From Bacillota bacterium (GTDB taxonomy: Bacteria; Bacillota; JAAYKD01): DNA of 64,000 bases. The stretch is from the NCBI GenBank assembly GCA_036744005.1, contig DAINOJ010000013.1, forward strand, positions 10-64,009. The letters are read 5' to 3'. The position numbers were made by a program, and so were the translations under genes. Numbering within the stretch: position 1 is the first letter of the stretch; every line of letters starts with the position of its first letter. This document shows, one piece after another, positions 1 to 64,000 of this stretch. The notes beneath the pieces are model-generated. The model was not told where the DNA came from, did not search any database, and saw nothing but the letters and a program-made list of their open reading frames with translations.

Positions 1-54
1 TTTTTTTCCAGTGGGTAGTGAGGACAAGAGTTCTCGGACTGGAGGATAAATTTC

Positions 55-441
55 ATGACAAATGAGCAAAGAGATCGAATCACTACTATGCGACAGAACG
101 GTTGCGGATATATAAAGATTGCACAAGAACTTGACCTTTCCATCAATACAGTAAAATCTTATTGTCGCAGGCAAAAAAGTGTTGTCACTAAGGAAGAAAC
201 TGCTCGTTGTGCAGAGTGCGGAAAACCTATAGATATCAGCACGCGTGGTGGTAAGCGTTTCTGCTCCGATTCCTGCCGCATGAAATGGTGGAACAAGCAT
301 CCGAAAGCACATATGCCGTATAAAGCAAATTGTGCTTTTTGCGGCAAAGAAATACAAATGCGCCGCAAGGCTGAGCGAAAGTATTGTTCTCACCGCTGTT
401 ACATTGCTGCTCGTTATCGGGAGGATGTCATGAATGAATGA
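55..441 (+). CDS. HTH plus Cys-rich zinc-finger-like DNA-binding protein (sigma-70-like HTH of prophage/ICE recombinase modules)
   Basis: N-terminal HTH (GYIKIAQELDLSINTVKSYCRR), two CxxC...FCSxxC/YCSxxC repeats, RBS GGAGG upstream, located directly before the recombinases. Confidence 0.75.
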   Translation: MTNEQRDRITTMRQNGCGYIKIAQELDLSINTVKSYCRRQKSVVTKEETARCAECGKPIDISTRGGKRFCSDSCRMKWWNKHPKAHMPYKANCAFCGKEIQMRRKAERKYCSHRCYIAARYREDVMNE

Positions 442-631
442 TTTTCAGAAAGTCCAGGCCTACCAATCCGCTATGGCACAAGCACACATTATGCTCCAAA
501 GAAATATCATCAGCAGGGAGGACATTGTATTAATTGAGAGCAAATTGGCCGAGAGATACAGACTAAAAAATGGCAGTATATATCGCGAAATTGACTTGAT
601 AAATGTTGCTTTTAGAGCGAACATGGTGTAA
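434..631 (+). CDS. small SHOCT-like protein
   Basis: 65 aa, overlaps the previous stop; LQRNIISREDIVLIESKLAERY resembles the SHOCT peptides that precede tandem recombinases. Confidence 0.6.
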   Translation: MNDFQKVQAYQSAMAQAHIMLQRNIISREDIVLIESKLAERYRLKNGSIYREIDLINVAFRANMV

Positions 632-648
632 GACAAGGAGGTGATATT

Positions 649-1983
649 ATGCCGAAAATAATAAGAAAAATACCGCAAAAGACGCGATTGGAACCACCCA
701 AAAAGGTCGCTGCCTATGCGCGTGTTTCGTCTGGAAAGGATGCCATGCTCCACTCGCTATCTTCACAGGTTAGCTATTACAGTAGATTCATACAAAGCCA
801 CGCAGAGTGGCTTTATGTAGGCGTTTATTCTGACGAAGCACTGAGCGGTACGAAGGACAACCGAACCGGGTTCCAAAAACTTCTCGCAGACTGCCGTTCT
901 GGAAAGGTGAACATGATACTGACCAAGTCCATCTCTCGCTTTGCCCGGAACACGGTGACCTTGCTGGAAACCGTCCGCGAGCTCAAGTCGTTGGAGGTGG
1001 ATGTTTTTTTTGAGGAGCAGAGCATCCATACGCTGAGTGCTGAGGGCGAGTTAATGCTGACCATACTTGCATCCTACGCGCAGGAAGAAAGCTTATCCGC
1101 TAGTGAAAATCAAAAATGGCGCGTTCGTAAGGGCTTTGAAAACGGAGAATTGCTCAATTGGCGGTTCCTGTTCGGGTATAGCATTACGAAGGTTGGAATT
1201 GAGATCGATACCACCACTGCGCCGATTGTTCGCGAAATATTTACCCGCGTTATCGACGGAGTGTCCTTAGGAGTGATTAGTAGGAGTCTAAACAGCCGAG
1301 GTGTTTCAGGTGAGCTTGGTGGCAAATGGTGTACCCAGCGTATTCGCGAAATAATTAGTAATGAGAAATATACGGGAAGTGCCATGCTTCAAAAGCACTA
1401 CAGAAATAACCATCTAGAGAAAAAGAAATGCCGTAACACAGGTGAGTTACCCATGTTCTTTGCGGAAGAAACACATCATGCGATCATAGACAAGGAAACC
1501 TTCCTTGTAGCAAATGCTATTTTAAAGGGAATGCAGGAATCAGTCAAAAACAGATCGCGACCACAGAAAAGTGAGTTCACAGGTAAAATCCACTGCCCCT
1601 ACTGTGGGAAAAATTTTAAGCGAAACATCGGTAAATGCACCGTGGGTTGGAACTGCTCCACTTTTCTCGCCAAAGGTAAAACGTATTGTCATGGCAAAAA
1701 AATACCCGAAGCAACCCTACAGGCCATATGTGCCGAGGTTCTTGTAATGGAAACCTACAACTCAGTTATCTTCCAAGAGAGAGTTGAGCGTATTGAAGCT
1801 TCGGAAGACAATTATTTGCTTTTTGTTTTCAAAGACGGTAGCACAGTTGAGCGCACCTGGGCTGACCGCTCACGGCGGGAAAGCTGGACAGCACAAATGA
1901 AGGTAGCAGCAACCGAGCGAATACGCAGCCAAAGGGGGAAAAAACATGCCAAGAGTAACGACAATACCAGCGACAAAAAATAA
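649..1983 (+). CDS. large serine recombinase (resolvase + recombinase + Zn-ribbon domains)
   Basis: VAAYARVSS catalytic motif, LTKSISRFARN, Zn ribbon CPYCG...WNC; RBS AAGGAGGTG. Confidence 0.95.
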   Translation: MPKIIRKIPQKTRLEPPKKVAAYARVSSGKDAMLHSLSSQVSYYSRFIQSHAEWLYVGVYSDEALSGTKDNRTGFQKLLADCRSGKVNMILTKSISRFARNTVTLLETVRELKSLEVDVFFEEQSIHTLSAEGELMLTILASYAQEESLSASENQKWRVRKGFENGELLNWRFLFGYSITKVGIEIDTTTAPIVREIFTRVIDGVSLGVISRSLNSRGVSGELGGKWCTQRIREIISNEKYTGSAMLQKHYRNNHLEKKKCRNTGELPMFFAEETHHAIIDKETFLVANAILKGMQESVKNRSRPQKSEFTGKIHCPYCGKNFKRNIGKCTVGWNCSTFLAKGKTYCHGKKIPEATLQAICAEVLVMETYNSVIFQERVERIEASEDNYLLFVFKDGSTVERTWADRSRRESWTAQMKVAATERIRSQRGKKHAKSNDNTSDKK

Positions 1984-3517
1984 GTTCACTGCACTGCCAA
2001 ACTCAATCAATGCAAAGCGACGCACTGCAGGGTATGCTCGTGTTTCCACGGATAAGGACGAGCAGTTTACCAGTTATGAGGCACAAGTCGATTATTACAC
2101 CAAATACATTCAATCCCGAGAGGACTGGGAGTTCGTAAAGGTTTATACGGATGAGGGGATTTCTGCTTTGAATACGAAACACCGGGAAGGCTTTCAACAG
2201 ATGGTGCGAGATGCCATGGATGGCAAGATAGACCTCATCGTAACAAAATCGGTCAGCCGATTTGCGAGAAACACAGTAGACAGCCTGGTTACCATACGCA
2301 AGCTGAAGGAGAAAGGGGTGGAGTGTTATTTTGAGAAAGAAAACATCTTCACCTTTGATGGTAAAGGCGAGCTGCTTCTCACCATTATGAGTTCTCTGGC
2401 ACAGGAAGAAAGCCGTTCCATTTCAGAAAATGTCACGTGGGGCCATCGCAAACGATTCTCAGATGGCAAGGTCAGCGTCGGTTACTCTCAATTTCTCGGG
2501 TTTACTAAGGGCGAGGATGGAAACCTCAAAGTAGTGCCGGAGCAAGCCGAAACGGTACGACTCATCTATAAGATGTTCCTTGAGGGAAGAACCACACAGG
2601 GCATAGCCAATTACCTTATGGAACACGGCATTCTCAGCCCTGCTAGAAAGAAGACATGGCGGTCATCCACAGTTGCTAGTATCCTCACCAATGAGAAATA
2701 TAGGGGCGATGCACTGCTCCAGAAACGGTTTACCGTTGACTTTTTAACGAAAGAACTACGGGTAAATAATGGTGAAGTACCCCAATATTATGTAGAAAAT
2801 TCACATGAAGCCATTATCGCTCCTGAGGAATATGAAATGGTGCAAGGAGAAATGGCACGGCGTAAGGATCTGGGCAGAGCATACAGCGATAAGGCGTTTC
2901 ACAGTAAAATCATCTGCGGAGAATGTGGTGGTTTCTATGGCCGAAAGATCTGGCATTCCACGGATGAATATAGAAGTGTGATCTTCCAGTGCAATCAGAA
3001 ATTCAAAAACGAGAATAAGTGCACCACACCCAAACTCAGCGAGGAAGAAATCAAACAGCGATTCCTTAAAGCCTACAATGACTTGATGGGCAATCGTTCT
3101 TCGGTGCTTGCTGATTGTGAGCTTATCCGTCAGGTGCTCTGTGAGACCACGACGCTTGATGCCGAATTGCAACACGAGCAAGATGAAATGGTGATTATGT
3201 CAGAGCTCATGCATGCACACATAAAAAAGAATGCGTCCGTTGCTCAGTCGCAGGAAGCCTACGCACTGGAAACAGAACGCATTGAGAAACGCTATAACAC
3301 CGCACTGGAACATTACAATGCTCTAGAAGTAGAGAAAGAGAAGAGGATGCAGAAGAGTAAGGAAATTAGCATTTTCATCACAACGTTGAAAAAACAACCA
3401 CTAACCGTAATGGAATGGAACGATCGACTTTGGATTACACTACTTGACACTGCCACCGTTAATAGAGAAGGTGAGATCGTATTCAAGTTTAAAAATGGTG
3501 TGTTGATGACTGTATAA
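1946..3517 (+). CDS. second large serine recombinase
   Basis: TAGYARVST, VTKSVSRFARN, CGECG...FQC Zn ribbon, C-terminal coiled coil; overlaps the first recombinase. Confidence 0.95.
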   Translation: MPRVTTIPATKNKFTALPNSINAKRRTAGYARVSTDKDEQFTSYEAQVDYYTKYIQSREDWEFVKVYTDEGISALNTKHREGFQQMVRDAMDGKIDLIVTKSVSRFARNTVDSLVTIRKLKEKGVECYFEKENIFTFDGKGELLLTIMSSLAQEESRSISENVTWGHRKRFSDGKVSVGYSQFLGFTKGEDGNLKVVPEQAETVRLIYKMFLEGRTTQGIANYLMEHGILSPARKKTWRSSTVASILTNEKYRGDALLQKRFTVDFLTKELRVNNGEVPQYYVENSHEAIIAPEEYEMVQGEMARRKDLGRAYSDKAFHSKIICGECGGFYGRKIWHSTDEYRSVIFQCNQKFKNENKCTTPKLSEEEIKQRFLKAYNDLMGNRSSVLADCELIRQVLCETTTLDAELQHEQDEMVIMSELMHAHIKKNASVAQSQEAYALETERIEKRYNTALEHYNALEVEKEKRMQKSKEISIFITTLKKQPLTVMEWNDRLWITLLDTATVNREGEIVFKFKNGVLMTV

Positions 3518-3703
3518 AACAAACCAACCTGCAGATAAGTAGGATGGCTTAAAGCCTCCCAGTCAGGTTTAACTTAATCAGTGTGAGGAAACATCAGTAT
3601 TATGAGTTTTTACCTCAAGGCTAGACTAATAACAGAGATCATGGATACTACAGCAAATTTAACTGTGTGCTCCTGCTGGGATTCGTAATCAATTTGTCTT
3701 GAG

Positions 3704-4960
3704 CTAGTTTACAATTTGTTTTATGTACAAAGGTAATAAGTCATTCTCAATGTAGTTGAAAGCATCAATATGGCAATCATTATATCCACAATCTCCCGAT
3801 AAATTCCTTTGAAGATGGCAGCCACCATGACACAGGGGTAAATACTTACAATCTTGACATCTGGAAGGTATGTCTCTGGTTAATTGTTTATAAGATTTTA
3901 TTTGCAGATTCCCGTCTTTTATATAACCAAAATCAGCATCGTCCACTCCGACACCGTTAAAACATTTATATACTTTACAATCCGGACCAACAACAAAACT
4001 CGAATCCGACTCACCCAAGCAAATGATCGAACTCACTGGATTTGGTATTTTGAAACCAAGTTGCAGAGACTTTTCAAAAAGCGATTTTTGATTATCAAAT
4101 TCCTGATTCAATACACTACACTGGTTATATAGATATGTATCTTCCACAAGATGAGCAAAATATACACAAACCCCAGTTTTATTAATGATTAAAGCACCTA
4201 GTTCATCAAGTGCTTTCGAAGCAAAATCGAGATTTCCCTTTGGATAATTAATTCGAATATCGAGCGGGATGTTGTTCTTTACCAACAGATTAGCAACATT
4301 AATCAAGTTGTCATAAGATCCTTGCTTGACTTTATTATGGTTTTCCTTACAACCATCAAAAGTCAACTGAACACCTTTAACAGGTAATTTCTTTAAATCA
4401 TTTAGAACGGTCTCGTTGATCAGGGTGCCATTTGTTATAAATTTGAATCCGTAATTTTTGATTCTGCTCTTGCTTAAAACTTTGCTCACTTCCCATACTG
4501 GGTCCATATTTAAAAATGGCTCCCCACCGATGATATTGACCATTATCCTGTCAAATGCCGATGCTTTTAACCAGTTCTCCAACCATAATGTTACAGACTT
4601 GGTTTTGTTTTCGTCTAAACGAGAGCGGCTTTTCATTGGATTCTGAATACAATAATAACAAGACAGATTGCATTCCATTGTTGTCACTAGCGTTAGAGCA
4701 CCAGCTTTATTTGTATAGGTAGATTTGTTGTAAAAGTATTTTAACTTATAAAAGTCTTCTAGGTGGTCTTCAACAATGTATCCATAGCTAAAAAGTTTTT
4801 TCTGTAGGTCACTTGATAGCCGGTTAATGTGATTATGAATAATCAGGTCATATTCGTCACTTGCTATCGATATAATGCTTTGATTAATGTATGAGAATAA
4901 AAACACCTTGTTCGGGAAATTTGGAAGTATAATTGCTGAACAGTAATTGCTTAATAGGAT
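3704..4960 (-). CDS. radical SAM/SPASM peptide maturase A
   Basis: CNLSCYYC (CxxxCxxC), IIGGEPF, SPASM cysteines (CLGE...VYKC; CQDCKYLPLCHGGC). Start uncertain: GGAGGT is followed 6 nt later by in-frame ATC at 4960; the track's TTG at 4978 lies upstream of this RBS. Confidence 0.9.
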   Translation of the reverse strand: MLLSNYCSAIILPNFPNKVFLFSYINQSIISIASDEYDLIIHNHINRLSSDLQKKLFSYGYIVEDHLEDFYKLKYFYNKSTYTNKAGALTLVTTMECNLSCYYCIQNPMKSRSRLDENKTKSVTLWLENWLKASAFDRIMVNIIGGEPFLNMDPVWEVSKVLSKSRIKNYGFKFITNGTLINETVLNDLKKLPVKGVQLTFDGCKENHNKVKQGSYDNLINVANLLVKNNIPLDIRINYPKGNLDFASKALDELGALIINKTGVCVYFAHLVEDTYLYNQCSVLNQEFDNQKSLFEKSLQLGFKIPNPVSSIICLGESDSSFVVGPDCKVYKCFNGVGVDDADFGYIKDGNLQIKSYKQLTRDIPSRCQDCKYLPLCHGGCHLQRNLSGDCGYNDCHIDAFNYIENDLLPLYIKQIVN

Positions 4961-5009
4961 GTGATTACCTCCCTTCAAAGATAAGTATTATTTAAAGGGA
5001 ACTCTATCA

Positions 5010-5111
5010 TTAAAAAGGGCAATCTACAAAAAGATTAATCATGTTGCAACAGCATAAATCTATATCTACCGGTCCATCAACTATTAATAGGAAACCTTCT
5101 TTGATAATCAT
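5010..5111 (-). CDS. putative RiPP precursor peptide A, 33 aa MIIKEGFLLIVDGPVDIDLCCCNMINLFVDCPF
   Basis: Translated by hand: RBS GAGAGGAGGA (5126-5117), ATG 5111, TAA 5012-5010, TATAAT at 5151-5146; directly upstream of rSAM A on the same strand. Confidence 0.75.
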   Translation of the reverse strand: MIIKEGFLLIVDGPVDIDLCCCNMINLFVDCPF

Positions 5112-5183
5112 TAAAATCCTCCTCTCTATTATTTAGTCAAGTCTTATTATACGAGAAAACCGCTAATGACTTACAAATAATGT

Positions 5184-6110
5184 TTAGTTTGTGAACCTTT
5201 GTAAACGTTTCTCAAATTTTTTTCTCGCTTGTTGTGAATCATAACCGTTTTTAGAGAATTCTTCGGGCAGCCAATCAATTGAATAAGTTATGAGTTCCAA
5301 AATTAGTTTTGTATCCATTTCCTTAAGTAGAATACGATACAGCATTTCATGAGCACATATAATGATTAGACTTGAATAATTTCTTCTAGATTTCAGAATC
5401 TTCCAAAGTGTTTCACGTGCCAAATCTATCTTTCCAGATCTCCATTGGCACTCAGCAAGTAGAATATCCAAGTTCTGAGACGGATAGTTTTTTTGAACCT
5501 CTTCACATAATTTAAGTGCTGAGTTGCTCTGGCCTGTAACTAAGTAACCAAAAATAAGGTTATAACTAGATTGTAATGTGGGATTTAAATCTGCCTTTGA
5601 TTTAAGTTCATCTAAAACGTCATATGTACCGTAATACAATATCTGCAATAAAATTTTCTGATTATGAATTTGAAACAGTTTTCCTTGATCAAGATCACTA
5701 ACTTCATTTATCAGTTCGTCGATGCGAGTAATTAAGTTATGAGACTTGTGAAGTAAATGAGTTATTTCTATAGAGATTAATCTAAACTCCATTTCGTCGT
5801 CCATTTTCGCTTCGCCATCGAGCTTAACAAGGTCTTGTACTTTTTCATATTCATCTAAATCTAAATCAAAATAGTACCTTGAGATAGATTTTTTGATTTG
5901 TTCCTTATTGCTATACATCATTATGTTATCAATGGTCGTATTTAATACGGATGCCAAAACAGGCAACAATTCACTTGCTGGAAGAGTTTTTCCTTGTTCC
6001 CAATTATAAACAGTAGCAAGGGATACCCCCGTCTTCTCTGCTAGATCGTTTGGGGTTAAATCTCTATCTTCTCTTAATTCCCGAATTTTATTTCCAATGT
6101 TTTGTTTCAT
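5184..6110 (-). CDS. XRE-family HTH regulator with helical/TPR-like C-terminal domain (Rgg/RNPP-like architecture)
   Basis: IGNKIRELREDRDLTPNDLAEKTGVSLATVYNWEQG HTH, then about 240 aa rich in helices; RBS AAGGAGG before ATG 6110. Confidence 0.8.
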   Translation of the reverse strand: MKQNIGNKIRELREDRDLTPNDLAEKTGVSLATVYNWEQGKTLPASELLPVLASVLNTTIDNIMMYSNKEQIKKSISRYYFDLDLDEYEKVQDLVKLDGEAKMDDEMEFRLISIEITHLLHKSHNLITRIDELINEVSDLDQGKLFQIHNQKILLQILYYGTYDVLDELKSKADLNPTLQSSYNLIFGYLVTGQSNSALKLCEEVQKNYPSQNLDILLAECQWRSGKIDLARETLWKILKSRRNYSSLIIICAHEMLYRILLKEMDTKLILELITYSIDWLPEEFSKNGYDSQQARKKFEKRLQRFTN

Positions 6111-6310
6111 ATATAACCTCCTTAAACAAAATAGAATATTCTTCAAAATCAGCTTGAATCCCTTCTTTTATAGAAAGTTCAAAAGTATATAAACTGCTCA
6201 AAACTCGAATAATAGTTAGTATAAATGAGTAGTTGGAGAAATGAGTTTATGAACTAATAGTAGGTGAAGAAAGGTTTTAGATAATTATAGAAAAATGGGG
6301 TAATATGAAC

Positions 6311-6338
6311 ATTCAATGTATGATAACATACATTGAAT
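6311..6338. promoter_or_regulatory. 12-bp perfect inverted repeat, candidate operator
   Basis: ATTCAATGTATG-ataa-CATACATTGAAT in the divergent intergenic region. Confidence 0.5.
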
Positions 6339-6470
6339 TATACCATTAATGTTGATAAATTTTTTTATCTCTTGAGTCTGTCTTATTGACATCGATCCAG
6401 CCATTGAATATTACGATGATAATATCAATCATTGCCTAACCGCGGTAAAACATAAAAAATCTTATGAGTT

Positions 6471-6486
6471 TTCTAATATATTAGAA
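6471..6486. promoter_or_regulatory. 16-bp perfect palindrome, candidate activator site
   Basis: TTCTAATATATTAGAA, about 45 nt upstream of TATAAT at 6530-6535, which has no consensus -35. Confidence 0.4.
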
Positions 6487-6556
6487 GATTTTAAAACATG
6501 TTTTTGTGGAGTTCTCTCGTCTTGTGTTTTATAATCATAATGAAGGAGGTGAAAAT

Positions 6557-6697
6557 ATGAAACTTATTAGGCTTAATTCTAACGCGAATTCATCTACAAG
6601 TCAATGCTTTACAAACACCTGCCCCACCAATTGCTCCTGTGTTTCGTTTTACCCAAGTTGCCCACCAGATTGTACTTCAGTCAACACCCAACAGTAG
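6557..6697 (+). CDS. putative RiPP precursor peptide B, 46 aa with six Cys (MKLIRLNSNANSSTSQCFTNTCPTNCSCVSFYPSCPPDCTSVNTQQ)
   Basis: Strong RBS GAAGGAGGTG then ATG 6557; first gene of the operon containing rSAM B; Cys-free leader and Cys/Ser/Thr-rich core. Confidence 0.85.
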   Translation: MKLIRLNSNANSSTSQCFTNTCPTNCSCVSFYPSCPPDCTSVNTQQ

Positions 6698-6702
6698 TTT
6701 TA

Positions 6703-6780
6703 TTTTAGGTTTGTATGTTTGAAACCTAAAACTGACTTTCTAATTTGCTTGGGGTAGCTTTTGGCTACCCTTATATTTTT
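6703..6780 (+). terminator. tandem hairpins after precursor B
   Basis: TTTTAGGTTT/AAACCTAAAA (6703-6731) and GGGTAGC/GCTACCC (6752-6770) followed by a T-rich run. Confidence 0.6.
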
Positions 6781-6791
6781 AGGAGGAGAAT

Positions 6792-7241
6792 TTGCTAGAA
6801 ACCAGATTAACAAAATCAAGGCAGGAATTTGAAGAATTATTAGAATATATGTATAAGAATAAATTATTCATTGCTGATAGATTCAAAACCGAATGCATAG
6901 AATCTTTTCAGGATTTTATAAAGAATTTGCTCTGTTATTCAATAATTGAAACAGAAAATGAAAGTGTGGTTGGATGCATTGTAATCTTAAATCTTGATTC
7001 TTGGAACCATAGAGCTGAAATTAGATTTACCTATTATTTATATATTGAAGACACTGCCATTCTTGATATTTTCAATAAGTTTTTCTTTTTTGAGCTAAAT
7101 CTACATAGAATATATTGGATAACAGAGAAATGCAAAGTTTCTGCTTTTGAGAAGCTCCATGCATTTTTTGAAGGCGAATATATACAAGATAGCGTTAAGT
7201 ATTGTTTCTATTCGATGGTTGGGAAAAATCGTGTTTACTAA
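6792..7241 (+). CDS. RimJ/RimL-type GNAT-fold protein 1 (divergent)
   Basis: NLDSWNHRAEIRF and ELNLHRIYW...FFEG segments; RBS AGGAGG, TTG start. Confidence 0.6.
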   Translation: MLETRLTKSRQEFEELLEYMYKNKLFIADRFKTECIESFQDFIKNLLCYSIIETENESVVGCIVILNLDSWNHRAEIRFTYYLYIEDTAILDIFNKFFFFELNLHRIYWITEKCKVSAFEKLHAFFEGEYIQDSVKYCFYSMVGKNRVY

Positions 7242-7292
7242 AAAAGCAATTTTATTATAATATTAAATAGACTAAACTCATAACTCAGTGAG

Positions 7293-7742
7293 GTGTTTTT
7301 GTTGATTAATTTGGTGAATTTAAGCGAGTTAAATAAAATCGTCTTAGGAAATCGTAGGGCTTGGGTATATTCGCAATTTCCGCGAATCCCTACAGGGTAT
7401 GTTGAACGGCCTAATTTCCCACTCTCTGCTCTAAAATGGCAAGGTAAACATGGAAATATCCTCCTCATAATAATGGATGTTGAATTAACTTATGGCCAAG
7501 CTGAATTATGCTTTTTTGACTTTATAGGTAAAATCACAAGCGATGATGTTAAAAGATTTTGTGACTATTTTGGTAATTCGTTTGCTATAAGTCAGATAAG
7601 AACAACCATTCCAAAAAACGACGATTATATTGATGTTTTGCTTTCTGCGGGATTTAACCATGTTGCTTTCATGCAAGATCATATTTGTATATCACTAAAC
7701 ACTTACATAAATGCAGAAATATTAAATTATAAACTGATGTGA
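7293..7742 (+). CDS. RimJ/RimL-type GNAT-fold protein 2 (divergent)
   Basis: YGQAELCF, VLLSAGFNHVAFMQDHI resemble the RimL-type C-terminal GF..E motif; sits inside the operon. Confidence 0.5.
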   Translation: MFLLINLVNLSELNKIVLGNRRAWVYSQFPRIPTGYVERPNFPLSALKWQGKHGNILLIIMDVELTYGQAELCFFDFIGKITSDDVKRFCDYFGNSFAISQIRTTIPKNDDYIDVLLSAGFNHVAFMQDHICISLNTYINAEILNYKLM

Positions 7743-7757
7743 AGGAGACTGGCATGA

Positions 7758-9065
7758 ATGAATTACTTCAATAATAGAAAAAGCAATTTTACTATCAGGC
7801 AAAAACTTAACGAAAAAGAAACTTTGATACATAATACAAGTTCAAATACGTTGATCATTGTTGAAAATGAAGTTTATGAAAGATTTGAAAAATGTAATTG
7901 GAGCATATCTGAGCAAGAACGTTGGATAGAAGGCGGTTTTCTTATCGAAGACGAATTAGATGAGAGGGAGGATTTACTAAATCGATTTATTAGTGCAAGA
8001 AACTATTCGGATTTATCGTTAACAATCTGTCCTACTCTGGGCTGCAATCTACGGTGCGGTTATTGTTATGAGGATTCACAAAGTAAAATTGAATTCATGA
8101 GCGATTCCGTTGCAGATGAAATAGTAAGCTACGTTGAAAAAAATAAATTTGAGAATTTAGTGTTGACGTGGTATGGCGGAGAACCACTATTAGCATTAAG
8201 TAGAATTTTAGAGTTGCAAGAAAGGTTAAAATCCAAAACAAATAAAATTATATCAAGCATGATAACTAATGGTGTCCTCCTTACTAAGAAGACTTTCGAC
8301 GATCTAATAGTAGCGGGAGTAGGGCGGTTTCAGATTACAATTGATGGATCGAAATTTTACCATGACCTAAGAAGAATCACACCTAGCGGCGGAGGGACTT
8401 TTGATGTAATTACTCAGAATCTTCGTGATATAAATTGCGATCCGAAATATCTATCAATAAGAGTAAACATTGATAAAGAAAATAAAGAAGGCTTCATATC
8501 TCTATTAGAGTATTTTGATGAAGACCCTATTCTACGCAAATACTTAAGTATAATTTACCCTGCTCCAGTTACAGCTTGGTCCATTCTGCCAAATAACTGG
8601 ACTGAAAAATGCTTGGGTAATAAAGAGTATGCAGAGTTTTATTTTGATCTAAGTGATTTAGTTTATGAGCGGTATAGTATTAATTTAGTAAAAATTCCAG
8701 AATCAAAAAATATGTATTGTGGTGCTACAGTAAAGAATCATTTTGTTATTGGTCCAAAAGGTGAATTATACAAATGCTATATAACTGTTGGTGATACCAG
8801 TACAATTGTAGGTTATATAAATGGTGAAAATAAAGATGTTCTAAATAAAGAGGAATTGAGATTTTGGGATCAATGGAACCCCTTTAATAATGATAAATGT
8901 TATAATTGTCAGTTTCTCCCTCTATGTATGGGTGGTTGTCCGGGCTTAACCCATATAGCCAAAAAAAACCATGAGGACCAATGTTTTCAAATGAAAAGTT
9001 ATTATATAGATACAGTATCAAGGTCAATCCGCGGTGACTTAAATGAAATTAATGCAAGCGAGTAG
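7758..9065 (+). CDS. radical SAM/SPASM peptide maturase B
   Basis: CNLRCGYC, WYGGEPLL, SPASM (YCGA...LYKC; CYNCQFLPLCMGGCP...C), N-terminal extension consistent with an RRE. Confidence 0.93.
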   Translation: MNYFNNRKSNFTIRQKLNEKETLIHNTSSNTLIIVENEVYERFEKCNWSISEQERWIEGGFLIEDELDEREDLLNRFISARNYSDLSLTICPTLGCNLRCGYCYEDSQSKIEFMSDSVADEIVSYVEKNKFENLVLTWYGGEPLLALSRILELQERLKSKTNKIISSMITNGVLLTKKTFDDLIVAGVGRFQITIDGSKFYHDLRRITPSGGGTFDVITQNLRDINCDPKYLSIRVNIDKENKEGFISLLEYFDEDPILRKYLSIIYPAPVTAWSILPNNWTEKCLGNKEYAEFYFDLSDLVYERYSINLVKIPESKNMYCGATVKNHFVIGPKGELYKCYITVGDTSTIVGYINGENKDVLNKEELRFWDQWNPFNNDKCYNCQFLPLCMGGCPGLTHIAKKNHEDQCFQMKSYYIDTVSRSIRGDLNEINASE

Positions 9066-9549
9066 TTACGATGAATTGCTAAGTATAGCAAAACTTTATG
9101 AAAAACCTGAATATCTGAAATTCGCTGCTCAAAGTAAATACACTAATACTCAGATTCTTATAACCATATTCGATGAAGAGGTAAGAAAAGGTAATAACTT
9201 TTATTATGTAGGATACTATAAAAAAGAACCTGCAGTTGTTTTTGCTTTGAGAAACGTTTCAAGGTATAATAAAAGTGCTGAACTTCATATTGTTTTTATA
9301 ATTGAAAATGAAAGTTATAGATTTCTCTATATCGGTATCAAAGAGATGTACAGAATTGCATTTGATGAGCTACGTCTGAGAAAGCTTTATGGTCAAACAC
9401 CAAAATGGAATAACGGTTTAATAGGAATTTTATTGCTTACAGGAGCTGCTATAGTTGGGGAATTTGAGAAAGGAATATTTCACGATGGTATTTATAGTCC
9501 AAATGTGATATTGGAAATATTGAATCAAGATAATAAGTTTAGAAAGTGA
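9043..9549 (+). CDS. RimJ/RimL-type GNAT-fold protein 3
   Basis: VSRYNKSAELHI, AFDELRLRKLYGQTPKWN, GEFEKGIFHDGIY; overlaps the rSAM B stop. Confidence 0.7.
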   Translation: MKLMQASSYDELLSIAKLYEKPEYLKFAAQSKYTNTQILITIFDEEVRKGNNFYYVGYYKKEPAVVFALRNVSRYNKSAELHIVFIIENESYRFLYIGIKEMYRIAFDELRLRKLYGQTPKWNNGLIGILLLTGAAIVGEFEKGIFHDGIYSPNVILEILNQDNKFRK

Positions 9550-9550
9550 G

Positions 9551-10012
9551 ATGACTAATATGCTCATTATGCAAACAGATCGTCAAGAGGTTCTTAACAA
9601 ATGGAAAAGTCGGTTATCTATAAACGATTTAAGTGATAATGAAATCGGTGATTATTATGGAACCTTAGACAATATTAAGGTTATGATAAGACCTTTAATA
9701 GTTAACAATAAATCTGAAGTTGACATAGAAAACGTTAATTTTTTTGTTACAACTAATCATGATCTTAATGAAAATCAGATTAGTTTAGTCCTTGAAGGTG
9801 CTAAAGCCTATTTGCCTATTGTTTATCGATGGTTAGAAGATGAAAAGAGAATCCACAACAATATTCAAATTGTTAATCAGTTAGAACGTGAGTCAACGAT
9901 AAGAAAATTAACAGTCGAAATACCTAGTAAAATCGAACCGGATTTTCTAATAGGTATAAATGCGTTGACTAGGTATATTTTAGCGAGCGAGTTTTATGGC
10001 AAACAGGTATAG
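9551..10012 (+). CDS. hypothetical protein in the RiPP operon
   Basis: 153-aa ORF starting 2 nt after the previous stop; no recognised motif. Confidence 0.6.
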   Translation: MTNMLIMQTDRQEVLNKWKSRLSINDLSDNEIGDYYGTLDNIKVMIRPLIVNNKSEVDIENVNFFVTTNHDLNENQISLVLEGAKAYLPIVYRWLEDEKRIHNNIQIVNQLERESTIRKLTVEIPSKIEPDFLIGINALTRYILASEFYGKQV

Positions 10013-10167
10013 TATTAAAAATTTAATGTTTTTAGAAACACTATATTAACCCTTTCATTTTAACATTAGATTCTAAAGAAGTATGAAGGCAAAATGATTT
10101 TTTGAGTATGCTTCGAACTACAAATTCAAGACGTATAAACTTTTGAAATTTCGAGGAGGCGCATATT

Positions 10168-10848
10168 ATGGGAAACCAAATTGTAGCAATCAAAGGGGAT
10201 AGATTACGCCGGGTCTTCCATCTGGGAGATCAGGAAGTTCGTGCATTAGATGAGATCAACATTGAAGTGTATCAGGGGGAGCTTGTCATGCTCCTTGGCC
10301 CTTCGGGTTCGGGAAAAACAACTCTTTTGCATACCTTGTCTGGTTTAGATGCACCGGATCGAGGAGAAGTTTTCGTAGACGACGTGTCAATCTATAAACT
10401 GAATGATAATAAGTTATCTCATTTACGTAGTCGGTCTTTCGGTTTCGTTTTTCAGTCGTTTAACTTATTACCAAACCTGACTGCCTTAGAAAATGTGCAG
10501 ATTCCGTTACGCATAACAGGGCAAGACAATCCAGTCGAGAAATCAATGGAAATGCTCAAGCGTGTGGGCTTGGGCGACCGGGCACACCACCGACCAGGAC
10601 AACTCTCGGGAGGAGAACAACAGCGAGTCACCGTAGCTCGAGCCTTAGTATCAAAACCAAAAATTGTCTTTGCCGATGAACCGACCGGAAACTTAGATTC
10701 CGTGACCAGCATGGAGATCATGAATCTGCTGAAGGAAATGGTCCATGAAAACAACTCGGCATGTTTAATGGTTACTCACAATGCTGAAATGGTTCCGTTA
10801 GCAAATCGGGTTTTATACTTAAGAGACGGGAAAATGGTAAATAAGTAA
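10168..10848 (+). CDS. ABC transporter ATP-binding subunit (LolD/MacB-type)
   Basis: GPSGSGKT, LSGGEQQR, ADEPTGNLD, VTH. Confidence 0.95.
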   Translation: MGNQIVAIKGDRLRRVFHLGDQEVRALDEINIEVYQGELVMLLGPSGSGKTTLLHTLSGLDAPDRGEVFVDDVSIYKLNDNKLSHLRSRSFGFVFQSFNLLPNLTALENVQIPLRITGQDNPVEKSMEMLKRVGLGDRAHHRPGQLSGGEQQRVTVARALVSKPKIVFADEPTGNLDSVTSMEIMNLLKEMVHENNSACLMVTHNAEMVPLANRVLYLRDGKMVNK

Positions 10849-10869
10849 AACCGAAGGGAGAAAATTCCG

Positions 10870-11943
10870 ATGTTCAAACTCTCGGTAAAACTCATTCAAT
10901 GGAATCTCACCAGGAATCGACTGCAGTTATTGATTATGGTATTAGCGGTGATAGGTTCTTTAAGCAGCTATGTACTTTTAGGTACAGCACTAAACGAAAT
11001 GTCAGATAAAGTTGTGGATGTGCAAAGGTCGGACTGGCCATTTGACATTGAGATTATTGGTAATATTGATGATGAAGAAATGAAAAAAATCATGAGCATA
11101 CCAGGTGTGAAATATATGGAAGAAGTATACACAACTGAAGCTTTTGTTTATTCTAGCGAAATGGAGTTTTTGCTGATACCTAAAGAAGATACTAAAGTAA
11201 TCATTGAAATGGAAGCTGGAAATCTACCGAACAATGCGAACGAGGTCGCAATATCGGGGAAATTAGCAGTAGCTTATCAATTAAATGTTGGAGATCGTTT
11301 AAAAGTATTGCCGGGGATATCTGTTCTTCCTATTGATTACGAAATATCTGGAATAGTGAGTAGTAAAAAAGGTGTCGTTACAAAACTACTACTCAATGAA
11401 GAAGGATACCTTAGACAAACATCGCTTTTTGGTAAAAAAGCAATACAGTTGGATGGGAAAGTCGATATTGGTTTTGTTGTAGACGAATTAAAGAAGGTCG
11501 ACGCCGGATACCTCATTAAAAAATATGAAGAGAATTATACCAATACAAAAAACAGTCTAGGGTTGTCCGATACTATGGTAATGAGTTTACGTTTCTTAAT
11601 ATTGGGAATCACAGCAACCTCGTTAGCAGTTTTGCTCTATATTGGTCAGCGTAGTGGTGCATATCAGACAGGTGTCTTATTAGCTATGGGAATAAAAAAA
11701 CCATGGTTAATGCTTCCTACCATAAGCCAAACGACAATCACTTTCCTCATTGGATTTTTAGCAACGTCTGCCATTTTACCAATCGTATCGAAATCCTTGG
11801 GATTAGTAACAGAACCATTCGATATCTTGTGGACGTTAGTAAAAGATATAGCGGTTTATTATGGAGTTGGCATGCTCAGTACGTTAATCATTACTATGCA
11901 ATTTTTAGGAACACCTATTCCTAAATTACTCAAAGACTCTTAG
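10870..11943 (+). CDS. ABC permease, FtsX/MacB-like
   Basis: N-terminal TM, large extracellular domain, three C-terminal TMs, GVLLAMG motif. Confidence 0.85.
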   Translation: MFKLSVKLIQWNLTRNRLQLLIMVLAVIGSLSSYVLLGTALNEMSDKVVDVQRSDWPFDIEIIGNIDDEEMKKIMSIPGVKYMEEVYTTEAFVYSSEMEFLLIPKEDTKVIIEMEAGNLPNNANEVAISGKLAVAYQLNVGDRLKVLPGISVLPIDYEISGIVSSKKGVVTKLLLNEEGYLRQTSLFGKKAIQLDGKVDIGFVVDELKKVDAGYLIKKYEENYTNTKNSLGLSDTMVMSLRFLILGITATSLAVLLYIGQRSGAYQTGVLLAMGIKKPWLMLPTISQTTITFLIGFLATSAILPIVSKSLGLVTEPFDILWTLVKDIAVYYGVGMLSTLIITMQFLGTPIPKLLKDS

Positions 11944-11962
11944 ATACTGAGGAGGTGATCCT

Positions 11963-13177
11963 ATGCTTTGGATGACATTCGTGTCTTTTCGGCGAAATCT
12001 TCATAATTACTCCTTAGCCATTATTGGGTTAGCTCTTGCAGTCTTAGTGAGCTGCATAGGATTGAGTGGGTTGGGCATGCTTCAGGATTTCGCCTTAGTA
12101 CCTTTACGATTTTTGTTTGGAGAAAATGTTATTATTGCCGATGCAAGAACCGAAATCAAGACCACATCTACAATGATTTATGCTGATCCACTCGATATTA
12201 AACCATTCTCGGCAACGCTTGTAAACTCTTTTTTAGAAGAAGTAGCACCTGGCACCAAACTGGAAAAGGTTCTCATTGCTCCATATAGGATGCGAGATGG
12301 GTGGAGCTATGTTGCCGGAAGAATGAACCCAGATGAGAAAATAAGAAAATACATATATAGTTCGGATGTAACAGAAGGAGTTTTTAGCGACAGTTATGAA
12401 AAAATCTATCTTGCAACCGATCAGAGGTTTAAAAACAATAATGGAGAGATTAGCAGCCCTCTGTTGTACTTAGGTGCTGGAGATTATATGAATTTAACCG
12501 TACCAACGATTACTACCGAAAAAAACGGTTATGATTGGTCGATACCAAATCTGGCAAAAAAACAAGTTCAGGTTCAAAGTTTATATGACTCCTCCAGTGT
12601 TATGTATATGGTTGATTGGGTCAAGTTGGATGTTCTTCAGCAACTCGTTGGTGGGAATGAACCAGTATCTTTTATTTCTGTTGAATGTCCTTTAAACAAA
12701 ATGGACGAATTAAAGAATACTCTGGTGACTCGAATGGAAGAGGAAAATTTTCCTTTGCAGGTTTGGACAATTTATGATGTCGGGGAATTACTGTACGGGG
12801 ACTTTGAGCGATTTGAAGTGATGGCTGACTATTATGTTCCGGTAATGATGTTTGTTTCCGTTCTTATTGTGCTCGTCAATTCGATTGCATTGACGTTATC
12901 GCGCCGTAAAGAGCTTGCATTAATGCGTATCGTTGGATTCAGCCAAATACAGATACAAATGATGTTTGTTGCTGAATGTATCATAATTGCACTTCTTGGA
13001 GGTTTATTGGGAACCGGGATCGCTGGGTTTATTTCGATGCAATTCACTAACACATTTAGTGTTAATTGGTTACCGTATATCATTGCTTTAGTTTCTACTG
13101 CGGTTGTAAGTACGATTACTACCATTTTGCTGACCAAAGGAAGTTTAGCAAGCATTATGAGAAATCCGGTTGAGTAA
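11963..13177 (+). CDS. ABC permease, FtsX/MacB-like
   Basis: RRKELALMRIVGFS FtsX motif, same topology as the previous permease. Confidence 0.9.
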   Translation: MLWMTFVSFRRNLHNYSLAIIGLALAVLVSCIGLSGLGMLQDFALVPLRFLFGENVIIADARTEIKTTSTMIYADPLDIKPFSATLVNSFLEEVAPGTKLEKVLIAPYRMRDGWSYVAGRMNPDEKIRKYIYSSDVTEGVFSDSYEKIYLATDQRFKNNNGEISSPLLYLGAGDYMNLTVPTITTEKNGYDWSIPNLAKKQVQVQSLYDSSSVMYMVDWVKLDVLQQLVGGNEPVSFISVECPLNKMDELKNTLVTRMEEENFPLQVWTIYDVGELLYGDFERFEVMADYYVPVMMFVSVLIVLVNSIALTLSRRKELALMRIVGFSQIQIQMMFVAECIIIALLGGLLGTGIAGFISMQFTNTFSVNWLPYIIALVSTAVVSTITTILLTKGSLASIMRNPVE

Positions 13178-13273
13178 AATATTGAGCTTGGGCTTCTCCC
13201 TTCGATGTTTTCTTACCGAAAAAACAAAAACACATATAGATACAATAGTGTATATAAACCCGGAGGTGGTATT

Positions 13274-14107
13274 ATCAAGATCAAAATTCTAGTTGATAGT
13301 TCATGCGATATGCCGAGAGAGTATATTAGAAAATGGAATATTGGGGTGGCTCCACTTTTTGTTCAATTAGGTAAAAATAGCTTTCAAGATGGTGTTAACC
13401 TTAGCACTGAAGAATTCTATCGATGGTGCAGAACACACACGGAAGTCCCTCAAACAGCCCAACCGTCCGTTGGAATTTGTGAAAAGCTGATCCGTGAGAG
13501 CTTAGAGGAACATGATCATGTCATCTGTTTCACAGTATCTTCTTCGCTATCCAGCACATTACAAGCTTTCCGTATAGCTTCAGAAGAGTATAAGGAAAGT
13601 GTTACCGTTTTTGATACATTATCTGTGTCTCTTGGAATAACACTTTTAGTTCTACATGCAGTTGAGTTAATTGAAAAAGGTTCTGATATCGATGAAATTC
13701 TTTTACGGCTTCAGGAAGCACGCAAACACCAAAAAGTTATCATGTCTTTACAGACGTTGGAATATGCTGTTAAAGGAGGTCGTGTCACCCGATGGTCACC
13801 TGTTGATTCAGATATATTATCAATTAAGCCAATTTTACATATTGATTGCAATGGATATGCAAAAGTATTAGAGAAAGTTCGTAGCGAACGTCTTGCTTTT
13901 CGCTTTTTAATCAATACCATGAAAGATACGTTTGGCAATACCCAACCATTTAGGATTGGTATAGCTCATGGAGATAGTGAAGATCAGGCAAGGAAATTTA
14001 TGCAGATTGTTAGAGAGGAATTGAACCCTAAAGAGATTATTTTTTCGCAAATAGGTCCTGTCATTGGATCTCATATCGCCCCAGGTGCTTTATTGGTCTC
14101 ATTTTAA
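13274..14107 (+). CDS. DegV/FakB family fatty-acid-binding protein
   Basis: KIKILVDSSCDMP, PQTAQPS, SSSLSST, VFDTLSVSLG, GGRV, IKPIL, IAHG, IGSHIAPG. Start uncertain: GGAGGT 13262-13267 then ATC 13274; the track's ATG at 13205 has no RBS. Confidence 0.9.
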   Translation: MKIKILVDSSCDMPREYIRKWNIGVAPLFVQLGKNSFQDGVNLSTEEFYRWCRTHTEVPQTAQPSVGICEKLIRESLEEHDHVICFTVSSSLSSTLQAFRIASEEYKESVTVFDTLSVSLGITLLVLHAVELIEKGSDIDEILLRLQEARKHQKVIMSLQTLEYAVKGGRVTRWSPVDSDILSIKPILHIDCNGYAKVLEKVRSERLAFRFLINTMKDTFGNTQPFRIGIAHGDSEDQARKFMQIVREELNPKEIIFSQIGPVIGSHIAPGALLVSF

Positions 14108-14441
14108 TTCGTATAAACTGTTAAGTCATCTTTCAATCTCTCTATTTAGGTGGTCGTCCCTGAGCCAGACCTCTGTTTTGCACTTTCGTTTAAAGGTTAG
14201 ATGATTTGTTATCTCGATGCGAATACAGGTATACTCTAGATGAGTCATGAGATTGTAGTCTTAAATCTTTTGCGGATTAATCAGTTTGACTTCACCTCAT
14301 CAATTTCACAAACAGGAAGTAGTTACGGTGCACTCATTAAACGAAAACAAAGTTATCGATTGTTTATTGTATTAAGCTCGTTTCTTTTACCCTGTATTCA
14401 AGTAGGAATCAGTAATCAAGAAAACACACTCCAAAAGAGCA

Positions 14442-14620
14442 CGTGTGCACAAAGCAAACGGAACAAACGGGAATAAGGCTACCAGGTGCATTTTGTATCA
14501 AACTCGTGTCCTTCTCCAAAAAAATCAGCACACCAACGCGGTGTGCTGATTTTTTTGGTGGAGGGAACCCGTAGCCAATGTTTGCATTGGCGAAGCTCTG
14601 GCAATTAAAAGCGTTTGCGA
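14442..14620. repeat. structured repeat element, copy 1
   Basis: 14442-14573 aligns ungapped to 33596-33727 with 8 mismatches in 132 nt; 19-bp perfect hairpin 14516-14558; 7-bp hairpin plus GAAGC at 14574-14596. Confidence 0.9.
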
Positions 14621-14727
14621 AGCACAATGCGGAATTGCTGGAGTCCACCATCACAGTATTATACGAACTTCTTCTATTTCAAAGGAGGCTTTGCCTTCAC
14701 AATCATGCTGGAAAACTGCATAAAAGA

Positions 14728-14765
14728 AGCAACTCGGGAGTGACTCCGAGTTGCTCTCTTTTTTT
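14728..14765 (+). terminator. intrinsic terminator-like hairpin
   Basis: AGCAACTCGG...CCGAGTTGCT followed by CTCTTTTTTT. Confidence 0.55.
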
Positions 14766-15348
14766 GGCAGAAAAAAAGTCAACACATTCTCGCTGGGCGC
14801 AATGCGTCCAATTCGCAAAGTGCCATACGAGAAGTTGACTTCTTAGAACACCAGCGCTATCCCGTCAGTACCGCAAGGGTAAAGCTCAAAGCGAAGAATT
14901 TCGCCCGGTTAGGATGCCCACTGATGCTCATGATAATTATATCAGAGGAACTGAGAAAAGTCAAAAAGTTGCTCTCTATTTTTGACTTCGTTGCTGCTTT
15001 GTTTATTGCATCAACCAAGAGATTCGGAAGCTCTTCCGATGTACTGTTTAATTCGGCAGAAATTTCTCTAATTGTATGAAATAGAAAGGAAATTGCGGTA
15101 GACTGGGGGAATAGTGTATTTAAACAAAAACTAATGAATTTGAGTTTTCATGAATACGAACCATATGGAGTGGAAGCGGGTTTTCTAACCATTCAAAACT
15201 TCCTAAATTTGTCGTATCGCAAAACAATAACTCTCCATTGCGGTTCTCCAATTTACGAGATTTTAGCAATGGATTTTTTTTGCCCGGATTAGCATTCTGA
15301 GATAAGAAATCCATACTCACATCATGATCAGCAGAAGAGGTGATATAT

Positions 15349-15954
15349 ATGAACAAACAAATGCCATACAATGGCACCCTAACAGCGGAACAATTTTTGT
15401 ATTACGAAATGAGAATTGTATCCAAGCTGCATCTTGAGGGAAAGAATATGGAAGAGATTATTGAATGCATCCAGCGTGATAACCTGTTCCAGTTTCCTAC
15501 CGAGCGAATGATTTATAGAATTGCTAGTGCATGTTACAAACGCATCATTGCATTGGATAACCCGAAGCTTGTCTACGAAGTAGCAAATGCTCCGGTCGAT
15601 GTCGCTAAACAGATCAACCTTTACTCGATGATGTGTTACAACCGTCTAGTCCGTGAATTTATGGAAGGGCTGATTGGAGAAAAGTATCGGCAACAAGATT
15701 ACTCTTATACTAGGAAGGACATCAACATATTTTTCACCCGTTTACAGGAGCAGCACGACGATGTAGCAGCTTGGAGCGATAAGACGATTGGGAAATTAAA
15801 GCAAGTATTAACCAAATGCCTCATTGAAACGGAGATGCTCAATAGTGTGAAGGATACCACGCTCAACCCTATTTTTATAAGTTCTGAACTGGAAACTGGC
15901 ATCCGTGAAAACAACGACTTGACCGCTCTCGCTGCGTTCAATTGCTTTAGGTAG
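15349..15954 (+). CDS. brxA: BREX protein BrxA (DUF1819)
   Basis: YNGTLTAEQFLYYEMR, DNLFQFPTE, WSDKTIGKLKQ; first gene of the BREX operon; RBS AAGAGGTG. Confidence 0.9.
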   Translation: MNKQMPYNGTLTAEQFLYYEMRIVSKLHLEGKNMEEIIECIQRDNLFQFPTERMIYRIASACYKRIIALDNPKLVYEVANAPVDVAKQINLYSMMCYNRLVREFMEGLIGEKYRQQDYSYTRKDINIFFTRLQEQHDDVAAWSDKTIGKLKQVLTKCLIETEMLNSVKDTTLNPIFISSELETGIRENNDLTALAAFNCFR

Positions 15955-15964
15955 GAGTGTGAAT

Positions 15965-16522
15965 ATGACTGATATCAAACAAGAACTAGACAAAATTAAA
16001 GCTCGTATCTCCGATGCGAATTTTCTCGCGAACAAAGGTCTATCTAATGAAGTGGGAATTCATGTTTTCACCTACGAACCACAACACGAGCTTATCGTTC
16101 GGGATTATATTGAGCGTCTCGTTAACACCCCGTCCAAGGATTACAGGATTATTGAGAGAGACATGTATAAAATCTTACTAGAAATACTGGATGAGAAACG
16201 TGTTCTTGTTAGCGTGCCATCTTTAGAAGAAAAGAAGGGTAAAGACTTTCTTCTTGCTCAGCTTCAGAAGATTGCAACACAAGATGCTTTTCTTACTAAG
16301 ATGAAATACGAACCACGTCAATACGGAGACGTATTGTTCCTAACAGGTGTCGGTAAAGTATACCCATTTATGAGATCTCATAAAATCCTTGATAGTATGC
16401 AGTTAGAATTCGACAAAGTGCCCATTGTCATGTTTTACCCTGGAGTATTCGATGGTAAGAGCTTAAGCTTATTCGATAAATTCCATGATGGGAACTATTA
16501 TAGAGCGTTTAATCTACTTTAG
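15965..16522 (+). CDS. brxB: BREX protein BrxB (DUF1788)
   Basis: GLSNEVGIHVFTYEP, LTGVGKVYPFMRSH, PIVMFYPG, NYYRAF. Confidence 0.92.
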   Translation: MTDIKQELDKIKARISDANFLANKGLSNEVGIHVFTYEPQHELIVRDYIERLVNTPSKDYRIIERDMYKILLEILDEKRVLVSVPSLEEKKGKDFLLAQLQKIATQDAFLTKMKYEPRQYGDVLFLTGVGKVYPFMRSHKILDSMQLEFDKVPIVMFYPGVFDGKSLSLFDKFHDGNYYRAFNLL

Positions 16523-16533
16523 GAGGCAAGCAA

Positions 16534-19500
16534 ATGAAAATCCAGAATATGTTCAAAAAGGATATCAACCGCGACATCAATGGTGTGATCAAGGTCGCAC
16601 AGGATGATGAACAGAGTCTTATTCAGGAACTCAGCGAGTATATCATCACCAAAGAACTCCGACGCCTCTTTGAAACTTTTTTTCATAACTACACGAAAGC
16701 GATTGATCACCCAACTGACAAAATAGGTGTTTGGATCTCAGGTTTCTTTGGAAGTGGTAAATCCCATTTCTTGAAAATGCTTTCCTACCTTCTCTCAAAC
16801 CCTGAAGTTGACAAGAAAAGCACCATTAGTTTCTTTAAAGATAAATTCGAAGACCCTATGATGTATGCTTCGATTGTCCGTTGTACGAATATCCCCACAG
16901 AATCAATCCTCTTTAACATCGATATTGAAGGGCCAATAAAGAAAGATAAGACCGCTGTCTTGCGTGTGTTTACCAAGGTGTTTTATAACCATCTTGGATT
17001 CTATGGCGAAGACTTAAAAATCGCCAAACTGGAGCGCTTCATCGAGAAGAAAGGGTTGACCGAGACTTTCCGCAAAGTGTTTGAACAAATAAATGGTTCG
17101 CCTTGGACGGAAGCCAGAGCTTCCTATGCGTTTTTCGAAGATGACATTGTTACGGTTCTGCAAAGAACACTTGATATGAGCGAAACGGCTGCCCGTAACT
17201 GGTTCAACGGAGAAGAGAACCAAGATATGAGCATTAAGCAACTCGTAGAGGAAATTAAAGAATACGTCGATTCAAAGGGTAAGGATTTTAGACTCCTATT
17301 TTGTGTGGACGAAGTCGGTCAATACATTGGGGACGATAGTGACTTAATGATCAATCTTCAATCCATTGTCGAAGAAGTGGGTAGCAAATGCCAGGGAAAA
17401 GTCTGGGTTATGGTGACCAGCCAGGAAGCCATCGACTCGGTAGTGAAAATCAGTGGCGATGATTTCTCAAAGATTCAAGGGCGTTTTAACACTCGCTTAT
17501 CCTTGTCCTCCGCTTCGGTGGATGAGGTGATTAAGAAGCGTATACTCGAAAAAACAGAGGACGCAGAGGCTCTTCTTCGTATGGTTTACGATAGAGAACA
17601 TGCCGTTTTAAAGAATCTCTTTACCTTCAATGAATCCGTATTAGATATCAAGGGTTATGCCGACAGCGCTGAGTTCACATCAACCTATCCTTTTGTTCCA
17701 TACCAATTCATCATCATTCAAAAAGTCCTTGCGGAGATCCGCAAACACGGCAATGCAGGTAGGCATCTCTCTGGCGGAGAGCGCTCCATGCTTTCAGGAT
17801 TCCAGGAAGCAGCACAAAAAATTCAGAACAAAGATGAGAATGCACTTGTATCTTTCTCGCAATTCTATGATACCGTACATACCTTTCTTGAAAGTCCGAT
17901 TCGCCGAGTCATTGACCGTTGTCAAACAGCGGCCGATAAACATGACGGCTTAGAACAGCGGGATGTGCGCGTTCTAAAATTGCTTTACCTTATTCGCTAC
18001 ATCGACGACTTTAAGGCGAACATTGATAATATCTCTACTTTAATGATAGAAGATATCCGCACAGATAAGATTACTTTACGTCGTGAAATCGCCGAAAGCT
18101 TGGAACGCTTAGTACGCCAAAACTATGTTGCGCGACATGGCGATAGCTACTCCTTCTTAACGGATGAGGAGCAAGATGTAGCAACCGACATTCGCAACAC
18201 ACCTGTTGATACAGCAACCATTGTACAGAGTATTGGTCAGACCATCTTTAACGAGATCTATTCCTCAAAGAAGTTTAAATATAACAAATATGACTTCTCC
18301 TATGACCAGTATATCGATGAATACATGATCGGAACTGCATCGGGTGGAGTACGCTTGCGTTTGGTAACCGTGGTCAGCGATTATTATAATGCTCCTGAAG
18401 CTAAGCTTATTATGGATTCAAAGATTAACAACGAAGCGATTGTAGTATTATCGGGTGAGACTCATTATTTTGAAGAACTTGAGACTGCTGCCAAAATACG
18501 CAAATACATTAAGCAGAAGAACGTGTCTCAGCTACCTGAAAGCATTCAGGATATCATCCGCAAACGCCAAGCACAGGCACGCGTGTTAGAAGAAAGCGCG
18601 AGAACACAGATAGACAAAGCGATTGTTGGTAGTAGCTTCTTTATTCATGGGGAGAAAGCCGAAATCAAATATGGAGATGCCAAGAGTAAATTGGATGAAG
18701 CACTAAAGCAACTCATCGATAGTGTCTACTCAAAGTTGAGCCAGGTTAACACCTTCAGCGATAGTGATGCCGATATTTTAACGATACTCAACAGCTCCCC
18801 TCAGCAAATCGGTTTTTCTGGCACTGGTTCCAATAATGAATATGCCTTAAACGAGATTAGCCAATGGCTCGAAGATCGTTATTTAAGTCATGTACCTGTT
18901 TCCATGGGTGATGTTCATCGTAGATACCAAGCAATACCCCATGGTTGGCGTGAAATCGATATCGCAGCGCTCGTAGCAAGACTCATCGTTGCACAAAGAA
19001 TTGAAATCCGTTACGGGGGTGCTGCAGTTAGTAAAGAGGATAAAAACATTGTCCGATACCTCCGGGCAAAATCAGAGATTGACAAAGCAAGCGTCAGTCG
19101 AAGAATCTCGCCCTCAGAAGACGACATGCGTAAAGTTGTTAAGTTCCTCCGTGATTGGCTTGGGAAGATGAATATACCCGAGGATGAAGATGGACTCTTA
19201 TACTATATTAAAGAGACTTTTAATACCAAGCTTGCTCACTATGAGAATCTACTGGTTGAATACAATCATTTCAATTACCCAGAGAAAGACGTAGTGCTTA
19301 AAGCACAAGCCCTTATTGTGGAAATATTTTCTCAGAGATCGGATAATGTTGCTCTATTGAAGAAGCTTCTTGTAAAACAAGATGATTTGCGTGATATCAC
19401 TGATGACATGGAAGACATTGAAACCTTCTTTCGATCTCAGAGAGACATTTTTGATTCTGCACAAAAATTATACGCCAGTCTGCAGAACGAATTGGATTAT

Positions 19501-20052
19501 TTTGCTTCGATCCAAAGCACGAATGAGAAAATTAGAGAAGTTGCTGCTATCATTGCCATGAAAAAGCCCTATAATAGAATAAAGGACTTATCTGAATTGA
19601 TGCAGAGCATAAAAGTTGCATATGAGTCCTTGCTCAAGCAAAAGAAAGACGAAGTTCTGGGCATCATACAGCAATGTATGGGGGACATCCACACACTGGC
19701 AGGAGCCGGTAACAAGGTAAAAAATGAAGTAAATCAGTCAGATGAGCGATTCGTTGATTACAAACAAAGAACGAACAAAGCTACTAGTCTCACCATGTTG
19801 GATGCAATGGTCACGCAAATGCTCAACTATAAGGACCATATATGTAGAAGAATGGAAGCAATGATAAGTGTAGAAGCCCCTGTTAAACCTGGAGAGACGT
19901 TACAGAAGCTTAGGATTTCGCAAGTACGCCGCTATGAAATTTTCCCAACCAAACGACTGACCACACAAGCAGAGGTCGACACCTACCTTGAATCGATACG
20001 GAAAAAGCTAATCGAGATTTTACAAGCGAATGACGGAATCCAAATAACCTAG
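16534..20052 (+). CDS. brxC: BREX P-loop ATPase BrxC
   Basis: WISGFFGSGKSH Walker A, VDEVGQY Walker B, KIQGRF, YPFVPYQ. Confidence 0.95.
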   Translation: MKIQNMFKKDINRDINGVIKVAQDDEQSLIQELSEYIITKELRRLFETFFHNYTKAIDHPTDKIGVWISGFFGSGKSHFLKMLSYLLSNPEVDKKSTISFFKDKFEDPMMYASIVRCTNIPTESILFNIDIEGPIKKDKTAVLRVFTKVFYNHLGFYGEDLKIAKLERFIEKKGLTETFRKVFEQINGSPWTEARASYAFFEDDIVTVLQRTLDMSETAARNWFNGEENQDMSIKQLVEEIKEYVDSKGKDFRLLFCVDEVGQYIGDDSDLMINLQSIVEEVGSKCQGKVWVMVTSQEAIDSVVKISGDDFSKIQGRFNTRLSLSSASVDEVIKKRILEKTEDAEALLRMVYDREHAVLKNLFTFNESVLDIKGYADSAEFTSTYPFVPYQFIIIQKVLAEIRKHGNAGRHLSGGERSMLSGFQEAAQKIQNKDENALVSFSQFYDTVHTFLESPIRRVIDRCQTAADKHDGLEQRDVRVLKLLYLIRYIDDFKANIDNISTLMIEDIRTDKITLRREIAESLERLVRQNYVARHGDSYSFLTDEEQDVATDIRNTPVDTATIVQSIGQTIFNEIYSSKKFKYNKYDFSYDQYIDEYMIGTASGGVRLRLVTVVSDYYNAPEAKLIMDSKINNEAIVVLSGETHYFEELETAAKIRKYIKQKNVSQLPESIQDIIRKRQAQARVLEESARTQIDKAIVGSSFFIHGEKAEIKYGDAKSKLDEALKQLIDSVYSKLSQVNTFSDSDADILTILNSSPQQIGFSGTGSNNEYALNEISQWLEDRYLSHVPVSMGDVHRRYQAIPHGWREIDIAALVARLIVAQRIEIRYGGAAVSKEDKNIVRYLRAKSEIDKASVSRRISPSEDDMRKVVKFLRDWLGKMNIPEDEDGLLYYIKETFNTKLAHYENLLVEYNHFNYPEKDVVLKAQALIVEIFSQRSDNVALLKKLLVKQDDLRDITDDMEDIETFFRSQRDIFDSAQKLYASLQNELDYFASIQSTNEKIREVAAIIAMKKPYNRIKDLSELMQSIKVAYESLLKQKKDEVLGIIQQCMGDIHTLAGAGNKVKNEVNQSDERFVDYKQRTNKATSLTMLDAMVTQMLNYKDHICRRMEAMISVEAPVKPGETLQKLRISQVRRYEIFPTKRLTTQAEVDTYLESIRKKLIEILQANDGIQIT

Positions 20053-20064
20053 AGGAAGTGAACC

Positions 20065-23000
20065 ATGAATAAGAGTGCAATTCAAAAATATGCGATTTGG
20101 GCACGCAACGAACTGATTGACCAAGTGAAGCAGCGTGCTTACCAATATGGAATCAGTGAAAAAGGATACGGCAACGAGCGTGAAGTCGTTATCTCTGGTC
20201 GTGTATTGACAGAGGAAGAACAGCGACAACGTCAAGCTTTTGTTGTACAAATCCAAAAGCAAGGTTACCAGCAAGCTGTTGAAGAAGTAGCTTATACTTG
20301 GTTTAACCGTTTTGTTGCCTTGCGTTTTATGGAAGTGAACGATTATCTACCAACCCATGTCCGTGTGTTTTCGGATGCGAGTGGAAATTTCAATCCTGAA
20401 ATTCTGAAAGATGCTCTGCATCTTGACTTACAGGGTTTAGACAAAGCAAAAGTATCTGACCTGTTGAACGCCAATAAAACAGAAGAGCTCTATCGATATC
20501 TTCTTCTGACTCAGTGTAACACTCTTAACGAGGCGTTACCGGAAATGTTTGAACGGTTAGGTAACTATACTGAGATGCTTCTGCCAAACAATATACTTAA
20601 GGCAGATAGTGTTTTAGGGAGGCTTGTCTCCGATATCACAGAAGATGATTTTCGAGATGCGGTCCAGATAATAGGCTGGATGTATCAGTACTACAATACA
20701 GAACCTAAGCAAGCAGTGTTCGATGGTTTGAAGAAAAATATTAAAATCACCAAAGAGAAAATCCCTGCTGCCACGCAACTCTTTACACCGGACTGGATTG
20801 TTCGATACATGGTGGAGAACTCTCTCGGTAGGTTGTGGTTGGAGTCACATCCGAATGATAAACTTAGAGCTACTTGGAAATACTACCTTGATGAAGCTGA
20901 ACAAACGCCTGAAGTAGCAGAAAAACTGCGTGTCTTGCGTTCGCAGTCTCCTGTGAAGTCACCGGAAGATATAAAGCTAATAGACCCCTGCATGGGCAGT
21001 GGTCATATCTTGGTGTATACCTTTGATGTACTGATGCAAATCTACGAGAGCGAAGGATACAATCCTCGTGATGCTGCAAAGTTGATTTTAAAGAAAAACA
21101 TCTATGGTTTGGACATTGATCGTAGGGCTTACCAGCTCGCGTATTTCTCGCTGATGATGAAAGCACGACAGTATAATCGCCGCATGTTTGCTGAGGATGT
21201 GAAACCGCAGGTTTATTATCCAGCAGGTTGGAGTGAAGGTGAGGAGTATGGTTCGCTTGTAAAAGTTGATACGCTCGAACCCGAACCACAAAGAAAGAAT
21301 ATTCGAGAACAACTTGGTTTCAATGATAATTTCGATCAAGATTTACACGTGTGGAACTTTAAACATCTTTTAACGCAGAGATATGACGTGGTCGTTACCA
21401 ATCCGCCATATATGGGGGGGAATGGAATGAGCCAAAATCTGTCCGAGTTTGTGAAGACTCACTATCCTATCAGCAAGAGTGACCTATTCTCAGCGTTCAT
21501 TGAAAAGTGCATAGATATTACAAATCAAACTGGTTATTGTGGCATGGTTACGATGCAAGCGTGGATGTTTCTATCAAGTTATGAAGTCTTTAGAAAACGA
21601 TTGTTGGCAAAACACACGATTTTTTCACTTGTTCAGATTGGATACAACAGTTTTCCTGAAATCAATTCAAAAGTTGCACTAGCGGTTTCATTAATTTTGA
21701 ATAAAGCACATATCAAGAATTATTATGGTTGCTATCTTGATTTAACAAATAAATATCCACAAGCTTTTAATAAAGAACGAGCCTTTTTTTTGGAAAAGTT
21801 AACTCCTTTTGTCGTTGTTGCAGATAGGTTTATGAAGATACCTAATAGCCCCTTGGCATATTGGGTAAGTGAAGATATGCTGAAAGTATTCGAAAAGGGA
21901 ATCCCGTTAGGGAGTATTGCTGATTCCAAACAGGGATTAGCTACAACAGACAACAAGAAATATTTGCGGTTGTGGCACGAGGTTTCCGAAAACAGGATTG
22001 GTTTTGGTTTATCAAATGTTATTGAAGCGTCAAAAAGCAGGTCAAAATGGTTCCCTTATAATAAGGGAGGTGACTTTAGAAAATGGTATGGTAATGATGA
22101 GTATGTAGTGAACTACTCATGCGATGGAGCAGATATAAAAGCTGATGTTCTAAAAAAATACCCATACTTAAAAACTCCTGATTTTGTTGTTAAAAATACT
22201 CAGTATTATTTCAGAAGATGCATAAGTTGGTCCCTTGTATCCTCGGGAGCAGCATCGTTTCGCTATAAACCGCAAGGATTCATATTTGATGTAGCCGGTA
22301 TGAGTTTTTTTGCTAATGACCATATACTGTATCTGCTAGCTCTTAGTAACACGAAAATAACACTTAAATTCTTAAGTATACTTGCGGCAACAATTAATTA
22401 TCAATGTGGTGATATAGCAAATATTCCGGTTATTATAAATAACTCAAGAAAGCCAAGAATTGAAGATCTAGTTAACATTAACATCAATATTTGCAGAGAC
22501 GAGTGGGATTCCTTCGAAACCTCATGGGATTTTAGACGGCATCCTTTAGTAATTACAGGGAATTTTTTCAAAGGTGGTAAACTAGAACCGAATAAACCTA
22601 TCCCTACAGTACCTCTAAATGTTATGTCATATGGAACCGTGACAGATAAAATATCCATTGCTTTTAATCACTGGGAGGCTTTTGCGGAGTATAGATTCAG
22701 CACCCTCAAAGCCAACGAGGAAGAGCTCAATCGTATCTTCATCGACATCTACAGACTGCAAGACGAACTCACAACTGAGGTTGAGGACAAGGATGTGACT
22801 GTGCGCCGTGCTGACTTGGGGCGAGACATTCGTAGTTTCATCAGTTATTCAGTCGGTTGTATGTTTGGACGCTATTCACTCGATGAAGAAGGGTTGACCT
22901 ATGCAGGTGGAGATTGGGACTCGAGCAAATATAACACATTCATCCCCGACAAGGATAATGTTTTACCCATATGTGATGATGAGTATTTCGATGATGATAT

Positions 23001-23523
23001 TGTTGGACGATTTGTTGAGTTCACACGCGTAGTTTACGGTGCAGAAACCTTAGAGGAAAACTTGAAGTTCATCGCTGATGCACTCGGTGGTAAGGGTACA
23101 TCTCGTGAAGTGATTCGCAACTACTTCCTAAATGGCTTCTATGCTGATCATTGTAAGATTTATCAGAAACGCCCAATCTACTGGTTGTTTGACAGCGGTA
23201 AGAAGAACGGTTTTAAAGCGCTCATCTATCTACATCGGTATTCTTCAGATCTTCTTGCTAAGTTACGGGTCGATTACGTTCACGAACAACAGGAACGATA
23301 TCGAACGCAGCTATCACATATTGATTCTGCTTTAAACGCAGCTACGGGCTCGGAACGAGCTCGGCTGTTAAAACAACAAGATGAATTGTCGGAGCAGCTT
23401 AAGGAAATCACTGCTTTTGAAGAGAAGATTCATCACCTAGCAGATCAAAACATTGAGATAGACCTTGACGATGGTGTTAAAGTAAATTACGCTAAATTTC
23501 CAGATGTTTTGGCGAAAATATAA
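20065..23523 (+). CDS. pglX: BREX-1 adenine methyltransferase PglX
   Basis: AYTWFNR, TQLFTPDWIVRYMVENSLG, DPCMGSGH, TNPPY, KRPIYW, DDGVKVNY. Confidence 0.96.
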   Translation: MNKSAIQKYAIWARNELIDQVKQRAYQYGISEKGYGNEREVVISGRVLTEEEQRQRQAFVVQIQKQGYQQAVEEVAYTWFNRFVALRFMEVNDYLPTHVRVFSDASGNFNPEILKDALHLDLQGLDKAKVSDLLNANKTEELYRYLLLTQCNTLNEALPEMFERLGNYTEMLLPNNILKADSVLGRLVSDITEDDFRDAVQIIGWMYQYYNTEPKQAVFDGLKKNIKITKEKIPAATQLFTPDWIVRYMVENSLGRLWLESHPNDKLRATWKYYLDEAEQTPEVAEKLRVLRSQSPVKSPEDIKLIDPCMGSGHILVYTFDVLMQIYESEGYNPRDAAKLILKKNIYGLDIDRRAYQLAYFSLMMKARQYNRRMFAEDVKPQVYYPAGWSEGEEYGSLVKVDTLEPEPQRKNIREQLGFNDNFDQDLHVWNFKHLLTQRYDVVVTNPPYMGGNGMSQNLSEFVKTHYPISKSDLFSAFIEKCIDITNQTGYCGMVTMQAWMFLSSYEVFRKRLLAKHTIFSLVQIGYNSFPEINSKVALAVSLILNKAHIKNYYGCYLDLTNKYPQAFNKERAFFLEKLTPFVVVADRFMKIPNSPLAYWVSEDMLKVFEKGIPLGSIADSKQGLATTDNKKYLRLWHEVSENRIGFGLSNVIEASKSRSKWFPYNKGGDFRKWYGNDEYVVNYSCDGADIKADVLKKYPYLKTPDFVVKNTQYYFRRCISWSLVSSGAASFRYKPQGFIFDVAGMSFFANDHILYLLALSNTKITLKFLSILAATINYQCGDIANIPVIINNSRKPRIEDLVNININICRDEWDSFETSWDFRRHPLVITGNFFKGGKLEPNKPIPTVPLNVMSYGTVTDKISIAFNHWEAFAEYRFSTLKANEEELNRIFIDIYRLQDELTTEVEDKDVTVRRADLGRDIRSFISYSVGCMFGRYSLDEEGLTYAGGDWDSSKYNTFIPDKDNVLPICDDEYFDDDIVGRFVEFTRVVYGAETLEENLKFIADALGGKGTSREVIRNYFLNGFYADHCKIYQKRPIYWLFDSGKKNGFKALIYLHRYSSDLLAKLRVDYVHEQQERYRTQLSHIDSALNAATGSERARLLKQQDELSEQLKEITAFEEKIHHLADQNIEIDLDDGVKVNYAKFPDVLAKI

Positions 23524-23531
23524 GGAGGAAC

Positions 23532-26129
23532 ATGATGCTGTCAGAAACGATAAAGACGAGAATTGCGGAACGATTCGCTGCACCTCTACCTGAATTCCAT
23601 AAACGCCGCATCGTTTTCTGGCAGGATGAGGACGGTGAGTTTTTAGATGCGTTTAATGAGCTTGAATTGCCCAATGTTAGTAAAGTAAATCTCACCGGTA
23701 CCAATAACTTTGCTGTAAAGAAGCTGCTCTCAGCAGATGACTTGATAGGAGACTATCTGATATATGATTCATTGTCCTATGACAAAGATTTACACGATGA
23801 CTGGCTACTGGACATCAAGTTATACAGTGGTGAACCGTTTCGTGCTGATATGGTCTCGCTCCAAATGGAGGAGTTATTGGTAGAACAGACCACTGCGATG
23901 CGCAAAACAATGAAGCTGTATGGAAAATTTCTTGCGAATAAAGAACGTAAAGAGAAGTTACAACGCATAGGGAGGACCTACCAAGCCCCGCTCCAACTGC
24001 ATATTGACATCATGGCAGTATTGTGTGGGTTAAATGGTGGATCAGCCCAAGACATCATCATTGCCGTATTGTCATCAGATCTAAACAAAGAAACAAATGA
24101 GTTGTTAATCAATATTGAGAAGTTTGGCAATATTGAAGCATTTTGGCAGCTTGTACAGAAGTACACCGGCTTTATGTATTCGGAGGATCGCTCCCTCCTT
24201 GATCTTGCAGCACACATCCTGATTACTGCTTTATCACAAACATTGCCCAGTTCTTATTTGCGCGGCCTAGAGAGGTATATTTCGGATTCCAGCAAAGCGT
24301 ACTGTTATCAGCTCGTTCACGAATGGCAACGTAGCAGTGGAAGTAACGATTTAGAAGAGATTAGTCGTTATGTGGAACAAGAATTACGTCTTACAGAACG
24401 GTTTGATAAAATAGATATTCAAGTCCTTATAAAGAGTGATACGTTTCCAGCGATTAACGAAAGCATCTTGAAGCGGTTCTTTGATGAAATCGGAGGTAAC
24501 ATCATTAAAGTGGAAGATATTTTCCGAGTCGTGGAGAATAGACGAACCTCAGCTTGGTATTCTTTGACCGAAAAATATCATGAGAGTCTCTATTACATAG
24601 CCAGGATGCAAGAATTTTACTTGGCTCATATTGAAGGCTTCCACTTTGTTGAACCCACAAAGCTTTGGAAGCTGTATCTAACCGACGCTTTTGAAATGGA
24701 CAGTCATTATCGGCATTTCCAACTCAATTTTGGTCATACCCTAAAAAATCCAACTCCTCTATTAGAGGACTCTTTGAAGAAGTGTTGTGATGTAGTTGAA
24801 AATTTATATTGCGAGTGGTTTTTAAAGCAGCTGACAATGGCATGGACCAAAGCCATAGCAAGTGACTTGGCTTCGCTTGGGTATATATCGGAAATTACGG
24901 AACAACGGAGATTCTACAACCGCTTTGTTTACCCCAATGCCAGAAAGGGGAACCGCGTGTTTGTAGTGATTTCCGATGCTTTGCGCTATGAAGTTGCTGC
25001 GGAGCTTACCGAAACCCTTGGTCATGCCACGAAGGGCAAAGCGACTCTTGATGCAATTCAAAGTATCTTTCCAAGCGTCACCAAATTCGGAATGGCAGCA
25101 CTTTTACCCGGTAATGAGATATCGGTAAACGAAAAACTCGATGTATTTGTGGATGGGAATCCGACGGTTAGTACACAACAACGGGGTATGATATTGTGCG
25201 AAGCAAACCCAGCGAGTGTAGCGGTGACTTATAAAGAGTTAATTCAGATGAAGAGCCCGGAACGGCGTGAATTGGTGGCGAACAAAGATATTGTCTATAT
25301 TTATCACAATACAATTGATGCAACTGGTGATAAAGCTGCTACTGAAGTGAAAGTGTTTGAGGCATGCAATGATGCGATTGAAGAACTGACCGCTCTCGTG
25401 AAGCTAATTGCTAACGATTTGAGCGGAAGCAATATTTTCATCACAGCGGATCATGGCTTCCTTTACACTTACAAACCTCTTGAAGAGAGCCAGAAAATCA
25501 GTCGCCAAACATTTAGTGGTGAATTATTAGAGCTTGGTCGACGCTATGCGCTCGTAACCCCTGAAACAAAGGCAGACTATTTATTGCCTGTTAATACGGA
25601 ACGAACTTTACATGGGACACCCATGAAAGGGTATGCCCCCCAAGATACCGTGCGCATTAAAGTTCAGGGTGGAGGAGAGAACTACGTACATGGAGGAATC
25701 AGCTTACAGGAGATGGTTGTTCCGGTCATTACTTACAAGGCTTTGCGAGCAGGTTCGAAAACATATGTTGAAGTGCAGAACCCAGGTTTATCGCTCATTT
25801 CTGAAAGTCGGAAAATTTCTAACCTCATGTTCTCACTGGATTTCCTGCAGAAACAACCAATAGGTGAAAAGGTTCAACCGTGCAGTTATAACTTGCATTT
25901 CACCGATGAAACGGGGGTTCCTGTTAGTGACTTGCAGAAGGTGATCGCCGATAGAACGAGCACCAATGCTTCGGAACGAGTATACCGTGTAAGGTTTGCA
26001 TTGAAGCAAATGAAGTACAATAGAAACAAGATTTATCGACTTGTCATTAGTAACAATATCGATGTTCCCGAAGAAGTGGAGTTTATCATCGATATCGCAT
26101 TTGCAGATGAGTTCGGTTTCGAATTGTAA
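23532..26129 (+). CDS. pglZ: BREX-1 phosphatase PglZ
   Basis: VISDALRYE, PSVTKFGMAALLP, ITADHGF, YVHGGISLQE. Confidence 0.95.
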   Translation: MMLSETIKTRIAERFAAPLPEFHKRRIVFWQDEDGEFLDAFNELELPNVSKVNLTGTNNFAVKKLLSADDLIGDYLIYDSLSYDKDLHDDWLLDIKLYSGEPFRADMVSLQMEELLVEQTTAMRKTMKLYGKFLANKERKEKLQRIGRTYQAPLQLHIDIMAVLCGLNGGSAQDIIIAVLSSDLNKETNELLINIEKFGNIEAFWQLVQKYTGFMYSEDRSLLDLAAHILITALSQTLPSSYLRGLERYISDSSKAYCYQLVHEWQRSSGSNDLEEISRYVEQELRLTERFDKIDIQVLIKSDTFPAINESILKRFFDEIGGNIIKVEDIFRVVENRRTSAWYSLTEKYHESLYYIARMQEFYLAHIEGFHFVEPTKLWKLYLTDAFEMDSHYRHFQLNFGHTLKNPTPLLEDSLKKCCDVVENLYCEWFLKQLTMAWTKAIASDLASLGYISEITEQRRFYNRFVYPNARKGNRVFVVISDALRYEVAAELTETLGHATKGKATLDAIQSIFPSVTKFGMAALLPGNEISVNEKLDVFVDGNPTVSTQQRGMILCEANPASVAVTYKELIQMKSPERRELVANKDIVYIYHNTIDATGDKAATEVKVFEACNDAIEELTALVKLIANDLSGSNIFITADHGFLYTYKPLEESQKISRQTFSGELLELGRRYALVTPETKADYLLPVNTERTLHGTPMKGYAPQDTVRIKVQGGGENYVHGGISLQEMVVPVITYKALRAGSKTYVEVQNPGLSLISESRKISNLMFSLDFLQKQPIGEKVQPCSYNLHFTDETGVPVSDLQKVIADRTSTNASERVYRVRFALKQMKYNRNKIYRLVISNNIDVPEEVEFIIDIAFADEFGFEL

Positions 26130-26147
26130 GGAAAGGAGGGTTCTGCT

Positions 26148-28223
26148 ATGTCCTCAGAAATAACGCAATACACAACGGAAACAGATGATAAGAATGCAAT
26201 CATCAATAAGAAACTGCGTAAGTATTTTGATGGAAGAATTGTCCGCAAAGATCTGACGAAGGCAATTAAAGAAGGGGCCAATGTGCCTGTCTATGTTTTG
26301 GAGTTTTTACTGGGTCAGTATTGCTCTACCGATGACCCGCAAATCGTTGAGGAAGGCATGAAAAACGTTAAGAGAATCCTCTCAGAAAACTTTGTACGAC
26401 CGGATGAGTCGCAAAAAGTATTATCGAGCTTGCGTGAACGAGGTAGTTATACGGTCATTGATCGCATAACAGTAAGTTTGAACATTAAATATGACCGTTA
26501 TGAAGCGGATTTTTCGAACCTAGGAATTCGATATATTCCGATCTCCTCGGAGTATGTTTCAAAGTATGACCGTCTGCTATGCGGGGGTATTTGGTGCATT
26601 ATTGGGCTTGAATACGAGTATATTGAAGAAGACAGAAAGTCTACGCCAATCAGTATTGTCAGACTGACCCCCATTCAAATGCCTCATATCGATATGGATG
26701 AAATCAAAGCGGGTCGCCGTGAGTTTACCAAGGATGAGTGGATAACGGTTCTGCTACGTTCTACCGGAATGGAAGCGGATCGTTTCACAACTCGAGAAAA
26801 GTGGTTGCAACTGGCTCGATTACTGCCGCTTATTGAGAACAATTTCAATTTTTGCGAGTTGGGCCCACGCAGCACAGGAAAATCACACTTATACAAAGAG
26901 ATTTCACCAAACAGTATTTTGGTTTCCGGAGGGCAAACCACGGTTGCGAACCTCTTCTATAACATGTCAACAAAGCAAGTTGGGTTAGTTGGGCTTTGGG
27001 ATTGTGTAGCTTTTGATGAAGTTGCAGGCATCACCTTCAAAGATAAAGATGGCATTCAAATCATGAAGGATTACATGGCTTCTGGATCCTTTGCCAGAGG
27101 AAAGGAAGAGAAGGCTGCTTCGGCTTCAATGGTATTTGTGGGGAATATCAATCAAAGTGTAGAGGTTCTCTTAAAAACATCGCATCTCTTTGATCCATTC
27201 CCTGAAGCAATAGCCTACGATACGGCCTTTCTAGACCGAATGCATTGTTATATACCCGGTTGGGAGGTCCCAAAATATCGCCCTGAATCCTTCACCAATG
27301 ATTATGGCTTTATAACGGACTACCTTGCTGAATTCATGCGCGAGATGCGTAAAGAGCCGTTTGGTGATGTGAGTGACCGTTTCTTCCGCTTTGGAAACAA
27401 TCTGAATCAGCGAGATGTGATTGCTGTACGCAAAATTGTGTCCGCTTTTACGAAGCTGCTTTATCCTCATGGAGAATTTAGCAAAGAAGAGATCGCCGAG
27501 ATTTTAGTCTTTGCATTGGAGATGCGTCGACGCGTCAAAGAGCAAATGAAGAAAATCGGCGGAATGGAATTTTACGATGTGAATTTTTCTTATATCGACA
27601 ATGAAACCTTTGAGCAGCACTACATTTCGGTTCCTGAGCAGGGTGGGGGTAAGATCATACCTGAAGGGCTAAGCAATCCAGGTAATGTGTATACAGTATC
27701 ACAAGGCAAGAGCGGCATGATTGGAGTTTATCGACTTGAAACACAAATGCTACCCGGAAACGGAAAATTTGAGCGTACTGGCCTAGGGTCCGACCGTGAA
27801 GCTAGGGAAGCGACCAACTCAGCGTTTAACTACTTGAAAGCAAGCAGTCATTTAATAAGCGGCCAACTCAGCACAACAACCAAAGACTATATCATCAGTT
27901 ACCAAGATCTGAACGGAATTGGAATGACCAAACTATTGACACTGCCTTCGGTTATTGCCATTGCCTCTTGTGCTCTCAACAAACCGACGCTTTCCGGTCT
28001 TGCTGTGCTGGGCGAAATCAGTATTAGTGGCACAATTCTAAAGGTTGAGGAACTTGCTAGCGTTTTGCAAGTGTGTCTCAACGCCGGAGCAAAAAAGGTG
28101 CTCATACCCATAACATCTGCTGCGGAAATCGGGGCAGTTCCTGCAGAATTGATAGGTGCTTTCAGCTTGATTTTTTATGCTACCCCACAAGAAGCTGTGT
28201 TCAAAGCGTTGGGTGTGGAGTAG
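26148..28223 (+). CDS. brxL: BREX Lon-like protein BrxL
   Basis: GANVPVYVLEFLLG, ELGPRSTGKS, FDEV, C-terminal Lon-like domain. Confidence 0.95.
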   Translation: MSSEITQYTTETDDKNAIINKKLRKYFDGRIVRKDLTKAIKEGANVPVYVLEFLLGQYCSTDDPQIVEEGMKNVKRILSENFVRPDESQKVLSSLRERGSYTVIDRITVSLNIKYDRYEADFSNLGIRYIPISSEYVSKYDRLLCGGIWCIIGLEYEYIEEDRKSTPISIVRLTPIQMPHIDMDEIKAGRREFTKDEWITVLLRSTGMEADRFTTREKWLQLARLLPLIENNFNFCELGPRSTGKSHLYKEISPNSILVSGGQTTVANLFYNMSTKQVGLVGLWDCVAFDEVAGITFKDKDGIQIMKDYMASGSFARGKEEKAASASMVFVGNINQSVEVLLKTSHLFDPFPEAIAYDTAFLDRMHCYIPGWEVPKYRPESFTNDYGFITDYLAEFMREMRKEPFGDVSDRFFRFGNNLNQRDVIAVRKIVSAFTKLLYPHGEFSKEEIAEILVFALEMRRRVKEQMKKIGGMEFYDVNFSYIDNETFEQHYISVPEQGGGKIIPEGLSNPGNVYTVSQGKSGMIGVYRLETQMLPGNGKFERTGLGSDREAREATNSAFNYLKASSHLISGQLSTTTKDYIISYQDLNGIGMTKLLTLPSVIAIASCALNKPTLSGLAVLGEISISGTILKVEELASVLQVCLNAGAKKVLIPITSAAEIGAVPAELIGAFSLIFYATPQEAVFKALGVE

Positions 28224-28469
28224 GAAAATTGGGTCTTCAATGATAATACCTGTTTCATTAGTGAGTTCTTTGGCGGACATGCGCACCGGTTTAGAGTATA
28301 ATTGACGTTGATGAAAAAAGTGAATGCTGACTCATCGAACTTTGAATATTAACTTTCTGGAGGAGAAGATATGCAAGTTCTTCCATTGGTAAATACAAAG
28401 AAGTCATTTCTTTAATGGTCGCTGAATATTGCATTCTTCAAAAAGATTAAAGAATAGGAGACCTGTTGT

Positions 28470-30464
28470 ATGAGTAGTATTCAGAACAATAATAATACGA
28501 TTTCATTGCTTGACGACGACTGCTCTTTCGTCAGCTCTTCAGGAGGCAAGCTCGAGGTCGTTAAACTCACTTATGAGTCAGCCGAGTCCATTACTTGGCA
28601 AGACCTCTTTTCTGGTTTCGACACACTTTATGCGATCACTTTCTCGTCCGGCGTCAATTTCGTGTATAAGCTTCTCGGAATGTTTGACTACGCCGAAATC
28701 ATTTTCGGCTGTGAAGCTGTTATGTCCTATACACTTCAAGAAGTTATGGCGTATCAGGGCATACTCATTAAACGAATGCGAGACGGTATATCGGAATCTC
28801 AATCTCAGCTGCTTTCACGTATGGATAACGGCAGCGTTAAATTCTATGTATCCCGGACAAAACTCTCTCATGAAAAGCTGTACCTCCTCGCAGCTGAAGA
28901 CGGGCGCAAGCGTGTTATAATGGGCTCTGCCAACATGTCTTATAATGCTTTTGGCGGAATACAGCGTGAAAATATCTGCTATATGGACGGGGATGAAGCG
29001 TATGACTGGTACATGGGTTCATTCTCAGAACTCCGGGAATGCAGTTCAGACACGATAAAGCGAAGTGCCCTCGAACGAGCTGATCTGAATGAAAACATTG
29101 ATGAACTGCCAGTGGCCGGATCGATAAAGGCTAATAAAGTCCTTGTCATAGAGCCGGTTAAGGAGAACACAGAGGAAGTCAAATTCGTACTAGAAACTCA
29201 TAGGCGTGCAGGTACACTTACCCCAATGCTACCAAAGGCAGATAAAAAAACTGGTAAGCTTACCGTGGTGACGGATACCATCGTGAAGCTGCGTCGGCAA
29301 CTTATAAGCGAAGCGACAAAAGAAAAAGAACTGCGAAGTGAGTATCCGCAGCTCGTGATTGATGCATTCCAAGGCACTGCAGCCTTGAATGCAGATCTGC
29401 TTGACCTCAACCCTGACCGGGATGCCGTCGGGCAGGATGTTTCGCTCTTTCTTAGATACATGGAAGGGTATAACAAGTTTCACGGCGATTACGTTGGTAT
29501 GCAGTATCGCTATTTTGAATTTGCCAACTGGTTTTTCTGTTCTCCTTTTATGGGTGTCATGCGGGATATGGCGGCTCGCTATGATCAGAACCGGCTGCCG
29601 TATCCTGTATTCGGTCTCGTTTACGGTCAGAGCAAGGCCGGTAAAACGAGCTTTCTGGAAACTCTGCTGAAAATGATGATTGGTCAGAAGCCAAAGGTAT
29701 CGGCACCAGACTTTACCAGATCCAGCATTGAGAATCTCAAACGCACTGTTCAGGGTGCCCCGATCATTGTTGATGATCTTACAAATACCCGTTTCAGCCA
29801 ACATGCTATTGAAACAATAAAGAACGACGACTTCGGCGTAAGTGAACATCTTATCAATTATTCGGCTGTTGTTATCAGTGCCAATGAGGATGTGAAAGCT
29901 GTTGCTCCAGAAGTGATTCGGCGTACGGTGATTTGCCGTGTGGAAGCAGGCCTCACAAATACCGAGGTAATGAAAAGTAATGTGGTGCGCTCAGTACAGC
30001 AGAAAATCGGTACTGCCTTCTACAGAGAGTATTTGCGTCGCATGCTTGCTCTGATCCCGGATTTGATTGAGGCATTGAAAGCAGACAACGATGATAATGC
30101 CCCTGACATTCTCAAGTGTTCTTCCGAAGTCATTTGCGAGATTATTGGCGAGCACACAGAGGAGATGCCTGAATATGTTCGACGTCTCTCTCTCGATAAT
30201 TATTTCAGTGAGCAAGTAACTGGAAAATACGCTATTAAGACGGTTCAGAACGCCTGGAAAACCAGTCGAAAATCATTCGTAATCTCGCCAAGGAATAATG
30301 AGTTGAGGTATAATGCCGGCGCTACATATGAAGCTGATCGTTTGATGAAGGAACTCCCTGAGACTCTGGAAGCACATAAATCCCGAGAATGGGTTGTGAT
30401 GAATTTAGACGAAGCACGACACTTCTTCGAGATCAACTTCAAAAAGCCACTGTTCCCTTGGTAA
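28470..30464 (+). CDS. PLD-family nuclease domain fused to a P-loop NTPase
   Basis: SHEKLY...VIMGSANMS (PLD HxK...GSxN), GQSKAGKT Walker A, IIVDD Walker B. Confidence 0.8.
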   Translation: MSSIQNNNNTISLLDDDCSFVSSSGGKLEVVKLTYESAESITWQDLFSGFDTLYAITFSSGVNFVYKLLGMFDYAEIIFGCEAVMSYTLQEVMAYQGILIKRMRDGISESQSQLLSRMDNGSVKFYVSRTKLSHEKLYLLAAEDGRKRVIMGSANMSYNAFGGIQRENICYMDGDEAYDWYMGSFSELRECSSDTIKRSALERADLNENIDELPVAGSIKANKVLVIEPVKENTEEVKFVLETHRRAGTLTPMLPKADKKTGKLTVVTDTIVKLRRQLISEATKEKELRSEYPQLVIDAFQGTAALNADLLDLNPDRDAVGQDVSLFLRYMEGYNKFHGDYVGMQYRYFEFANWFFCSPFMGVMRDMAARYDQNRLPYPVFGLVYGQSKAGKTSFLETLLKMMIGQKPKVSAPDFTRSSIENLKRTVQGAPIIVDDLTNTRFSQHAIETIKNDDFGVSEHLINYSAVVISANEDVKAVAPEVIRRTVICRVEAGLTNTEVMKSNVVRSVQQKIGTAFYREYLRRMLALIPDLIEALKADNDDNAPDILKCSSEVICEIIGEHTEEMPEYVRRLSLDNYFSEQVTGKYAIKTVQNAWKTSRKSFVISPRNNELRYNAGATYEADRLMKELPETLEAHKSREWVVMNLDEARHFFEINFKKPLFPW

Positions 30465-30541
30465 AGGAATCAAATTGCTAATCAGGAACACTCGGAGGGT
30501 TACTTACATATAGTGACAGAGCTTTTTTAGTTAGAGCCTGT

Positions 30542-30862
30542 AAGATCTAAATGGTAGGGGTATGACAAATGTTTTAACACTGCTTTTTGCAATTGCTCTT
30601 TCCTATTGTGCCCTAAGTAAGCCGACACTTTCGAATCTTGCTATTTTGGGTGAAATTAGCATTAGTGGCACCATACTCCAAGTTGAGGAGCTCGCTAGCG
30701 TCTCACAAGTTTGCTTAAACGCGGGAGCAAATATAGTCCTGATACCAATAACCTCGGCTGCAGAAATCGGAACTGTCCCCCGCAGAACTGATTGGTGCGT
30801 TTAGTTTGATTTTCTATGCTACCCCGCAGGAAGCCGTGTTCAAGCCGTTGGGTGTAGAGTAG
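30542..30862 (+). pseudogene. brxL: diverged, frameshifted 3' fragment of a second brxL allele
   Basis: Aligns with 27904-28223 (DLNGxGMT...GEISISGTIL.VEELASV.QVCLNAGA...YATPQEAVFK.LGVE*), many synonymous changes, +1 frameshift at GTCCCCCGC. Confidence 0.9.
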
Positions 30863-30917
30863 GGAATAATTAGAGGTTTATGTGGTCTGGTAAGAAGTGC
30901 TGAAGAAGGGAGGATAG

Positions 30918-31439
30918 ATGGTAGTGATACTATCTAGTTTAAACAATGATCTACGTTGAATGGTTCGAAAACGATCCAATGTGGATTCGGGATATTCAAG
31001 GTAAGGTCTATTGGGAGTACATTGCTTACCCCTATCATTTGGCTAAGGAGAAGTATTTAGAGGCAGAAAGAATACTAGGTATTGAAACTGAAATAGGAGC
31101 TAAGTGCAAAGTCATAGAAGGGAGAGACCACCGCTTCCTGCAACACTTTCATGATGCGATAGCAGCGAAATTCCGTTATAATATAAAAAACGACTTCGTT
31201 ATGCAGTCTGATATTACCCTTGAAGGAAGTTCTTTAATGAGATTATAGAGCAGAAATGGATAGACTTCTACAAGAGAACAGTTAAGGGGTTATTGGACCA
31301 ATATCCAGATTTACTCAGGAATATCCTGACATCAATCTCCATTACTGATGCTTCAGATTATAGAGGAAAAGAAGCAGATGATTATATAGATAATTTCGCC
31401 GATAAGTTCTTCAAGAGTTTTGATAGTCCTTACTCGTAA
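30918..31439 (+). pseudogene. hypothetical gene broken by two frameshifts
   Basis: RBS GGGAGG plus ATG 30918 is out of frame with ORF 30946-31248; an alternative frame continues as NEIIEQKWIDFYKR...FDSPYS* to 31439. Confidence 0.55.
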
Positions 31440-31485
31440 AAGAACAGTCATCAAAGGATGTGAATCAGCTTTAAGTTGAATAAGG

Positions 31486-31530
31486 AAAAGGCAACAAAGT
31501 TGCTAGCCACAGCTTGGTTGCCTTTTTGTT
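31486..31530. terminator. terminator-like inverted repeat
   Basis: AAAAGGCAAC...GTTGCCTTTT. Confidence 0.5.
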
Positions 31531-31630
31531 GTATTCATTGACATTATTATTGTTAATATAACGGATATGTGGTATAATAGATACGTAAATTATTATCTTT
31601 GAGTTAATAAAACATCATTTAGTTGCCTCT

Positions 31631-31985
31631 TGTAAGTGGTAATATAAAGTATACCATTTAGGGACATATGAAATGGGCCAAATCTCGCCACAAAGTATAC
31701 CTGTGCTCGCCAGAAAAGGGACCACCTTTAGCCTGTAATGTGTTAAGCTTTCTGAGAGAAGAAAACTCAGAAAGGAACTTAACAGATGAAGGAGTTCAAG
31801 ATGTATAGAAAATTAAAGACCTATTGCTCAAGGGTTTTTCCGAAAGAAAAACTTCAGAGATGTTAGGTATAAATCGGAAAACCGTGAACAGGTATCATAA
31901 CATGACCCTGGATGAAGACGTGGACAAAACAGCACGACCTCTTATTCGTATCATTAAAACCTTCTTAAATACAGTATTATTTTAG
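31631..31985 (+). mobile_element. istA: IS21-family remnant (left end plus frameshifted istA N-terminus)
   Basis: Begins TGTAAGTGGTAATATAAAGTATACCA with a repeated AAAGTATACC; ATG 31801 then, after a 1-nt deletion, IKDLLLKGFSERKTSEMLGINRKTVNRYHNMTLDE (IstA-type HTH); truncated. Confidence 0.65.
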
Positions 31986-33032
31986 AAACGTTATGTTGGT
32001 CCACATTGGTCCAAAGCCCATTCGTTTCATAACTGCGTCAATAGGTATAGTATGCAATTGTTTCTGTAACTTGCCAAACGCAGCCTTCATCAATTTTATA
32101 AACTCATTTAGTTCACTTTTACTCAATAGCAGAGCAAATATGATGGCAATTGCATATGCATCATTGGTTCCGTATGTGTAAGATCCATCTCTAGCTCTAA
32201 TGATTTCTAAGCTGTCAAAGCCTTTAATGCTTTTTGTGTGGAGGCGACGGCGAAATGTAATATCAAAGAAGCGTTCATCATGAGCACATTTGTTTCGTGC
32301 TAAACCTAACATTTCCATAATTTTATGAAGTTCGTCCGGAGCAACATTGAATTGTTTGGCAATCACTGATTTGTCTGCAGGCTTCATATTCAAATAGAAA
32401 TATGTGATTTTCCCAAAAGTAAGAACATTTACAAGGACCCAGAGTGGTATGTAACCATGACGAGTCATGTAGTGCGTAACAGCTTGATGATGATTACCCA
32501 TCTGCCGCGCAATTTCCTGTTGAATATCACCGATTAACTTTATAACGGATTGTGTGTTTCCTTCAGCACTAATTTGCTGGACCTTTACCAAATCAGCAGG
32601 AAGTTCAAGATTGTTCCGTTTGGCTACATAGGATAAATGATTGCTATCCGTCGCTGCTTGGCATTGGAAATTATCTAGCTTCAAATAATTGTCATATCCG
32701 TACTTAGATGAGAATTCGTGCGCAACGACAGTTTTTAATCTGTTTTCAACTATTAATAGAAATTTAAGGTAAATATTTCTGATTTCTCGATCAAAGGAAA
32801 ATAGAGAATAAACTTCATCAAAAGTCGTGCCTGTCCTATATGTTTCATCGACTGTTTCGGTAGCTTGGGTTGCCAAAAACAAATCTCTATACCCGTTAAT
32901 AACATTGTAGTAGTTTTCACCTTCCAAAATTCGCATAACGCGCGAACCTTGAGAGCCTTTTTCGATAATCATCCCTCTGCTACGAAGAGTGGCTAGTAAT
33001 TGGCGATATGTTTTGAATACTTTTTTCCCCAT
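31977..33032 (-). CDS. Abi family (Abi_2/AbiD-AbiF-like) HEPN protein
   Basis: FKTYRQLLATLRSRGMII, ENYYNVINGY, FDREIR, PLWVLVNVLTFG, RNKCAH (RxxxxH); RBS GGAGG before ATG 33032. Confidence 0.92.
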   Translation of the reverse strand: MGKKVFKTYRQLLATLRSRGMIIEKGSQGSRVMRILEGENYYNVINGYRDLFLATQATETVDETYRTGTTFDEVYSLFSFDREIRNIYLKFLLIVENRLKTVVAHEFSSKYGYDNYLKLDNFQCQAATDSNHLSYVAKRNNLELPADLVKVQQISAEGNTQSVIKLIGDIQQEIARQMGNHHQAVTHYMTRHGYIPLWVLVNVLTFGKITYFYLNMKPADKSVIAKQFNVAPDELHKIMEMLGLARNKCAHDERFFDITFRRRLHTKSIKGFDSLEIIRARDGSYTYGTNDAYAIAIIFALLLSKSELNEFIKLMKAAFGKLQKQLHTIPIDAVMKRMGFGPMWTNITFLK

Positions 33033-33044
33033 AATGCCTCCTAT

Positions 33045-33104
33045 ACTATAAAAAAGCCCCCGGGCCCGAAGGACACCGGAGGACAAACTAGCAATATTCT
33101 TTGT
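33045..33104 (-). ncRNA. candidate abiF-like leader/antitoxin RNA
   Basis: GC-rich hairpin GTCCTCCGGTGTCCTTCGGGCCCGGGGGC followed by a U-run, between a consensus promoter and the Abi RBS. Confidence 0.55.
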
Positions 33105-33110
33105 AACCCT

Positions 33111-33138
33111 ATTATAGCACACCCGTGAGTTTTGTCAA
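33111..33138 (-). promoter_or_regulatory. sigma70/sigmaA promoter of the Abi locus
   Basis: TTGACA-16 nt-TATAAT with extended -10 TG. Confidence 0.85.
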
Positions 33139-33277
33139 CACACTTTTTTTGGAAATAGGTTTGAATAGAGCTGCTATCCTCTGCAATAATTGTACATTTT
33201 ATACATGCATTAAAATTAATTATATACCGAGAAAACCTGTTTGGCAAGAGGAATTATTTCAATAAGTAGGTGATTCA

Positions 33278-33554
33278 ATGCCATACAAACCTAAGCGTCC
33301 GTGCGCTTCTGAATCGAACAAGAGATCCGGTCGTGCTTGGAAACGGAATCGTGATCGATACTTTAAAACGCATCCACAGCCAGACCAATCGGCTCCGGAT
33401 GGAGATCTTCCAGATCGTTAAAGAAAACTCTGTCGGGGAGTGTAGTGGAACTAATCCACAAGATGACATCATGGAGCGTTTGCTCACAGCAATTGCTCAG
33501 CGAAATGGTAAAATCGTGTCGCGGTTCAAGAGTGGGAAGAAAAATAACGTATAG
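33278..33554 (+). pseudogene. fused remnants of a phage HNH endonuclease and a P27-type terminase small subunit
   Basis: MPYKPKRPCA|SESNKRSGRAWKRNRDRYFKTHP (HNH N-terminus, internally deleted) joined in another frame to QTNRLRMEIFQIVKENSVGECSGTNPQDDIMERLLTA (TerS C-terminus). Confidence 0.75.
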
Positions 33555-33595
33555 ATTTTTTAAAAGACCTCTGATTCTGTCAATGCGTAAGTAAC

Positions 33596-33775
33596 CGTGT
33601 GCACAAAGCAAACGGAACAAACGGGAGCAAGGCTACCGGGTGCATTTTGTATTAAACTCATGTCCTTTTCCAATAAAATCAGCACACCAACGCGGTGTGC
33701 TGATTTTATTGGTGGAGGGAACCCGTAAGCATTCCGCAGGAATGCGAAGCAAGCGCACTTGTTAGCGTTTTCGAA
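33596..33775. repeat. structured repeat element, copy 2
   Basis: Direct repeat of 14442-14573; 19-bp hairpin 33670-33712 with a compensatory pair; GCATTCC-gca-GGAATGC plus GAAGC. Confidence 0.9.
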
Positions 33776-33923
33776 GAAAACGAGGGAAGTGCCCGGGTTA
33801 ACCAGCTTGACAAGACCTGTCTAGCACGACAAACGCACAAATTGTGCATGGTGACCGCAGCCGTTGTTCGCTGCCTCCACGCAAATTGGAATACTCAGTA
33901 AGTCGCAGATTTGAACGACGCGT

Positions 33924-35264
33924 TTAAAGCAATCCTGCCATGTACAGTGGTAAATGTATGATCCCGTCTTTTATCAGCACATCTTTGGTATAGAGAATGT
34001 ATGAGTTACCGATGACAGATGAAAAATGATTACGAAATTTATCAAGAGAAGAATGTGAACGGTAATTACCAGATTTGATCTCCACAGGTGAAATTTTCTT
34101 TCCCTCTGCAATCAAGAAATCGATCTCCATGTGGTTTTCGCGCACCAGATTGTCGGAGCGGGAATAGAAATACAGACGAGATCTCCCGTGACGAAGCATC
34201 TGAGCGACAATGTTTTCCATAAGCATTCCCTCATTGATATTCAGCTTATCAAAAAGAATAGCTCGATAAAGCTCATTGTCGGTGAATTTCTTATCTTTGA
34301 AGGCATGAGTGACGAGTAGTCCTGTATCCGCCATGTAGCACTTTTGCGTTGTGTTGTCTGAACTCAAGGCAAGACCAACATTAGGATCGGTTGCATTGAA
34401 ACAGGTATTGACAACCATGGCTTCATTGAGCCAAATAAAAGAATCTTTAAAGGTTCTGAACCGAGCCTGTTTACCTAGTGAGGAGAGTTTATACTTCTTT
34501 TCCTTTTTGGAAAGTTGCCCTGGAATATTGTCGAAGACAGCGAACACCTTCCCTTCGTACCATTCTGCGAATTTTACTACATCGTCCCTATAGAGTTTTA
34601 AAATTCGTCGCTTGGCAACATCGGAAGATTCAAAGTCTTTACCGTTCATGTAAGCTAGAACGGACTGTGGCATACCGCCCACTAGAATATACTGTCGAAA
34701 GTCATTCATGATTTTACGGTGCAAAGCAGCCCCAAGCGGTTTTTTTGTTTCAAAGCAATACTTTATCAGAGGATAGGTCGCCTCGTCACCCATTGCCCAG
34801 AGAAACTCCTCAAAGTCCAGCGGGAACATTTCGATGTGATCTTCTTCTGAAGGGATGATTATATCCTGCACATTCTTTTTCAAACGAATCAACGAACCTG
34901 TTTCGAGGTAATCGAATCTGCCGTCAGCTATAAGATATTTGATGAGCTGCCGCGCTCTAGGATATTGCTGAACCTCGTCAAAGATGATCAGCGACTCGCG
35001 CTTATGAAGAACTGTGGAATAAAAGGCGGCGAGTTTTGCGAAGAAAAGATCTAGGTCAGAGCTGTCATAGATAAATAAATCAAGAACATCCTTCGCTGCA
35101 TTTCCAAAGTCAATCAGAATATAGCTTTTGTACTCTGCCTTAGCAAACCTCTCGGCAATATAGCTTTTACCGACACGCCGCGCACCATCAATCATCATGG
35201 CAGTTGCGCCATTGCTACTCTTTTTCCAAGCAACTAGCTCATCATAAATCTTTCTTTTCAGCAT
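33924..35264 (-). CDS. AAA family ATPase with DUF4143 C-terminal domain
   Basis: GARRVGKS, IIFDEVQ, ETGS, KCYMADTGLL, EIDFL...PVEIKSG; RBS AAGAGGTG before ATG 35264. Confidence 0.92.
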   Translation of the reverse strand: MLKRKIYDELVAWKKSSNGATAMMIDGARRVGKSYIAERFAKAEYKSYILIDFGNAAKDVLDLFIYDSSDLDLFFAKLAAFYSTVLHKRESLIIFDEVQQYPRARQLIKYLIADGRFDYLETGSLIRLKKNVQDIIIPSEEDHIEMFPLDFEEFLWAMGDEATYPLIKYCFETKKPLGAALHRKIMNDFRQYILVGGMPQSVLAYMNGKDFESSDVAKRRILKLYRDDVVKFAEWYEGKVFAVFDNIPGQLSKKEKKYKLSSLGKQARFRTFKDSFIWLNEAMVVNTCFNATDPNVGLALSSDNTTQKCYMADTGLLVTHAFKDKKFTDNELYRAILFDKLNINEGMLMENIVAQMLRHGRSRLYFYSRSDNLVRENHMEIDFLIAEGKKISPVEIKSGNYRSHSSLDKFRNHFSSVIGNSYILYTKDVLIKDGIIHLPLYMAGLL

Positions 35265-35324
35265 AATAATCACCTCTTGTATTGATAGTATATTCTCAAT
35301 CCTAGTTTATTATTACACACAAAA

Positions 35325-35408
35325 CACGAAAAAGCAAGTTGGAAACCAAAGAATTATCACGAAAAAGCAGATTGGTGCAATGGCTAACGTCACGAAAAAG
35401 CAAGCTGC
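35325..35408. repeat. three direct repeats at exact 33-bp period
   Basis: CACGAAAAAGCA core starting at 35325, 35358 and 35391. Confidence 0.85.
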
Positions 35409-35580
35409 TGGTTGATATGTTTGATCCTATATCATAATTTGAGTTAATTCAGTTTCCGTGATACACTATGACCGGTGTCACAGGTTGGTGAACGAAAAGG
35501 CCAACCAACCAAACTACTCAAAATGAATGTCTATTCTGTATAATGTAAGGATGATGAACATGAACCACGAGGAAACCGTA

Positions 35581-36510
35581 ATGCCAATAAGCGATATCGT
35601 TGCAATGTTAAGTGCACAGAACATCTTTGTAGACGAGATGAAGTTTTATCAAAAGAATAAACGAGTTACCGATTACTTGCTCGATGACAAATATATGTTA
35701 AGGATCTCAACATCCGTACTGAATGAGAGGTTGAAGCTGGAGCGGGCGAAAACCATCTCGTTTGTTCAAAAAATTCATGCCTACGGGTCCTTTACTTTCG
35801 CCGGACAAAAATACCATTACATCATTATTGATTATGTGCAAGGCGCGGATCTATGGAGTGTTATTCAAAACCTAACCGATGTCGAAAAATATAATATAGG
35901 AACAGAGACCGCTCATTTCCTCGACGAACTGCATTCAATAACGGGTGCTTCATACGACATTGGCCACTATATTGCGACCGTTCCAAACTGGAAAGGTTCA
36001 TGGAAAGAAGGTCATCTGAAGTATGTTGAGATTTTAAGATATGGCATAACACAGATGGATATTGGTGCTGCTAGCAGAGAAACGGTTTCGAAAGCATTCG
36101 GATATATCGATGAAAACATAAGCTCCTTGGAATACCAGACAGGTGCAAGGCTGTTGCATAATGATTTTCATCCGAAGAATATAATTATTTACGAAGGCCA
36201 ATTGGCAGGAATCATTGATTGGGAGTGTTCACAATTTGGAGAAGCAGACTTCGAGTTAGCACATCTGTTTCATTGGTGCATCTACCCATCGAATCCGGAT
36301 AATCATCTTTCCCCATACTTACAATCCGTTATGAAACACCTTTCATCCACTTTGGGTGTGCCCAACTTAGAAAAGCGGTTGATTATTTACCAGTTGGAAC
36401 ACGAGTTGAATCAACTGATTTGGAATGGCTTGAAGCAGGAAGAGGAGAGAATGCAGAGAATAAACGGATGGCTTAGCGGTCAGATTAACGCATTGCTGGG
36501 GGAATGGTAA
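35581..36510 (+). CDS. aminoglycoside phosphotransferase/choline kinase-like protein
   Basis: LLHNDFHPKNIII (Brenner motif) and IIDWE; likely start ATG 35581 after GAGGA. Confidence 0.85.
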   Translation: MPISDIVAMLSAQNIFVDEMKFYQKNKRVTDYLLDDKYMLRISTSVLNERLKLERAKTISFVQKIHAYGSFTFAGQKYHYIIIDYVQGADLWSVIQNLTDVEKYNIGTETAHFLDELHSITGASYDIGHYIATVPNWKGSWKEGHLKYVEILRYGITQMDIGAASRETVSKAFGYIDENISSLEYQTGARLLHNDFHPKNIIIYEGQLAGIIDWECSQFGEADFELAHLFHWCIYPSNPDNHLSPYLQSVMKHLSSTLGVPNLEKRLIIYQLEHELNQLIWNGLKQEEERMQRINGWLSGQINALLGEW

Positions 36511-36570
36511 ATCAGGTAGGATAGTACTGAAGTTAACTTCTAATTCTGAATCATGCAAATTAGATCAAGC

Positions 36571-36601
36571 GACTGAAGATGTTCATATTGTATCTTCAGT
36601 C
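36571..36601. terminator. inverted repeat downstream of the kinase
   Basis: GACTGAAGAT...ATCTTCAGTC. Confidence 0.45.
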
Positions 36602-36604
36602 AGG

Positions 36605-36666
36605 AAATCAGCATACCGAACAGGTGTGCTGATTTTTTTTGGTGGAAGCGTTACTCGTAGCCAATA
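36605..36666. repeat. structured repeat element, degenerate partial copy 3
   Basis: AAATCAGCATACC-gaaca-GGTGTGCTGATTT, T-run, GGTGGA...CGTAGCCAAT matching copy 1. Confidence 0.75.
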
Positions 36667-37036
36667 CCTGTGCTACGCAACCCACAAAGTAACGATTTAA
36701 GCTGCGTGGTGTAAAATTGTATAAATTAAGAAGGAAATCAGTGTTCCATGGTGGAATGTTAGGTTCACGAAAAAAAGTGTGACTTAACCGTATTTATATC
36801 GAGTGAAAATAGGTCTCTCTATATACCCGCAATTGCTTTCACAATAATCTTACTTGCGTCTTTGAGAGGTGAATCCAATAAGCAAGCTACTAATACTGAA
36901 GTCAGATAGCTTATAAAGAGTGTATGTTTTTTCAAGCAGTTTAGAATTTCTTAAAATATGTTTTGCTAGAGTTTCATTATCTGACAACTTATAATCAAGA
37001 TTAGGTCATATAATTTTCTGAGTGGGAGGAGTTCAT

Positions 37037-38080
37037 ATGCAAACCATTAATGTTCGGAGAAAGCCGCGTGGGAAAGGAGAAATATTGGTTAAGGAAGGGC
37101 AAAAGGTATCTTTTTTTGATACGATTGCGACCATTGATTACCTACCGGGTAGATTAGTTCGTTGTGACGTTTCCTTCGAACTAGGATGTGAGCCGCGAAA
37201 TGTAAATCAATATGTTTCTCTTAAATCTGGCGAGTGGGTAGAACAAGGCACTGTATTGGTGACATACGATCGCTTTTTTACAAAACGAGTTGTAGTAAGC
37301 CCCATATCTGGCTTTTACGTTTTTACTTCTAAAGTTCTGGGGTATATCTTTATACGGGAACCCATTTTGCTAGATCCAGATAAACAAAAAAGTAGTATGA
37401 AGAAAGCCTTCGAGCAATCTGAACATAATCAAAATATGACGAAGCAAGAAGATAAGGATACAGTTCCGAATTTTGGTATTGGAAACATAATCTATGACAA
37501 TTACCTAAAGCATACGCAAAATGCTGCTTTGGAAAACCTTGAGAAAGCAAAACCCAAAAATGAAGCTGGCCAGTTTAAAGCCGGGTTCTCTGGTGTCGTT
37601 CGTACCATTGAGCAGCAGAATGAAATCGTTATAACCTCCAAAGGATATCGATTCCAAGGTGTCCTAGGATTTGGTCAGCAGAACTTTGGCAAACTGACTT
37701 TCCTTGAGTCTTATAGCGAAGAACTGCAAGAATCGGAGGTCCCCGAAAACCTTATCGAAACCATAATTGTTATCCGAGGAAGACCCTCTTTACGAGCTTT
37801 ACAAAAAATAGAGCGACAGGGAGGGGTAGGCCTTGTTTGTGGGAGTATTCCTCTTAGTGTGTTACAAGACTTTTGCCCCAAAGAACCATTGTTGCATTTA
37901 GGTCATCAAATGCCAATCACTATGACGCTGGTCACAATGCAGAAATTCGGAGAAACGATGTCTCAAGAGCAATATGCTGAACTGAAAACATTAGAAGGAA
38001 CATGGTGTCTTATTGATGGCAATACACAATTGAGAGCAGGGTGCAAAAGGCCGGAAATATTGGTACCGATCCATACTTAG
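37037..38080 (+). CDS. hypothetical protein with barrel-sandwich-hybrid-like repeats, GlmL-associated type
   Basis: GEILVKEGQKV...D and LKSGEWVEQGTVL...SPISG repeats; RBS GGGAGG before ATG 37037. Confidence 0.6.
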   Translation: MQTINVRRKPRGKGEILVKEGQKVSFFDTIATIDYLPGRLVRCDVSFELGCEPRNVNQYVSLKSGEWVEQGTVLVTYDRFFTKRVVVSPISGFYVFTSKVLGYIFIREPILLDPDKQKSSMKKAFEQSEHNQNMTKQEDKDTVPNFGIGNIIYDNYLKHTQNAALENLEKAKPKNEAGQFKAGFSGVVRTIEQQNEIVITSKGYRFQGVLGFGQQNFGKLTFLESYSEELQESEVPENLIETIIVIRGRPSLRALQKIERQGGVGLVCGSIPLSVLQDFCPKEPLLHLGHQMPITMTLVTMQKFGETMSQEQYAELKTLEGTWCLIDGNTQLRAGCKRPEILVPIHT

Positions 38081-38090
38081 GAGGTGGACC

Positions 38091-38969
38091 ATGATTCAGA
38101 AATCAAAGATCGATGTAGCAAAAATCAGTGAAGACCTTTTGGCAAGTTGGAAGCCAATCTTGGATCATTTACGTTTGTATTATCAAAAGGAGATCAGCGA
38201 TGCGTCGTTTTGTGGGGTTGTCGCCTTTATGGGAATCCATCTTTCTCTTTGGCCGCAGTGGGTTAAGTTCGGTGGTAGTCTCATCAACGCGGATCAGCAG
38301 ACCTTTGATACGAATGAGGTCATTGCGGGTGATTGCCCTTGGCTTTGTTTGAATCTGACTTATGGAAAGAATACTCTTTTATCTCATGTACAAACCGAGG
38401 GAGTCTGTCTGGATCGAGAGCATATGAAGACTTTCTTAAAACCAGCGTTCTCACACATGTTTCGTTCTCTCAATGAGCAAGGTGTAATGATTCAGTATGA
38501 TCTGGCGGTAAATGAGTTAGTAAAAATGGGGTACACCGATTATGATGTTTTGGCTTTCACCGTGGATTCGGATAAAGGGTTACCGGAAACCTCACAATTT
38601 GTGAAAAAGCAAAAACCATCGACAAAAAAGATACCTGTTGTTTCTTTCGACTTCCTAGATACTCAGCGAGATACTTGGCTTCGTTTGACTAAGCAAACCG
38701 GTGAAGTTTTGTCATCCATATCAAAATCATTTTCTGAGAATGCTTGGATTGATGAGGATGTGAAAGGTGTTTATTCGCAAGTAGCTGCTTTACTGTGGAG
38801 AAAACTTATTCTAGCTGAAGTCATTAATCCCGCTGGCGATACACATGCTGGATTCAGACGATGGATGAAGCCGAAACAAGATTCATACAGGGGCAATCTA
38901 TTGATCTATGGAGATCATGAGGTGTTTTGGCAAAATTACTGCCGCGATTTTTTGACAGATGGAAGGTGA
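38091..38969 (+). CDS. hypothetical protein
   Basis: 292-aa ORF with RBS GGAGGTG, tightly coupled between its neighbours. Confidence 0.7.
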   Translation: MIQKSKIDVAKISEDLLASWKPILDHLRLYYQKEISDASFCGVVAFMGIHLSLWPQWVKFGGSLINADQQTFDTNEVIAGDCPWLCLNLTYGKNTLLSHVQTEGVCLDREHMKTFLKPAFSHMFRSLNEQGVMIQYDLAVNELVKMGYTDYDVLAFTVDSDKGLPETSQFVKKQKPSTKKIPVVSFDFLDTQRDTWLRLTKQTGEVLSSISKSFSENAWIDEDVKGVYSQVAALLWRKLILAEVINPAGDTHAGFRRWMKPKQDSYRGNLLIYGDHEVFWQNYCRDFLTDGR

Positions 38970-38975
38970 GCCATT

Positions 38976-40664
38976 TTGATAACGAATTACATCATTGTTA
39001 CAGATGTGGGGAGTACTACCACAAAAGCTCGTTTACTCACTCTTGTAGAGAATCAATGGCACATTACTGGGAAAGTAGAAACGCCTACTACAGTGGAAGC
39101 TCCAGAAGAAAATGTTATGATTGGTGTTCTAAAGAGTATTGAATTACTGGAAGACGTTTGCGAAATTCCATTGCTTCAGGAGAATCGAAGCCATTTGCTG
39201 CCCAATATTCAAGTCCTTTCCACCAGTTCAGCAGGTGGTGGTTTGCAAATGGTGGTCTGTGGTCAGGTGAGTCATATCTCGGCTAAGAGTGCCCAGAGAG
39301 CGGCCTTGGGTGGAGGTGCGATCTTACTCGATACCTTTTCCCCAGACGATCACATGACTTTGCAACAACGAATCGATCGACTAGAAACGCTTCGTCCCGA
39401 TATGATTCTATTGTCGGGTGGCATAGAAGGGGCAGAACCCGGCAATTTTCTCATTGAGATGTGTGATTTTATTCGTGAAGCGAATCCCAAACCCAAATTT
39501 GGTTATCATTATAGGTTACCTATTATATATGCAGGAACTTCGCAGGGAATCGATTTGGTGACAGATCTTCTTAAAGAAAATTTTAAGGTGACCATCACAG
39601 AGAATCTGCGTCCGGATTTTCATATGGAAAACCTTACACCTACTCGAAATGCGATTCAAAATCTATTTGTGGAGCATGTGATGTCGCAAGCACCCGGATA
39701 TGCCATGTTGCGTGATCTCGTCTCGTACGAAGTACTACCGACTCCAGTTGCAGTGGGGGAGATCCTCAAAGCATTTTCAACAACAAAGAAAGCAAACATT
39801 ATTGCCGTTGATATAGGTGGAGCTACCACAGACGTGTTTACTGTGGTGAATGGAGAATATACCCGATCAGTCAGTGCAAATTATGGTATGAGCTATAGCA
39901 TCGCCAATGTTGCTGTAAATTCAGGTTGGGATCGTATTGCAGCATGGTTACCACCAGAGGCGCACATCACTTTGCAACAGATGATGGAACAAGTTGGTAA
40001 CAAGCTGTTATTTCCAACGACCATTCCGGAAAACGATAACGAGTTATGGGTTGAACAAGCTTTGGCGCGTGAAGCTTTAAGGCTGTCATTTTTGGATCAT
40101 TTAGAGATCGCCAAATTACAAACGCCAACGCAAGGGTTTTTCAGTAATCTGAGTAAAAACCAGATCAGGGAAATTCATATCTCCGATTTTCAAGTAATCA
40201 TAGGTTCTGGTGGTGTGTTGTCCAATGCTCCAAAGCAGGAGCAGGCAGCTATGATGTTGATTGACTCTTTGCTCCCTCAAGGGATTGTAGAGTTGTTACT
40301 AGATAATCGTTTTGTGATACCTCACCTTGGCGTATTTTCAAAATATAATCAGCAAGCAGCTCTGGACCTATTACAACGAGAAGGACTGATTCGGTTAGGT
40401 ACACTGTTAGCCCCATTAGGCAGAGGAACGCTAGACACTCCTGCTTTCCAAATCAGAGTCGAAAGCGAAGACGGCAGGCAGATGAGTGAAACGGTCAACT
40501 GGGGAGATGTAAAAACGGTTCCTCTTGCTTTTGATGAATTGGTTCAACTGCATATTTCACCAATGAATGGTGCAAGGTGGCCTTATCCTACTTTCGTAAA
40601 GATTCAAGGCGGTGTCTGTGGCATCATTATGGATGCTCGTGGTCGCCCAGAATTACTTCGGTAA
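38976..40664 (+). CDS. GlmL/MutL (glutamate mutase L)-like ASKHA ATPase
   Basis: TDVGSTTTKA, CSSAxGG-like STSSAGGGL, AALGGGA, PTPVAV, VDIGGATTDV, IIGSGG. Confidence 0.8.
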   Translation: MITNYIIVTDVGSTTTKARLLTLVENQWHITGKVETPTTVEAPEENVMIGVLKSIELLEDVCEIPLLQENRSHLLPNIQVLSTSSAGGGLQMVVCGQVSHISAKSAQRAALGGGAILLDTFSPDDHMTLQQRIDRLETLRPDMILLSGGIEGAEPGNFLIEMCDFIREANPKPKFGYHYRLPIIYAGTSQGIDLVTDLLKENFKVTITENLRPDFHMENLTPTRNAIQNLFVEHVMSQAPGYAMLRDLVSYEVLPTPVAVGEILKAFSTTKKANIIAVDIGGATTDVFTVVNGEYTRSVSANYGMSYSIANVAVNSGWDRIAAWLPPEAHITLQQMMEQVGNKLLFPTTIPENDNELWVEQALAREALRLSFLDHLEIAKLQTPTQGFFSNLSKNQIREIHISDFQVIIGSGGVLSNAPKQEQAAMMLIDSLLPQGIVELLLDNRFVIPHLGVFSKYNQQAALDLLQREGLIRLGTLLAPLGRGTLDTPAFQIRVESEDGRQMSETVNWGDVKTVPLAFDELVQLHISPMNGARWPYPTFVKIQGGVCGIIMDARGRPELLR

Positions 40665-40752
40665 ACCAAAATCATTCCTATGATAAGTAGACAATTAGTT
40701 GCATTTGTTTTCTCTAATGCAGCACTCTATATAGATGAGAGGTGGGTAAGCA

Positions 40753-41985
40753 ATGAACGATGATGCTCAGAAGGCGAATCATAACAATATATGGAGAAAC
40801 AAAGGTCTCTTAATCTACCTTTCGGGAAATCTGTTGTCCACTTTAGGAAATTCCATTGCAGGTCTGGCGATCATGTGGTTATTGCAAGAAACGACGGGAT
40901 CAACCTCAAGGGCAGGGTTAACTTATTTAGCCAGCTACCTTCCTACTTATTTGTTATTGCCATTTGCAGGGAGTATTCTGGACCATTTTAGTCGTAAAAG
41001 AGTTATGCAATGCGCACAATTAATAAATGCGGCATCTACTGCCTTATTAGGCTATTATTTGCTGAACCATGGGGCCAATTCTTATTTGCTTGCCGGTTAC
41101 TTTTTTCTTTCTTCGGCAACAAATGCGTTTTATATGCCAGCTTCAGAAGCGATAATTCCTAATATCGTTGAGAAGGACTTGCTTACACAAGCCAATGCCA
41201 TGAAACAGAGCTTTTTAAGTGCCGGTACCCTTTTTGGGCCTACGCTGTCCGCTTTGATGTTAGCCAAAACCAATTACATGTACAGTTATGTGTTTTTTTT
41301 ACAGGCAATTCTTTATGTTTGTTCTTGTTTATCTCTTATTGCTGTTCCTGCAAAAGAAGAATACTTAAGCAAACAGAAAGTTGAAAAGCCATATCAGCTT
41401 AAAAATATTGTAGAAGCCCTGAAATATATTAAATTGCATCCAGTAATCATACAATTAATGTTCATATTTTCGTTTGCAAACTTTATGGGGGCGGCCAAAA
41501 ACTTGCTCATGCCTTTTTATGTGTCAGAGCGTTTGGGTGGAGTGGGGGATTTCGCAGCGATGGCGACAGCAGCCAGTGCGACAGGACTGATTGTATCCAT
41601 TTTGATCACCTTCATTAAGAAGATCGATCGTGTGGGAATCGTTTTGATTAGCAGTTGTCTGGTGATGACCTCTTCGCAGATGTTCCTCGGGTTGAGTTCT
41701 TACCTGCCATTGTCCATGTTCCTATTCGCAATTGGTTTAGTGGGTGGAATGATTAGCGGTATGTGTTCATCGGTTATCTACCAAAGAGAAGTAGATGATG
41801 ATATGCGTGGAAGGGTTTATTCGTTCCGAACCATGTTGTCGAGCGCTTTGAATCCCTTGGGCACGGTCATTGCTGGATTTGCTGGAGATGTTCTACCAGC
41901 ATGGGTAGTGATTAGTTTGTTTGGTGCATTGGCTTCACTGATTACGATGAGTGGATATTTTATGAAATCGTTACGCTCAAGTTGA
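40753..41985 (+). CDS. MFS transporter (macrolide efflux/DHA3-like)
   Basis: About 12 hydrophobic segments, GSILDHFSRKRVM, MRGRVYS. Confidence 0.9.
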   Translation: MNDDAQKANHNNIWRNKGLLIYLSGNLLSTLGNSIAGLAIMWLLQETTGSTSRAGLTYLASYLPTYLLLPFAGSILDHFSRKRVMQCAQLINAASTALLGYYLLNHGANSYLLAGYFFLSSATNAFYMPASEAIIPNIVEKDLLTQANAMKQSFLSAGTLFGPTLSALMLAKTNYMYSYVFFLQAILYVCSCLSLIAVPAKEEYLSKQKVEKPYQLKNIVEALKYIKLHPVIIQLMFIFSFANFMGAAKNLLMPFYVSERLGGVGDFAAMATAASATGLIVSILITFIKKIDRVGIVLISSCLVMTSSQMFLGLSSYLPLSMFLFAIGLVGGMISGMCSSVIYQREVDDDMRGRVYSFRTMLSSALNPLGTVIAGFAGDVLPAWVVISLFGALASLITMSGYFMKSLRSS

Positions 41986-42095
41986 AAACTAAAGATTAAT
42001 AGGTTCTTGTAAAGAGTGAAGGAGCGCATAAGTGCGAGTTTCTTATTTCAAAGAAGGCTTTGCATTCACTATCGTGTTGGAGAACTTAAAAGAGA

Positions 42096-42130
42096 AACGA
42101 CTCGGGAGAGATTCCGGGTCGTTCTTCTCA
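42096..42130. terminator. terminator-like hairpin
   Basis: AACGACTCGGGA-gaga-TTCCGGGTCGTT. Confidence 0.5.
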
Positions 42131-42440
42131 TAGGTAGAATTTTCACAAATTGCTAAAATGTAAAGGAAATAAAGAATCAATGGTGGAAATATGGAAAATG
42201 TCTCAATGGAGGTATTTTGCGAAGGGCGTGTAATCATGGCTTATATTTGTGGCCAATGCGTTTTCGTGTAGTGGAAGCAAAGAAGTATTAAACTCATTGT
42301 AGGACACCGATTACTGTAATTTCGAGGACGAAAGTAAACTGATAATAAGTGATTTTGTCAAACAAGCGGAGCTTTTGACAGTCAAAGCTCAGATTCAGAA
42401 TTCAAATTCGATAGAAGAGCAGATTAGAGGTGGAAATGGA

Positions 42441-43862
42441 ATGAAACCATGTACAAAGAAAAGGACGCAAATAAGAAAATCAGCCTATTTGTCTATTGCC
42501 TTCTTCTTAGTAGCGCTAACTCTAGTAGGGTGTCAGCAACCTAGTATCATGCCCGGTTCTGCTAATACTCCACCCGGAAGCGAAGCGAAAAACAATATTC
42601 TTATACAAGCGGTGGAAGCGGAACCAGATGAACTTGTTGCACCCGCTATCTTAGTAGAGAAGACGGGGTACACAAAGTATGGCTATATTAATACGAAAGG
42701 TCAGTGGGTCATCGCTCCTCAGTATACGAACGCCAGTGCTTTTTCAGAAGGATATGCCGTGGTAATAAAACCCTCTGTAGATTTTAAAGTCTTAACATAT
42801 TGTATCATTGATAAGTCAGGTGCAATCGTTGCAGAACTTCCTAAAGGTGTTGAACCAGAAGGCTACTCGTTAGGTTATTATGAAAGTTCTTCCAATAGAA
42901 CAGCTTACTTTGAGTGTATTCCTAGACCCTTGCATATATCGGACGGTTTATTTAAGGTTAAGAACAGCGACCGAGACCCAAATGTTGGAACCAAATTCGG
43001 ATTTGCAAATATAAAGGGTGAAGTTGTTGCGGTACCTCAGTATGATGAAGTACTAGATTTTTGCAATGGATTAGCTGCGGTAAGAACGGACCAGTGTTGG
43101 AGTTATATTGACAAACAAGGGAAGATTGTCATACCAGGTCCTTTTACTTATGCAGCGAACTTCAGTGAAGGACTTGCCAGTGTAAGTTGGGAAAGTAAAT
43201 TTCATTCTGAGAAATCGGCCAAGACTATTGCTGTCATTCAAACAGGTTTCATAGACACTACCGGAAAAATCGTCATCTCCGGGCAAGGCAACTGGATTTA
43301 TCCTGAGTTTTCTGGCCCGCATCTGCAATGGATGGGGTTGTCATGGGATAAGGGAGGTAATTTTTTCGAAGGTGGAATGACTATGGTCAGTTACACATTT
43401 CCCAGAGGAGACTTTCCAACCAAGCAGGCGAATGTAATTGCTACCTTGGACCAACAAGGCAGTGTGCTCTGGATGAGTGACCTAGACCAATACTATAGCG
43501 AAATGGATTCACGAGCCTATTTTAACTCGGGTATCACGTGCGTTTTGAGCAAGAAAACTAACGAAGAAGTCTTTATTGATTCTTCTGGCAATATTATCCC
43601 TGTTGCCTTGGAGAATTGGAGTTTTTACTTACCTTATTCTGAAGGGTTGGCAGTTGTAAAGGATGAAAAGGATGGTCTATATAAATATATCAATTCGTCA
43701 GGAAAGGTCATTACCCAAGGGTACAAAAATGCTCATTCATTCATCAATGGATATGCATTTGTTAGAACTTCTGATAATATCGATCTCATCATAGACAGTA
43801 CTGGTGCTGTAGTCATAAAAGCAAATGACCAGCTCATTCCTATCGCTCCATTCACAAAATAA
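42441..43862 (+). CDS. WG-repeat lipoprotein
   Basis: Lipobox LVGC; repeats YGYINTKGQWVIAPQY..ASAFSEGYA, FGFANIKG, WSYIDKQG...FSEGLA. Confidence 0.9.
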   Translation: MKPCTKKRTQIRKSAYLSIAFFLVALTLVGCQQPSIMPGSANTPPGSEAKNNILIQAVEAEPDELVAPAILVEKTGYTKYGYINTKGQWVIAPQYTNASAFSEGYAVVIKPSVDFKVLTYCIIDKSGAIVAELPKGVEPEGYSLGYYESSSNRTAYFECIPRPLHISDGLFKVKNSDRDPNVGTKFGFANIKGEVVAVPQYDEVLDFCNGLAAVRTDQCWSYIDKQGKIVIPGPFTYAANFSEGLASVSWESKFHSEKSAKTIAVIQTGFIDTTGKIVISGQGNWIYPEFSGPHLQWMGLSWDKGGNFFEGGMTMVSYTFPRGDFPTKQANVIATLDQQGSVLWMSDLDQYYSEMDSRAYFNSGITCVLSKKTNEEVFIDSSGNIIPVALENWSFYLPYSEGLAVVKDEKDGLYKYINSSGKVITQGYKNAHSFINGYAFVRTSDNIDLIIDSTGAVVIKANDQLIPIAPFTK

Positions 43863-43941
43863 CGGACACAAGTAGTAACCTCGGTTCAATTTATTGATTA
43901 CTTCCTGCAGTGCCAAAGCCATAATAACAGAGGTTGTCTCC

Positions 43942-44235
43942 ATGCAAATTTATAAAAACCCCAACTGCAAAAGAGTGAGAGGAAGTCACTTGTTGGAAGT
44001 CACTTGTGCATATTGTAAGGGCTTTATTGCTCTCTACCAAAAAGTGGGAGATAGCAATTTCGTTAAGATGTACAATGACCGAATCATAGAGGGGTCTATT
44101 GATTTCTCCCAGTATCACGGTGCTTTGTTTTGCCCTTCTTGTGGTAAGCAAATCGCCACCCGATATATCACAAAAATGGATAAGAAAGAAGCATATCGGT
44201 TTATACCATCGACATTTAATAGAAAGAAGGTGTAG
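43942..44235 (+). CDS. small zinc-binding hypothetical protein
   Basis: CAYC and CPSC motifs; RBS GAGG before ATG 43942. Confidence 0.7.
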   Translation: MQIYKNPNCKRVRGSHLLEVTCAYCKGFIALYQKVGDSNFVKMYNDRIIEGSIDFSQYHGALFCPSCGKQIATRYITKMDKKEAYRFIPSTFNRKKV

Positions 44236-44237
44236 GG

Positions 44238-45338
44238 GTGTTTTCGTCATTGATGAACAGGTTCCATTGGTTCAACACAGAGAGCGTTGACAAAACCATT
44301 TCGCCAAAGGAGCAATATCAGTGTCTTTCCCAGTGGGCGGCCAAAGCTAGAAGTGTCAATCCACGTGCTTTCGATGAATGGATTCTGTGGTTACGTTCTG
44401 ATACAGAATGGGAGTCTAGCCATTTGGACAGCAATACCTCCACCTTGCGCGAAGTCCTTTCTCGTTTTCTGGAACAGAACAATGTTCTAATCCATTATTT
44501 GAAAGAGCTGGAGCCCTTTGGGGTGGTGAATACAGTGGTGTTTCGTGCCATTGAGCGGTTTAATCGAGAGCTCCAAGGAGAAACGCATCCGGAGCATTTA
44601 CAGCAAGTCGTGAAGCAAGTTTTTGCTAATTTTTCGTTGCTCGGTCAAGAGAAGACTCGTTTGCAGTTCGCTGGGAATGCTACCGGGCCAAGTGGCACCA
44701 ATTCCATCGATTTTTACGGGTATTTCAATGCTCTTAAGGACGCCGATGCAGAAGTACAGTGGGCTCTGTTCATGCCCAATAAGGTTCAACGTCAGCTGCA
44801 GGGGTTTTCTTTGCAGCAATTCGAGTATAAAATAATGCCTGCCATGCGGTTTTTGGGTAGAAATCTCAGTGCGCTACAAAATGAAGACGATATTCGTGAG
44901 GTATTTACCACGTTGGACTCCTTACAAGGGTGTATATCGGAGTTCCCTTACGATATATTGTTCATGCATCATCAGGGGCTTGGCGTCGATGTGGGCCCGT
45001 GGCAAGGGCTTTGGGGGAGATTCATGAAGCCCAATACCTTAGTTCCCGAGGGTTTTCAGCATATCGATTTTGAACCGGAGCACAATGGAAAAGCCGGTAT
45101 GCCATACTTATCTCATTATGCATATGCTACCTTTACTGGAGATATAAAAGCCATGCATCAGCGTGAAGGGTTCGATAGCGATGCGATGTACGATGTCACG
45201 AGGAATATGATGCTCGGGCAAAATGTGCTCATCCCTTATCCCGATAAGTATTGGACAGCAGAAGTCTTTTTACATGGGTATACAAAACCGAGTACCGCCT
45301 ACTTGTTCAGCGCAGATTTAACCACCGGGTTGCGTTAG
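44238..45338 (+). CDS. hypothetical protein, possible GyrI-like effector-binding C-terminal domain
   Basis: 366-aa ORF; PAMRFLG...PEGF..ID...YATFTG pattern. Confidence 0.55.
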   Translation: MFSSLMNRFHWFNTESVDKTISPKEQYQCLSQWAAKARSVNPRAFDEWILWLRSDTEWESSHLDSNTSTLREVLSRFLEQNNVLIHYLKELEPFGVVNTVVFRAIERFNRELQGETHPEHLQQVVKQVFANFSLLGQEKTRLQFAGNATGPSGTNSIDFYGYFNALKDADAEVQWALFMPNKVQRQLQGFSLQQFEYKIMPAMRFLGRNLSALQNEDDIREVFTTLDSLQGCISEFPYDILFMHHQGLGVDVGPWQGLWGRFMKPNTLVPEGFQHIDFEPEHNGKAGMPYLSHYAYATFTGDIKAMHQREGFDSDAMYDVTRNMMLGQNVLIPYPDKYWTAEVFLHGYTKPSTAYLFSADLTTGLR

Positions 45339-45402
45339 GTTATTATTTCATGATGCGTTTGGATGGAGTCCTAGTATAATTTACAGAAAGGTGGGAATGG
45401 GT

Positions 45403-45666
45403 ATGGGTGAGTTAGCAAAACTAACCAACATTGCAGCCAAGCTGGAGCAGCAACTTATGGAGGTGGGAATTACCACCGAAGCAGAACTAAGAAATGTAGG
45501 AAGTATGGAAGCGTGGTTGCGCATACGAGCAAAGGATCCATCTGCCTGAATCATGCGACTTTCTGCCTTGGAAGGTGCATTGGTAGGGGTGCGTTGGCAC
45601 GATTTGAATTTGGAAACTAAGAAGTCACTAAAGGAGTTTTATACACAACACAAGGGAAACAAGTGA
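45403..45666 (+). pseudogene. TfoX C-terminal-domain protein with in-frame TGA (nonsense allele or selenocysteine)
   Basis: MGELAKLTNIAAKLEQQLMEVGITT...AWLRIRAKDPSA*IMRLSALEGAL...LKEFY; TGA at 45547-45549; frame otherwise intact. Confidence 0.8.
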
Positions 45667-45714
45667 TTATTTTAAGCGGAATCAAGCAAATTAGTAGAGA
45701 GAAAGCGAGAAAAC

Positions 45715-46227
45715 ATGATTTTAGAAACCGAAAGACTGTTCTTACGTGAACTCCAACAGAGCGATTATTCTGCTTTGGCAGCAATTCTGCAGGACGAAGA
45801 GACCATGATTGCCTACGAAGGAGCATTCTCCAATGACGATGTGCAAAACTGGCTCGATCGGCAGCGAAAGAGGTACCAAGATCATGGTTATGGTCTATGG
45901 GCGGTCATCCTAAAAGAGACCGGACAAATGATTGGTCAGTGTGGTCTTAGTTTGCAAGATGCCAACGGCAAAGAAGTTCTGGAGATTGGGTATTTGTTCA
46001 ATCGTGCCTTTTGGCATAAAGGATATGCTATCGAAGCTGCCATGGCTTGTAAAAAATATGCGTTTACAAAACTGCATGCCAATGAGGTGTTCTCCATTAT
46101 TCGAGACACCAACAAAGCGTCGCAAAACGTTGCGCTCCGAAATGGTATGACCATTGTTGAGCACTTTGTCAAACATTATCGGGGAGTCGATATGCCGCAC
46201 TTACTGTTTTCGGTGAAGTCTGTGTAA
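45715..46227 (+). CDS. GNAT N-acetyltransferase, RimJ/RimL family
   Basis: LETERLFLREL, IGQCGL, EIGYLF..AFWHKGYAIEAA, NKASQNVALRNGM. Confidence 0.93.
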   Translation: MILETERLFLRELQQSDYSALAAILQDEETMIAYEGAFSNDDVQNWLDRQRKRYQDHGYGLWAVILKETGQMIGQCGLSLQDANGKEVLEIGYLFNRAFWHKGYAIEAAMACKKYAFTKLHANEVFSIIRDTNKASQNVALRNGMTIVEHFVKHYRGVDMPHLLFSVKSV

Positions 46228-46312
46228 AACAGCGTTGAGTATCCTCGTATTCAAAGAGAACATTGCCATTATGTTGGAATAAAAAAGTTGAGACTTTTTT
46301 AAAAGTCGTTTT

Positions 46313-47239
46313 TTGCTTTCGCATGCTGAAGGGAGAAGCGATATCGTACACGAATACAGCTACTGCGTATTACAAAATTCTTCAAGTTATCTGGGGGGCG
46401 AGCTTTGTGTTGTGGCTGAACAGTGTGAAAATAAAAAAATCACTCTTCTGTTTCTTGGTGTGGTCTTGGTTGCAACGGTCTTGGCAGCTATTTCTCAAAA
46501 CTATTTTGTGGTCAAAATCTATGAAACCATGGATGAACAAAGAAGAACCCTTGTTGAGAACAATATGTTGCTGCTCATGGAAACTACCGACCGAATGTAC
46601 CAATTAATTGAACGACCGATCGAAGAAAAATCACAGAGTATTTTACTTTGAAACGATTAAAGCATTAACCAATGCCGAAGAAGAGAAAGATGCATATACA
46701 AGAGGCCATTGTGAAAGGGTCATGCATTATTCTTGCAAATGGGGGATGCTCTTCATTTACCGGAAAAAGACATGGATACCTTGCGTTTTGGGTCAATCCT
46801 TCATGATATTGGGAGAATTGGGATACCGGAAAACATTCTGAACAAAGAAGGACGACTTACAACAGAAGAGTTTTCTATGATCAAACAGCACCCCAATATG
46901 GGATTTCGCATTTTAAATGATTTAACATTCATGCGTGACAGTGTTAAAATTGTTCATGAGCATCATGAATGGTACAACGGCGACGGCTATCCCAATAAAA
47001 AATCCGCTGAGAAAATTAATTTATTAGCAAGAATCGTCTGTATTGCCGACGCTTTCGATGCCATGACAACGCAAAGACCGTACAGAAAAACAACGCTGAC
47101 ACAGGAGGAAGCCATTGCAGAGTTGCGTGTTAAAAGTGGTACACAATTTGACCCGCACTTGGTCGAGATATTTGTCTCCGCTTTGCAAAAAATCGCACAA
47201 GAAGATTTAAATAGAATAGTAATCAGACTGGTGTGCTAA
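46313..47239 (+). pseudogene. membrane-anchored HD-GYP phosphodiesterase, frameshifted
   Basis: Three overlapping frames: TM segment; FETIKAL..EEKDAYTRGHCERV; LHDIGRIG...HHEWYNGDGYP...ADAFDAM. 1-nt deletion at TCTTGCAA; 5' end uncertain. Confidence 0.75.
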
Positions 47240-47302
47240 AGGTTCCATACCTTAACGGGCGTGGGACCTTTTTGTTGTGAACTCACTGGGTTCACAACAA
47301 AA
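47238..47302. terminator. two adjacent hairpins
   Basis: AAAGGTTCCAT/GTGGGACCTTT and TTTTGTTGTGAAC/GTTCACAACAAAA (47270-47302). Confidence 0.55.
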
Positions 47303-47343
47303 GACTCGCGCAGGCTAGATACTAATCCATCCTTGATCGATAC

Positions 47344-47396
47344 AATGTTTATTATAATTGACAAATAACCACGATTAGTTTATAATAGTAAACATT
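47344..47396 (+). promoter_or_regulatory. consensus promoter of the hipBA-like operon with flanking inverted repeat
   Basis: TTGACA 47358-47363, 17 nt, TATAAT 47381-47386; AATGTTTATTA (47344) and TAGTAAACATT (47386) form an 11-bp IR with one mismatch. Confidence 0.8.
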
Positions 47397-47412
47397 AAAG
47401 GGGGAGTAATCA

Positions 47413-47751
47413 ATGAATAAAAGGAGTGTCGTCATTCTTCCTAAAACACAGTCGATTCTCAACACTATGGGTGAGCAAATAAAAATGGCAAGACTCCGGC
47501 GAAAGCTCTCGGTAGATCTTGTTGCTGAGAGAGCCGGTATAAGCAGGGCCTCTTTATGGTCGGTTGAGAAAGGTTCACCCTCTGTATCGATGGGAATCTA
47601 CGCAGCTGTACTTCATGCTTTGAATAATATGGACAAAGACTTGCTTCTTATTGCTAAGGACGATGATCTTGGTAGAAAGTTACAAGACCTCGATCTACCG
47701 GTCAGAAAACGTTCGCCAAAAAAGCAAGGTGATACAAATGAGAAATCATGA
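47413..47751 (+). CDS. XRE HTH antitoxin (HipB-like)
   Basis: MGEQIKMARLRRKLSVDLVAERAGISRASLWSVEKGSPSV; overlaps the hipA start. Confidence 0.88.
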   Translation: MNKRSVVILPKTQSILNTMGEQIKMARLRRKLSVDLVAERAGISRASLWSVEKGSPSVSMGIYAAVLHALNNMDKDLLLIAKDDDLGRKLQDLDLPVRKRSPKKQGDTNEKS

Positions 47752-48991
47752 GAAAAAAATATACGTCTATTCTGACTGGTTCAAAGAGATTCCAGTGTTG
47801 TTGGGTTTTCTGTATGAGAGTGGTATCCGAGGGAATGCGACGTACTCGTTTGAGTATGATTCTACTTGGTTGAAAGAAAATTTTGATGTTTTGTCTTTCG
47901 ACCCGGATCTCTTCCTGTATTCTGGAAGGCAATATACACCTTTTGAAAAAACCATGTTTGGTATTTTTTCGGATTCATGTCCTGATCGTTGGGGAAGATT
48001 ACTAATGAAACGACGAGAAGCCATTCTGGCAAGGAAAGAAAATCGAAAACCACGTGCCTTAACAGAAAGTGATTTTTTATTGGGGGTTCATGACGAATCA
48101 AGAATAGGTGCGCTCCGGTTTTCTCTACAAGAAAACGGCCCTTTTCTATCCGACGACAAAGAATTTTCTACTCCACCGTGGACTACTCTTAGAAACCTAG
48201 AAAGTGCTTCGTTTGCATTTGAAGGTGGAGACGATATTGATGAAGAGAAGTGGTTGAAGCAATTATTTGCCTCAGGTTCTTCTTTAGGAGGAGCACGTCC
48301 AAAAGCTTCCGTACAAGCACCCGATGGTTCTTTATGGATAGCAAAGTTTCCGTCTAAACACGACGAATGGAATTCAGGTGCGTGGGAAATGGTTGTACAT
48401 GAGCTTGCGCAAAGATGTGATTTGCTTGTTCCCGAAGCCAAACTAGAAGACTTCTCAGAGAAGGGAAGTACATTCTTAGTGAAGCGATTTGACCGCAATG
48501 GAGCTAAGAGAGTTCATTATTCCTCTGCTATGACTTTGCTTGGAAAGACCGATGGTGCCGGATCAGATAATGCAAGCTATTTAGATATGGTTTCATTTAT
48601 AAAATCAAATGGAGCTTCGCCGAAGCAAGACTTGAAAGAACTATGGAAACGCCTTGTATTTACCATGGCGGTATCGAACACCGATAATCATTTACGTAAT
48701 CATGGCTTTATTCTCAGTAATGGGGGTTGGCGTCTCTCTCCAATGTTTGATGTGAATCCTACGATTTACGGAGATAAACTTTCCCTAGCAGTAAATTCAT
48801 ATGATAATTCAATCAATTTCGAATTAGCTCTTGAGACGGCAAGATACTATGAGATCGATATGGTTACCGCCAAGAAAATAGTAGAAGAAATTAGTGATGT
48901 TGTGCTTGGCAACTGGAGAAGCATCGCTACATATTTTGGGTTAAGTAGAAATTCTATCGAACATATGGAACCTGCCTTCAGGCTAAAGTAG
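47738..48991 (+). CDS. hipA: HipA family kinase toxin
   Basis: SSLGGARPKA, WIAKFP, FLVKRFDR, NTDNHLRNHGF, LSPMFDVNP. Confidence 0.95.
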   Translation: MRNHEKKIYVYSDWFKEIPVLLGFLYESGIRGNATYSFEYDSTWLKENFDVLSFDPDLFLYSGRQYTPFEKTMFGIFSDSCPDRWGRLLMKRREAILARKENRKPRALTESDFLLGVHDESRIGALRFSLQENGPFLSDDKEFSTPPWTTLRNLESASFAFEGGDDIDEEKWLKQLFASGSSLGGARPKASVQAPDGSLWIAKFPSKHDEWNSGAWEMVVHELAQRCDLLVPEAKLEDFSEKGSTFLVKRFDRNGAKRVHYSSAMTLLGKTDGAGSDNASYLDMVSFIKSNGASPKQDLKELWKRLVFTMAVSNTDNHLRNHGFILSNGGWRLSPMFDVNPTIYGDKLSLAVNSYDNSINFELALETARYYEIDMVTAKKIVEEISDVVLGNWRSIATYFGLSRNSIEHMEPAFRLK

Positions 48992-49040
48992 CGCAAGAGA
49001 TATCTATACATACAATTTGTCTAGAGAAAGCAGGAATAAT

Positions 49041-49988
49041 ATGTACAGGACAAAGTACCCTATCCACCCCGATTTCAAAAGATGGGAGAATTTTAATCCT
49101 CCGCTCAATGAAACGTCGATTCCAATTTTACAGAAACTGATGAGTGTGCTGGTTTTAAAGGAACCAATCACTTCAAAAGTACCCGTTGAGCGTAAGGATA
49201 TCCCTGTAAATAGCGGAGAAACCATTCGAGCACTACTCTATTCTCCTAGTAATATAACCCCTAACTCACCCTGCCTGATTTACTTTCATGGTGGGGGTTT
49301 TGTCTTGCCTGCAGGTCCATTTCATTACACCTTAGCCAAGGAATATGCCATGAGAGCCAATTGTAAAGTGCTCTTTGTTGATTATCGCCTTGCTCCGCAA
49401 TATCCCTTTCCGGTAGCACCTGAAGATTGCTACGCTGCCTACCAATGGGTTCTTGCCTCAGCAGAAAAGTTCTCCATTGACCCTAATCGTATTGCTGTTG
49501 GGGGAGACAGCGCTGGGGGTAATTTAGCTACGGTAGTCTGCCTCATGGCTAGAGATCGTGGTCTACCTATTCCATGTGCCCAGATGATGATTTACCCGGT
49601 TGCCGGAATGAAGATGGCAACCGAGTCTATGCGAAGATACATCGACACCCCAATGTGCAACAGCAAAGATGCCGATAAATACGACCAATTCTATATGCAA
49701 GATTCGTCAGCAGGGAAGCATGAATATTACTCGCCCTATGAAGCGAAGTCTTTGGATAGACTCCCGACTACCTACATAGAAACGGCGGAGTTCGACTGCC
49801 TACGCGACGGTGCCATTCTTTATGCAGAACGATTGCGTGCATTTGGTGTGAACGTGGAGTTACACAACACCATCGGCACGATTCATGGGTTTGACATCGT
49901 TTTTAACAGCCCGATTGTTCGAGAAAGTATAGAAAGAAGAGTCGATTTCTTAAAAAAGTCGTTTAATATCAGCTCCACCAGAAAATAA
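49041..49988 (+). CDS. alpha/beta hydrolase (HSL/esterase family)
   Basis: YFHGGGF, VDYRLAP, GDSAGG, DCLRD, HGF. Confidence 0.95.
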   Translation: MYRTKYPIHPDFKRWENFNPPLNETSIPILQKLMSVLVLKEPITSKVPVERKDIPVNSGETIRALLYSPSNITPNSPCLIYFHGGGFVLPAGPFHYTLAKEYAMRANCKVLFVDYRLAPQYPFPVAPEDCYAAYQWVLASAEKFSIDPNRIAVGGDSAGGNLATVVCLMARDRGLPIPCAQMMIYPVAGMKMATESMRRYIDTPMCNSKDADKYDQFYMQDSSAGKHEYYSPYEAKSLDRLPTTYIETAEFDCLRDGAILYAERLRAFGVNVELHNTIGTIHGFDIVFNSPIVRESIERRVDFLKKSFNISSTRK

Positions 49989-50030
49989 AAACAGGTGCAA
50001 CCATTCATGTAGAACGTGCACCTGTTTTTT
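49987..50030. terminator. bidirectional terminator
   Basis: AAAAACAGGTGCA...TGCACCTGTTTTT between convergent genes. Confidence 0.8.
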
Positions 50031-50038
50031 ATTTAGCT

Positions 50039-51103
50039 TCAATGAACTTTCATATGTTCAAAGACAACCCGATTTCTTCCTTCGTTTTTGGCACGGTATA
50101 ACAATCGATCGGCGTGTTGCAGAGCATGGTGATAATCGACTTCCATGTTGTGTGGCACATATAAAGCCCCAATGCTAATGCTCGTGCGTCGGGTTTCGCC
50201 CTCATAGACAAAATGCATTTCTTGAACTTCTCGGCGAATGCTTTCTGCTAAAGTCTCTACCTCAATGGGGTCACTCACTTTGCTTAGTACAACAAACTCC
50301 TCTCCACCATAACGAGAGATAAAATCCGTGGGAGGTACCAATTTGGTTAAAATGGTGGCAAACTGTCGCAAGATTTCGTCTCCGCAGAGGTGACCACAGG
50401 TATCGTTGATTCTTTTGAAGTGATCGATATCCAAAAAGAGAATACCAATGTCATCGTATCGGGTCTGACGATCTTGGAAAAGATCGGCGACATACTCATC
50501 AAAAGCGGTTCGGTTCATTAAGTGAGTCAAATAATCTCGACTGGCTAATGAACTGATTTTTTTATGAGCTCGGTTCATAATGTTACTATAATAGTACGCC
50601 GAATTGGCAATGCCAATGATGTTCATAAGGATATTAAAGGAGTGGAAGAAGGCCGACATGGCATAGGTGATTTTGACCGGAGGTGGCGTATCGTATGTCA
50701 CAAAGTAGACTAAGCCAAATAAAGTAATGACGCTTAACTCCGCCAGTAGTTTGTGCTTGGGCTGCCAACTGGTATACATAATTAAGCCGGCGATGACAAA
50801 GAAGATGTAATGAAAACCCGAAGTGCGTCCTAAATAAGATGTTTCTATAGCGGCAATCACCGAAACAGTGGATATAAAGACAAGCGAACCCATTGCATAA
50901 CGACGAACTCGATTGAGTTGCATGGCTAAGAGGGATACAAGAGAGGCGAAGAAATTCAAACCGGCGAGTAAGGGGCTCTTCACCCAAAAGAAGAAAATAC
51001 CCGTAAAGAGCAAGGTGAAAACCAAGGTTCCCAGGTAGACCAAATTGGCCTGATCATGGTACTGCTCGGTTTCGTATTGCGATTTCAGACGATGTTGTTC
51101 CAC
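50039..51103 (-). CDS. membrane-bound diguanylate cyclase (GGDEF)
   Basis: Several N-terminal TMs, DYLTHLMNR, DIDHFKRIND, RYGGEEF; GTG start after AAGGAGG. Confidence 0.93.
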   Translation of the reverse strand: MEQHRLKSQYETEQYHDQANLVYLGTLVFTLLFTGIFFFWVKSPLLAGLNFFASLVSLLAMQLNRVRRYAMGSLVFISTVSVIAAIETSYLGRTSGFHYIFFVIAGLIMYTSWQPKHKLLAELSVITLFGLVYFVTYDTPPPVKITYAMSAFFHSFNILMNIIGIANSAYYYSNIMNRAHKKISSLASRDYLTHLMNRTAFDEYVADLFQDRQTRYDDIGILFLDIDHFKRINDTCGHLCGDEILRQFATILTKLVPPTDFISRYGGEEFVVLSKVSDPIEVETLAESIRREVQEMHFVYEGETRRTSISIGALYVPHNMEVDYHHALQHADRLLYRAKNEGRNRVVFEHMKVH

Positions 51104-51281
51104 AATCAGCCCTCCTTGTTTGGTGTCACAAAGCACGGTTACGTTTGTTTTTATTGTACGGCTATTTCCGATTTATGTCAATAAATTTTTGAAAATCATA
51201 GGAGAATGCTCAAAAACGGCGAATACATCCAAGGTTAGAGAGAATATTCGCGAAATATTCCATACGAAGGAGGATGTTATC

Positions 51282-52790
51282 TTGTCTTACTCACCCAAAT
51301 TATCTTCAGCGTTCAATGACACTGTAAACCGCAGCACTCACATTTCGCCGTTATCGGGTATGTGTTCGCTGTGTACAGAAGAGTGTTCTGGTACCTGTGA
51401 AATTGCTTTGGCAGCCGTTCTCGGTATGCAGACGGTGTATCCCACCAACACGGGGGCCAACCAAGTCGCATCGGAGAAAGATTATCCATTTGATTGGTCT
51501 CATTTCAACATCAATGGACGGGTATTTGGTGCCCAGGGTGTGAATGCCACCCATGAAGACGCTACCGTATTTAACGTAAAACTGGAAAGAGAATATGGTT
51601 ATACACATAAAGTGAAGATGACCATGCCAATTATTTTGCCGGCCTTGATTAAAATGAATTGGGTGGATTACTTTGGAGGCGCAGCCATGGCTGGGATTTC
51701 TTGCGTCATTGGAGAGGATGCAAGAAATAAAGATCCTGAATTTAAACTGGAGAATGGAAAAGTGGCACAGTTCCCCGCGTTGCAAACCATGTTAGATGCT
51801 TTCCGTAAATACGACCGAGGCTATGGCCAGATTATTCTGCAAGTCAATACCGAAGACGACTCTATGGGGATTCCGGAATATGCCATTCAAAAATGTGGTG
51901 CAACCGCAATCGAATATAAGTTTGGCCAATCAGCAAAGGGGACACAACCTGTTACGAAACTAAAGAATCATCAAGAGGCGTTGGCAAAAGTAGCGGTCGG
52001 TATGTTGGTAACTCCAGATCCGACGACCCCGGAAATTCTTGAAAAAGTTCAACAAGGCATTGCACCCAATTTTTACGTTCATGCCAGGCTACCACAATGG
52101 ACTGAAGAGTATTTTGTCAAGCGATTTGATCAGCTACGCGCATTGGGTGCGAACAACATCTACTTAAAAATGGCGGGGTATGATCCCTCTAATATTGAGA
52201 AAGTCTTACAAATCGGGAGTGCTGCCAAAGTAGATATGATTACCTTCGATGGTGCCGGTGGTGGAAGCGGATACAGCCCCAATAAGATGATGAATGAGTG
52301 GGGTCTGCCGACGATTCTCTTGGAACAAGTGGTGTGCGAAATGGTTGCACGCATGAAATCGGCGGGGCAATGGGTTCCTGCCATCACCATGACCGGTGGC
52401 TTTGCATCGGAAGATCAAGTCTTTAAAGCGTTGGCCTATGGCGAGAATAACGTCACGGCCATTGGTTTATGCCGAGCAGCCATGGCTGCTGCTATGATGG
52501 GTAAAAACATTGGAGACCGAATCAAAGCCGGGGAGATTCCCAAACGGTACCAAAAGTATGGCAATACTGTGGAAGAAATTTTTACCGACTTGGCTGATTT
52601 GAGGTCCATTTATGGCAAAGCAGCCAATGATTTCTCTCCGGGGGCGATTGGTGTGTTCTCTTATTTAAATAAAATCGCCTTTGGTATAAAGCATTTTGGT
52701 GCACTCAATCGCAAATTTGACGTCGCATTATGGAATCGCAGTGATCTAATCCCCCTCACCGAACACGCGAAGGATGCGATGCAGAAATAG
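51282..52790 (+). CDS. FMN-binding glutamate synthase family protein (stand-alone)
   Basis: CSLCTEECSGTCEI, EYKFGQSAKG, ITFDGAGGGSG, TGGF, GLCRA; TTG start after AAGGAGG. Confidence 0.88.
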   Translation: MSYSPKLSSAFNDTVNRSTHISPLSGMCSLCTEECSGTCEIALAAVLGMQTVYPTNTGANQVASEKDYPFDWSHFNINGRVFGAQGVNATHEDATVFNVKLEREYGYTHKVKMTMPIILPALIKMNWVDYFGGAAMAGISCVIGEDARNKDPEFKLENGKVAQFPALQTMLDAFRKYDRGYGQIILQVNTEDDSMGIPEYAIQKCGATAIEYKFGQSAKGTQPVTKLKNHQEALAKVAVGMLVTPDPTTPEILEKVQQGIAPNFYVHARLPQWTEEYFVKRFDQLRALGANNIYLKMAGYDPSNIEKVLQIGSAAKVDMITFDGAGGGSGYSPNKMMNEWGLPTILLEQVVCEMVARMKSAGQWVPAITMTGGFASEDQVFKALAYGENNVTAIGLCRAAMAAAMMGKNIGDRIKAGEIPKRYQKYGNTVEEIFTDLADLRSIYGKAANDFSPGAIGVFSYLNKIAFGIKHFGALNRKFDVALWNRSDLIPLTEHAKDAMQK

Positions 52791-52807
52791 TGAGAGCCCT
52801 AACTACA

Positions 52808-52837
52808 GCCACCTTTTCTTTGAAAGGGTGGTTTTTT
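52808..52837 (+). terminator. intrinsic terminator
   Basis: GCCACCTTTTC/GAAAGGGTGGT plus T-run. Confidence 0.7.
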
Positions 52838-52925
52838 AATGTTCAGCTAAAGTTCAGAAAAGCATCATTTGAAGTTCACTTGGACCCGTTATAGTAAGAG
52901 TAACAATGATTGAGGAGTGGGTTAA

Positions 52926-54473
52926 ATGAACAATAAATCAAAAGTGATGAGTTTGCTTTTAACTGGGTGTTTGCTCTTGAGTGGCTGCTCAACAATTCTC
53001 GAAAAGGATGTGATAGCTACTTCGAATATCAAGACCAATGAATCCACTGTGATTCATCAGACATCAGCAACCATCCAATTAAATGAAGGCACGAATACCA
53101 TAGAAAAAAGTGGTACGTATGAGGTGGCAGGTACGGTTAAGGACGGCAGCCTTATCATCGACATCGACAAGGAGGTGGATAGCGGGTTAGTGACCATCAT
53201 CTTAAACCAAGTAGAGATTCATTCATCCAACAGCGCGCCAATCTATGTAAAAGGGGCATCTGAAGTGTTAATCATACTAAAAGAAGGAACGACAAACACT
53301 CTAACTCAAGGGAAAGACATTATCGAAGATGCAGAAGGAGAACCCAATGCGGTGCTCTACTCAAAAGCAGATATAACCTTACAGGGACCAGGAAGTTTGT
53401 TGGTCCTTTCGGAGTACAATGATGGTATTGTGAGTAAAGACACATTGACGATTCAAAGTGGTTCCTATGAAATCGAAGTTGTAGGGGATGGTATAGTGGG
53501 CAAAGATTTGCTAGAAGTGTTCGATGGCGATTTCAACATCACCACGGGAGGAGGTTTTTCTTCTTCTGCTATGTCTTCTTCAAATTCCAATACCGGAAAG
53601 ACCGGTATGAGACCCGGGACAATGCAGACTACGCTGGTGGAACAAGAATCTATCAGTGCTAAGGGAATAAAAACAGAAGGGGATTTAATCATACATTCCG
53701 GTCGGTTTTATCTCTCCACCCAAGACGATGCTTTGCATGCCAACGGGAATATCGTCATTGAAGGTGGCTCATATACTCTGCTCAGTAGTGACGACGCCAT
53801 TCATGCAGATGCGCTCGTTCATATACAAGAGGGACAAATCAACATCCAGGAAAGCTATGAAGGCATTGAAGGCACTACGATTATAATCGAAGGAGGAGAA
53901 CTCAACATCCAAAGTGCCGATGATGGATTCAATTGCAATGTTTCAACCGGGTTGCTAACGATAAATGGTGGCATCGTTCGAATGAATGCTCTTGGCGATG
54001 GTGTGGATTCCAATGGCTCTATAGTGATGACCGGAGGTCAAGTCTATGTGAGCGGTCCCACAAACGATGGCAATGGGGCTTTGGATTATGATCGTAGTTT
54101 TGAAATTAGCGGTGGAGAACTCATAGCAGCTGGAAGCTCCGGAATGGCGCAAGTCCCCAGTAGTAGTTCAACACAGTCGTCTATACTCATGTATTTTAGC
54201 AAAGCACAAGCAGCAGAAACGACCATTGTACTGGCCGGCAGTAATGGAACAGAACTCTTGAAGTTTTCACCGGAAAATACATTTTCCTCGTTAGCCATGT
54301 CCCATAGCGAATTAAAGGTGGGCCAGAGTTACTCCTTATTTGCCAATGGAGTGCTTGTTGTTACCTTTACTCTTGGTAGCAGTGTGACCTATGTCAACGA
54401 AAGCGGAGTGACTACTGCACAGGGTATGGGTGGCATGGGATTCCCTGGAGGGGTTCGAGTGCCAATTCGCTAA
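52926..54473 (+). CDS. Cthe_2159/DUF4353-type carbohydrate-binding beta-helix lipoprotein
   Basis: Lipobox LSGC; repeated DGI/DAL/DAIH...I.GG beta-helix units; GNGALDYD. Confidence 0.88.
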   Translation: MNNKSKVMSLLLTGCLLLSGCSTILEKDVIATSNIKTNESTVIHQTSATIQLNEGTNTIEKSGTYEVAGTVKDGSLIIDIDKEVDSGLVTIILNQVEIHSSNSAPIYVKGASEVLIILKEGTTNTLTQGKDIIEDAEGEPNAVLYSKADITLQGPGSLLVLSEYNDGIVSKDTLTIQSGSYEIEVVGDGIVGKDLLEVFDGDFNITTGGGFSSSAMSSSNSNTGKTGMRPGTMQTTLVEQESISAKGIKTEGDLIIHSGRFYLSTQDDALHANGNIVIEGGSYTLLSSDDAIHADALVHIQEGQINIQESYEGIEGTTIIIEGGELNIQSADDGFNCNVSTGLLTINGGIVRMNALGDGVDSNGSIVMTGGQVYVSGPTNDGNGALDYDRSFEISGGELIAAGSSGMAQVPSSSSTQSSILMYFSKAQAAETTIVLAGSNGTELLKFSPENTFSSLAMSHSELKVGQSYSLFANGVLVVTFTLGSSVTYVNESGVTTAQGMGGMGFPGGVRVPIR

Positions 54474-54497
54474 ACGCAGGAATGTGGAGGTGCTATT

Positions 54498-55253
54498 GTG
54501 ATACAGACTTTTAAACGATATGAACTGAAATACAAAATTCATGAAGAGCAATGGAATAATCTGATTCCTGTTCTGCAAAAGTACATGAGTTTGGATGAAC
54601 ATTGTCAGTCGCAAGGGTCATACAAAATATACAATATTTACTTTGATAATGATACCGATGAAATCATTCGCCACTCTCTGACAAAACCCTATTATAAAGA
54701 GAAGCTGCGCCTGCGGAGTTACCAAATACCACATCGCGCCGATGACCCCATCTTTTTTGAAATTAAGAAAAAGATTGGTGGAGTTGTTAACAAAAGAAGA
54801 GCCATTACGACCCTATCGCAGGCCATTCGCTTGAGTGAGCATGGATTGATTTCAATACCCAATGAATATCAGAATCAGCAAGTTCTGGCAGAGATACAGA
54901 AGTTTCTATGGAGATACCAAGCCAAGCCAAAAGTGTTCCTAAGTTATGAGCGAGTGGCTTATTTTGAGAAAGGAAATCCAAACTTACGCGTTTCCTTAGA
55001 CTCTCATATTTTGAGTAGACGTACCCAAGTACATTTCGGCGGGGGAGAATATGGTACTCCTTTGCTTCCGGAAGGGGATTATATTATGGAGATCAAGTGT
55101 GACGGTCATATCCCTCTGTGGCTGAGTCAACAACTTTCGAAGCAATGTATATTTCGCACTGGGTTTTCAAAATATGGTACAGAATATAAGAATTACAGAG
55201 AGTCAAAATCACTCGATTTTGCAAAGAGGGGAGTAGAGCAATATGTTAGATGA
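54498..55253 (+). CDS. VTC-domain polyphosphate polymerase family protein
   Basis: FKRYELKY, NIYFD, KEKLRLRSY, EIKKK, SYER, IMEIK, FSKYG. Confidence 0.92.
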   Translation: MIQTFKRYELKYKIHEEQWNNLIPVLQKYMSLDEHCQSQGSYKIYNIYFDNDTDEIIRHSLTKPYYKEKLRLRSYQIPHRADDPIFFEIKKKIGGVVNKRRAITTLSQAIRLSEHGLISIPNEYQNQQVLAEIQKFLWRYQAKPKVFLSYERVAYFEKGNPNLRVSLDSHILSRRTQVHFGGGEYGTPLLPEGDYIMEIKCDGHIPLWLSQQLSKQCIFRTGFSKYGTEYKNYRESKSLDFAKRGVEQYVR

Positions 55254-55929
55254 ACTTTTCACCGGAACCCTTACCGACCCCTCTACATTGGGTTCGATTT
55301 TACTCATTCTAGGTTGTGCATTAGGGCTGGGTTTGCTAATCAGTATTGTGTATCGATTCACACATAGAACCAATGGATATTCAGCGAGTTTCAGCGTCAC
55401 CTTAATCATGTTGCCCGCTATTATTGCAATGATCATCGTTTTAGTTGGAAACAATGTTGCTCGTGCTTTCAGTTTGGCAGGAGCATTTAGCCTCATCCGT
55501 TTTCGAAGTGCTCCTGGGGATTCCAAGGATATTGCTTATGTCTTTTTCACCTTGGGAGTAGGATTGGCTTGTGGAATGGGATTTCTGGGGTTTGCTCTGC
55601 TTTTTACTTGCATTCTTTGCTTGGTCATGATACTTTTAGAGAAAGTACACTATGGTCAATTGCTTCCTGCTCCTTTGCGATTAAAGATTCAAATACCAGA
55701 AGAGTTAGAGTTTTCAGGAATCTTTGAACCCGTGTTGAAAGAGTACTCTCATCACTTTCTCTTAAAGCGAATCAAGACAACCGAGTTTGGCTCGTTGTTT
55801 GAGCTCAGCTATGATATTCAACTAGATCCCAGTAGGAGTTCAAAAGAATTCATAGATCGGCTTCGTACCTTAAATGGGAATCTGCAAATTTCCTTAACGA
55901 TGAACGAGGATGAACGCAACAAGTTATAG
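55243..55929 (+). CDS. DUF4956 membrane protein
   Basis: NNVARAFSLAGAFSLIRFRSAPGDSKDIAYVF. Confidence 0.92.
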   Translation: MLDELFTGTLTDPSTLGSILLILGCALGLGLLISIVYRFTHRTNGYSASFSVTLIMLPAIIAMIIVLVGNNVARAFSLAGAFSLIRFRSAPGDSKDIAYVFFTLGVGLACGMGFLGFALLFTCILCLVMILLEKVHYGQLLPAPLRLKIQIPEELEFSGIFEPVLKEYSHHFLLKRIKTTEFGSLFELSYDIQLDPSRSSKEFIDRLRTLNGNLQISLTMNEDERNKL

Positions 55930-55959
55930 AACCAATAGGGTCATTAAGGGGGTTATGTC

Positions 55960-56643
55960 ATGGCAAGATTGCTGATTTGTGATGATGAGAGCGGGTTACG
56001 CGCTATTTTAAAGCGGTATGCCTTGTTTGAAGGGCACGAAGTAACGGAAGCTGAGAATGGTATGGAAGCGGTTCAGCTATGTAGAACTCAATCATTTGAT
56101 ATCATCATCATGGATATCTTGATGCCGGAACTCGATGGATTCTCTGCGGTCAAAGAAATCAGAAAGAGTGCCGATACCCCTGTCATCATGTTATCTGCAC
56201 GTGGCGAAGAGTATGACAAAGTATTGGGTTTCGAAATCGGGGTGGATGATTATGTGGTGAAGCCATTTTCCTCCAAGGAAATCATGTTAAGGGTGCAAGC
56301 CATCTTGAAACGCTCGAAAGTTGCTCTGACGAAAGCGAATGAGGAAGGGCATTCTGTTTTCGAAAAAGAAGGTCTTTATGCTGATTTGACGGCATACAAG
56401 GTAAGAGTGGGTGGAGAAGTCGTGAACTTATCTCCCAAGGAATATGACCTCTTGTTTTTTCTCATTCGCAATCGCAATATTGCAATCACCCGCAGCAGAT
56501 TGCTCTCAGAAGTTTGGGGTTATGATTATTTTGGAGACGACCGCACCCTTGATACTCACATGAAGTTGCTAAGAAAAGCTTTAGGACCTTATGCAAAGTT
56601 CATTGTGACATTGCGGGGTTTAGGTTATCGATTCGAGGGTTAA
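55960..56643 (+). CDS. OmpR-family response regulator
   Basis: CDDE, DILMP, DDYVVKPF, LSPKEYDLL, VWGYDY, RGLGYRF. Confidence 0.95.
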   Translation: MARLLICDDESGLRAILKRYALFEGHEVTEAENGMEAVQLCRTQSFDIIIMDILMPELDGFSAVKEIRKSADTPVIMLSARGEEYDKVLGFEIGVDDYVVKPFSSKEIMLRVQAILKRSKVALTKANEEGHSVFEKEGLYADLTAYKVRVGGEVVNLSPKEYDLLFFLIRNRNIAITRSRLLSEVWGYDYFGDDRTLDTHMKLLRKALGPYAKFIVTLRGLGYRFEG

Positions 56644-56644
56644 C

Positions 56645-58087
56645 ATGAGAAAAAAGTGGAGTGGGCTTGCACTAAAGTGGAAAGTATTTGCTTATTTGCT
56701 GGGTTTTTGTAGCATTCTGCTGCTCATCTTATGGCTCTTCCAAACGGTTCTTTTGGATTCCTTTTACCGAAATATTCGCATCATGGAAATCAAGAACCAA
56801 GCGAGTATCATTGAAGCAAATATAAATCAAGTCAACCTGAGCGAAATGATCAATACGATATCCCAGCAAAGAGAAGTATCGGTTGAGATTCTTAACCTGA
56901 AGGGTGAAATGCTGCAGCGTGCAGATTCTCCGCGCGATCTTCCGTTTATACCGCTTTCACCTCAAGAAAAAATAAATTTTATTCAGCAGGCTAGCAACCA
57001 GAATGGGCAGTTTATTCAAACTCAAAGTTTCCCCACATTTACCGGGAAAGCCCCCAAAGACAATTTCAACAATGGACAATTTATCCTTTTTATGAAGCTC
57101 GTATCAGATAGTGATGGTAACCAACTCGTCATTTACATGAGCTCAATGATTACCCCAGTTACTGCTACTGTTACGACTCTTAGAGCTCAATTATGGGTGA
57201 TTACAGGAATCCTCTTCATCTTGTCAGTAGGATTAGCATTGCTTATTTCCAAGAAAGTATCAAAGCCCATTGAGGAAATCAATACCGGCGCAAAATCCTT
57301 GGCGAAAGGTGATTATGAAGTGGAGTTCCATGGGGAGGGCTTTTTAGAAATTGAAGAACTTTCTCATACCTTAAATACTGCAGCCAATGAACTTTCTCAG
57401 GTGGACAAACTAAGAAAAGAACTTCTTGCCAATGTATCTCATGATTTGCGAACCCCTCTGAGCTTGATTTATGGTTATGCGGAAGTGATGCACGATTTTC
57501 CCGAAGAGATTACCCAAGAGCAGACTCAAATCATCATGGAGGAATCATCTCGGTTAACTCGATTGGTGAACGATTTACTCGACATTTCCAAACTAGAACA
57601 GGGTAGGCAATCTCTACAATGCAAAGAATGGAACCTCACAAAAGCGATACTCCAATTGCAAAAAAGTTTAGGTGGGTTGATGAAGAAAGATGGTTACCTG
57701 ATCGAGTTCAACTATGATTTAGAGGTTTTTGTTGTTGCTGATGAGAGCAAATTGACGCAAGCAATGTATAATTTACTAATCAACTCTTTGCATTACTCAG
57801 GCGATAGCAAAAAGGTATACATCGAGCAATGCATTAGGGAAGACAGCGTAGAAATTGCCTTTGCAGATTCGGGTGTGGGCATGACAGCTGATGAAGTTCC
57901 TCACATTTGGGAACGCTATTATCGGGGGAACCAGGCACACAAGCGTGCTATCGAGGGCACCGGGTTGGGCTTATCGATAGTGAAGAAGGTCATGGATCTT
58001 CATCAAATCGAGTATGGCGTCGAGTCGGAAGTAGCAAAAGGAAGCCGTTTTTGGTTTCGAATACCTTACACAAAATGTGAACCATAA
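56645..58087 (+). CDS. sensor histidine kinase
   Basis: Two TMs, HAMP, VSHDLRTPL, NLLIN, DSGVG, GTGLGL. Confidence 0.95.
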   Translation: MRKKWSGLALKWKVFAYLLGFCSILLLILWLFQTVLLDSFYRNIRIMEIKNQASIIEANINQVNLSEMINTISQQREVSVEILNLKGEMLQRADSPRDLPFIPLSPQEKINFIQQASNQNGQFIQTQSFPTFTGKAPKDNFNNGQFILFMKLVSDSDGNQLVIYMSSMITPVTATVTTLRAQLWVITGILFILSVGLALLISKKVSKPIEEINTGAKSLAKGDYEVEFHGEGFLEIEELSHTLNTAANELSQVDKLRKELLANVSHDLRTPLSLIYGYAEVMHDFPEEITQEQTQIIMEESSRLTRLVNDLLDISKLEQGRQSLQCKEWNLTKAILQLQKSLGGLMKKDGYLIEFNYDLEVFVVADESKLTQAMYNLLINSLHYSGDSKKVYIEQCIREDSVEIAFADSGVGMTADEVPHIWERYYRGNQAHKRAIEGTGLGLSIVKKVMDLHQIEYGVESEVAKGSRFWFRIPYTKCEP

Positions 58088-58092
58088 AAGCG

Positions 58093-58124
58093 AAACAGGA
58101 TAGTCCGTGTGGACTATCCTGTTT
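58093..58124. terminator. bidirectional terminator
   Basis: AAACAGGATAGTCC-gtgt-GGACTATCCTGTTT, 14-bp perfect stem. Confidence 0.85.
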
Positions 58125-58136
58125 ATTTACCTGTTT

Positions 58137-59576
58137 CTATTTTTTGGTTGGATCTCCGCCAGTCATGAAAACATACATATCATCGGTCATTTCTTGGATG
58201 TTCTCTTCGCCTAAATACGCCATATGGCCGGCTTTGTATCCCTTGACAAAGATTCGGTCTTTGGGTAAATCGGCATGATTTAAGGTGTAGTAGAGGATAC
58301 CAATTTGCGTGCAAATGTCATACCAGCCATTGACAAAGAAGGTGCGCATACCCGGGACACGCCTCATGGCGGTGCTCAAACTCATGGAAGTGTTACGGCC
58401 TTTAATGTCGTTGTTCCAATTCATATACAGGGAATGAGAGTTGACAAAATTGCGTTCCCACTGAATGTTCAGCATGGGGAAGACTTCGCCTTCCAACACC
58501 GATTGGAAAGCGGGGTTGTATTTGCCTTCGGCGGGGTCGTCACGCATACCCCATTGGGCTTCATCCAAACCGGGTTGAATGAGCGGACGGGTGATCCTGC
58601 CGTCTAGACGAGAGACATAACGACCTTTCTTGCGAGCCACTTGGGCGCGGAACTCCACATCGTCGACCTCTAAACCACGTTTCTCCAAGTATTCACGAGA
58701 AACGCCGGTGTAGTAGATGACTTTTTTTATAATATTTTCGCGAGCTTTTCCTTGTAGGGCTTCTCCTTGGTATAAAGCCAACAAATAATCGGTGTCGGCG
58801 AATTTTTTGGCTTCGGCAACAAATTCTTCAACCGTTTGGTTGGAAGGGTGATTATGATACCAGTGGGTCGCCGCTAAGGTGGGGAAAGCCAATACCGCTG
58901 GGTAAACCGGCTTTTTATCGCTGAAGTATTTGCCGGTAGAGACAGTGTTGCCAATCATGATGATGCCATCGAAAGCAACACTGTAAGCACGGTCAGAACC
59001 TACTGTGGAACCCATACCGGCCACAGTGGCAGCACGGGTGCAACCATAACTTTCGCCTACCATGTATTTGGGGCTTTGCCAACGATTGTAGCGAGCTAAC
59101 CACATTTGAATAAAGGTTAAAATCGCTTCGGCATCGGGTTCAATTCCCCAGAATTTTGCTTTGTATTCTTCGTTGAGCAAACGGCCAAAACCGGTGCCCA
59201 CAGGATCTATGACCACGATATCGGCGATATCGAGTAAACATTGGGCATTATCTACACCCTCATATGGTGGTAGTGGTATGCTGTCAGCATCAGCTTCTAC
59301 ATACTTGAGACGACGAGGGCTTAAAAAGCCAACATGAACCATCATAGAAGAAGTTCCAGGCCCACCGTTAAAACCAAAGAGAACCGGACGGGTCTTGGGG
59401 TCTTTGACATCGGATCGGAAGTACGAATAAGAGAAAATAGAAGCCATGGGTTTGCCATCGTCTGTGTAGAAAACATTGTCTTCACAGACGGTATGATATG
59501 GTACTTTGACACCGCGGAGAGTAATACTGCCCTCAGACGTAAAACGCGAAGGAGTAAAGACATCGGTTAACAGCAT
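58137..59576 (-). CDS. S10 family serine carboxypeptidase
   Basis: FNGGPGTSS, DPVGTG, GESYG, AGHMAY. Confidence 0.92.
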   Translation of the reverse strand: MLLTDVFTPSRFTSEGSITLRGVKVPYHTVCEDNVFYTDDGKPMASIFSYSYFRSDVKDPKTRPVLFGFNGGPGTSSMMVHVGFLSPRRLKYVEADADSIPLPPYEGVDNAQCLLDIADIVVIDPVGTGFGRLLNEEYKAKFWGIEPDAEAILTFIQMWLARYNRWQSPKYMVGESYGCTRAATVAGMGSTVGSDRAYSVAFDGIIMIGNTVSTGKYFSDKKPVYPAVLAFPTLAATHWYHNHPSNQTVEEFVAEAKKFADTDYLLALYQGEALQGKARENIIKKVIYYTGVSREYLEKRGLEVDDVEFRAQVARKKGRYVSRLDGRITRPLIQPGLDEAQWGMRDDPAEGKYNPAFQSVLEGEVFPMLNIQWERNFVNSHSLYMNWNNDIKGRNTSMSLSTAMRRVPGMRTFFVNGWYDICTQIGILYYTLNHADLPKDRIFVKGYKAGHMAYLGEENIQEMTDDMYVFMTGGDPTKK

Positions 59577-59782
59577 GGTGATTCCTCCTAGATGTTACTT
59601 AATCGGACCAAAGCCCGTCGAATTCATTATACGAGCCTTGTGCAGAAATGGCAAGATGCAAATGTCATAAAGTTCTTTAGAATTCTTAGAGAAGGTTTTC
59701 AATGGGCAGCAGGAATTCTAAGCACTCATACCAAATTGTATGCCATATTGTGCGATTCCACGAGGAAAGAAGGCGTCGGTTC

Positions 59783-61108
59783 ATGCCGTTTCTGTTTGCT
59801 TTATCGGTTCTCATTGGCTCGATTTTATTCTGTGTGATTTTTGGTTTTACGATTTTGTACGGTTTGTCGGCAGGAGCCATTGCCTTTTTTGTTGCGGCTC
59901 TTTGGAAAGGTCATACGTTGCAAGAGATTGTTCCAATGATGGGGCGTGGGATTCGCGATTCGTTCATTGTCATCCGTATTTTGCTTCTCATAGGCGCAAT
60001 GACCGGGATATGGAGGATCAGTGGAACCATTCCCTACTTGGTTTATTATGGCATACAGCTAATTGCACCCAAAACATTCCTTTTGTTAGCATTTCTTCTG
60101 GCTTCTGCAGTCTCTTATCTCATTGGTACGAGTATTGGTACTTGTGGGACCATAGGGGTAGTGCTAATGGTCTTGGCGAAGGCGGGTGATGTGAATTTGT
60201 TTATGACCGCAGGTGCGGTGATCTCGGGAGCGTATTTTGGCGATCGTGCCAGCCCTGCGTCCAGTTGCGCCAATTTGGTGGCGTTTCTTACTTCAACTGA
60301 ATTATATGAGAATGTAAAGAAGATGCTTCGCAATACGGTCTTACCGATGCTCATGGTTACAGCATCGTATGCTGGGTTGTCATTGCTTTTTCCTTTGCAA
60401 GCCACATCTCAATCGATGAGTGCCGATATCGCTGCCCATGTGACCCTATCTCCTTGGCTTTTGTTGCCGGTTGTGGTCATTCTTATCGCACCTTTCTTAA
60501 AAGTTCTCATTCGTAACGCTATGGCAGTGAGTATTGTGTTAGGGGCCGGCTTAGGCCTTTGGATTCAAAAAATCGAACCGGCAGCCATACTGAAAGCATT
60601 ATTGACAGGTTTCACCACGGATGTCGAGATCCTCAAAATGTTCCAAGGTGGCGGGGTGATGAGTATGAAAAATGCCATCCTTATCATTTTGATTTCTGCT
60701 ACATTCTCCGGTATCCTCAAAGGAACCGATATGCTCAGCGATATTTGGGAACGATTAGAGGGCTGGGCAAAACGCTTTGGCGTGTTTCCGGTCATGGCTT
60801 TTACCAGTATTCCGGTGTCAGCCATTGCCTGTAATCAAACCCTATCTTTAATATTGGAAGCTCAGTTGATTAAACCGATTTATCAGACCCGCCAATTGTC
60901 TAATTCGCAAATGATGCTTGACATGTCCAACTCCACCGTGACGATTGCCGGATTGATTCCTTGGAACACGGCTTGTGCGATACCTTTATCCTTGCTGGGA
61001 GTCTCCTTTGCAGCCATTCCATGGGCCTTTTATTTGTGGCTGTTACCGGTATTAGGGGTGCTTCAATTTGCTATTTCCGACAAGAAGGATATAAAACACT
61101 CAGCTTGA
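59783..61108 (+). CDS. NhaC-family transporter
   Basis: GTSIGTCGTIG, SGAYFGDRASPASS, GLIPWN; hydrophobic. Confidence 0.88.
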   Translation: MPFLFALSVLIGSILFCVIFGFTILYGLSAGAIAFFVAALWKGHTLQEIVPMMGRGIRDSFIVIRILLLIGAMTGIWRISGTIPYLVYYGIQLIAPKTFLLLAFLLASAVSYLIGTSIGTCGTIGVVLMVLAKAGDVNLFMTAGAVISGAYFGDRASPASSCANLVAFLTSTELYENVKKMLRNTVLPMLMVTASYAGLSLLFPLQATSQSMSADIAAHVTLSPWLLLPVVVILIAPFLKVLIRNAMAVSIVLGAGLGLWIQKIEPAAILKALLTGFTTDVEILKMFQGGGVMSMKNAILIILISATFSGILKGTDMLSDIWERLEGWAKRFGVFPVMAFTSIPVSAIACNQTLSLILEAQLIKPIYQTRQLSNSQMMLDMSNSTVTIAGLIPWNTACAIPLSLLGVSFAAIPWAFYLWLLPVLGVLQFAISDKKDIKHSA

Positions 61109-61130
61109 ATTGTAAATAGGAAAGGATGGG

Positions 61131-61577
61131 GTGATGCCAATGAAATTTTACGAAGGTGCTAAACCAGGAAGAACCATCGTGGTTCGCTTGAATCCCGGTG
61201 AGTATGTGATGCAGAATCTCAAGAAGGTCATCGAAGAAGCCAACCTATCAGATGGGTATATTGCATCGGGTATTGCCAGCTTCGATGAATGCCGCCTAAA
61301 GTTTGCTGTTCATTGTAACCAACCTCCCGAATTTGTCTATCCCGAGTGGAAGAATCACCCATTGGAAGTGGTTTCGATACAGGGTTTTATTGCGGATTCT
61401 CTTCCGCACATTCATGTCGTGATTTCTGACCAACACGGAGCATACGCGGGGCATTTGGAAGAAAGCCGTATTTTGTATGTAGGTGAAATTGTCATTCAGG
61501 AATTAGTCGGGCAAGTGTTTACTCGCGAACCCATTAGCCCCTACTTGAACCAGATTATCGAGAAGATACATCCATAA
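61131..61577 (+). CDS. PPC/DUF296 domain protein
   Basis: RLNPGE, SGIAS, LEVVSIQG, HIHVVISD...AGHL. Confidence 0.88.
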   Translation: MMPMKFYEGAKPGRTIVVRLNPGEYVMQNLKKVIEEANLSDGYIASGIASFDECRLKFAVHCNQPPEFVYPEWKNHPLEVVSIQGFIADSLPHIHVVISDQHGAYAGHLEESRILYVGEIVIQELVGQVFTREPISPYLNQIIEKIHP

Positions 61578-61589
61578 AGGAGAATGTTT

Positions 61590-62063
61590 ATGGCACGTTT
61601 AGACATCAATACCAAAGCACCGGATTTCATGTTGCCCGATTTAAATGGCAAAGTGTTCCAGCTATCCGAGTATATCGGCAAAAAGCATGTTTTGGTTGTC
61701 TTTAATCGGGGATTTATTTGACCGTTTTGCCAAAAGCATATGGCGCAGTTGCGTCAAGAATTTGATTTATTTTCCCAAAGAGATACCATCATCGTGGTAG
61801 TGGGTCCCGAGAATGCCGCTAATTTCCAGTCGTACTGGGAGAAGAACCAGCTGCCTTTTATTGGGTTGCCAGATGAACAAAAGAAAGTTTTGAATTTGTA
61901 TGGTCAAGAAGTGGTTTTTCTAAAGCTAGGTAGAATGCCGGCTCAGATGCTCATTGACAAACAAGGGATCTTGAGGTTCGCTCATTATGGGAACTCCATG
62001 CAAGATATTCCCGAAGGGAAAGAGCTTCTAGACCTGTTGGATGACATTCAAAAAGAATCTTAA
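61590..62063 (+). CDS. AhpC/TSA-type redoxin, probable selenoprotein (UxxC)
   Basis: RBS AAGGAG, ATG 61590, APDFMLPDLNG...VFNRGFI-TGA(61719)-PFC in frame with the track's ORF 61740-62063; hairpin TGGCGC-AGTT-GCGTCA at 61741-61756. Confidence 0.85.
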
Positions 62064-62084
62064 AACCGAACAGGAGGGGAATGT

Positions 62085-63548
62085 ATGCTCGATATTCTGA
62101 TTCTCAATGGAACCGTGATTACAGTCGATGCCAAACACCAAGTCTTTCAACCCGGATTTGTGGCGATTCAAGGGGATTCGATTGTCCACATGGGTCCCAT
62201 GGAGGCGATGCCTGAAGGTTTGATCGCCAAGAAGACCATTGATGCTACTGGATTAGCGGTGATGCCCGGACTCATCGATGGGCACGGTCATGCCGGACAT
62301 TGCTTGTTGAAAACCATGGCTGAAAGTAGCGATACGGCCACCGGCGGTTGGTGGGGTAACATGGCGGAAGACATTTATTTTCACTATACCGACGAATTTT
62401 TCTGGCATGCAGAAGGAGCGTTGGCGGCAGCAGAACGTTTAAAATTCGGTATCACCACGGGCGTATCCATGTTGGGGAGCACCCCACGACCTGACCACAT
62501 TCCTTTATTGGAAGCCCACTTCGCCGGGTCGATCAAGACGGGTATTCGTCAAATTTCCGGTATTGGCTCTTGTGAAGGCCCTTGGCCAAAGAAACCCTGG
62601 ATATGGAATCATGGCAAACCGACCGAAACCACGTTTACTCCGGAGCAAATGGTCGAAAACACGGAGTATAGTGTCAAACATTTAAATGGTAAACATAAAA
62701 GACAATTTTGCGTCGTCGCTCCAGGAAATTTAGGGATTAGCGAAGCCAATAGTGATACACGTGAGTTTGCCATTTGGAAAAACAAAGCCATGGGACGCAT
62801 CGCCAAAGAATACCAGGTGCCTTTACATACCCATGTCTATGGTGAAGGGTTACAGTTTGTGTATGATACAACCCCCGAGATTTTGGGACCCACGACTTCG
62901 TTGACCCACTCCACTAAGTTAAGCAAACAAGAAATCCAAATCTTTGCCGATACCGGAGCCGTTTTGTTCCACGGTCCTACCACCAGAGCCAATATCAAGA
63001 ATCGTTGCCCGGTCTATGAGGTCCTTAGGGCGGGTGGAGAAGTAGTCATTGTCACCGATGGTACCGCTCCCGACCGGAGTTACGACATTTGGCGCGATAT
63101 GAAGATTTTCCAAGTTTTGCACCGCGGTCGTGAAAACGACACACTAATAGCTCCTCCAGGTAGAGTGTTGGAGATGTGTAGTATTCGGGTGGCCAAGGCG
63201 TTTGGCATGGAAAAGTTGATTGGCTCGTTAGAAGTAGGAAAGAGAGCAGATGTCATCATTATCAATACACAACAACCTCATTTGGCTCCGTTTGGAATCA
63301 TGCCGGTCCAACGAGTGGTATATCATGCACAAGGTCAAGATGTGGACACCGTGATCGTTGATGGAGAAGTGATGATGGAGAACCGCAAACTATTGCATTG
63401 CGATGAGAAGCAAATTTTGCGAGATGCTGAAAAAGCATTGGAGCAATTGTATTCCCGTTTGGGTGAGGAGAAAGTTCGTGCCTTTACCGCTTACGAAGAC
63501 CTGTATGAGATTCGTGCCAAGGCCGCTCCCAATCCTTATGCAAAATAG
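62085..63548 (+). CDS. amidohydrolase family protein (AtzA/SAH-deaminase-like)
   Basis: PGLIDGHGH, LHTH, THST, VTDG, GSLEVGKRADVI. Confidence 0.9.
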   Translation: MLDILILNGTVITVDAKHQVFQPGFVAIQGDSIVHMGPMEAMPEGLIAKKTIDATGLAVMPGLIDGHGHAGHCLLKTMAESSDTATGGWWGNMAEDIYFHYTDEFFWHAEGALAAAERLKFGITTGVSMLGSTPRPDHIPLLEAHFAGSIKTGIRQISGIGSCEGPWPKKPWIWNHGKPTETTFTPEQMVENTEYSVKHLNGKHKRQFCVVAPGNLGISEANSDTREFAIWKNKAMGRIAKEYQVPLHTHVYGEGLQFVYDTTPEILGPTTSLTHSTKLSKQEIQIFADTGAVLFHGPTTRANIKNRCPVYEVLRAGGEVVIVTDGTAPDRSYDIWRDMKIFQVLHRGRENDTLIAPPGRVLEMCSIRVAKAFGMEKLIGSLEVGKRADVIIINTQQPHLAPFGIMPVQRVVYHAQGQDVDTVIVDGEVMMENRKLLHCDEKQILRDAEKALEQLYSRLGEEKVRAFTAYEDLYEIRAKAAPNPYAK

Positions 63549-63569
63549 AGAAAAAAGAGGAGGAGTCGG

Positions 63570-63917
63570 ATGTCTGTAAAACACATCAATGAGATGAAAG
63601 AGGTAGTCTACAACAGCAATGGAGCACAAGCCGTGCACAAGAAATCCATGATTGGACCTTGGAATGGATGGGAAGATTATGTGATGCGTTTCTTCGAAAT
63701 TGAACCCGGTGGCTTTACTCCGAAGCATCAACACCCCTGGCCCCAGTATATGTTTGTCATGGAGGGGGACGGGTTGATCGATTGGGGAGAGCAAGAAGAG
63801 AAGCTGCAATTTGGTCATTCCATTGTGGTTCCCGATAATGCCTTACATCAAATCAAAAACGTGGGCGATCGACCCTTGCGCTTTATATGCGTGGTTCCCC
63901 CGCGAGGAGATTTATAA
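63570..63917 (+). CDS. cupin domain protein
   Basis: PGGFTPKHQHPWPQYMFVMEGDG...VPDNALHQIKN. Confidence 0.92.
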   Translation: MSVKHINEMKEVVYNSNGAQAVHKKSMIGPWNGWEDYVMRFFEIEPGGFTPKHQHPWPQYMFVMEGDGLIDWGEQEEKLQFGHSIVVPDNALHQIKNVGDRPLRFICVVPPRGDL

Positions 63918-63924
63918 AAAAAAA

Positions 63925-63953
63925 GAGGTTGCCTTTCACAAAAAGGCAACCTC
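63925..63953. terminator. terminator hairpin
   Basis: GAGGTTGCCTTT/AAAGGCAACCTC preceded by an A-run. Confidence 0.7.
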
Positions 63954-64000
63954 TCAGACTGTCAAAGAACGCTGTGTCTCGAAACGGAGAAGCAGCGTTC

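Follow-up and report, generated by a model that had tools for sequence, protein, structure and literature searches.

The locus described here belongs to an uncultured anaerobic-digester bacterium and consists of two divergent arms within a window of 64,000 nucleotides, this being the whole stretch of DNA analysed. The left arm encodes a regulator, the peptide PepA and a radical SAM (rSAM)/SPASM enzyme, rSAM_A; the right arm encodes the Cys-rich peptide PepB, the accessory proteins s1 and s2, a second rSAM/SPASM enzyme (rSAM_B), s3, an orphan protein, an ABC system and a DegV-type protein (Table 1). A preliminary description had listed these genes, and every open reading frame was recovered where it had been placed. 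It had also called the locus more AT-rich than its surroundings, which holds: the GC content is 33.7% at 3568-6185 and 31.7% at 6441-10164, against 45.1% in the left flank and 41-43% further right, the ABC/DegV block (38.9%) being closer to the right-flank value. Its remark that an obvious leader peptidase is missing agrees with Pfam and NCBIfam profile searches of the locus, which returned no peptidase domain.

Table 1. Positions of the genes and sequence features of the locus within the window.
Feature	Position	Strand	Detail or basis
rSAM_A, radical SAM/SPASM peptide maturase	3704..4978	-	Pfam, NCBIfam profiles
pepA, 33-aa precursor candidate MIIKEGFLLIVDGPVDIDLCCCNMINLFVDCPF, 4 Cys	5010..5111	-	AGGAGG 7 nt upstream of ATG
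Regulator, N-terminal XRE helix-turn-helix and C-terminal helical-repeat (TPR-like) domain	5184..6146	-	HTH_3
Variable junction between left module and pepB module	6186..6440		27.5% GC
Palindrome TTCTAATATATTAGAA, candidate operator of the regulator	6471..6486		~43 nt upstream of -10 box
-10 box TATAAT, pepB operon promoter	6530..6535	+	Sequence read
pepB, 46-aa precursor MKLIRLNSNANSSTSQCFTNTCPTNCSCVSFYPSCPPDCTSVNTQQ, 6 Cys	6557..6697	+	RBS GAAGGAGG upstream
Terminator-like hairpin followed by T-run	6751..6781	+	Directly 3' of pepB
s1, 149-aa divergent GNAT-fold-like protein (SpeG/RimJ/AAC(6') type)	6792..7241	+	Family profile
s2, 149-aa orphan protein	7293..7742	+	Between s1 and rSAM in 4/4 lineages
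rSAM_B, radical SAM/SPASM peptide maturase	7758..9065	+	Pfam, NCBIfam profiles
s3, 168-aa divergent SpeG-like GNAT-fold protein	9043..9549	+	Profile match
Orphan, 153 aa (150 aa in public gene calls)	9551..10012	+	93% conserved in L009
MacB/LolD-type ABC system	10168..13177	+	ATPase 10168-10848; FtsX-type permeases 10870-11943 and 11963-13177
DegV/FakB-type fatty-acid-binding protein	13205..14107	+	TIGR00762, 268 bits (cut-off 99.7)
att-like direct repeat: pseudo 3' end of tmRNA plus terminator hairpin	14442..14573	+	Second copy 33596-33727

Precursors, maturases and accessory proteins

Both peptide genes are preceded by strong ribosome-binding sites, and neither product found a match among Pfam and NCBIfam models, precursor models included in the case of PepB. 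pepA is present in the public gene calls of 15 contigs, its sequence is invariant among the available contigs, and it is 100% conserved in the relative L031, although the divergent side differs there. pepB is missing from public gene calls. Nevertheless, it is a real, constrained gene and very probably expressed, because its strong ribosome-binding site is accompanied by 13 synonymous against one non-synonymous difference in the last 25 codons (comparison with L020) despite diverged enzymes, identity in the lineage compared being 22% for s1, 49% for s2 and 53% for rSAM_B. Together with the codon differences from L009 (five synonymous, one non-synonymous), this pattern indicates strong purifying selection on the core. 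Homologous precursors are found upstream of s1 homologues in L016-L021, and the precursors of four lineages have the motif C-x4-C-P-x-[N/D]-C-x-C-x(4-6)-C-P-P in common; the Cys spacing of PepB is irregular (x4, x3, x1, x6, x3), while CP, CPP and five Cys are invariant among precursors of this type.

The two rSAM enzymes both possess a CX3CX2C motif (CNLSCYYC in rSAM_A) and a SPASM domain, with Radical_SAM scores of 50.5 bits for rSAM_A and 61 bits for rSAM_B and SPASM (TIGR04085, cut-off 27) scores of 42 and 55.8 bits, respectively. Their closest families are all maturases of Cys-rich peptides, namely TIGR04463, CefB, Clo7bot, geopeptide and PapB. For rSAM_A, the top curated families are the geopeptide maturases (161 bits, cut-off 400) and CefB (155 bits, cut-off 600), and for rSAM_B it is TIGR04463 (250.7 bits, cut-off 525). 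Since neither enzyme comes close to the cut-off of any curated maturase family, several reaction types are possible, and by analogy they may form thioether, C-C or C-O links. The solved structure nearest to rSAM_B is that of CteB (5wgg, E 3.7e-14), and its homologues comprise sequences of 97% and 53% identity, the remainder reaching at most 39%. Distant homologues adjoin other Cys-rich precursors, for instance in L011. rSAM_B is presumed to be the cross-linker of PepB. The start codon of rSAM_A may lie anywhere from 4906 to 4978, where GGGAGG precedes an ATC by 7 nt; public gene calls give a 400-aa version.

The accessory proteins constitute orphan families. The preliminary description had counted three GNATs, which is partly supported for s1 and s3, whose profiles match GNAT structures (E ~1e-4), but not for s2, and none of the three is matched by the acetyltransferase models of Pfam and NCBIfam. 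The family profile of s1, which has three distant homologues of 23-33% identity, finds GNAT structures exclusively (best E 1.2e-4), and that of s3 finds SpeG-type GNATs exclusively and over the full length (E 2.7e-4, against 0.4 for the single sequence); the kinship between s1 and s3 is weak. In both proteins the acetyl-CoA glycine loop is absent, the SpeG “QGyGyA” being aligned to non-glycine residues, so that they are unlikely to be ordinary acetyltransferases. Their predicted structures reach no more than a low pLDDT of 43-47, and fold searches added nothing to the GNAT assignment. s2 has homologues of 22-49% identity in L010/L019, L016 (frameshifted) and L021, and searches of Pfam and PDB and an HH comparison revealed no relation outside the precursor-s1-s2-rSAM operon. 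The first 23 nt of s3 are shared with the end of rSAM_B; no homologue was found among 5.8 billion proteins, and at the same position L010 has an N-terminal fragment 32% identical to s3. The orphan protein further downstream has no match in Pfam, NCBIfam, PDB or PADLOC.

The regulator probably starts at 6110, giving 308 aa as in public gene calls, and appears RRNPP-like in its build: HTH_3 scores 47.6 bits and TPR_19 20.5 bits, under the cut-off of 25, the C-terminal domain showing weak TPR/PPR matches in the PDB and nothing better. At the other end of the locus, the ABC ATPase (ABC_tran, 118 bits) resembles LolD, DevA, MacB and the darobactin DarD ATPase (E 1e-56 to 1e-71), whereas the FtsX scores are 41 bits for the second permease and 11 bits only for the first. 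The system is presumed to be an exporter or an immunity pump.

Junctions, promoter and island setting

The earlier description as one locus holds only in part: the genes are a mosaic of three modules, each of which occurs elsewhere in another context, and the steps in GC content coincide with these modules. The regulator, pepA and rSAM_A recur in L031 at 98.7% nucleotide identity, but adjoin a fused ABC exporter there, and the similarity ends at 6185. The ABC/DegV block recurs in L032 at 95% identity, the sequence upstream of the ABC start being unrelated; DegV, earlier considered part of the RiPP system, thus accompanies the transporter and not the RiPP core. Given this separability, neither the ABC/DegV block nor the left arm need have a functional connection to pepB. 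The search for syntenic loci that had been proposed recovered the gene order precursor-s1-s2-rSAM in four lineages, s3 being present in at least two, L010 included.

Within the variable junction, which contains a perfect 12-nt inverted repeat at 6311-6338, about 6190-6440 is replaced or deleted in L009, while the adjoining stretch 6441-6556 is identical, so that L009 keeps the promoter, ribosome-binding site and palindrome of pepB. The palindrome TTCTA-N6-TAGAA occurs once in the 64-kb window (0.08 expected). L031 has a copy at 2085-2100 with the same ~43-nt spacing to a -10-like box. Since the spacer that holds this copy is not homologous, although the regulator next to it is the same, we propose the element as a candidate operator, a proposal based on two sites. 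Inspection of the sequence revealed no good -35 box at the pepB operon promoter, as would be expected if the promoter depends on an activator. The hairpin behind pepB, also kept in L009, is possibly an attenuator setting the ratio of precursor to enzyme; in L020 the 57-nt gap after the precursor leaves no room for such a hairpin.

The whole island lies at a tmRNA (ssrA) integration hotspot beside a BREX island. Self-BLAST of the window aligned the two copies of the att-like repeat at 94% over 132 nt, and a matching sequence flanks the complete tmRNA gene that adjoins rSAM_A in L015; the copy at 14442..14573 marks the right end of the island, on which no integrase of its own was found. All relatives lie on short metagenomic contigs, the ORFs of the locus are intact in 13-15 contigs from several samples, and no relative was found in 185,579 species-representative genomes. 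The earlier view of an undescribed RiPP system is supported, with both rSAMs below all family cut-offs, peptides without a matching model, orphan accessory proteins and a constrained pepB core. Judged from its sequence, the locus appears to be a real, uncharacterised cluster for small Cys-rich rSAM-modified peptides, whose main operon would define a rare new peptide family known so far from metagenomes only.

Proposed organisation and alternative explanations

We favour, with a probability of about 0.65, the explanation that this is a composite RiPP locus within a genomic island at the tmRNA hotspot, assembled from three modules that are separable. The central module (6441-10164) would be the founding example of an operon family comprising a Cys-rich precursor, s1, s2, an rSAM/SPASM enzyme and sometimes s3. 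In such an operon, the short leader of PepB would be bound by rSAM_B, whose SPASM auxiliary clusters may join the conserved cysteines with backbone carbons or neighbouring side chains, by analogy as thioethers of the sacti- or ranthipeptide type. s1 and s3 would be degenerate members of the GNAT fold in which the acetyl-CoA pyrophosphate loop has been lost; together with the orphan s2, they could act as obligatory partners, either as substrate chaperones, as scaffolds or as transferases that use a donor other than CoA. The left module (3568-6185), with its HTH+TPR-like regulator, the 33-aa PepA and rSAM_A, would be an autonomous cassette making a second, unrelated cross-linked peptide; through TTCTA-N6-TAGAA, the regulator probably stimulates the promoter of pepB and, elsewhere, that of its own operon. 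Finally, the MacB-type pump and the DegV protein (10165-14519) would have been acquired by recombination and presumably serve export or self-protection.

It is conceivable, if rather doubtful, that both arms instead form a single signal-plus-effector system, as initially suggested, in which PepA, once modified by rSAM_A, would serve as a quorum-sensing pheromone; the regulator would detect it through its TPR domain and then switch on the pepB operon, in a cascade in which one RiPP controls another. The RRNPP-like regulator (HTH_3 plus helical repeats), the small peptide gene directly downstream in the same operon and the palindrome connecting the regulator with the pepB promoter agree with such a cascade, although the TPR score stays under the Pfam threshold and models of the RRNPP and Rgg families give no match. 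To our knowledge, the RRNPP pheromones described so far are all unmodified and linear, and a left arm found without the pepB operon and with its own exporter adjoining is what one would expect of a common RiPP cassette that is complete in itself and governed by a pathway regulator. Control of rSAM RiPP operons by Rgg/SHP is an established paradigm (PMC13361665, PMC8092268), and residues 5-13 of PepA (EGFLLIVDG) look similar to SHP pheromones in their mature form, for example EGIIVIVVG (Table 1 of PMC13361665); however, SHPs are released from the C-terminal end, and the similar PepA residues are N-terminal. We consider it unlikely that s1 and s3 are active acyltransferases, acting on PepB or conferring immunity by acylation as MccE/RimL do for microcin C, with DegV providing the fatty acid for a lipopeptide. 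The acetyl-CoA loop (Q/R-x-x-G-x-G/A) is missing in the alignments of both proteins, which lack any Pfam acetyltransferase match, even though their profiles match SpeG/AAC(6')/RimL-type GNATs and peptides are acylated by cluster-encoded GNATs in selidamides (PMC8784127) and lipolasso peptides (bioRxiv 10.1101/2024.12.31.630886), a daropeptide cluster with a GNAT (PasC), whose role is not known there, being a further RiPP-linked case (PMC10849128). Moreover, the PepB core contains no Lys, and the fatty-acid-binding DegV ends the same-strand gene run, but it is the ABC pump that it accompanies, and it is also found where no RiPP core precedes it; no paper connecting DegV with RiPPs was found.

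Five invariant Cys with CP and CPP motifs would also suit a peptide that binds metal or takes part in redox reactions, in the manner of a chalkophore or cofactor, and that rSAM_B matures; PepB would then be no secreted antimicrobial or signal. SPASM enzymes likewise mature PQQ and mycofactocin, families that are among the weaker NCBIfam matches. Such a role seems improbable in view of the best-scoring families, all cross-linking maturases for Cys-rich RiPPs, of the adjacent MacB-type exporter on a mobile island beside defence genes, and of a cluster without redox or metal-handling partner genes. That the locus is a decaying recombination patchwork, with genes intact by chance and modules no longer working, is very improbable: a mosaic with three junctions, an island without its own integrase and the odd start codon of rSAM_A would fit, but the ORFs are all intact across contigs and samples, selection on pepB is strong, and the promoter, ribosome-binding site and palindrome are kept in L009.

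Relation to known peptide systems

Like PepB, the precursors of ranthipeptides/SCIFF (TIGR03973/TIGR03974) are ~45 aa long and carry six Cys in the C-terminal half. The maturases CteB and PapB resemble rSAM_B in being rSAM/SPASM enzymes with an N-terminal extension; yet rSAM_B, despite its similarity to the PapB family (E 1e-36), scores 127 bits against a cut-off of 340 there and 68 bits against 425 with the SCIFF maturase model, and SCIFF loci lack the partners s1, s2 and s3. The best matches of rSAM_B, TIGR04463 (“very short Cys-rich peptide”) and CefB (“Cys-every-fifth”, 203 bits), also have Cys-rich precursors, but rSAM_B reaches less than half of their cut-offs (525 and 600), PepB differs by its irregular Cys spacing and invariant CP and CPP, and the partner genes differ from the s1, s2, s3 set.

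The streptococcal RaS-RiPPs (streptide, tryglysin) likewise combine an HTH+TPR-type regulator, a small hydrophobic peptide gene, an rSAM RiPP operon and a palindromic promoter site. Here, in contrast, the host lies outside the streptococci, no Rgg/RRNPP family model matches the regulator, and neither the precursors nor the rSAMs are related to StrB, WgkB, NxxcB and similar enzymes (rSAM_A against the WgkB model, E 1e-11, far under the cut-off); PepA is probably modified, because its own rSAM comes next. GNAT-fold proteins adjoin RiPP maturases in the selidamide, lipolasso and PasC daropeptide clusters, but the GNATs there can be recognised as such and use acyl-CoA or acyl-ACP as donors, whereas s1 and s3 are invisible to Pfam, lack the glycine loop and are accompanied by the orphan s2. 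Lastly, the two-peptide sactibiotic thuricin CD (TrnA/TrnB, TrnC/TrnD) likewise has two precursors and two rSAM/SPASM enzymes, encoded together with an ABC transporter at a single locus; in the present case, PepA and PepB are unrelated and encoded in divergent operons, the rSAMs are 27.6% identical, and the left pair occurs elsewhere alone.

Gene content and module boundaries

The gene list of the preliminary description was borne out, at its coordinates, by the ORF map and the family scans (see the table), and the same applies to the composition that it had reported, since the locus is AT-rich, with a GC content of 33.7% in the left arm (3568-6185) and 31.7% in the pepB core operon (6441-10164) against 45.1% on the left. 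The ABC/DegV block, at 38.9%, is closer to the 41-43% of the DNA further right. The family scans detected no peptidase domain in the locus, in line with the earlier remark that an obvious leader peptidase is lacking. DegV scores 268.4 bits with TIGR00762 (cut-off 99.7), which places it in the DegV/FakB family. The start of rSAM_A is ambiguous (4900-4978): the longest ORF opens with a TTG that lacks a ribosome-binding site (RBS), within it a GGGAGG is followed 7 nt on by ATC, a non-canonical start, and the GTG start of the gene callers sits 24 codons further in; family alignments begin already at residue 9.

Features of the peptide locus and of the islands around it
Feature	Position	Strand	Remarks
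Serine-recombinase element	1 to about 3567		45% GC; absent between tmRNA and rSAM_A in L015
RiPP/ABC/DegV island	about 3568-14441
rSAM_A, radical SAM/SPASM enzyme	3704-4978	-
pepA, 33-aa ORF	5010-5111	-	MIIKEGFLLIVDGPVDIDLCCCNMINLFVDCPF; AGGAGG 7 nt 5' of ATG
XRE-HTH regulator	5184-6146	-	308-aa form from 6110 in public gene calls
pepB, 46-aa ORF	6557-6697	+	MKLIRLNSNANSSTSQCFTNTCPTNCSCVSFYPSCPPDCTSVNTQQ; GAAGGAGG directly 5'
Terminator-like hairpin after pepB	about 6751-6781	+
s1	6792-7241	+
s2	7293-7742	+
rSAM_B	7758-9065	+
s3	9043-9549	+
Orphan gene	9551-10012	+
LolD/MacB-like ABC ATPase and two FtsX-type permeases	10168-13177	+
DegV	13205-14107	+	last gene on the strand
First att repeat	14442-14573		right of the RiPP/ABC/DegV island
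BREX island	15340-33122		complete type-1 system: BrxA, BrxB, BrxC, PglX, PglZ, BrxL
PglX methylase	20065-23523
PglZ	23532-26129
BrxL	26148-28223
PLD/NgoFVII-like nuclease	28470-30464		after BrxL
Abi_2 protein	31977-33122	-
Second att repeat	33596-33727		after the BREX island

Comparison with related contigs locates several breakpoints within this locus. L031, which carries the left arm without the pepB operon, is 98.7% identical at the nucleotide level to window 6185-4836, covering the regulator (99%), pepA (100%) and the start of rSAM_A, and the similarity ends at window 6185: the next 1 kb or so is a different spacer, followed by a divergent fused ABC exporter in place of the pepB operon. 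This arrangement makes the left arm an autonomous regulator-precursor-maturase cassette with its own exporter elsewhere. L032, a contig bearing the ABC/DegV region, is 95% identical to window 10165-14519 (ABC ATPase, both permeases and DegV), and shows no relation to window 10013-10164 in the 132 nt that precede the start codon of the ABC gene; in L009, the contig with the 97% rSAM_B relative, the orphan-to-ABC spacer is kept and the start of the ABC gene is just 76% identical in nucleotides. On this evidence, DegV travels with the pump and not with the RiPP core. The stretch between the left arm and the pepB operon (6186-6440) is replaced or deleted in L009, and the GC steps fall at the module junctions. 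Thus, the breakpoints in L031, L032 and L009 show that the three modules are separable. Within the variable junction, a perfect 12-nt inverted repeat, ATTCAATGTATG-ATAA-CATACATTGAAT, lies at 6311-6338, with an extra CATTGAAT at 6402; it could be a recombination remnant or a second operator, and since this stretch is missing from L009 it is not essential to either module.

With regard to the wider context, L015, a contig with a 94% relative of rSAM_A, has a complete tmRNA gene about 160 nt after that relative (ARAGORN and Rfam, 151 bits; L015 1441-1918). No tmRNA was found in the window, in which Rfam detected no RNA family, and the two att repeats are a 132-nt direct repeat, 94% identical, that contains a pseudo 3' tmRNA end and its terminator. 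By the att-like repeats and the tmRNA beside rSAM_A in L015, the RiPP and BREX islands are a tandem array at the ssrA integration hotspot; an integrase of its own was found in neither island. The att region is polymorphic between samples, since L032 and L033, another contig bearing this region, lack 14520-14647, a 128-nt piece with the hairpin of a tmRNA-type terminator and about 70 nt past it, and have 14519 joined directly to 14648. In the element at the left edge of the RiPP island, two large serine recombinase genes overlap (649-1983 and 1946-3517), with DUF2116- and SHOCT-like small genes 5' of them and, in longer contigs, also an Amidase_2/SPOR lysin-like gene ahead of the recombinases; the element probably represents one end of a prophage or integrative element that has inserted there. 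Within the BREX island, a 325-nt direct repeat (76%) links the end of brxL (27904-28227) with a segment just after the PLD nuclease gene (30542-30866). A defence function for the locus itself, suggested by the adjoining BREX system, was rejected, since PADLOC gave generic matches only: the radical SAM core to viperin models (41-45 bits), the HTH of the regulator and one weak permease.

The maturases and the pepB operon family

Both rSAM_A and rSAM_B belong to the radical SAM/SPASM peptide maturase superfamily: each has the CX3CX2C motif (CNLSCYYC and CNLRCGYC, respectively), matches to Radical_SAM PF04055 (50.5 and 61.1 bits; cut-off 29.5) and to SPASM TIGR04085 (42 and 55.8 bits; cut-off 27), and a SPASM Cys pattern visible in the translation. 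The identity between the two is 27.6%. In NCBIfam, the models that score best with them all describe maturases of Cys-rich RiPPs, namely TIGR04463 (250.7 bits; cut-off 525), CefB NF038107 (203; 600), Clo7bot (201), geopeptide (201) and PapB (127; 340) for rSAM_B, and geopeptide (161; 400), CefB (155; 600) and TIGR04463 (137.3; 525) for rSAM_A. As the scores lie under every family cut-off, neither enzyme belongs to a curated family. Of the solved structures, that of the ranthipeptide maturase CteB (5wgg, E 3.7e-14) comes closest to rSAM_B, and no PDB relative of rSAM_A was found at E<=1e-5. A scan of 185,579 species-representative genomes with rSAM_A gave no relative, and a metagenome scan gave a single one, the 94% relative in L015. 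Among 5.8 billion proteins, rSAM_B has one relative at 97% and one at 53%, the rest being at most 39% identical. Distant homologues of rSAM_B have Cys-rich precursors as neighbours, with C-x4-C repeats in L011 and KHCC repeats in L014, and in L013 a 142-aa Cys-rich protein adjoins; Cys-directed cross-linking of one kind or another is therefore the natural inference for rSAM_B by analogy. No relatives of s1, s2 or s3 were found around these distant homologues (L011-L014), so that the trio appears specific to a narrow family.

An exhaustive HMMER search with s1 recovered three distant homologues (23-33% identity), whose short contigs repeat the operon order of Cys-rich small ORF, s1, s2 and rSAM. 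The operon is thereby known in four lineages: that of the window and L009 (97%), that of L010 and L020 (53%), and those of L016 and L021. The precursors end in SQCFTNTCPTNCSCVSFYPSCPPDCTSVNTQQ (window), QPCPSDTCPTNCSCVSFYPSCPPDCTSVNTQG (L020), QPCDPQECPFNCHCIDNVCPPVA (L016) and KPCDPQECPFDCQCIDNVCPPVG (L021), and they have in common the motif C-x4-C-P-x-[N/D]-C-x-C-x(4-6)-C-P-P. Over the last 25 codons of pepB, the window and L020 differ at 18 of 78 nucleotides, corresponding to 13 synonymous codon changes and one amino-acid change, and across the same pair of lineages s1 is 22%, s2 49% and rSAM_B 53% identical; between the window and L009, pepB shows five synonymous changes and one non-synonymous. 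Such an excess of synonymous changes strongly supports translation of the peptide, with its core as the product under constraint. Neither pepB nor its three homologues match any Pfam or NCBIfam model, the latter inspected to E<=10. In L016, the s2 homologue is split by a frameshift into pieces of 89 and 83 aa (897-1306; contig coverage 1.6x), either a sequencing error or a pseudogene.

The three accessory proteins had been labelled GNATs in the preliminary description, and this label holds in part: the profiles of s1 and s3 match GNAT structures, whereas curated models match none of the three and s2 is an orphan. No Pfam or NCBIfam model, those for acetyltransferases included, matched s1, s2 or s3 even at E<=10, and s2 and s3 returned themselves alone from a search of 5.8 billion proteins. 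Against the PDB, the s1 family profile matched GNAT structures exclusively (AAC(6'), SpeG and YdaF-like; best E 1.2e-4), and a profile made from s3, its L009 copy and an L010 fragment matched SpeG-type GNATs exclusively, collinear over residues 11-163 of 168 (E 2.7e-4). A weak relation between s1 and s3 was also seen (hmmsearch E about 1e-3 in a 13-protein database; hhalign E 0.006). The acetyl-CoA pyrophosphate loop Q/R-x-x-G-x-G/A, which follows strand 4, is missing from the alignments of both, the SpeG loop 'QGyGyA' facing 'liedtsil' in s1 and 'nesyrfly' in s3 in the HMMER alignments. Thus, s1 and s3 are GNAT-fold-like with modest statistical support, and their cofactor site is probably degenerate. 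AlphaFold2 models were poor (pLDDT 43 for s3 alone, 47 for s1 with three homologues), and Foldseek searches of these low-pLDDT models against the PDB returned nothing at E<=0.001. For s2, neither the single sequence nor the profile matched the PDB, Pfam was blank for all five members of its family, and a paralogy with s1 or s3 was rejected because HH and HMM comparisons gave no signal; by sequence comparison, it is an orphan and not a recognisable GNAT. In each of the four lineages, the s1 and s2 genes separate the precursor gene from that of the rSAM, and in at least two lineages s3 starts before the rSAM stop codon; these fixed positions argue that all three are integral to maturation, and position weighs more here than the GNAT label. 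They could be non-catalytic substrate-handling partners, or else transferases with an unusual donor.

Regulation of the two arms

The window and L009 do not differ in the pepB promoter region (6441-6556), which contains a perfect TATAAT (6530-6535), no good -35 box and, at 6471-6486, about 43 nt ahead of the TATAAT, the perfect palindrome TTCTAATATATTAGAA. A single match to TTCTA-N6-TAGAA is present in the 64-kb window, where 0.08 would be expected, and 7 of 100 shuffles had any match. L031 likewise has it once (2085-2100), in a spacer that is unrelated to the window and adjoins the same regulator, and again about 43 nt before a -10-like box, TATATT, that is followed by an RBS, a 13-aa ORF and the regulator gene. 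Beyond these two exact sites, neither the window nor the other lineages yielded a further copy. There is thus modest but real evidence for TTCTA-N6-TAGAA as a candidate operator of the regulator and, if it is one, the left-module regulator would control the pepB operon in the window. In L031, the 13-aa ORF (MLKRLFQKSKFYQ; 2184-2225) has AAGGAGGG as a strong RBS; it may encode a leader or a regulatory peptide, or may have arisen by chance. In the window, a 28-aa ORF with an SHP-like hydrophobic start (MIDIIIVIFNGWIDVNKTDSRDKKIYQH; cf. DIIIIVGG) lies on the minus strand between palindrome and regulator (6346-6432); it is missing from L009 and, given its poor RBS and the AT-rich region, may be due to chance.

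The regulator combines an HTH_3 domain (47.6 bits) with a C-terminal domain of about 220 aa of helical repeats, which matches PPR/TPR proteins weakly (E 0.1-0.3) and TPR_19 at 20.5 bits, under the cut-off of 25. Its 20 NCBIfam matches include neither Rgg nor another family of the RRNPP type, and its architecture can be described as RRNPP-like. The pepA gene starts 72 nt downstream of the regulator, and residues 5-13 of the peptide (EGFLLIVDG) resemble SHP pheromones, a likeness to be taken as no more than a lead, since SHPs are matured from their C-terminal part. One such pheromone is EGIIVIVVG (PMC13361665). The layout of regulator, palindrome and pepA offers a tractable case in which to ask whether a radical-SAM-modified peptide can serve as ligand of an RRNPP-like receptor.

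Interpretation and comparison with known systems

The reading preferred here, with a probability of roughly 0.65, is that of a composite RiPP locus of three modules. The pepB core would stand for a rare and new family, with rSAM_B cross-linking the conserved Cys residues of pepB and s1, s2 and s3 assisting; the left arm would be a RiPP cassette in its own right, the second of the locus, with a regulator that probably drives pepB as well; and the third module would be a recruited MacB-type pump with DegV. An integrated signal-plus-effector cascade, the possibility raised in the preliminary description, is considerably less probable. Slightly more doubtful again is a joint reading in which the RRNPP-like regulator would sense the rSAM_A-cross-linked product of pepA as a pheromone, and not the plain linear peptide; this modified signal would, via TTCTA-N6-TAGAA, turn on an rSAM_B-cross-linked pepB, a chemically new RiPP, and pepB maturation would need the cofactor-less trio of pseudo-GNATs and orphan as a new substrate-presenting scaffold. 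It is improbable that s1 and s3 actively acylate or confer immunity, with lipid supplied by DegV: the CoA loop is missing in both proteins, and the link between DegV and the ABC block, independent of the RiPP core, weakens any lipidation tying DegV to the GNAT-like proteins. We give still less weight to pepB as a metal- or redox-active peptide, and least of all to the locus as a set of decaying remnants, which is contradicted by purifying selection and by ORFs that are intact on 13-15 contigs.

Should the pepB core work as proposed in the composite reading, it would add a new precursor class to the radical SAM/SPASM RiPPs, together with a new obligatory accessory set of two degenerate GNAT-fold proteins devoid of the CoA loop and one orphan, with new chemistry, or a novel mode of substrate presentation to a radical SAM enzyme, as possible consequences. 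The family was absent from the 185,579 species-representative genomes scanned with the s1 profile and is known from metagenomes only, so that it is invisible to isolate-based genome mining; its precursor, pepB, is additionally missed by public gene callers. With a regulator cassette, a core operon and a transporter shuffled on a tmRNA-linked island beside BREX, the locus also provides a concrete case of how RiPP clusters are assembled and spread.

When compared with known systems, the locus resembles sacti- and ranthipeptide systems in its logic and RaS-RiPPs in its regulation. Membership of the SCIFF family, suggested by the 46 aa and six Cys of pepB, is ruled out by the maturase model TIGR03974 (68.2 bits for rSAM_B and 58 for rSAM_A against a cut-off of 425) and by the precursor model TIGR03973, which pepB and its three homologues fail to match in NCBIfam at E<=10. 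The TIGR04463, CefB and PapB families are likewise ruled out, rSAM_B lying below each cut-off; the CefB system has a Cys at every fifth residue, whereas the Cys of pepB are spaced x4, x3, x1, x6 and x3. In systems of the thuricin CD type, two related precursors are co-transcribed with two radical SAM enzymes. Here, in contrast, pepA and pepB lack similarity and lie in divergent operons, and the left pair occurs alone in L031, which rules out a two-peptide sactibiotic of that type. Acylating GNATs of RiPP pathways (PMC8784127; bioRxiv 10.1101/2024.12.31.630886) and PasC, the GNAT of a daropeptide cluster (PMC10849128), are recognisable as GNATs, unlike s1 and s3. Literature searches returned no paper mentioning TIGR04463, no link between DegV and RiPPs and no description of this gene combination, and with both the precursor family and the accessory trio outside curated models, the earlier view of an undescribed RiPP system stands. 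Many uncharacterised SPASM clusters exist; this one is familiar in its enzyme class and logic, and new in its precursor family, in its three accessory proteins and in its mosaic and regulatory layout.

Follow-up and report, generated by a model that had tools for sequence, protein, structure and literature searches.

The window analysed here, a stretch of 64,000 nucleotides from a Bacillota contig, carries on its minus strand a 33-codon reading frame between the gene for a putative transcriptional regulator and the gene for a radical-SAM/SPASM enzyme, rSAM A (Table 1). The locus raises the question of whether this frame encodes the substrate of the enzyme and whether the modified product acts as a signal, both of which had been proposed in a preliminary description made from the sequence alone. 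In this study, we report that the peptide is probably, with a chance of about three in four, a RiPP precursor, whose sole dedicated maturase would be the downstream radical-SAM/SPASM enzyme, the peptide being inseparable from the rSAM A clade.

Table 1. Features of the locus, in coordinates of the window
Feature	Position	Strand	Basis or remark
Module regulator-peptide-rSAM A	3486..6125	minus	conserved as one 2.65-kb block
Regulator, 308 aa, XRE-type HTH and TPR-like helical domain	5184..6110	minus	Pfam, AF2, Foldseek
TATAAT, -10-like hexamer	5151..5146	minus	34 nt before ATG, in the 72-nt spacer (5112..5183) between regulator stop and ATG
Shine-Dalgarno AGGAGG	5123..5118	minus	6 nt before ATG
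Precursor peptide gene	5111..5010	minus	33 codons and TAA; translation, homologues, purifying selection
Proposed leader, codons 1-19	5111..5055	minus	
Proposed core, codons 20-33	5054..5013	minus	
Codons 20-22, TGC TGT TGC (Cys-Cys-Cys)	5054..5046	minus	alignments and 11-variant comparison
Codons 21-22, family-invariant Cys-Cys, proposed modification site	5051..5046	minus	alignments, 11 variants
rSAM A, radical-SAM/SPASM peptide maturase	3704..4960	minus	Pfam, NCBIfam, AF2, Foldseek

rSAM A has few close relatives, and the DNA of every one of them was obtained through the encoding contigs and scans of the collections. For each relative with sequence upstream of the rSAM gene, a collinear and co-oriented peptide gene was found directly 5', at rSAM identities from 94% down to 31%. 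The peptides formed six lineages (window/L041, L001 type, L003, L005/L010/L012 type with L043, and L011), the L011 peptide being known from its C-terminal end alone, at a contig edge (Table 2). Because the pairing of peptide and enzyme is co-conserved, adjacent and co-oriented over this whole range, the proposal that the peptide is the substrate of rSAM A is strongly supported on comparative grounds, and the enzyme was found to contain the parts of a maturase as described below.

Table 2. Peptides encoded upstream of rSAM A and its relatives
Source	Sequence	Remark
Window	MIIKEGFLLIVDGPVDIDLCCCNMINLFVDCPF	reference
L041	MIIKEGFQLMVDGPLDIDLCCCNMLNLFVDCPFR	block 88% identical at DNA level
L001, L002, L007-L009	MVIHKGFQLLVDSLVNVDYGCCETENFYVQRPQ	rSAM 66% to window
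L003	MILVKGFDLEVEGPIDVELGCCHNYDFYVVRPV	rSAM 61% to window
L005, L010	MLLRAGYDLKVDQPTLVGFGCCGLMGYEVQQVELILP[AP]NS	rSAM 31% to window
L012	as L005/L010 through residue 31, then ...IELVLPVNP	rSAM 31% to window
L043	MLLRAGYDLRVDEPTLVGFGCCGFMGYEVQQIDFLIPLKP	rSAM 75% to L005 type
L011, cut contig	...YEVMQIDIFKPITA	rSAM 32% to window

Comparison of all variants showed that M1, G6, L9, V11, C21, C22 and V29 are invariant, that F or Y occupies position 7, D or E position 12, and F, L or Y position 27, and that Cys21 and Cys22 are kept in each of 11 variants. The preliminary description had singled out a Cys triplet and a C-terminal DCPF, and had proposed a search for conserved CCC peptides upstream of the rSAM A homologues. 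Both features are present in the window peptide and its lineage, and a conserved peptide does stand upstream of the homologues; as a family feature, however, neither the triplet nor DCPF held, position 20 being Cys in the window lineage and Gly in the others, and the DCPF end being restricted to the window lineage, in which P0049-P0052 retain it. The family motif is G/C-C-C plus a conserved leader. Between close variants, most differences fall at positions 24-26 and in the tail.

Radical-SAM proteins ~27% identical to rSAM A or less were preceded by unrelated peptides and accompanied by LytTR two-component regulators; since the precursors of these enzymes are different, the peptide is specific to the rSAM A clade. 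An exhaustive search of 1.84 billion representatives returned the cluster of rSAM A itself and then six clusters at 167-249 bits, below which the general SPASM continuum lay at or under ~151 bits, and beyond the 50%-identity cluster of rSAM A no rSAM reaches 37% identity to it. Judged by these scores, the search shows the rSAM A clade to be small and separate. Among reference genomes, the single-protein scan found no close relatives, and the alignment-based scan alone found L005.

The start of rSAM A is proposed at an ATC codon, the counterpart in the alignment of the ATG with which the L005 homologue begins; the mechanical reading frame begins at TTG 4978 (4978..3704) and the public gene call at GTG 4906. 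Residues are numbered here from the TTG at 4978. The protein matched the Pfam Radical_SAM model (3.6e-13), contains the CX3CX2C motif (C103-x3-C107-x2-C110), matched the NCBIfam SPASM model TIGR04085 with 42 bits against a cutoff of 27, and carries seven conserved SPASM cysteines (C320, C339, C374, C377, C383, C387 and C402). The best full-length models were geopeptide, CefB, TIGR04463, Clo7bot and PapB, all far under their cutoffs, and the named thioether-synthase models scored likewise (PapB 88 bits against 340, SCIFF maturase 58 against 425, CcpM 70 against 500, lachnocin 40 against 550). As each of the curated maturase models scored under its cutoff, rSAM A stands outside these families.

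In the AF2 model of rSAM A (pLDDT 85), strands at 13-16, 24-29 and 34-39 are followed by helices at 40-47, 56-64 and 72-88, so that residues 13-88 are predicted to form an N-terminal domain of three strands and three helices resembling an RRE. This assignment comes from the predicted structure only, because a Pfam PqqD match was not found in rSAM A at E<=0.01. The top Foldseek matches were CteB, TigE, SuiB, anSME and SkfB, the CteB alignment spanning the full length, and CteB was also the nearest solved structure both by sequence (5wgg, E 4e-19) and by fold (5why/5wgg). Taken together, the RRE-like domain, the radical-SAM motif and the SPASM domain give rSAM A an anatomy that fits a peptide maturase.

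Based on these features, the following mechanism is proposed. The strand-prone N-terminal half of the peptide, M-[ILV]-[IL]-x-x-G-[FY]-x-L-x-V-[DE]-x-[PL] (residues 1 to ~19), would be the leader and would dock as a beta-strand on the RRE-like N-terminal domain of rSAM A. Cys21 and Cys22 would be the reactive residues. The first auxiliary cluster would coordinate a Cys thiolate at its open iron site, as in CteB-type enzymes, and the 5'-deoxyadenosyl radical would take a hydrogen from a nearby residue in the segment 23-29, giving one or two small thioether rings (sactionine or ranthionine). The rest of the segment may act as a scaffold, in which positions 23-26 and the C-terminal tail vary freely, position 27 is always and position 28 usually hydrophobic or aromatic, and Val29 is invariant. 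Transcription would be controlled by the RRNPP-like regulator from a promoter lacking a -35 element, the apparent AUC start of the rSAM gene may hold the enzyme low relative to its substrate, and leader removal and export would be carried out by machinery outside the module.

Thioether formation from Cys21/Cys22 is the most economical guess, because the adjacent Cys pair is invariant and the seven-Cys SPASM pattern is like that of CteB; we would give it about even odds. By analogy with the CteB literature, the seven-Cys pattern would imply an open coordination site. Ranthionine motifs of the types CX3[N/D] or [D/E]xxC, suggested by the first three sequences (Cys22-x3-Asn26 and Asp18-x-x-Cys21), were rejected, as the candidate acceptors proved unconserved: the L005 type has Gly in place of both Asn26 and Asp18, and P0051 has Tyr at position 26.

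A reaction of rSAM A on the same peptide other than thioether formation is possible, if on the unlikely side; options would include Cys oxidation, a C-C or C-O cross-link on the conserved aromatic residues at 27-28, epimerisation, or formation of cyclopropylglycine at Val29 or Val11. SuiB makes a Lys-Trp link, anSME oxidises Cys (to formylglycine) and CteB is a thioether synthase. TigE is a valine cyclopropyl synthase that yields cyclopropylglycine (PMC10878394). Because these structural neighbours catalyse different reactions, the fold by itself does not fix the chemistry of rSAM A, and the fold scores of TigE, SuiB and anSME were near that of CteB. The invariance of Val11 and Val29, the constant F, L or Y at position 27, the lack of a conserved Asp/Asn-type acceptor among the variants and the scores of the named thioether-synthase models under their cutoffs point in the same direction. 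Two adjacent invariant Cys in an otherwise variable core are, however, most simply explained as the reacting groups, the best match by both sequence and fold is a thioether synthase, the NCBIfam models matched best all describe maturases of Cys-rich peptides, and the open coordination site suggested by the CteB literature would suit thioether formation.

The regulator, the peptide and rSAM A travel as one module. A single blastn block aligned L041 9986-12637, from a different genome, with positions 6125-3486 of the window at 88.4% identity, and in L041 the module is flanked on both sides by transposase genes (IS elements). The receptor-to-peptide distance in the window and L041 is 72-77 nt, on the same strand. 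Over the module and the adjacent rSAM B cluster, which together make up an island, the GC content falls to 31-34%, against ~42% in most of the window. The distant lineage (L010, L043) contains the same three genes in a rearranged order at a fixed chromosomal site with a housekeeping context, between mtaB and an aminotransferase gene, and in the L005-type lineage the regulator is convergent and lies downstream of the rSAM gene, not upstream; here a full-length regulator homologue (27% identity, E 2e-34) adjoins the distant peptide-rSAM pair in L005. Peptide and regulator are adjacent in the window, L041, L005, L010 and L043. The L001 lineage carries as extras a PqqD-type RRE protein, a second rSAM, a SPASM protein and an ABC exporter, all of them typical RiPP-cluster genes, and no such regulator was found within ~3 kb upstream of its peptide-rSAM pair. 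The minimal module lacks genes for a protease, an exporter or immunity, an uncommon situation for a secreted antimicrobial RiPP.

Regulator homologues were also found apart from the pair. In L032-L034, where the regulator is 87% identical and the shared DNA 88-99% identical, it adjoins an ABC/FtsX operon, and both the peptide-rSAM A pair and the rSAM B cluster are missing, and around homologues at 41-54% identity (L035, L036, L039) no peptide or rSAM A was found nearby. Because regulator homologues occur without the pair, and the L001 pair without an upstream regulator, the peptide follows the enzyme strictly and the regulator only loosely.

Analysis of the regulator protein gave a Pfam HTH_3 match (1.6e-12) and a weak TPR_19 match under the cutoff (5.8e-4), and no Rgg-family model of Pfam or NCBIfam was matched. 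Its AF2 model (pLDDT 89) is all-helical, an HTH followed by a helical repeat domain, and the top Foldseek matches were PlcR-PapR (3u3w, 2qfc), Rgg2, ComR and PrgX, with a probability of 1.00 and TM-scores of only 0.2-0.39. The predicted fold is like that of the RRNPP regulators PlcR, Rgg and ComR.

The expression signals reported previously for the peptide gene were found in place: the ribosome binding site is strong, a GGAGG equivalent precedes every homologous peptide gene, and the TATAAT hexamer is accompanied by no consensus -35, the best -35-like hexamer being TTGTAA at a distance of 19 nt. For the -10-like hexamer, TATAATAAGA is kept in L041. A consensus promoter scan of the region returned 8 sites against 16.4 in shuffles, fewer than expected; the promoter call therefore carries no statistical weight, and we only infer a promoter function for TATAAT. 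The 72-nt spacer contains no convincing inverted repeat. A conserved AAGTCATTAGC upstream of the -10 was considered as an operator motif and rejected, being no commoner in the window than in shuffles. In the distant (L005-type) lineage, a conserved direct repeat GTAA[AG]AAGTTACTA, present in two copies 22 nt apart and abutting the -35, lies upstream of the peptide promoter and is a plausible activator site. A terminator-like hairpin between the peptide and rSAM genes is clear in L001 and L007. The corresponding candidate in the window, a weak TCCCTT/AAGGGA pairing, is not kept in L041, and hence no attenuator is claimed for the window.

The preliminary description had further suggested that the peptide is a modified signal. 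According to this reading, which we consider unlikely, the locus would be a self-contained quorum-sensing module in which the RRNPP-like regulator binds the whole or part of the rSAM-modified peptide as its autoinducer and then activates the peptide-rSAM promoter. The predicted fold of the regulator is nearest to the peptide-bound receptors PlcR, Rgg2, ComR and PrgX, and in the window and L041 the receptor gene and the small peptide gene stand in the classic RRNPP layout; in plcR-papR and comR-comS, too, the small peptide gene comes after the receptor gene in the same orientation. The module consists of the three genes alone, exporter, protease and immunity genes being absent, and occurs in unrelated contexts, and a homologous regulator adjoins the peptide-rSAM pair even at 31% rSAM identity. 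The differences between close variants, concentrated at positions 24-26 and in the tail, are reminiscent of pherotype variation, and a promoter without a -35 is found where transcription is activator-dependent.

Several observations given above argue against a signal, namely the regulator homologues at 87% (L032-L034) and at 41-54% identity that have no peptide or rSAM, the lack of such a regulator in the ~3 kb upstream in the L001 lineage, and its convergent position downstream of the rSAM gene in the L005 lineage. By inspection, the peptide has no Sec-type signal sequence: residues 1-19, MIIKEGFLLIVDGPVDIDL, show no basic n-region followed by a long hydrophobic h-region, and the net charge of the peptide is ~-4. 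To our knowledge, no known RRNPP receptor binds a radical-SAM-modified ligand. RiPP clusters are the biosynthetic class most often found beside candidate RRNPP systems (PMC10075063). In the streptococcal systems described so far, what the RRNPP regulator detects is a separate SHP pheromone, with the RiPP as output (PMC13361665). In its fullest form, a mobile self-contained communication module in which an RRNPP receptor senses a pheromone first cross-linked by a dedicated radical-SAM enzyme, with positions 23-26 as the specificity code, the signalling proposal appears distinctly unlikely; if true, an enzymatically modified ligand would be a first for an RRNPP system.

Very unlikely, in our assessment, is an intracellular role, in which the peptide would be a SCIFF-like housekeeping peptide or a redox-cofactor precursor in the manner of PQQ or mycofactocin and would not be secreted. 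PQQ and mycofactocin are products of SPASM enzymes acting on peptides of comparable size, genes for export, proteolysis and immunity are all lacking from the minimal module, and the module of the L005 lineage keeps a stable place among housekeeping genes, dnaK-dnaJ-prmA-rsmE-mtaB. Cofactor precursors, however, are normally invariant at the reacting end, whereas positions 23-26 and the tail of this peptide vary among close relatives. Moreover, there are no further tailoring enzymes, the L001 lineage encodes an ABC exporter, and the module is accessory, being absent from the close relative L033, low in GC and flanked by IS elements or recombinases.

The reality of the peptide gene itself was assessed by comparison. 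The translation of the frame (Table 2, window) is followed by three stops, TAA TGA TAG. The frame had been described as unannotated; the exact 33-aa sequence is in fact already in the protein collection as a nameless entry predicted from NCBI, ENA and Logan assemblies, and the gene is called on an identical ENA contig. As public gene calls include the peptide, the earlier statement is true only for the ORF track that was used at the time. The 3.3 kb around the gene contain 46 ORFs of >=20 aa, and a 33-codon ORF is therefore uninformative by itself; with the promoter scan also unenriched, the case for the gene rests on comparative evidence. Between the window and L041, the peptide shows 8 synonymous and 4 replacement changes (pS 0.44, pN 0.05), compared with pS 0.34 and pN 0.08 for the regulator and pS 0.18 and pN 0.03 for the rSAM. 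Between L005 and L012, there are 16 synonymous and 4 replacement changes in the peptide (pS 0.60, pN 0.04), and all 4 replacements fall within its last nine residues. On these counts, constraint on the peptide is at least as strong as that on the flanking regulator and rSAM in the comparison of the window with L041. The ratio dN/dS is far below 1, as is characteristic of a translated ORF, and conservation raises the 33-codon frame above chance as what is, by this comparison, a real and conserved gene.

Searches of Pfam and NCBIfam gave no model matching the window peptide or any homologous peptide, even at E<=10, and a profile of the family, built with the 40-aa L005 peptide in first place, matched just four clusters among 5.8 billion proteins. 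No Rfam match was found anywhere in the window, and with regard to a phage or viral origin no match was found in viral contigs, nor in phage records at blastn sensitivity. That the ORF is a chance, untranslated frame in AT-rich intergenic DNA, a view to which the local abundance of ORFs of this length and the lack of a Pfam or NCBIfam model would lend themselves, is effectively refuted by the co-conservation of the peptides with the enzyme (length, register, Shine-Dalgarno and nine to ten residues being kept down to 31% identity of the partner enzyme) and by the predominance of synonymous change.

If the reading of the peptide as the precursor modified by rSAM A holds, the locus defines a new family of radical-SAM-modified peptides with a conserved leader, an invariant Cys-Cys and a variable four-residue loop. 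New precursor-rSAM pairs of this kind have repeatedly given new cross-link chemistry, and the family, consisting of one peptide and one enzyme, is compact enough for reconstitution in E. coli. The linkage of the three genes with a PlcR/Rgg-like regulator also offers a simple test system outside the streptococci, in which it could be asked whether such a regulator is only the switch of a RiPP or a sensor of the modified product. The practical value is modest; the locus is a genome-mining lead from uncultured anaerobes and explains no open problem. The three-gene module with a pheromone-receptor-like regulator and the precursor-rSAM family are both undescribed, though they represent no new kind of system.

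Comparison with known systems indicated several partial likenesses. The geopeptide (TIGR04280), CefB (NF038107), TIGR04463 and Clo7bot (TIGR04334) maturases, radical-SAM/SPASM enzymes associated with short Cys-containing peptides, gave the best full-length profiles (E 4e-47 to 7e-38), but with 130-161 bits rSAM A is well below their cutoffs of 400-600, and because their products are uncharacterised they say nothing about chemistry. PlcR-PapR and ComR-ComS share with the window a ~300-aa HTH and TPR regulator followed by a small peptide gene on the same strand, and their complexes are the top matches of the predicted fold, at the low TM-scores of 0.2-0.39. Their propeptides, in contrast, carry no modification and rely on general machinery for export and processing, whereas the window peptide precedes a radical-SAM gene and co-varies with the enzyme, not with the regulator.

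The streptococcal Rgg/SHP RaS-RiPP operons (streptide, tryglysin, streptosactin and NxxC among others) likewise place an RRNPP-family regulator beside a precursor and a radical-SAM/SPASM maturase. Their families are defined by a short conserved core motif, and GCC is absent from the list of 16 subfamily motifs (PMC13361665). The window differs from them also in that its regulator matches no Rgg model, its minimal module has no transporter, and the organism that carries it is a Clostridia-like anaerobe, not a streptococcus, found in metagenomes of digesters or bioreactors. Beside the regulator, no shp-like gene and no conserved small ORF was found except the peptide itself.

With CteA/CteB, SCIFF/ranthipeptide and PapA/PapB, the module shares a short Cys-containing precursor directly upstream of one radical-SAM/SPASM maturase of ~420-450 aa with a fused N-terminal RRE, CteB being the best solved-structure match of rSAM A by sequence and fold. 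SCIFF cassettes are equally minimal and they, too, lack an exporter and a protease. rSAM A is, however, only 17-19% identical to CteB in the structural alignment and far under the cutoffs for SCIFF maturases (58 against 425 bits) and PapB (88 against 340 bits). Its precursor has two adjacent Cys, not six spaced Cys or CX3D repeats, and, unlike in CteA/CteB, an RRNPP-like regulator belongs to the module. On the basis of these comparisons, the module probably behaves in the manner of a radical-SAM RiPP operon with an RRNPP-type regulator in control, and is a member of none of the named families tested; its closest relatives are, for the size of enzyme and cassette, CteA/CteB and SCIFF and, for the logic of regulation, the streptococcal RaS-RiPP operons.

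The radical-SAM/SPASM maturase encoded directly downstream of the 33-codon precursor gene (rSAM A) appears, from sequence alignment, to be initiated at a non-canonical codon. Its putative start is ATC in the window (4960..4958, minus strand) and also in L041, the other genome carrying the block of regulator, peptide and rSAM A, and is ATT (167..169) in L003, a lineage with a 61% identical rSAM A. Each of these codons lies 7 nt 3' of GGAGG or GGAGAG and aligns exactly with the ATG start (6001..6003) of the homologue in L005, a member of the distant lineage, and no ATG, GTG or TTG was found across 88 codons of conserved N-terminal sequence in the L003 gene. A non-canonical start may hold the enzyme at a low level relative to the precursor.

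Two repeats were identified as candidate regulatory DNA. The direct repeat of the distant lineage (L005, L010, L012 and L043) adjoins the -35 element of the peptide promoter on its upstream side and is conserved although synonymous divergence among these sequences is saturated; it is a candidate binding site for the regulator of that lineage. The perfect inverted repeat of the window may function either as an operator or as a terminator, and falls outside the block conserved in L041.

A second, divergent RiPP-like operon is present in the window (6557..6697 with 6792..13177, plus strand), and comprises the genes from the 46-aa ORF to the FtsX permease (table). The closely related genome represented by L032-L034 carries neither rSAM cluster, and its contig L033 lacks the window segment 6194..10156. 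In this genome the regulator (87% identity; 5001..5930) is directly divergent from the ABC/357-aa/FtsX operon, and may therefore control that transporter, which may be an additional, or the original, target of the regulator.

Features of the window and related contigs
Feature	Location	Strand	Remarks
Two tandem large serine recombinases	649..3517	+	444 aa and 523 aa, with the domains Resolvase, Recombinase and Zn-ribbon
Perfect 12-nt inverted repeat	6311..6338		ATTCAATGTATG, 4 nt, CATACATTGAAT; regulator-rSAM B operon intergenic region
46-aa ORF	6557..6697	+	First of rSAM B operon; 9 Cys, MKLIRLNSNANSSTSQCFTNTCPTNCSCVSFYPSCPPDCTSVNTQQ
Two 149-aa proteins	between 46-aa ORF and rSAM B	+	rSAM B operon
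rSAM B	7758..9065	+	Top model TIGR04463, 251 bits vs cutoff 525
168-aa and 153-aa proteins	after rSAM B	+	rSAM B operon
ABC ATPase, 357-aa protein, FtsX permease	after 168-aa/153-aa proteins, operon to 13177	+
BREX genes	16534..28223	+	BrxC 1172 aa, PglX-like methyltransferase 1152 aa, PglZ 865 aa, BrxL 691 aa
PLD-family nuclease-like protein	28470..30464		After BREX locus
Gene trio	37022..40664	+	352, 292 and 562 aa; 562-aa member with MutL/Hydantoinase_A-like domain
Short repeated element	14503..14761, 33670..33727; L033 5949..6022, 10037..10163; L006 1441..1581		Copies 75-98% identical
Direct repeat	L005 about 5745..5790; also L010, L012; L043 5878..5925		GTAA[AG]AAGTTACTA, two copies, 22-nt spacing

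On its other side, rSAM A is convergent with the serine recombinase pair. L041 is homologous to the three-gene block only as far as 3486, a position within the second recombinase gene at its 3' end, and the related contig L006 parts from the window at 3568. The short repeated element coincides with synteny breakpoints between the window and related contigs, among them one directly past the regulator in L033 and one directly past rSAM A in L006, and may mediate the rearrangements by which the peptide-rSAM cassette is gained or lost.

A BREX-type defence locus also lies in the window. The 352/292/562-aa trio recurs beside the regulator homologues (41-54% identity) of L035, L036 and L039. It also closes the cluster in L001, a lineage with a 66% identical rSAM A; this recurrence suggests a common chromosomal neighbourhood into which RiPP and defence islands have been inserted.

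Follow-up and report, generated by a model that had tools for sequence, protein, structure and literature searches.

Peptides cross-linked by radical-SAM enzymes have yielded many narrow-spectrum antibiotics and much new enzyme chemistry. The described systems closest to the locus presented here are the SCIFF peptides, whose loci usually consist of the peptide and its enzyme alone, the Clo7bot, CefA/CefB and TIGR04463 systems, and the ranthipeptide freyrasin, with its Cys-X3-Asp beta-thioethers and its enzyme PapB. As far as we found, the Clo7bot, CefA/CefB and TIGR04463 systems are curated but not chemically characterised, and a literature search returned no papers on TIGR04463 or Clo7bot. 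The class is defined by its linkage, which joins the Cys sulfur to an alpha carbon in sactipeptides and to a beta or gamma carbon in ranthipeptides (PMC10288494). In the goadvionins, GNAT enzymes transfer ACP-bound acyl units to RiPPs, and the selidamides are likewise made by GNAT acyltransferases (PMC8784127).

The locus lies in a 64-kb window, by which we mean the whole stretch of DNA that was analysed, and all coordinates are positions in that window. Translation of 6557-6697 (+) gives MKLIRLNSNANSSTSQCFTNTCPTNCSCVSFYPSCPPDCTSVNTQQ followed by a stop codon. This small open reading frame heads a co-directional, tightly packed operon on the forward strand, which has the following features:

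6543..6551, + strand: Shine-Dalgarno sequence AAGGAGGTG, read directly, with a 5-nt spacer to the precursor ATG
6557..6697, + strand: putative precursor peptide gene, 46 aa and stop
6751..6781, + strand: terminator-like hairpin (9-bp stem, 5 GC pairs) with a T-rich tail
6792..7241, + strand: predicted GNAT-fold protein 1, 149 aa; profile match in the PDB to aminoglycoside N6'-acetyltransferase 8q6u, 1.1e-4
7293..7742, + strand: 149-aa protein, no fold match; conserved partner directly upstream of the rSAM-B gene
7758..9065, + strand: putative radical-SAM/SPASM peptide maturase, 435 aa, here called rSAM-B
9043..9549, + strand: 168-aa SpeG-like protein (predicted GNAT-fold protein 2); its first 23 nt lie within the end of the rSAM-B gene
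9551..10012, + strand: 153-aa protein, no family match
10168..10848, + strand: ABC transporter ATPase of the MacB/LolD/DevA type; a homologous gene is at the same place in the relative L011
10870..11943, + strand: exporter permease 1, 357 aa, weak FtsX similarity
11963..13177, + strand: exporter permease 2, 404 aa, FtsX domain (Pfam FtsX, 2e-10)

The 46-aa peptide has six Cys residues, at positions 17, 22, 26, 28, 35 and 39. Its presumed leader comprises approximately residues 1-16 (MKLIRLNSNANSSTSQ) and the Cys-rich core starts at C17. The core is devoid of Lys and contains one C-x2-D and one C-x2-N spacing and no C-x3-D. The hairpin proper (6751-6771) is placed between the precursor and the next gene, directly ahead of the ribosome-binding site of the latter, and is presumed to act as a partial terminator that sets the ratio of precursor to enzyme. 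No Rfam family was found at the precursor region.

A strong Shine-Dalgarno sequence was found in 12 of the 1589 small ORFs in the window, the most Cys-rich of these 12 being the 46-aa precursor and a 33-aa ORF beside another radical-SAM gene. For a test of selection the precursor ORF was compared with a variant lineage whose DNA is 96% identical (L009, L120, L121). Six substitutions separate the two, five synonymous and one non-synonymous (N11K, in the leader), which gives a pN/pS of ~0.05 (binomial P=0.002); all six changes would be non-synonymous if either other frame were read. It is this synonymous excess, together with the strong ribosome-binding site, the hairpin and a homologue at the same place in the operon of L011, that leads us to regard the ORF as a real gene, which looks translated and is under purifying selection. 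It is uncalled as a gene in every public assembly that carries it (L001-L009, L120, L121), whereas the neighbouring 33-aa ORF is called. This explains why a k-mer protein search returned not even a self-match for the precursor, and it makes protein-database mining blind to the family.

One true relative was found when one genome per GTDB species was scanned by means of the enzyme. This is L011, a Fermentithermobacillaceae MAG, whose enzyme is 39% identical to rSAM-B over the full length. The L011 precursor, MKLLVLPTRPNRSYEPCPTHECTTACPCISHDPCEPVNKAPR, occupies the same operon position, has its own Shine-Dalgarno sequence (GAGGAGGTG) 6 nt ahead of its ATG and is followed by a strong hairpin. It contains five Cys, the first four of which are at 17, 22, 26 and 28, the positions that they have in the window peptide, while the fifth (34) pairs with C35 through a one-residue gap in the Smith-Waterman alignment and is unpaired in the MAFFT alignment. 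The Smith-Waterman score of 73 between the two peptides was reached by none of 20000 shuffles, and core and leader were also significant when each was taken alone (P ~0.0017 and ~0.0014, respectively). The N-terminus MKL..L is common to both peptides, and the invariant positions are M1, K2, L3, L6, S13, C17, T19, C22, T24, C26, C28, S30, P33, P36, V42 and N43. A putative family signature can be written as MKL[IL]xL, about ten variable residues, C-x-T-x2-C-x-T-x-C-x-C-[VI]-S, about four residues and C-x-P.

The gene order in L011 is that of the window operon with one extra gene. Homologues of the 7293 149-aa protein (25% identical) and of the 168-aa protein were found in L011 by tblastn, and weaker matches at the corresponding positions were obtained for the 6792 149-aa protein (E 2e-6) and the 153-aa protein (E 0.015). 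ORFs of 364 and 403 aa stand at the positions of permeases 1 and 2, a homology read by eye and unscored. Between an unknown 167-aa gene and the ABC ATPase gene, L011 has a gene that has no counterpart in the window, where the operon contains no ACP:

L011 4083-4376: PP-binding (acyl carrier protein) gene, Pfam 3e-9, with a DSL motif

In addition, at the end of the L011 operon and convergent to it there is a 519-aa ORF (L011 7535-9094, -) that by eye is zinc carboxypeptidase-like. It may be unrelated or may be a processing enzyme, and nothing similar was seen at the window locus.

Among 5.8 billion clusters the relatives of rSAM-B comprise one 97% cluster, one at 53% (L010) and others at 39% or less. 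L010 is a 1.7-kb contig in which a 46%-identical fragment of the 7293 partner lies directly upstream of the enzyme. By reciprocal best hits, the window rSAM-B groups with the protein P0002 and the L011 enzyme in one clade (337-354 bits), and the scores of the other enzymes do not exceed 222 bits. None of 80 JGI metagenome loci with related enzymes, nor of three such viral loci in IMG/VR, had the accessory genes or the peptide. The precursor family thus described, for which the evidence covers three or four lineages, appears to be very rare.

The enzyme rSAM-B carries the CxxxCxxC motif (C96/C100/C103) and seven SPASM Cys (321, 340, 381, 384, 390, 394 and 409), and the full SPASM Cys set and the CxxxCxxC are invariant among 72 homologues. 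It scores 55.8 bits on the SPASM model TIGR04085 (cut-off 27) and has sites for two auxiliary clusters. An AF2 model built with 72 sequences reached a pLDDT of 92, and in a fold search its best match was CteB (5wgg), with a TM of 0.71 over 470 columns and along the whole length. CteB is also the best solved match by sequence (3.7e-14). In the model, residues ~1-85 form an N-terminal domain of beta-sheet and helices that aligns with CteB and has an RRE-like layout. SuiB, TigE, ChlB and EpeE are also in the fold list (E<=1e-7), and since these carry out other chemistries the fold leaves the reaction of rSAM-B unfixed.

The best NCBIfam neighbours of rSAM-B are all maturases of Cys-rich peptides and all scores are far below the respective cut-offs. 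The highest is that of TIGR04463, 250.7 bits against a cut-off of 525, which is below half, followed by CefB (NF038107; 203 bits, cut-off 600), the Clo7bot maturase (TIGR04334; 201.5 bits, cut-off 600), the geopeptide model (201 bits, cut-off 400), PapB (NF047865; 126.6 bits, cut-off 340) and the SCIFF maturase (TIGR03974; 68.2 bits, cut-off 425). Two features by which the sacti/ranthipeptide class is recognised are present, namely an enzyme with CxxxCxxC, SPASM and RRE-like parts and an adjacent precursor with a Cys-rich core.

The same assignment had been proposed in a sequence-only reading of this DNA, which took the peptide to represent a distinct family of sacti- or ranthipeptide type, unlike SCIFF. 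The architecture and the negative family tests bear this out. The HMM comparison with SCIFF and other precursor families gave no match for the 46-aa precursor at E<=10 in Pfam or NCBIfam, including TIGR03973, TIGR04333 and NF038108, whereas a SCIFF-type control peptide scored 90.9 bits on TIGR03973 (3.3e-26; cut-off 50 bits). Peptides from neighbouring clades do match TIGR04333, so this model works on short peptides. Moreover, when 1.84 billion representative proteins were searched in full with HMMER, there was no match at E<=0.001. The absence of any precursor-family match and of any protein relative, and an enzyme below every cut-off, support a distinct family unlike SCIFF.

That reading had also described an internal repeat. 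The translation and the self-match confirmed the 46-aa ORF, the six Cys positions and the two similar units, since the best gapless self-match pairs TCPTNCSCV (21-29) with SCPPDCTSV (34-42) at a BLOSUM62 score of 30. Shuffled sequences scored as high in 22 of 2000 cases for the whole peptide (1.1%), in 29 of 2000 for the core (1.5%) and in 85 of 2000 when the Cys were kept fixed (4%), and the repeat is weak, being modestly beyond chance. In L011 the first unit is retained as xCxTxCxC[VI], whereas of the second only PCEP..VN is left, which has one Cys, against SCPPDCTSVN in the window peptide. The N and D of CPTNC and CPPDC (N25 and D38) are A and absent, respectively, in L011. Lacking the second unit, the sixth Cys and N25/D38 in its relative, the repeat is specific to the window lineage, and the suggestion of a duplicated ring motif did not hold up. 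The C-terminal 'TQQ' of the precursor resembles the streptococcal TQQ peptides, and this likeness was dropped, as it is not conserved in L011.

The accessory proteins of the operon are the more unusual part of it. The profile of the 168-aa protein matches spermidine N1-acetyltransferases (SpeG) in the PDB (3.4e-8), its L011 homologue matches Pfam Acetyltransf_3 at 5e-5, and the 6792 149-aa protein aligns to the 168-aa protein with an hhalign probability of 87%. From these profile matches the two are predicted to be GNAT-fold proteins and to be related to each other. The canonical acyl-CoA pyrophosphate-binding loop is Q/R-x-x-G-x-G/A; QGYGYA of SpeG aligns with the non-canonical ESYRFLY in the window 168-aa protein and with WGSGLL in L011, and the acetyl-CoA loop of the window GNAT-fold proteins looks degenerate. 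The 7293 149-aa protein, which gene callers start at 7299 (147 aa), had no match in Pfam, NCBIfam, PDB or profile-profile searches, and a k-mer search of 5.8 billion clusters found a single other cluster, at 96%. Our impression that it might also be GNAT-like is unproven. A single-sequence AF2 model of the 153-aa protein was unreliable (pLDDT 50). No protease is encoded in the operon. A literature search returned no description of GNAT-fold partners with thioether-forming radical-SAM enzymes.

To the left of the operon, on the opposite strand, is a second small cluster with a peptide and a radical-SAM gene of its own:

3704-4978, - strand: rSAM-A, the second radical-SAM/SPASM gene
5010-5111, - strand: 33-aa ORF MIIKEGFLLIVDGPVDIDLCCCNMINLFVDCPF, with a strong Shine-Dalgarno sequence
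5184..6146, - strand: regulator with an XRE-type HTH and a helical/TPR-like C-terminal domain; only the HTH matches solved structures

Natural variants of the 33-aa ORF (P0137-P0139) differ at residues 25-26 and in the C-terminal tail, and synonymous changes outnumber non-synonymous ones. In L124 and L125 the regulator, 33-aa peptide and rSAM genes form a cassette that stands alone between transposases, the rSAM-B operon being absent. It follows from these two loci that the cassette and the rSAM-B operon are separable and that each enzyme has its own peptide. The layout of the cassette (3704-6146), a regulator and then a small peptide, recalls by analogy that of peptide-pheromone systems. The regulator belongs to this cassette, and we infer that it is a candidate for the control of both the cassette and the precursor operon.

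Between the regulator and the precursor there is a perfect inverted repeat of 12+12 bp at 6311-6338, ATTCAATGTATG-ATAA-CATACATTGAAT, the only one in the window, where 0 are expected. A candidate role is that of an operator or, alternatively, of a terminator-like hairpin on the - strand. The 96% variant lineage, which is similar to the window only from ~6439 onwards, lacks the repeat.

Two overlapping genes for large serine recombinases (444 and 523 aa) are found immediately to the left of the cluster (649-3517), and in a longer public contig (L001 408-1112) they are preceded by phage-type Amidase_2/SPOR and SHOCT/DUF2116 genes. The recombinase end has the appearance of a prophage or integrative-element boundary. 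On the other side, the permease genes are followed by a DegV (fatty-acid-binding) gene (13205-14107) and, 1.2 kb past it, by BREX genes, with BrxA, BrxB and BrxC/PglY in precomputed Pfam annotation at 15340-20052 and the system probably continuing to ~30464. The position of the region between two large serine recombinases and BREX suggests a genomic island, and the closeness of BREX would place the peptide cluster within an island of competition and defence genes. A reading of the locus itself, which stands beside BREX, as a defence system was rejected, PADLOC giving generic radical-SAM/viperin and HTH similarity only.

We consider it probable that the 46-aa ORF encodes the substrate precursor of a rare ribosomal pathway, whose product is provided with thioether rings by rSAM-B and exported. 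Thioether cross-linking of the sacti/ranthipeptide type is the best inference for its chemistry. The RRE-like domain at the N-terminus of rSAM-B would bind the leader of ~16 aa, and hydrogen would be abstracted from acceptor residues in the core by 5'-deoxyadenosyl radicals formed at the radical-SAM cluster. Several small thioether rings could then be closed by the conserved Cys thiols, which, as in CteB, would be presented at the SPASM auxiliary clusters. The conserved T19, T24 and S30, which have a hydroxy group and stand two residues after a Cys, would be the most obvious candidate acceptors, and this is a guess. The GNAT-fold proteins might acylate the peptide or serve as non-catalytic partners, and the MacB-type ABC system would export the product and may protect the producer. 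Since no protease is encoded, removal of the leader, if there is any, would be carried out by an unlinked host enzyme. The likely role would be that of an antimicrobial or signalling peptide on a genomic island.

Other explanations of the locus have to be weighed against this one. The 46-aa ORF might not be a substrate at all but an upstream ORF that is regulatory or arose by chance, in which case rSAM-B would act elsewhere, for example on the 33-aa peptide. Gene callers did skip the ORF in every public assembly, and the second Cys-rich peptide is 1.4 kb distant. We nevertheless find this very improbable, for the purifying selection is confined to the frame of the 46-aa ORF, L011 has a homologous peptide at the same operon position and has no 33-aa peptide, and in L124 and L125, where the rSAM-B operon is missing, the 33-aa peptide is accompanied by a radical-SAM gene and a regulator of its own. 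A different question is whether a genuine precursor could receive some other modification from rSAM-B, such as a C-C or C-O link, an epimerisation or a cyclopropanation, with the Cys serving for disulfides or metal. The Cys, at identical spacing, are the only block conserved between two distant peptides, the closest relative of rSAM-B both in sequence and in structure is a thioether synthase (CteB), and the nearest NCBIfam families all mature Cys-rich targets, all of which makes such chemistry unlikely in our judgement. It would be in keeping with a fold list that includes SuiB (Lys-Trp C-C), TigE (cyclopropylglycine), ChlB and EpeE (an epimerase), with scores of rSAM-B that stay under the cut-offs of all curated models of thioether maturases, with a precursor that matches no known thioether-peptide family, and with the presence in the core of conserved Thr, Ser, Pro, Val and Asn as well.

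Compatible with the preferred reading, in which rSAM-B forms thioether rings on the 46-aa peptide, is the tentative possibility that the product is in addition acylated or lipidated by one or both of the GNAT-fold proteins. In L011 the acyl donor might be the dedicated carrier protein, and in the window organism acyl-CoA or the housekeeping ACP. The presence within the operon of two GNAT-fold proteins with translational coupling to rSAM-B, an ACP gene inside the L011 operon and the known acylation of RiPPs by GNAT enzymes in goadvionins and selidamides (PMC8784127) all point in this direction. On the other hand the window operon has no ACP, its 168-aa protein has a non-canonical acetyl-CoA/pantetheine loop, the window core offers no Lys, and the literature gave no precedent for GNAT together with radical-SAM thioether formation. 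A more elaborate scheme, and one that we regard as decidedly doubtful, would be a hybrid not described so far. Its peptide would be both thioether-bridged and GNAT-acylated, with a pathway ACP as donor in L011, and its production would be triggered from the neighbouring mobile cassette, whose second radical-SAM enzyme would mature the CCC-containing 33-aa peptide into a pheromone sensed by the HTH/TPR-like regulator.

The locus adds a precursor/enzyme pair that is outside every curated family. It is unusual in its two predicted GNAT-fold partners, in the ACP of the L011 relative and in the adjacent mobile cassette of peptide, radical-SAM and regulator genes. If the GNAT partners were active, the product would join two types of modification that are now known only separately. 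As it comprises a single 46-aa peptide, a single enzyme and four small proteins, it would also lend itself to co-expression as a clean and compact test case. At present the locus counts as a further uncharacterised representative of a large, well-recognised class.

In comparison with known systems, the locus is like SCIFF/thermocellin and CteB in that the peptide is of ~46 aa with six Cys in its C-terminal two thirds and in that RRE, radical-SAM and SPASM parts are combined in the partner enzyme in the same architecture. It differs in that the SCIFF peptides and the 46-aa precursor have no sequence relation and that four further small proteins and an ABC exporter are encoded at the window locus. 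The enzyme families nearest to rSAM-B are those of the Clo7bot, CefA/CefB and TIGR04463 systems (201-251 bits). The nearest individual relatives of the enzyme (30-37% identity) adjoin Clo7bot-type, CefA-type and many unnamed short Cys-rich peptides, the leaders of which are short and MK(Y/F)(I/L)(I/V)KP-like. Peptides of the Clo7bot and CefA type are of 30-50 aa, with a leader of ~14-17 aa that starts with M-K/R-hydrophobic-I/L and a dense Cys core, and the window peptide has the same general layout. Their loci, in contrast to the window, often contain several tandem precursors and are without GNAT-fold genes. An HMM of 38 Clo7bot/CefA-like peptides from related loci did not detect the window peptide, and for this reason we speak of a resemblance of design and claim no homology.

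With freyrasin and PapB the likeness is that CPTN and CPPD can be read as a repeated short spacing from Cys to an acidic or amide residue, and that PapB is a detectable relative of rSAM-B. The window motif is, however, C-x2-N/D, occurs twice only and is not conserved in L011. The goadvionin and selidamide pathways are without radical-SAM cross-linking, the homology to them is at the level of the superfamily only and the cofactor loop in the window appears degenerate; what they have in common with the present locus is the placing of GNAT-fold proteins within a RiPP operon and, in the L011 relative, a carrier protein.

Follow-up and report, generated by a model that had tools for sequence, protein, structure and literature searches.

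The described systems closest to the locus reported here are the ranthipeptide and sactipeptide clusters of radical SAM (rSAM)/SPASM maturases (PapB, CteB, TIGR04463, CefB and Clo7bot) and the RiPP clusters that contain GNAT-fold acyltransferases. The former combine a SPASM maturase carrying an N-terminal extension with a short cysteine-rich precursor and an ABC transporter. Among the latter, the goadvionin RiPP is acylated by an ACP-dependent GNAT and the selidamides are lipidated by GNATs (PMC8784127). Peptide clusters with radical SAM enzymes are already known and so, separately, is the lipidation of peptides by GNATs. The combination of a SPASM maturase for a cysteine-rich peptide with three GNAT-like accessory proteins and a further small protein, H, joined in one lineage by an ACP, is undescribed in the literature that we searched.

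We analysed a stretch of 64,000 nucleotides from a Bacillota bacterium (GCA_036744005.1 DAINOJ010000013.1:10-64009), referred to below as the window. The features of interest are listed in Table 1. In our view, the best joint explanation of the data is that positions 6557-13177 hold one copy of a rare yet conserved radical SAM RiPP cassette; we put the probability of this reading, including the roles that we propose for its members, at about 55%. The cassette has the maturase, precursor and transporter expected of a ranthipeptide or sactipeptide cluster, but its maturase, rSAM-B, misses all of the curated cutoffs, four accessory genes (D, E, G and H) are added, and the transporter is a MacB/LolD-type one and not an exporter that contains a peptidase. 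With the goadvionin GdvG-type and selidamide systems it shares GNAT-fold proteins in a RiPP cluster, to which a sister lineage adds a carrier protein, as in the goadvionins (PMC8784127). In contrast to those systems, it has no PKS/FAS or acyl-activating gene, its peptide is cysteine-rich and predicted to be rSAM-modified rather than being an avionin, proteusin or Nif11 peptide, and its three separate GNAT-like proteins are very degenerate, with the donor loop lost in the window copies.

Table 1. Features of the cassette and its neighbours, in window coordinates.
Feature	Position	Strand	Evidence
rSAM-A, second radical SAM/SPASM peptide maturase	3704..4978	-	Pfam Radical_SAM 3.6e-13
33-aa Cys-rich peptide MIIKEGFLLIVDGPVDIDLCCCNMINLFVDCPF	5010..5111	-	Translation; gene call on all metagenome contigs
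XRE-type HTH + TPR regulator, divergent	5184..6146	-	Pfam HTH_3 1.8e-12; weak TPR_19 match
Perfect 12-4-12 palindrome ATTCAATGTATG/CATACATTGAAT in regulator-precursor spacer	6311..6338	.	Repeat search, 100% complementary
Precursor peptide B, 46 aa, MKLIRLNSNANSSTSQ-CFTNTCPTNCSCVSFYPSCPPDCTSVNTQQ	6557..6697	+	RBS GGAGGTG upstream
Hairpin + T-run, 3' of precursor B	6751..6771	+	Terminator-like site, 9 pairs
D, 149 aa	6792-7241	+	Profile, hhalign and model matches to GNATs
E, 147-149-aa conserved accessory protein	7293-7742	+	Orthologues directly upstream of rSAM genes
rSAM-B, radical SAM/SPASM peptide maturase	7758..9065	+	Pfam Radical_SAM 2e-16; SPASM match
G, 168 aa	9043-9549	+	23-nt overlap with end of rSAM-B gene
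H, 150-153-aa conserved protein	9551-10012	+	Collinear orthologues in L095 and L100
LolD/MacB-type ABC ATPase	10168..10848	+	Pfam ABC_tran 5.7e-34; LolD, DevA, DarD-like
FtsX/MacB-type permease 1	10870..11943	+	41% identical to L100 permease (weak MacB_PCD match)
FtsX-type permease 2 (FtsX2), final gene of conserved cassette	11963..13177	+	Pfam FtsX 2e-10
DegV-family gene	13274..14107 (ORF opens 13205)	+	Pfam DegV 1.4e-69, covering 1-275 of 280

The whole arrangement precursor-D-E-rSAM-G-H-ABC-FtsX-FtsX is found again in contigs of Ca. Fermentithermobacillaceae (L100-L103), where proteins of 155 and 160 aa precede an rSAM protein of 442 aa, followed by proteins of 175 and 151 aa, a PP-binding protein of 97 aa, the ABC ATPase and two FtsX proteins. 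The cassette proteins are 26-65% identical between the window and this sister lineage. Another relative, L009, has an E-like gene, an rSAM protein 53% identical to rSAM-B and a G-like N-terminus. All of the ORFs listed in the first-pass annotation were confirmed in position and on the + strand; it had, however, passed over H, the ABC ATPase and the two FtsX permeases, which lie between G and DegV. The ORFs, D, E and G among them, are real genes: pN/pS ranges from 0.05 to 0.34, with the lowest value (0.05) for precursor B, 0.18-0.34 for the other ORFs and 0.20 for D.

The distribution of the accessory set appears to be narrow. Homologues of D, E, G and H were absent from the 80 loci with remote rSAM-B relatives that were searched with phmmer and family HMMs, and we therefore regard the set as specific to a narrow rSAM clade. 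Scans with the E family returned no matches in GTDB genomes, JGI metagenomes or viral contigs, and a scan of viral contigs with FtsX2 was also empty; the viral-contig results give no sign that the cassette travels as phage cargo. No Rfam family and no tRNA was found in scans of the window.

Precursor B contains six cysteines, with the pattern Cx4Cx3CxC. It is 42% identical to the corresponding L100-L103 peptide, MKLLVLPTRPNRSYEPCPTHECTTACPCISHDPCEPVNKAPR, and the cysteine spacing of the two is identical. The hairpin that follows the gene may act as an attenuator or as a partial terminator and so fix the ratio of precursor to enzyme, and the palindrome in the spacer upstream is a candidate operator. 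The divergent XRE-TPR regulator would control the cassette; in L096 its gene (88% nucleotide identity) adjoins the ABC module. rSAM-A is part of the wider locus and lies outside the conserved cassette, from which it is transcribed divergently; the gene is absent from L096 and L100. It matches the NCBIfam geopeptide/CefB-like models at 4e-47, under their cutoffs, and the 33-aa peptide encoded beside it is likely to be its substrate.

rSAM-B has the attributes of a radical SAM/SPASM RiPP maturase, namely the motif C96xxxC100xxC103, seven C-terminal SPASM cysteines and an adjoining gene for a cysteine-rich precursor, and its motif and SPASM cysteines are invariant across 18 relatives. The L100 orthologue is 39% identical (1e-116). 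The scores of rSAM-B against the named families are all below cutoff (TIGR04463, 250.7 versus 525; PapB, 126.6 versus 340; CefB, 203 versus 600). At its N-terminus the enzyme also carries some 90 additional residues; such extensions in rSAM enzymes usually bind the leader. We propose that rSAM-B would introduce Cys-derived thioether cross-links of the sactipeptide or ranthipeptide kind.

The first-pass annotation had described three divergent RimL-type GNATs, a label that holds for G, probably holds for D and finds no match in E. On sequence grounds, G is a diverged SpeG/RimL-type GNAT. A profile made from G orthologues only matched SpeG structures in the PDB at 3.4e-8, and the G family aligned with canonical GNATs in hhalign with 97.7% probability (E 2.4e-12). 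An exhaustive phmmer search with G recovered Pfam-verified Acetyltransf_3 proteins at library-wide E values of 7e-5 and 2.4e-4, and a word-index search returned only G itself. The sole family match of G is to NCBIfam SpeG (E 0.046; 13.5 bits, where the cutoff is 218). The L100 orthologue is 28% identical (1.5e-24), and G of the sister lineage comes close to recognition by Acetyltransf_3 (24.4 bits versus a threshold of 25.4). In the window protein the R/Q-x-x-G-x-G/A acyl-CoA loop between b4 and a3 is replaced by ESYRFL, whereas sister G has VWGSGL at this position, with G-x-G kept, and canonical GNATs have WHKGYA or RHQGYA.

D is probably a degenerate GNAT-fold protein. Its family profile matched PDB GNATs at 1.1e-4 (8q6u/6erd), and hhalign gave 88.7% probability against canonical GNATs (E 2.5e-6). 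The best 50 Foldseek matches to an AF2 model of D were all GNATs (E 1.4e-6, TM 0.57), for a model with a pLDDT of 56 that was built from an input alignment containing GNAT rows. The segment with the acyl-CoA loop is deleted in the D family of both lineages; the L100 orthologue is 30% identical. The orthologues of E in L009 (46% identity) and L100 (26%, E 1.5e-21) each lie directly upstream of an rSAM gene; the window gene probably starts at a TTG codon at 7299 or 7302. No match to E was found in the PDB, the E family was not significant against the D, G or canonical GNAT profiles, and its hhalign result against canonical GNATs was only E 0.008 over 29 columns. A single-sequence model of E was poor (pLDDT 41), with an order of strands and helices compatible with the GNAT core (b2-b3-b4-a3-b5-a4-b6-b7) and no significant structural match. 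H has no Pfam, NCBIfam or PHROG family and no PDB match, and its orthologues in L095 and L100 are 21-30% identical (L100, 30% over 60 aa).

G and D thus show homology to structurally characterized GNATs, E and H do not, and none of D, E and G reaches the gathering score of a curated GNAT model. Searches of D, E and G against Pfam, NCBIfam and PHROGs gave nothing at E ≤ 0.1 other than SpeG for G; a GNAT elsewhere in the window (45715-46227), used as a positive control, matched Acetyltransf_3 at 3e-34 with 119 bits. Among detectable relatives, profile and fold comparisons place G and D nearest to the SpeG/RimL/RimJ proteins (Acetyltransf_3), which include the MccE immunity domain. G and D differ from these in scoring under the Pfam thresholds, in lacking R/Q-x-x-G-x-G/A and in having a genomic role tied to an rSAM maturase. 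Pairwise BLAST comparisons of D, E, G and H gave no significant match, and recent paralogy of the four was rejected for this reason.

The ABC module is the best conserved in sequence at its ATPase (65% identity to L100), and FtsX2 is 39-40% identical to its L095 and L100 counterparts. A closer relative, L096 (88% nucleotide identity), keeps the regulator and the ABC module without D, E, G or H. Its homology spans window positions 10156-13179 and ends 2 nt past the FtsX2 stop codon. We suggest that the ABC module exports the product, confers immunity or both; L096 retains the regulator and transporter alone.

In L100-L103 the H gene is followed, ahead of the ABC genes, by an ACP gene, which is translationally coupled to H through a 4-nt overlap. 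The product matches Pfam PP-binding (3e-9), carries the motif LGLDSLD and is named an acyl carrier protein both by its best NCBIfam matches and by the source annotations. A tblastn search of the window found no ACP, nor a remnant of one in the H-ABC spacer. The window also has no acyl-activating enzyme and no protease, and neither its cassette nor the sister cassette contains a ligase, FAS or PKS. The presence of the ACP goes together with a retained G-x-G loop, as a correlation across two lineages only. The idea of an acylated radical SAM peptide gains unexpected support from the ACP of the sister clusters, and not from DegV.

The single most likely reading of the GNAT-like set and H, which we favour tentatively, is that they perform ACP-dependent acyl transfer onto the peptide. 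G would be the likely catalytic member and D, perhaps with E, would serve as degenerate partners, together with H. In the sister lineage the acyl group would come from the dedicated ACP; in the window it would come from a housekeeping ACP, or there would be no donor if the step has decayed. Acyl transfer may indeed be non-functional in the window, or may never have been catalytic there, since G and D are without the pantetheine loop and E is undetectable as a GNAT. A possible, if doubtful, generalization is that the whole family makes ACP-dependent acylated thioether peptides by means of a GNAT heteromer in which one subunit is active and two are degenerate.

The same features can be read differently. 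As the first-pass annotation had allowed, D, E and G could be non-catalytic pseudo-enzymes, GNAT-fold scaffolds or chaperones that bind the precursor, the rSAM maturase or both, with the sister ACP serving some other purpose. Loss of the acyl-CoA loop from window G and its deletion from D in both lineages would fit such a role, as would the failure of any Pfam GNAT model to recognize the three proteins, the conservation of three different small partners around one enzyme in overlapping or tightly spaced genes, and the missing ACP in the window. We consider a scaffold role only slightly less likely than acyl transfer. The extension of rSAM-B already provides a region of the leader-binding kind, the ACP gene that overlaps H in the sister lineage needs a transferase for which the GNAT-like proteins are the only candidates, and the G protein encoded there is the one that keeps G-x-G and nearly reaches the Acetyltransf_3 threshold.

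Self-protection, the other alternative of the first-pass annotation, is an improbable explanation. The RimL-like domain of MccE acetylates and inactivates microcin C in the producer, and acetylation by the GNAT-like proteins might likewise inactivate the mature peptide before it leaves the cell; within the GNATs, G and D fall in the RimL/SpeG branch, and immunity genes are common in bacteriocin loci. The acetyl-CoA loop is missing, however, the resistance-type relative L096 has kept the ABC module and regulator and none of D, E, G and H, and interleaving and translational coupling tie the genes to the maturase, not to the transporter.

The DegV-family gene downstream of FtsX2 encodes a full-length member of its family (268 bits against TIGR00762, cutoff 99.7, with the domain matched over its full length), which does not reach the FakB1 equivalog cutoff (145.7 versus 350). 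Translation almost certainly begins at the ATC codon at 13274, which GGAGG precedes by 7 nt, so that the gap between FtsX2 and DegV is 96 nt and not 27 nt. The first-pass annotation had proposed that DegV supplies a fatty acyl group for lipidation by the GNATs and had named absence of DegV from syntenic clusters as one half of what would count against this; on that half the proposal fails. None of the syntenic relatives in which the position is covered (L095, L096 and L100-L103) has DegV, the L096 boundary is 2 nt past the end of the FtsX2 stop codon, and DegV occurs within 10 kb at one of the 80 loci with remote rSAM-B relatives. It is linked to the ABC genes in all of the 95-100% identical contigs and only in those. 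Nor does DegV end the co-oriented run, as had been thought, because the BREX genes from 15340 onward, beyond 1.2 kb of spacer that contains terminator hairpins, share its + orientation.

The closest DegV homologues (67-69% identity, 277 aa) lie in unrelated chromosomal contexts, flanked by an AAA ATPase and an aldo-keto reductase, and have no flank in common with the window. An arrangement in which the window DegV is their orthologue, with the island inserted beside it, was rejected because no flanking gene is shared. From its absence in syntenic relatives, the L096 boundary after FtsX2 and these unrelated contexts, we regard DegV as a lineage-specific neighbour outside the cassette. We think it quite probable that it is an ordinary fatty-acid-binding paralogue, downstream by chance and dispensable for the peptide pathway. 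Terminator prediction gave nothing in the gap between FtsX2 and DegV, and the gene may be co-transcribed by read-through. Together with purifying selection (pN/pS 0.23) and the linkage in the near-identical contigs, this means that functional recruitment may have occurred in this lineage.

It is very improbable that DegV, as a FakB-like protein, delivers a fatty acid for attachment to the peptide by the GNATs or, in the strongest form of the idea, that the window lineage lost its dedicated ACP and recruited a diverged DegV/FakB paralogue to replace it as the lipid carrier, feeding GNAT-fold enzymes without a CoA/pantetheine loop: the position of the gene on the same strand close behind FtsX2, its retention under selection and the missing ACP would suit this, but the synteny and homologue contexts speak against it, no FakA or other activating enzyme is present among the window ORFs scanned, ATC stands in place of the canonical ATG start, and the word DegV occurs in none of the 10 papers ranked highest for DegV in combination with RiPPs and radical SAM gene clusters. 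We know of no GNAT that accepts a FakB-bound or phosphate-activated acyl group. If true, the replacement of the ACP by DegV would give the first case of a ribosomal peptide with FakB-dependent lipidation.

The case carries a caution for annotation, in that a co-oriented DegV gene beside a biosynthetic operon proved to be its neighbour but no part of it, as became apparent only from distant synteny. For the family itself, the GNAT-like proteins would represent a new kind of maturase partner if they are pseudo-enzymes. If the ACP-GNAT step is real, the cassettes would define a class of acylated thioether peptides and a minimal module for carrier-dependent lipidation.

The genes collected in the table below include a Cys-rich precursor, the SPASM radical-SAM maturase rSAM-B, four small accessory proteins (D, E, G and H) and a MacB-type transporter, which comparison of gene content and order across lineages shows to form a conserved cassette. 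Close relatives are rare. Only two were found for rSAM-B in 5.8 billion clusters, with 97% and 53% identity, all others being at 39% or below. The 53% relative lies on a 1.7-kb contig, with a gene similar to E (46% identity) on one side and the N-terminal part of a G-like protein on the other. The 80 genomic loci that contain remote relatives of rSAM-B have no homologues of D, E, G or H, and the decisive relatives were reached through P0248, a distant homologue of G, and cluster look-ups of its neighbours. These are contigs attributed to Ca. Fermentithermobacillaceae (L100-L103; ~55-57% G+C), which carry the cassette in the gene order of the window, on L100 at 6745-13805.

Features of the peptide locus, its flanks and the sister cassette of L100-L103 (window positions except where marked; percentages are identity to the window)
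Feature	Position	Strand	Remarks
Two overlapping large serine recombinase genes	649-3517		further upstream
rSAM-A	3704-4978	-	second SPASM enzyme
33-aa CCC peptide	5010-5111	-	
XRE-HTH/TPR regulator	5184-6146	-	
Perfect 12-4-12 palindrome	6311-6338		regulator-precursor intergenic region
Precursor peptide	6557-6697	+	46 aa, MKLIRLNSNANSSTSQ-CFTNTCPTNCSCVSFYPSCPPDCTSVNTQQ, six Cys; good RBS
Hairpin	6751-6771		3' of precursor
D	6792-7241	+	
E	7293-7742	+	
rSAM-B	7758-9065	+	SPASM radical-SAM enzyme
G	9043-9549	+	23-nt overlap with rSAM gene
H	9551-10012	+	
ABC ATPase	10168-10848	+	LolD/MacB-type
FtsX-type permease 1	10870-11943	+	
FtsX-type permease 2 (FtsX2)	11963-13177	+	
DegV gene	13205-14107	+	ORF
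132-bp direct repeat	14442-14573 and 33596-33727		94% identical; includes terminator hairpin
Type 1 BREX system	BrxA 15340 to BrxL 28223	+	
PLD-family nuclease	28470-30464		
Abi_2 gene	31977-33122		
Canonical Acetyltransf_3 GNAT	45715-46227		chromosomal part of window
HipA-like kinase gene	47651-48991		chromosomal part of window
Sister precursor			42 aa, MKLLVLPTRPNRSYEP-CPTHECTTACPCISHDPCEPVNKAPR; same Cx4Cx3CxC spacing; 42%
Sister D-like			30%
Sister E-like			26%, E 1.5e-21
Sister rSAM			39%
Sister G-like			28%
Sister H-like			between G-like and PP-binding genes
Sister PP-binding protein	L100 10453-10746		97 aa; between H-like and ABC ATPase genes; also in L095, L101-L103
Sister ABC ATPase			65%
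Sister FtsX permeases (two)			41% and 39%

Purifying selection acts on every gene of the cassette (pN/pS 0.05-0.34 between near-identical variants). The G+C content is 29-33% from D through H, 36-45% in the ABC genes and 38% in DegV, the remaining window being at ~42%. The XRE-TPR regulator may bind the intergenic palindrome, a candidate operator. Across this shared regulator, rSAM-A and the CCC peptide (3704-5111, minus strand) make up a second, unrelated maturase/peptide pair, which is absent from the relatives carrying the main cassette.

The first-pass annotation had counted three GNATs among the accessory proteins. At E 0.1, D, E and G match no Pfam, NCBIfam or PHROG family, except for SpeG in the case of G (E 0.046); the canonical Acetyltransf_3 protein of the window (45715-46227) served as a positive control and scored 3e-34. 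No significant similarity was detected among the four small proteins, and relatives of known fold were not detectable for H. An exhaustive phmmer search of 1.84 billion representative proteins with G returned one true relative, P0248 (E 1.3e-13), as well as full-length alignments to two Pfam-verified Acetyltransf_3 proteins (E 7e-5 and 2.4e-4). Two other matches were to giant repetitive proteins and look spurious. Solved SpeG structures were matched (3.4e-8) by the profile of G orthologues only, and the same profile aligned with canonical GNATs at 97.7% probability. The sister G reaches 24.4 bits on Acetyltransf_3, for which the threshold is 25.4, and retains a G-x-G loop. From the phmmer and profile matches, G descends from the GNATs. 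D probably belongs there too: its orthologue profile matches GNATs in the PDB (8q6u/6erd, 1.1e-4; 1nsl, 0.023), hhalign against canonical GNATs gives 88.7% (E 2.5e-6), and the top 50 Foldseek matches of its AF2 model (pLDDT 56) are all GNATs, the alignment behind that model itself containing GNATs. For E, the third of the proposed GNATs, no significant GNAT match was obtained in profile, PDB or hhalign comparisons; its single-sequence model is poor (pLDDT 41), with a strand/helix order compatible with a GNAT. The earlier observation is partly confirmed, with one accessory protein of GNAT descent and one probable case among the four.

G, and probably D, derive from the SpeG/RimL type of GNAT, yet they miss the model thresholds and the donor-loop signature of the family. 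The donor loop of canonical GNATs reads R/Q-x-x-G-x-G/A (e.g. WHKGYA, RHQGYA); in the window G this stretch is replaced by ESYRFL, and in the D family it is deleted. That the GNAT-derived proteins are pseudo-enzymes, an interpretation to be set beside this altered loop in the window and the loop retained in the sister G, seems to us possible, if somewhat unlikely. In the literature searched, clusters for rSAM-modified Cys-rich peptides were not described as having accessory proteins of GNAT-like type.

A closer relative of the window, L096 (JGI Ga0334888_1000173, 5092-9477), has the regulator joined directly to ABC-FtsX-FtsX (88% nt identity for both parts), without the precursor, D, E, rSAM, G, H and DegV. 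Homology to the window starts at 10156, which is 12 nt ahead of the start codon of the ABC gene, and ends at 13179, 2 nt past the FtsX2 stop; the module occupies another genomic position, adjoining the APH/AAA_14/Abi_2 genes found at 31.6-36.5 kb in the window. As judged from this arrangement, modules have been shuffled. A regulator left with only its transporter is what one would expect of an orphan immunity module, and L096 looks like one; a self-immunity acetyltransferase among the accessory proteins is, in our view, improbable. We also note that the variant L097 shares no more than 86% nt identity with the window in the ABC ATPase gene but 96-98% in the adjoining FtsX and DegV genes, and this mosaic suggests recombination inside the transporter operon.

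The DegV of the window is a genuine member of its family. It was not found in L095 or L100-L103, in which a convergent M14 peptidase follows FtsX2, and only contigs with 95-100% identity to the window have it beside the ABC genes. Its nearest homologues (67-69%, 277 aa) have an AAA ATPase/LPG-synthase/GNAT block on one side and an aldo-keto reductase on the other; one of these contigs derives from a sample in which the cluster of the window is present too, and it has no flank in common with the window. The ATG of these homologues aligns with ATC at 13274, which has GGAGG 7 nt upstream. The ATG at 13205 is in frame and has no RBS; in the 95-97% identical L097-L099 it is out of frame through a 1-nt difference within an A-run. 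This leaves two alternatives, initiation at a rare ATC codon or impaired translation. With the start at 13274 rather than 13205 the real FtsX2-DegV spacer is 96 nt, and since no terminator is predicted in it, read-through transcription is possible. The comparisons show that the link of DegV to the cassette is not conserved and place DegV outside the unit. The top-ranked papers of a literature search that joined DegV to radical-SAM RiPP gene clusters do not mention DegV. With DegV absent from L095, L096 and L100-L103, the earlier suggestion that it feeds acyl groups to the GNATs finds no support on the synteny test proposed with it, and we consider it very improbable.

On L001, the longer source contig, phage lysis genes with an Amidase_2/SPOR endolysin lie 5' of the recombinases, as do short ORFs of phage families (phrog_2308, SHOCT); together these are probably a prophage end abutting the peptide locus. 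On the 3' side of DegV, a 1.2-kb spacer with terminators precedes the BREX system. The 132-bp repeats flank ~19 kb that includes this system, the PLD-family nuclease and the Abi_2 gene, and the segment has the look of a defence island that was either inserted through recombination between the repeats or readily undergoes it.

The extra gene of the sister cassette, the start of which overlaps the H stop codon, matches Pfam PP-binding (3e-9), encodes an LGLDSLD motif and has ACP models as its best NCBIfam matches; the sources name it ACP. By these matches it encodes an acyl carrier protein, and its neighbourhood contains neither an acyl-activating enzyme nor a phosphopantetheinyl transferase. 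During goadvionin biosynthesis the peptide is acylated by GdvG from an ACP-bound donor (PMC8784127). By analogy, the GNAT-derived proteins of this family, with H, may move an ACP-borne acyl group onto the peptide, a reading to which we assign a probability of roughly 0.35-0.4. We rate it lower for the window copy, in which ACP and donor loop are both missing. The broader idea of acylation thus survives through the ACP of the sister cassette, but not with equal force in the window.

The maturase rSAM-B retains all Fe-S cysteines and most resembles the TIGR04463/PapB/CefB-like families, below their cutoffs; by analogy with them it would introduce thioether cross-links. The MacB-type transporter would export the product and/or protect the producer. 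The cassette would work like a sacti/ranthipeptide cluster, yet it stands outside every curated maturase family.
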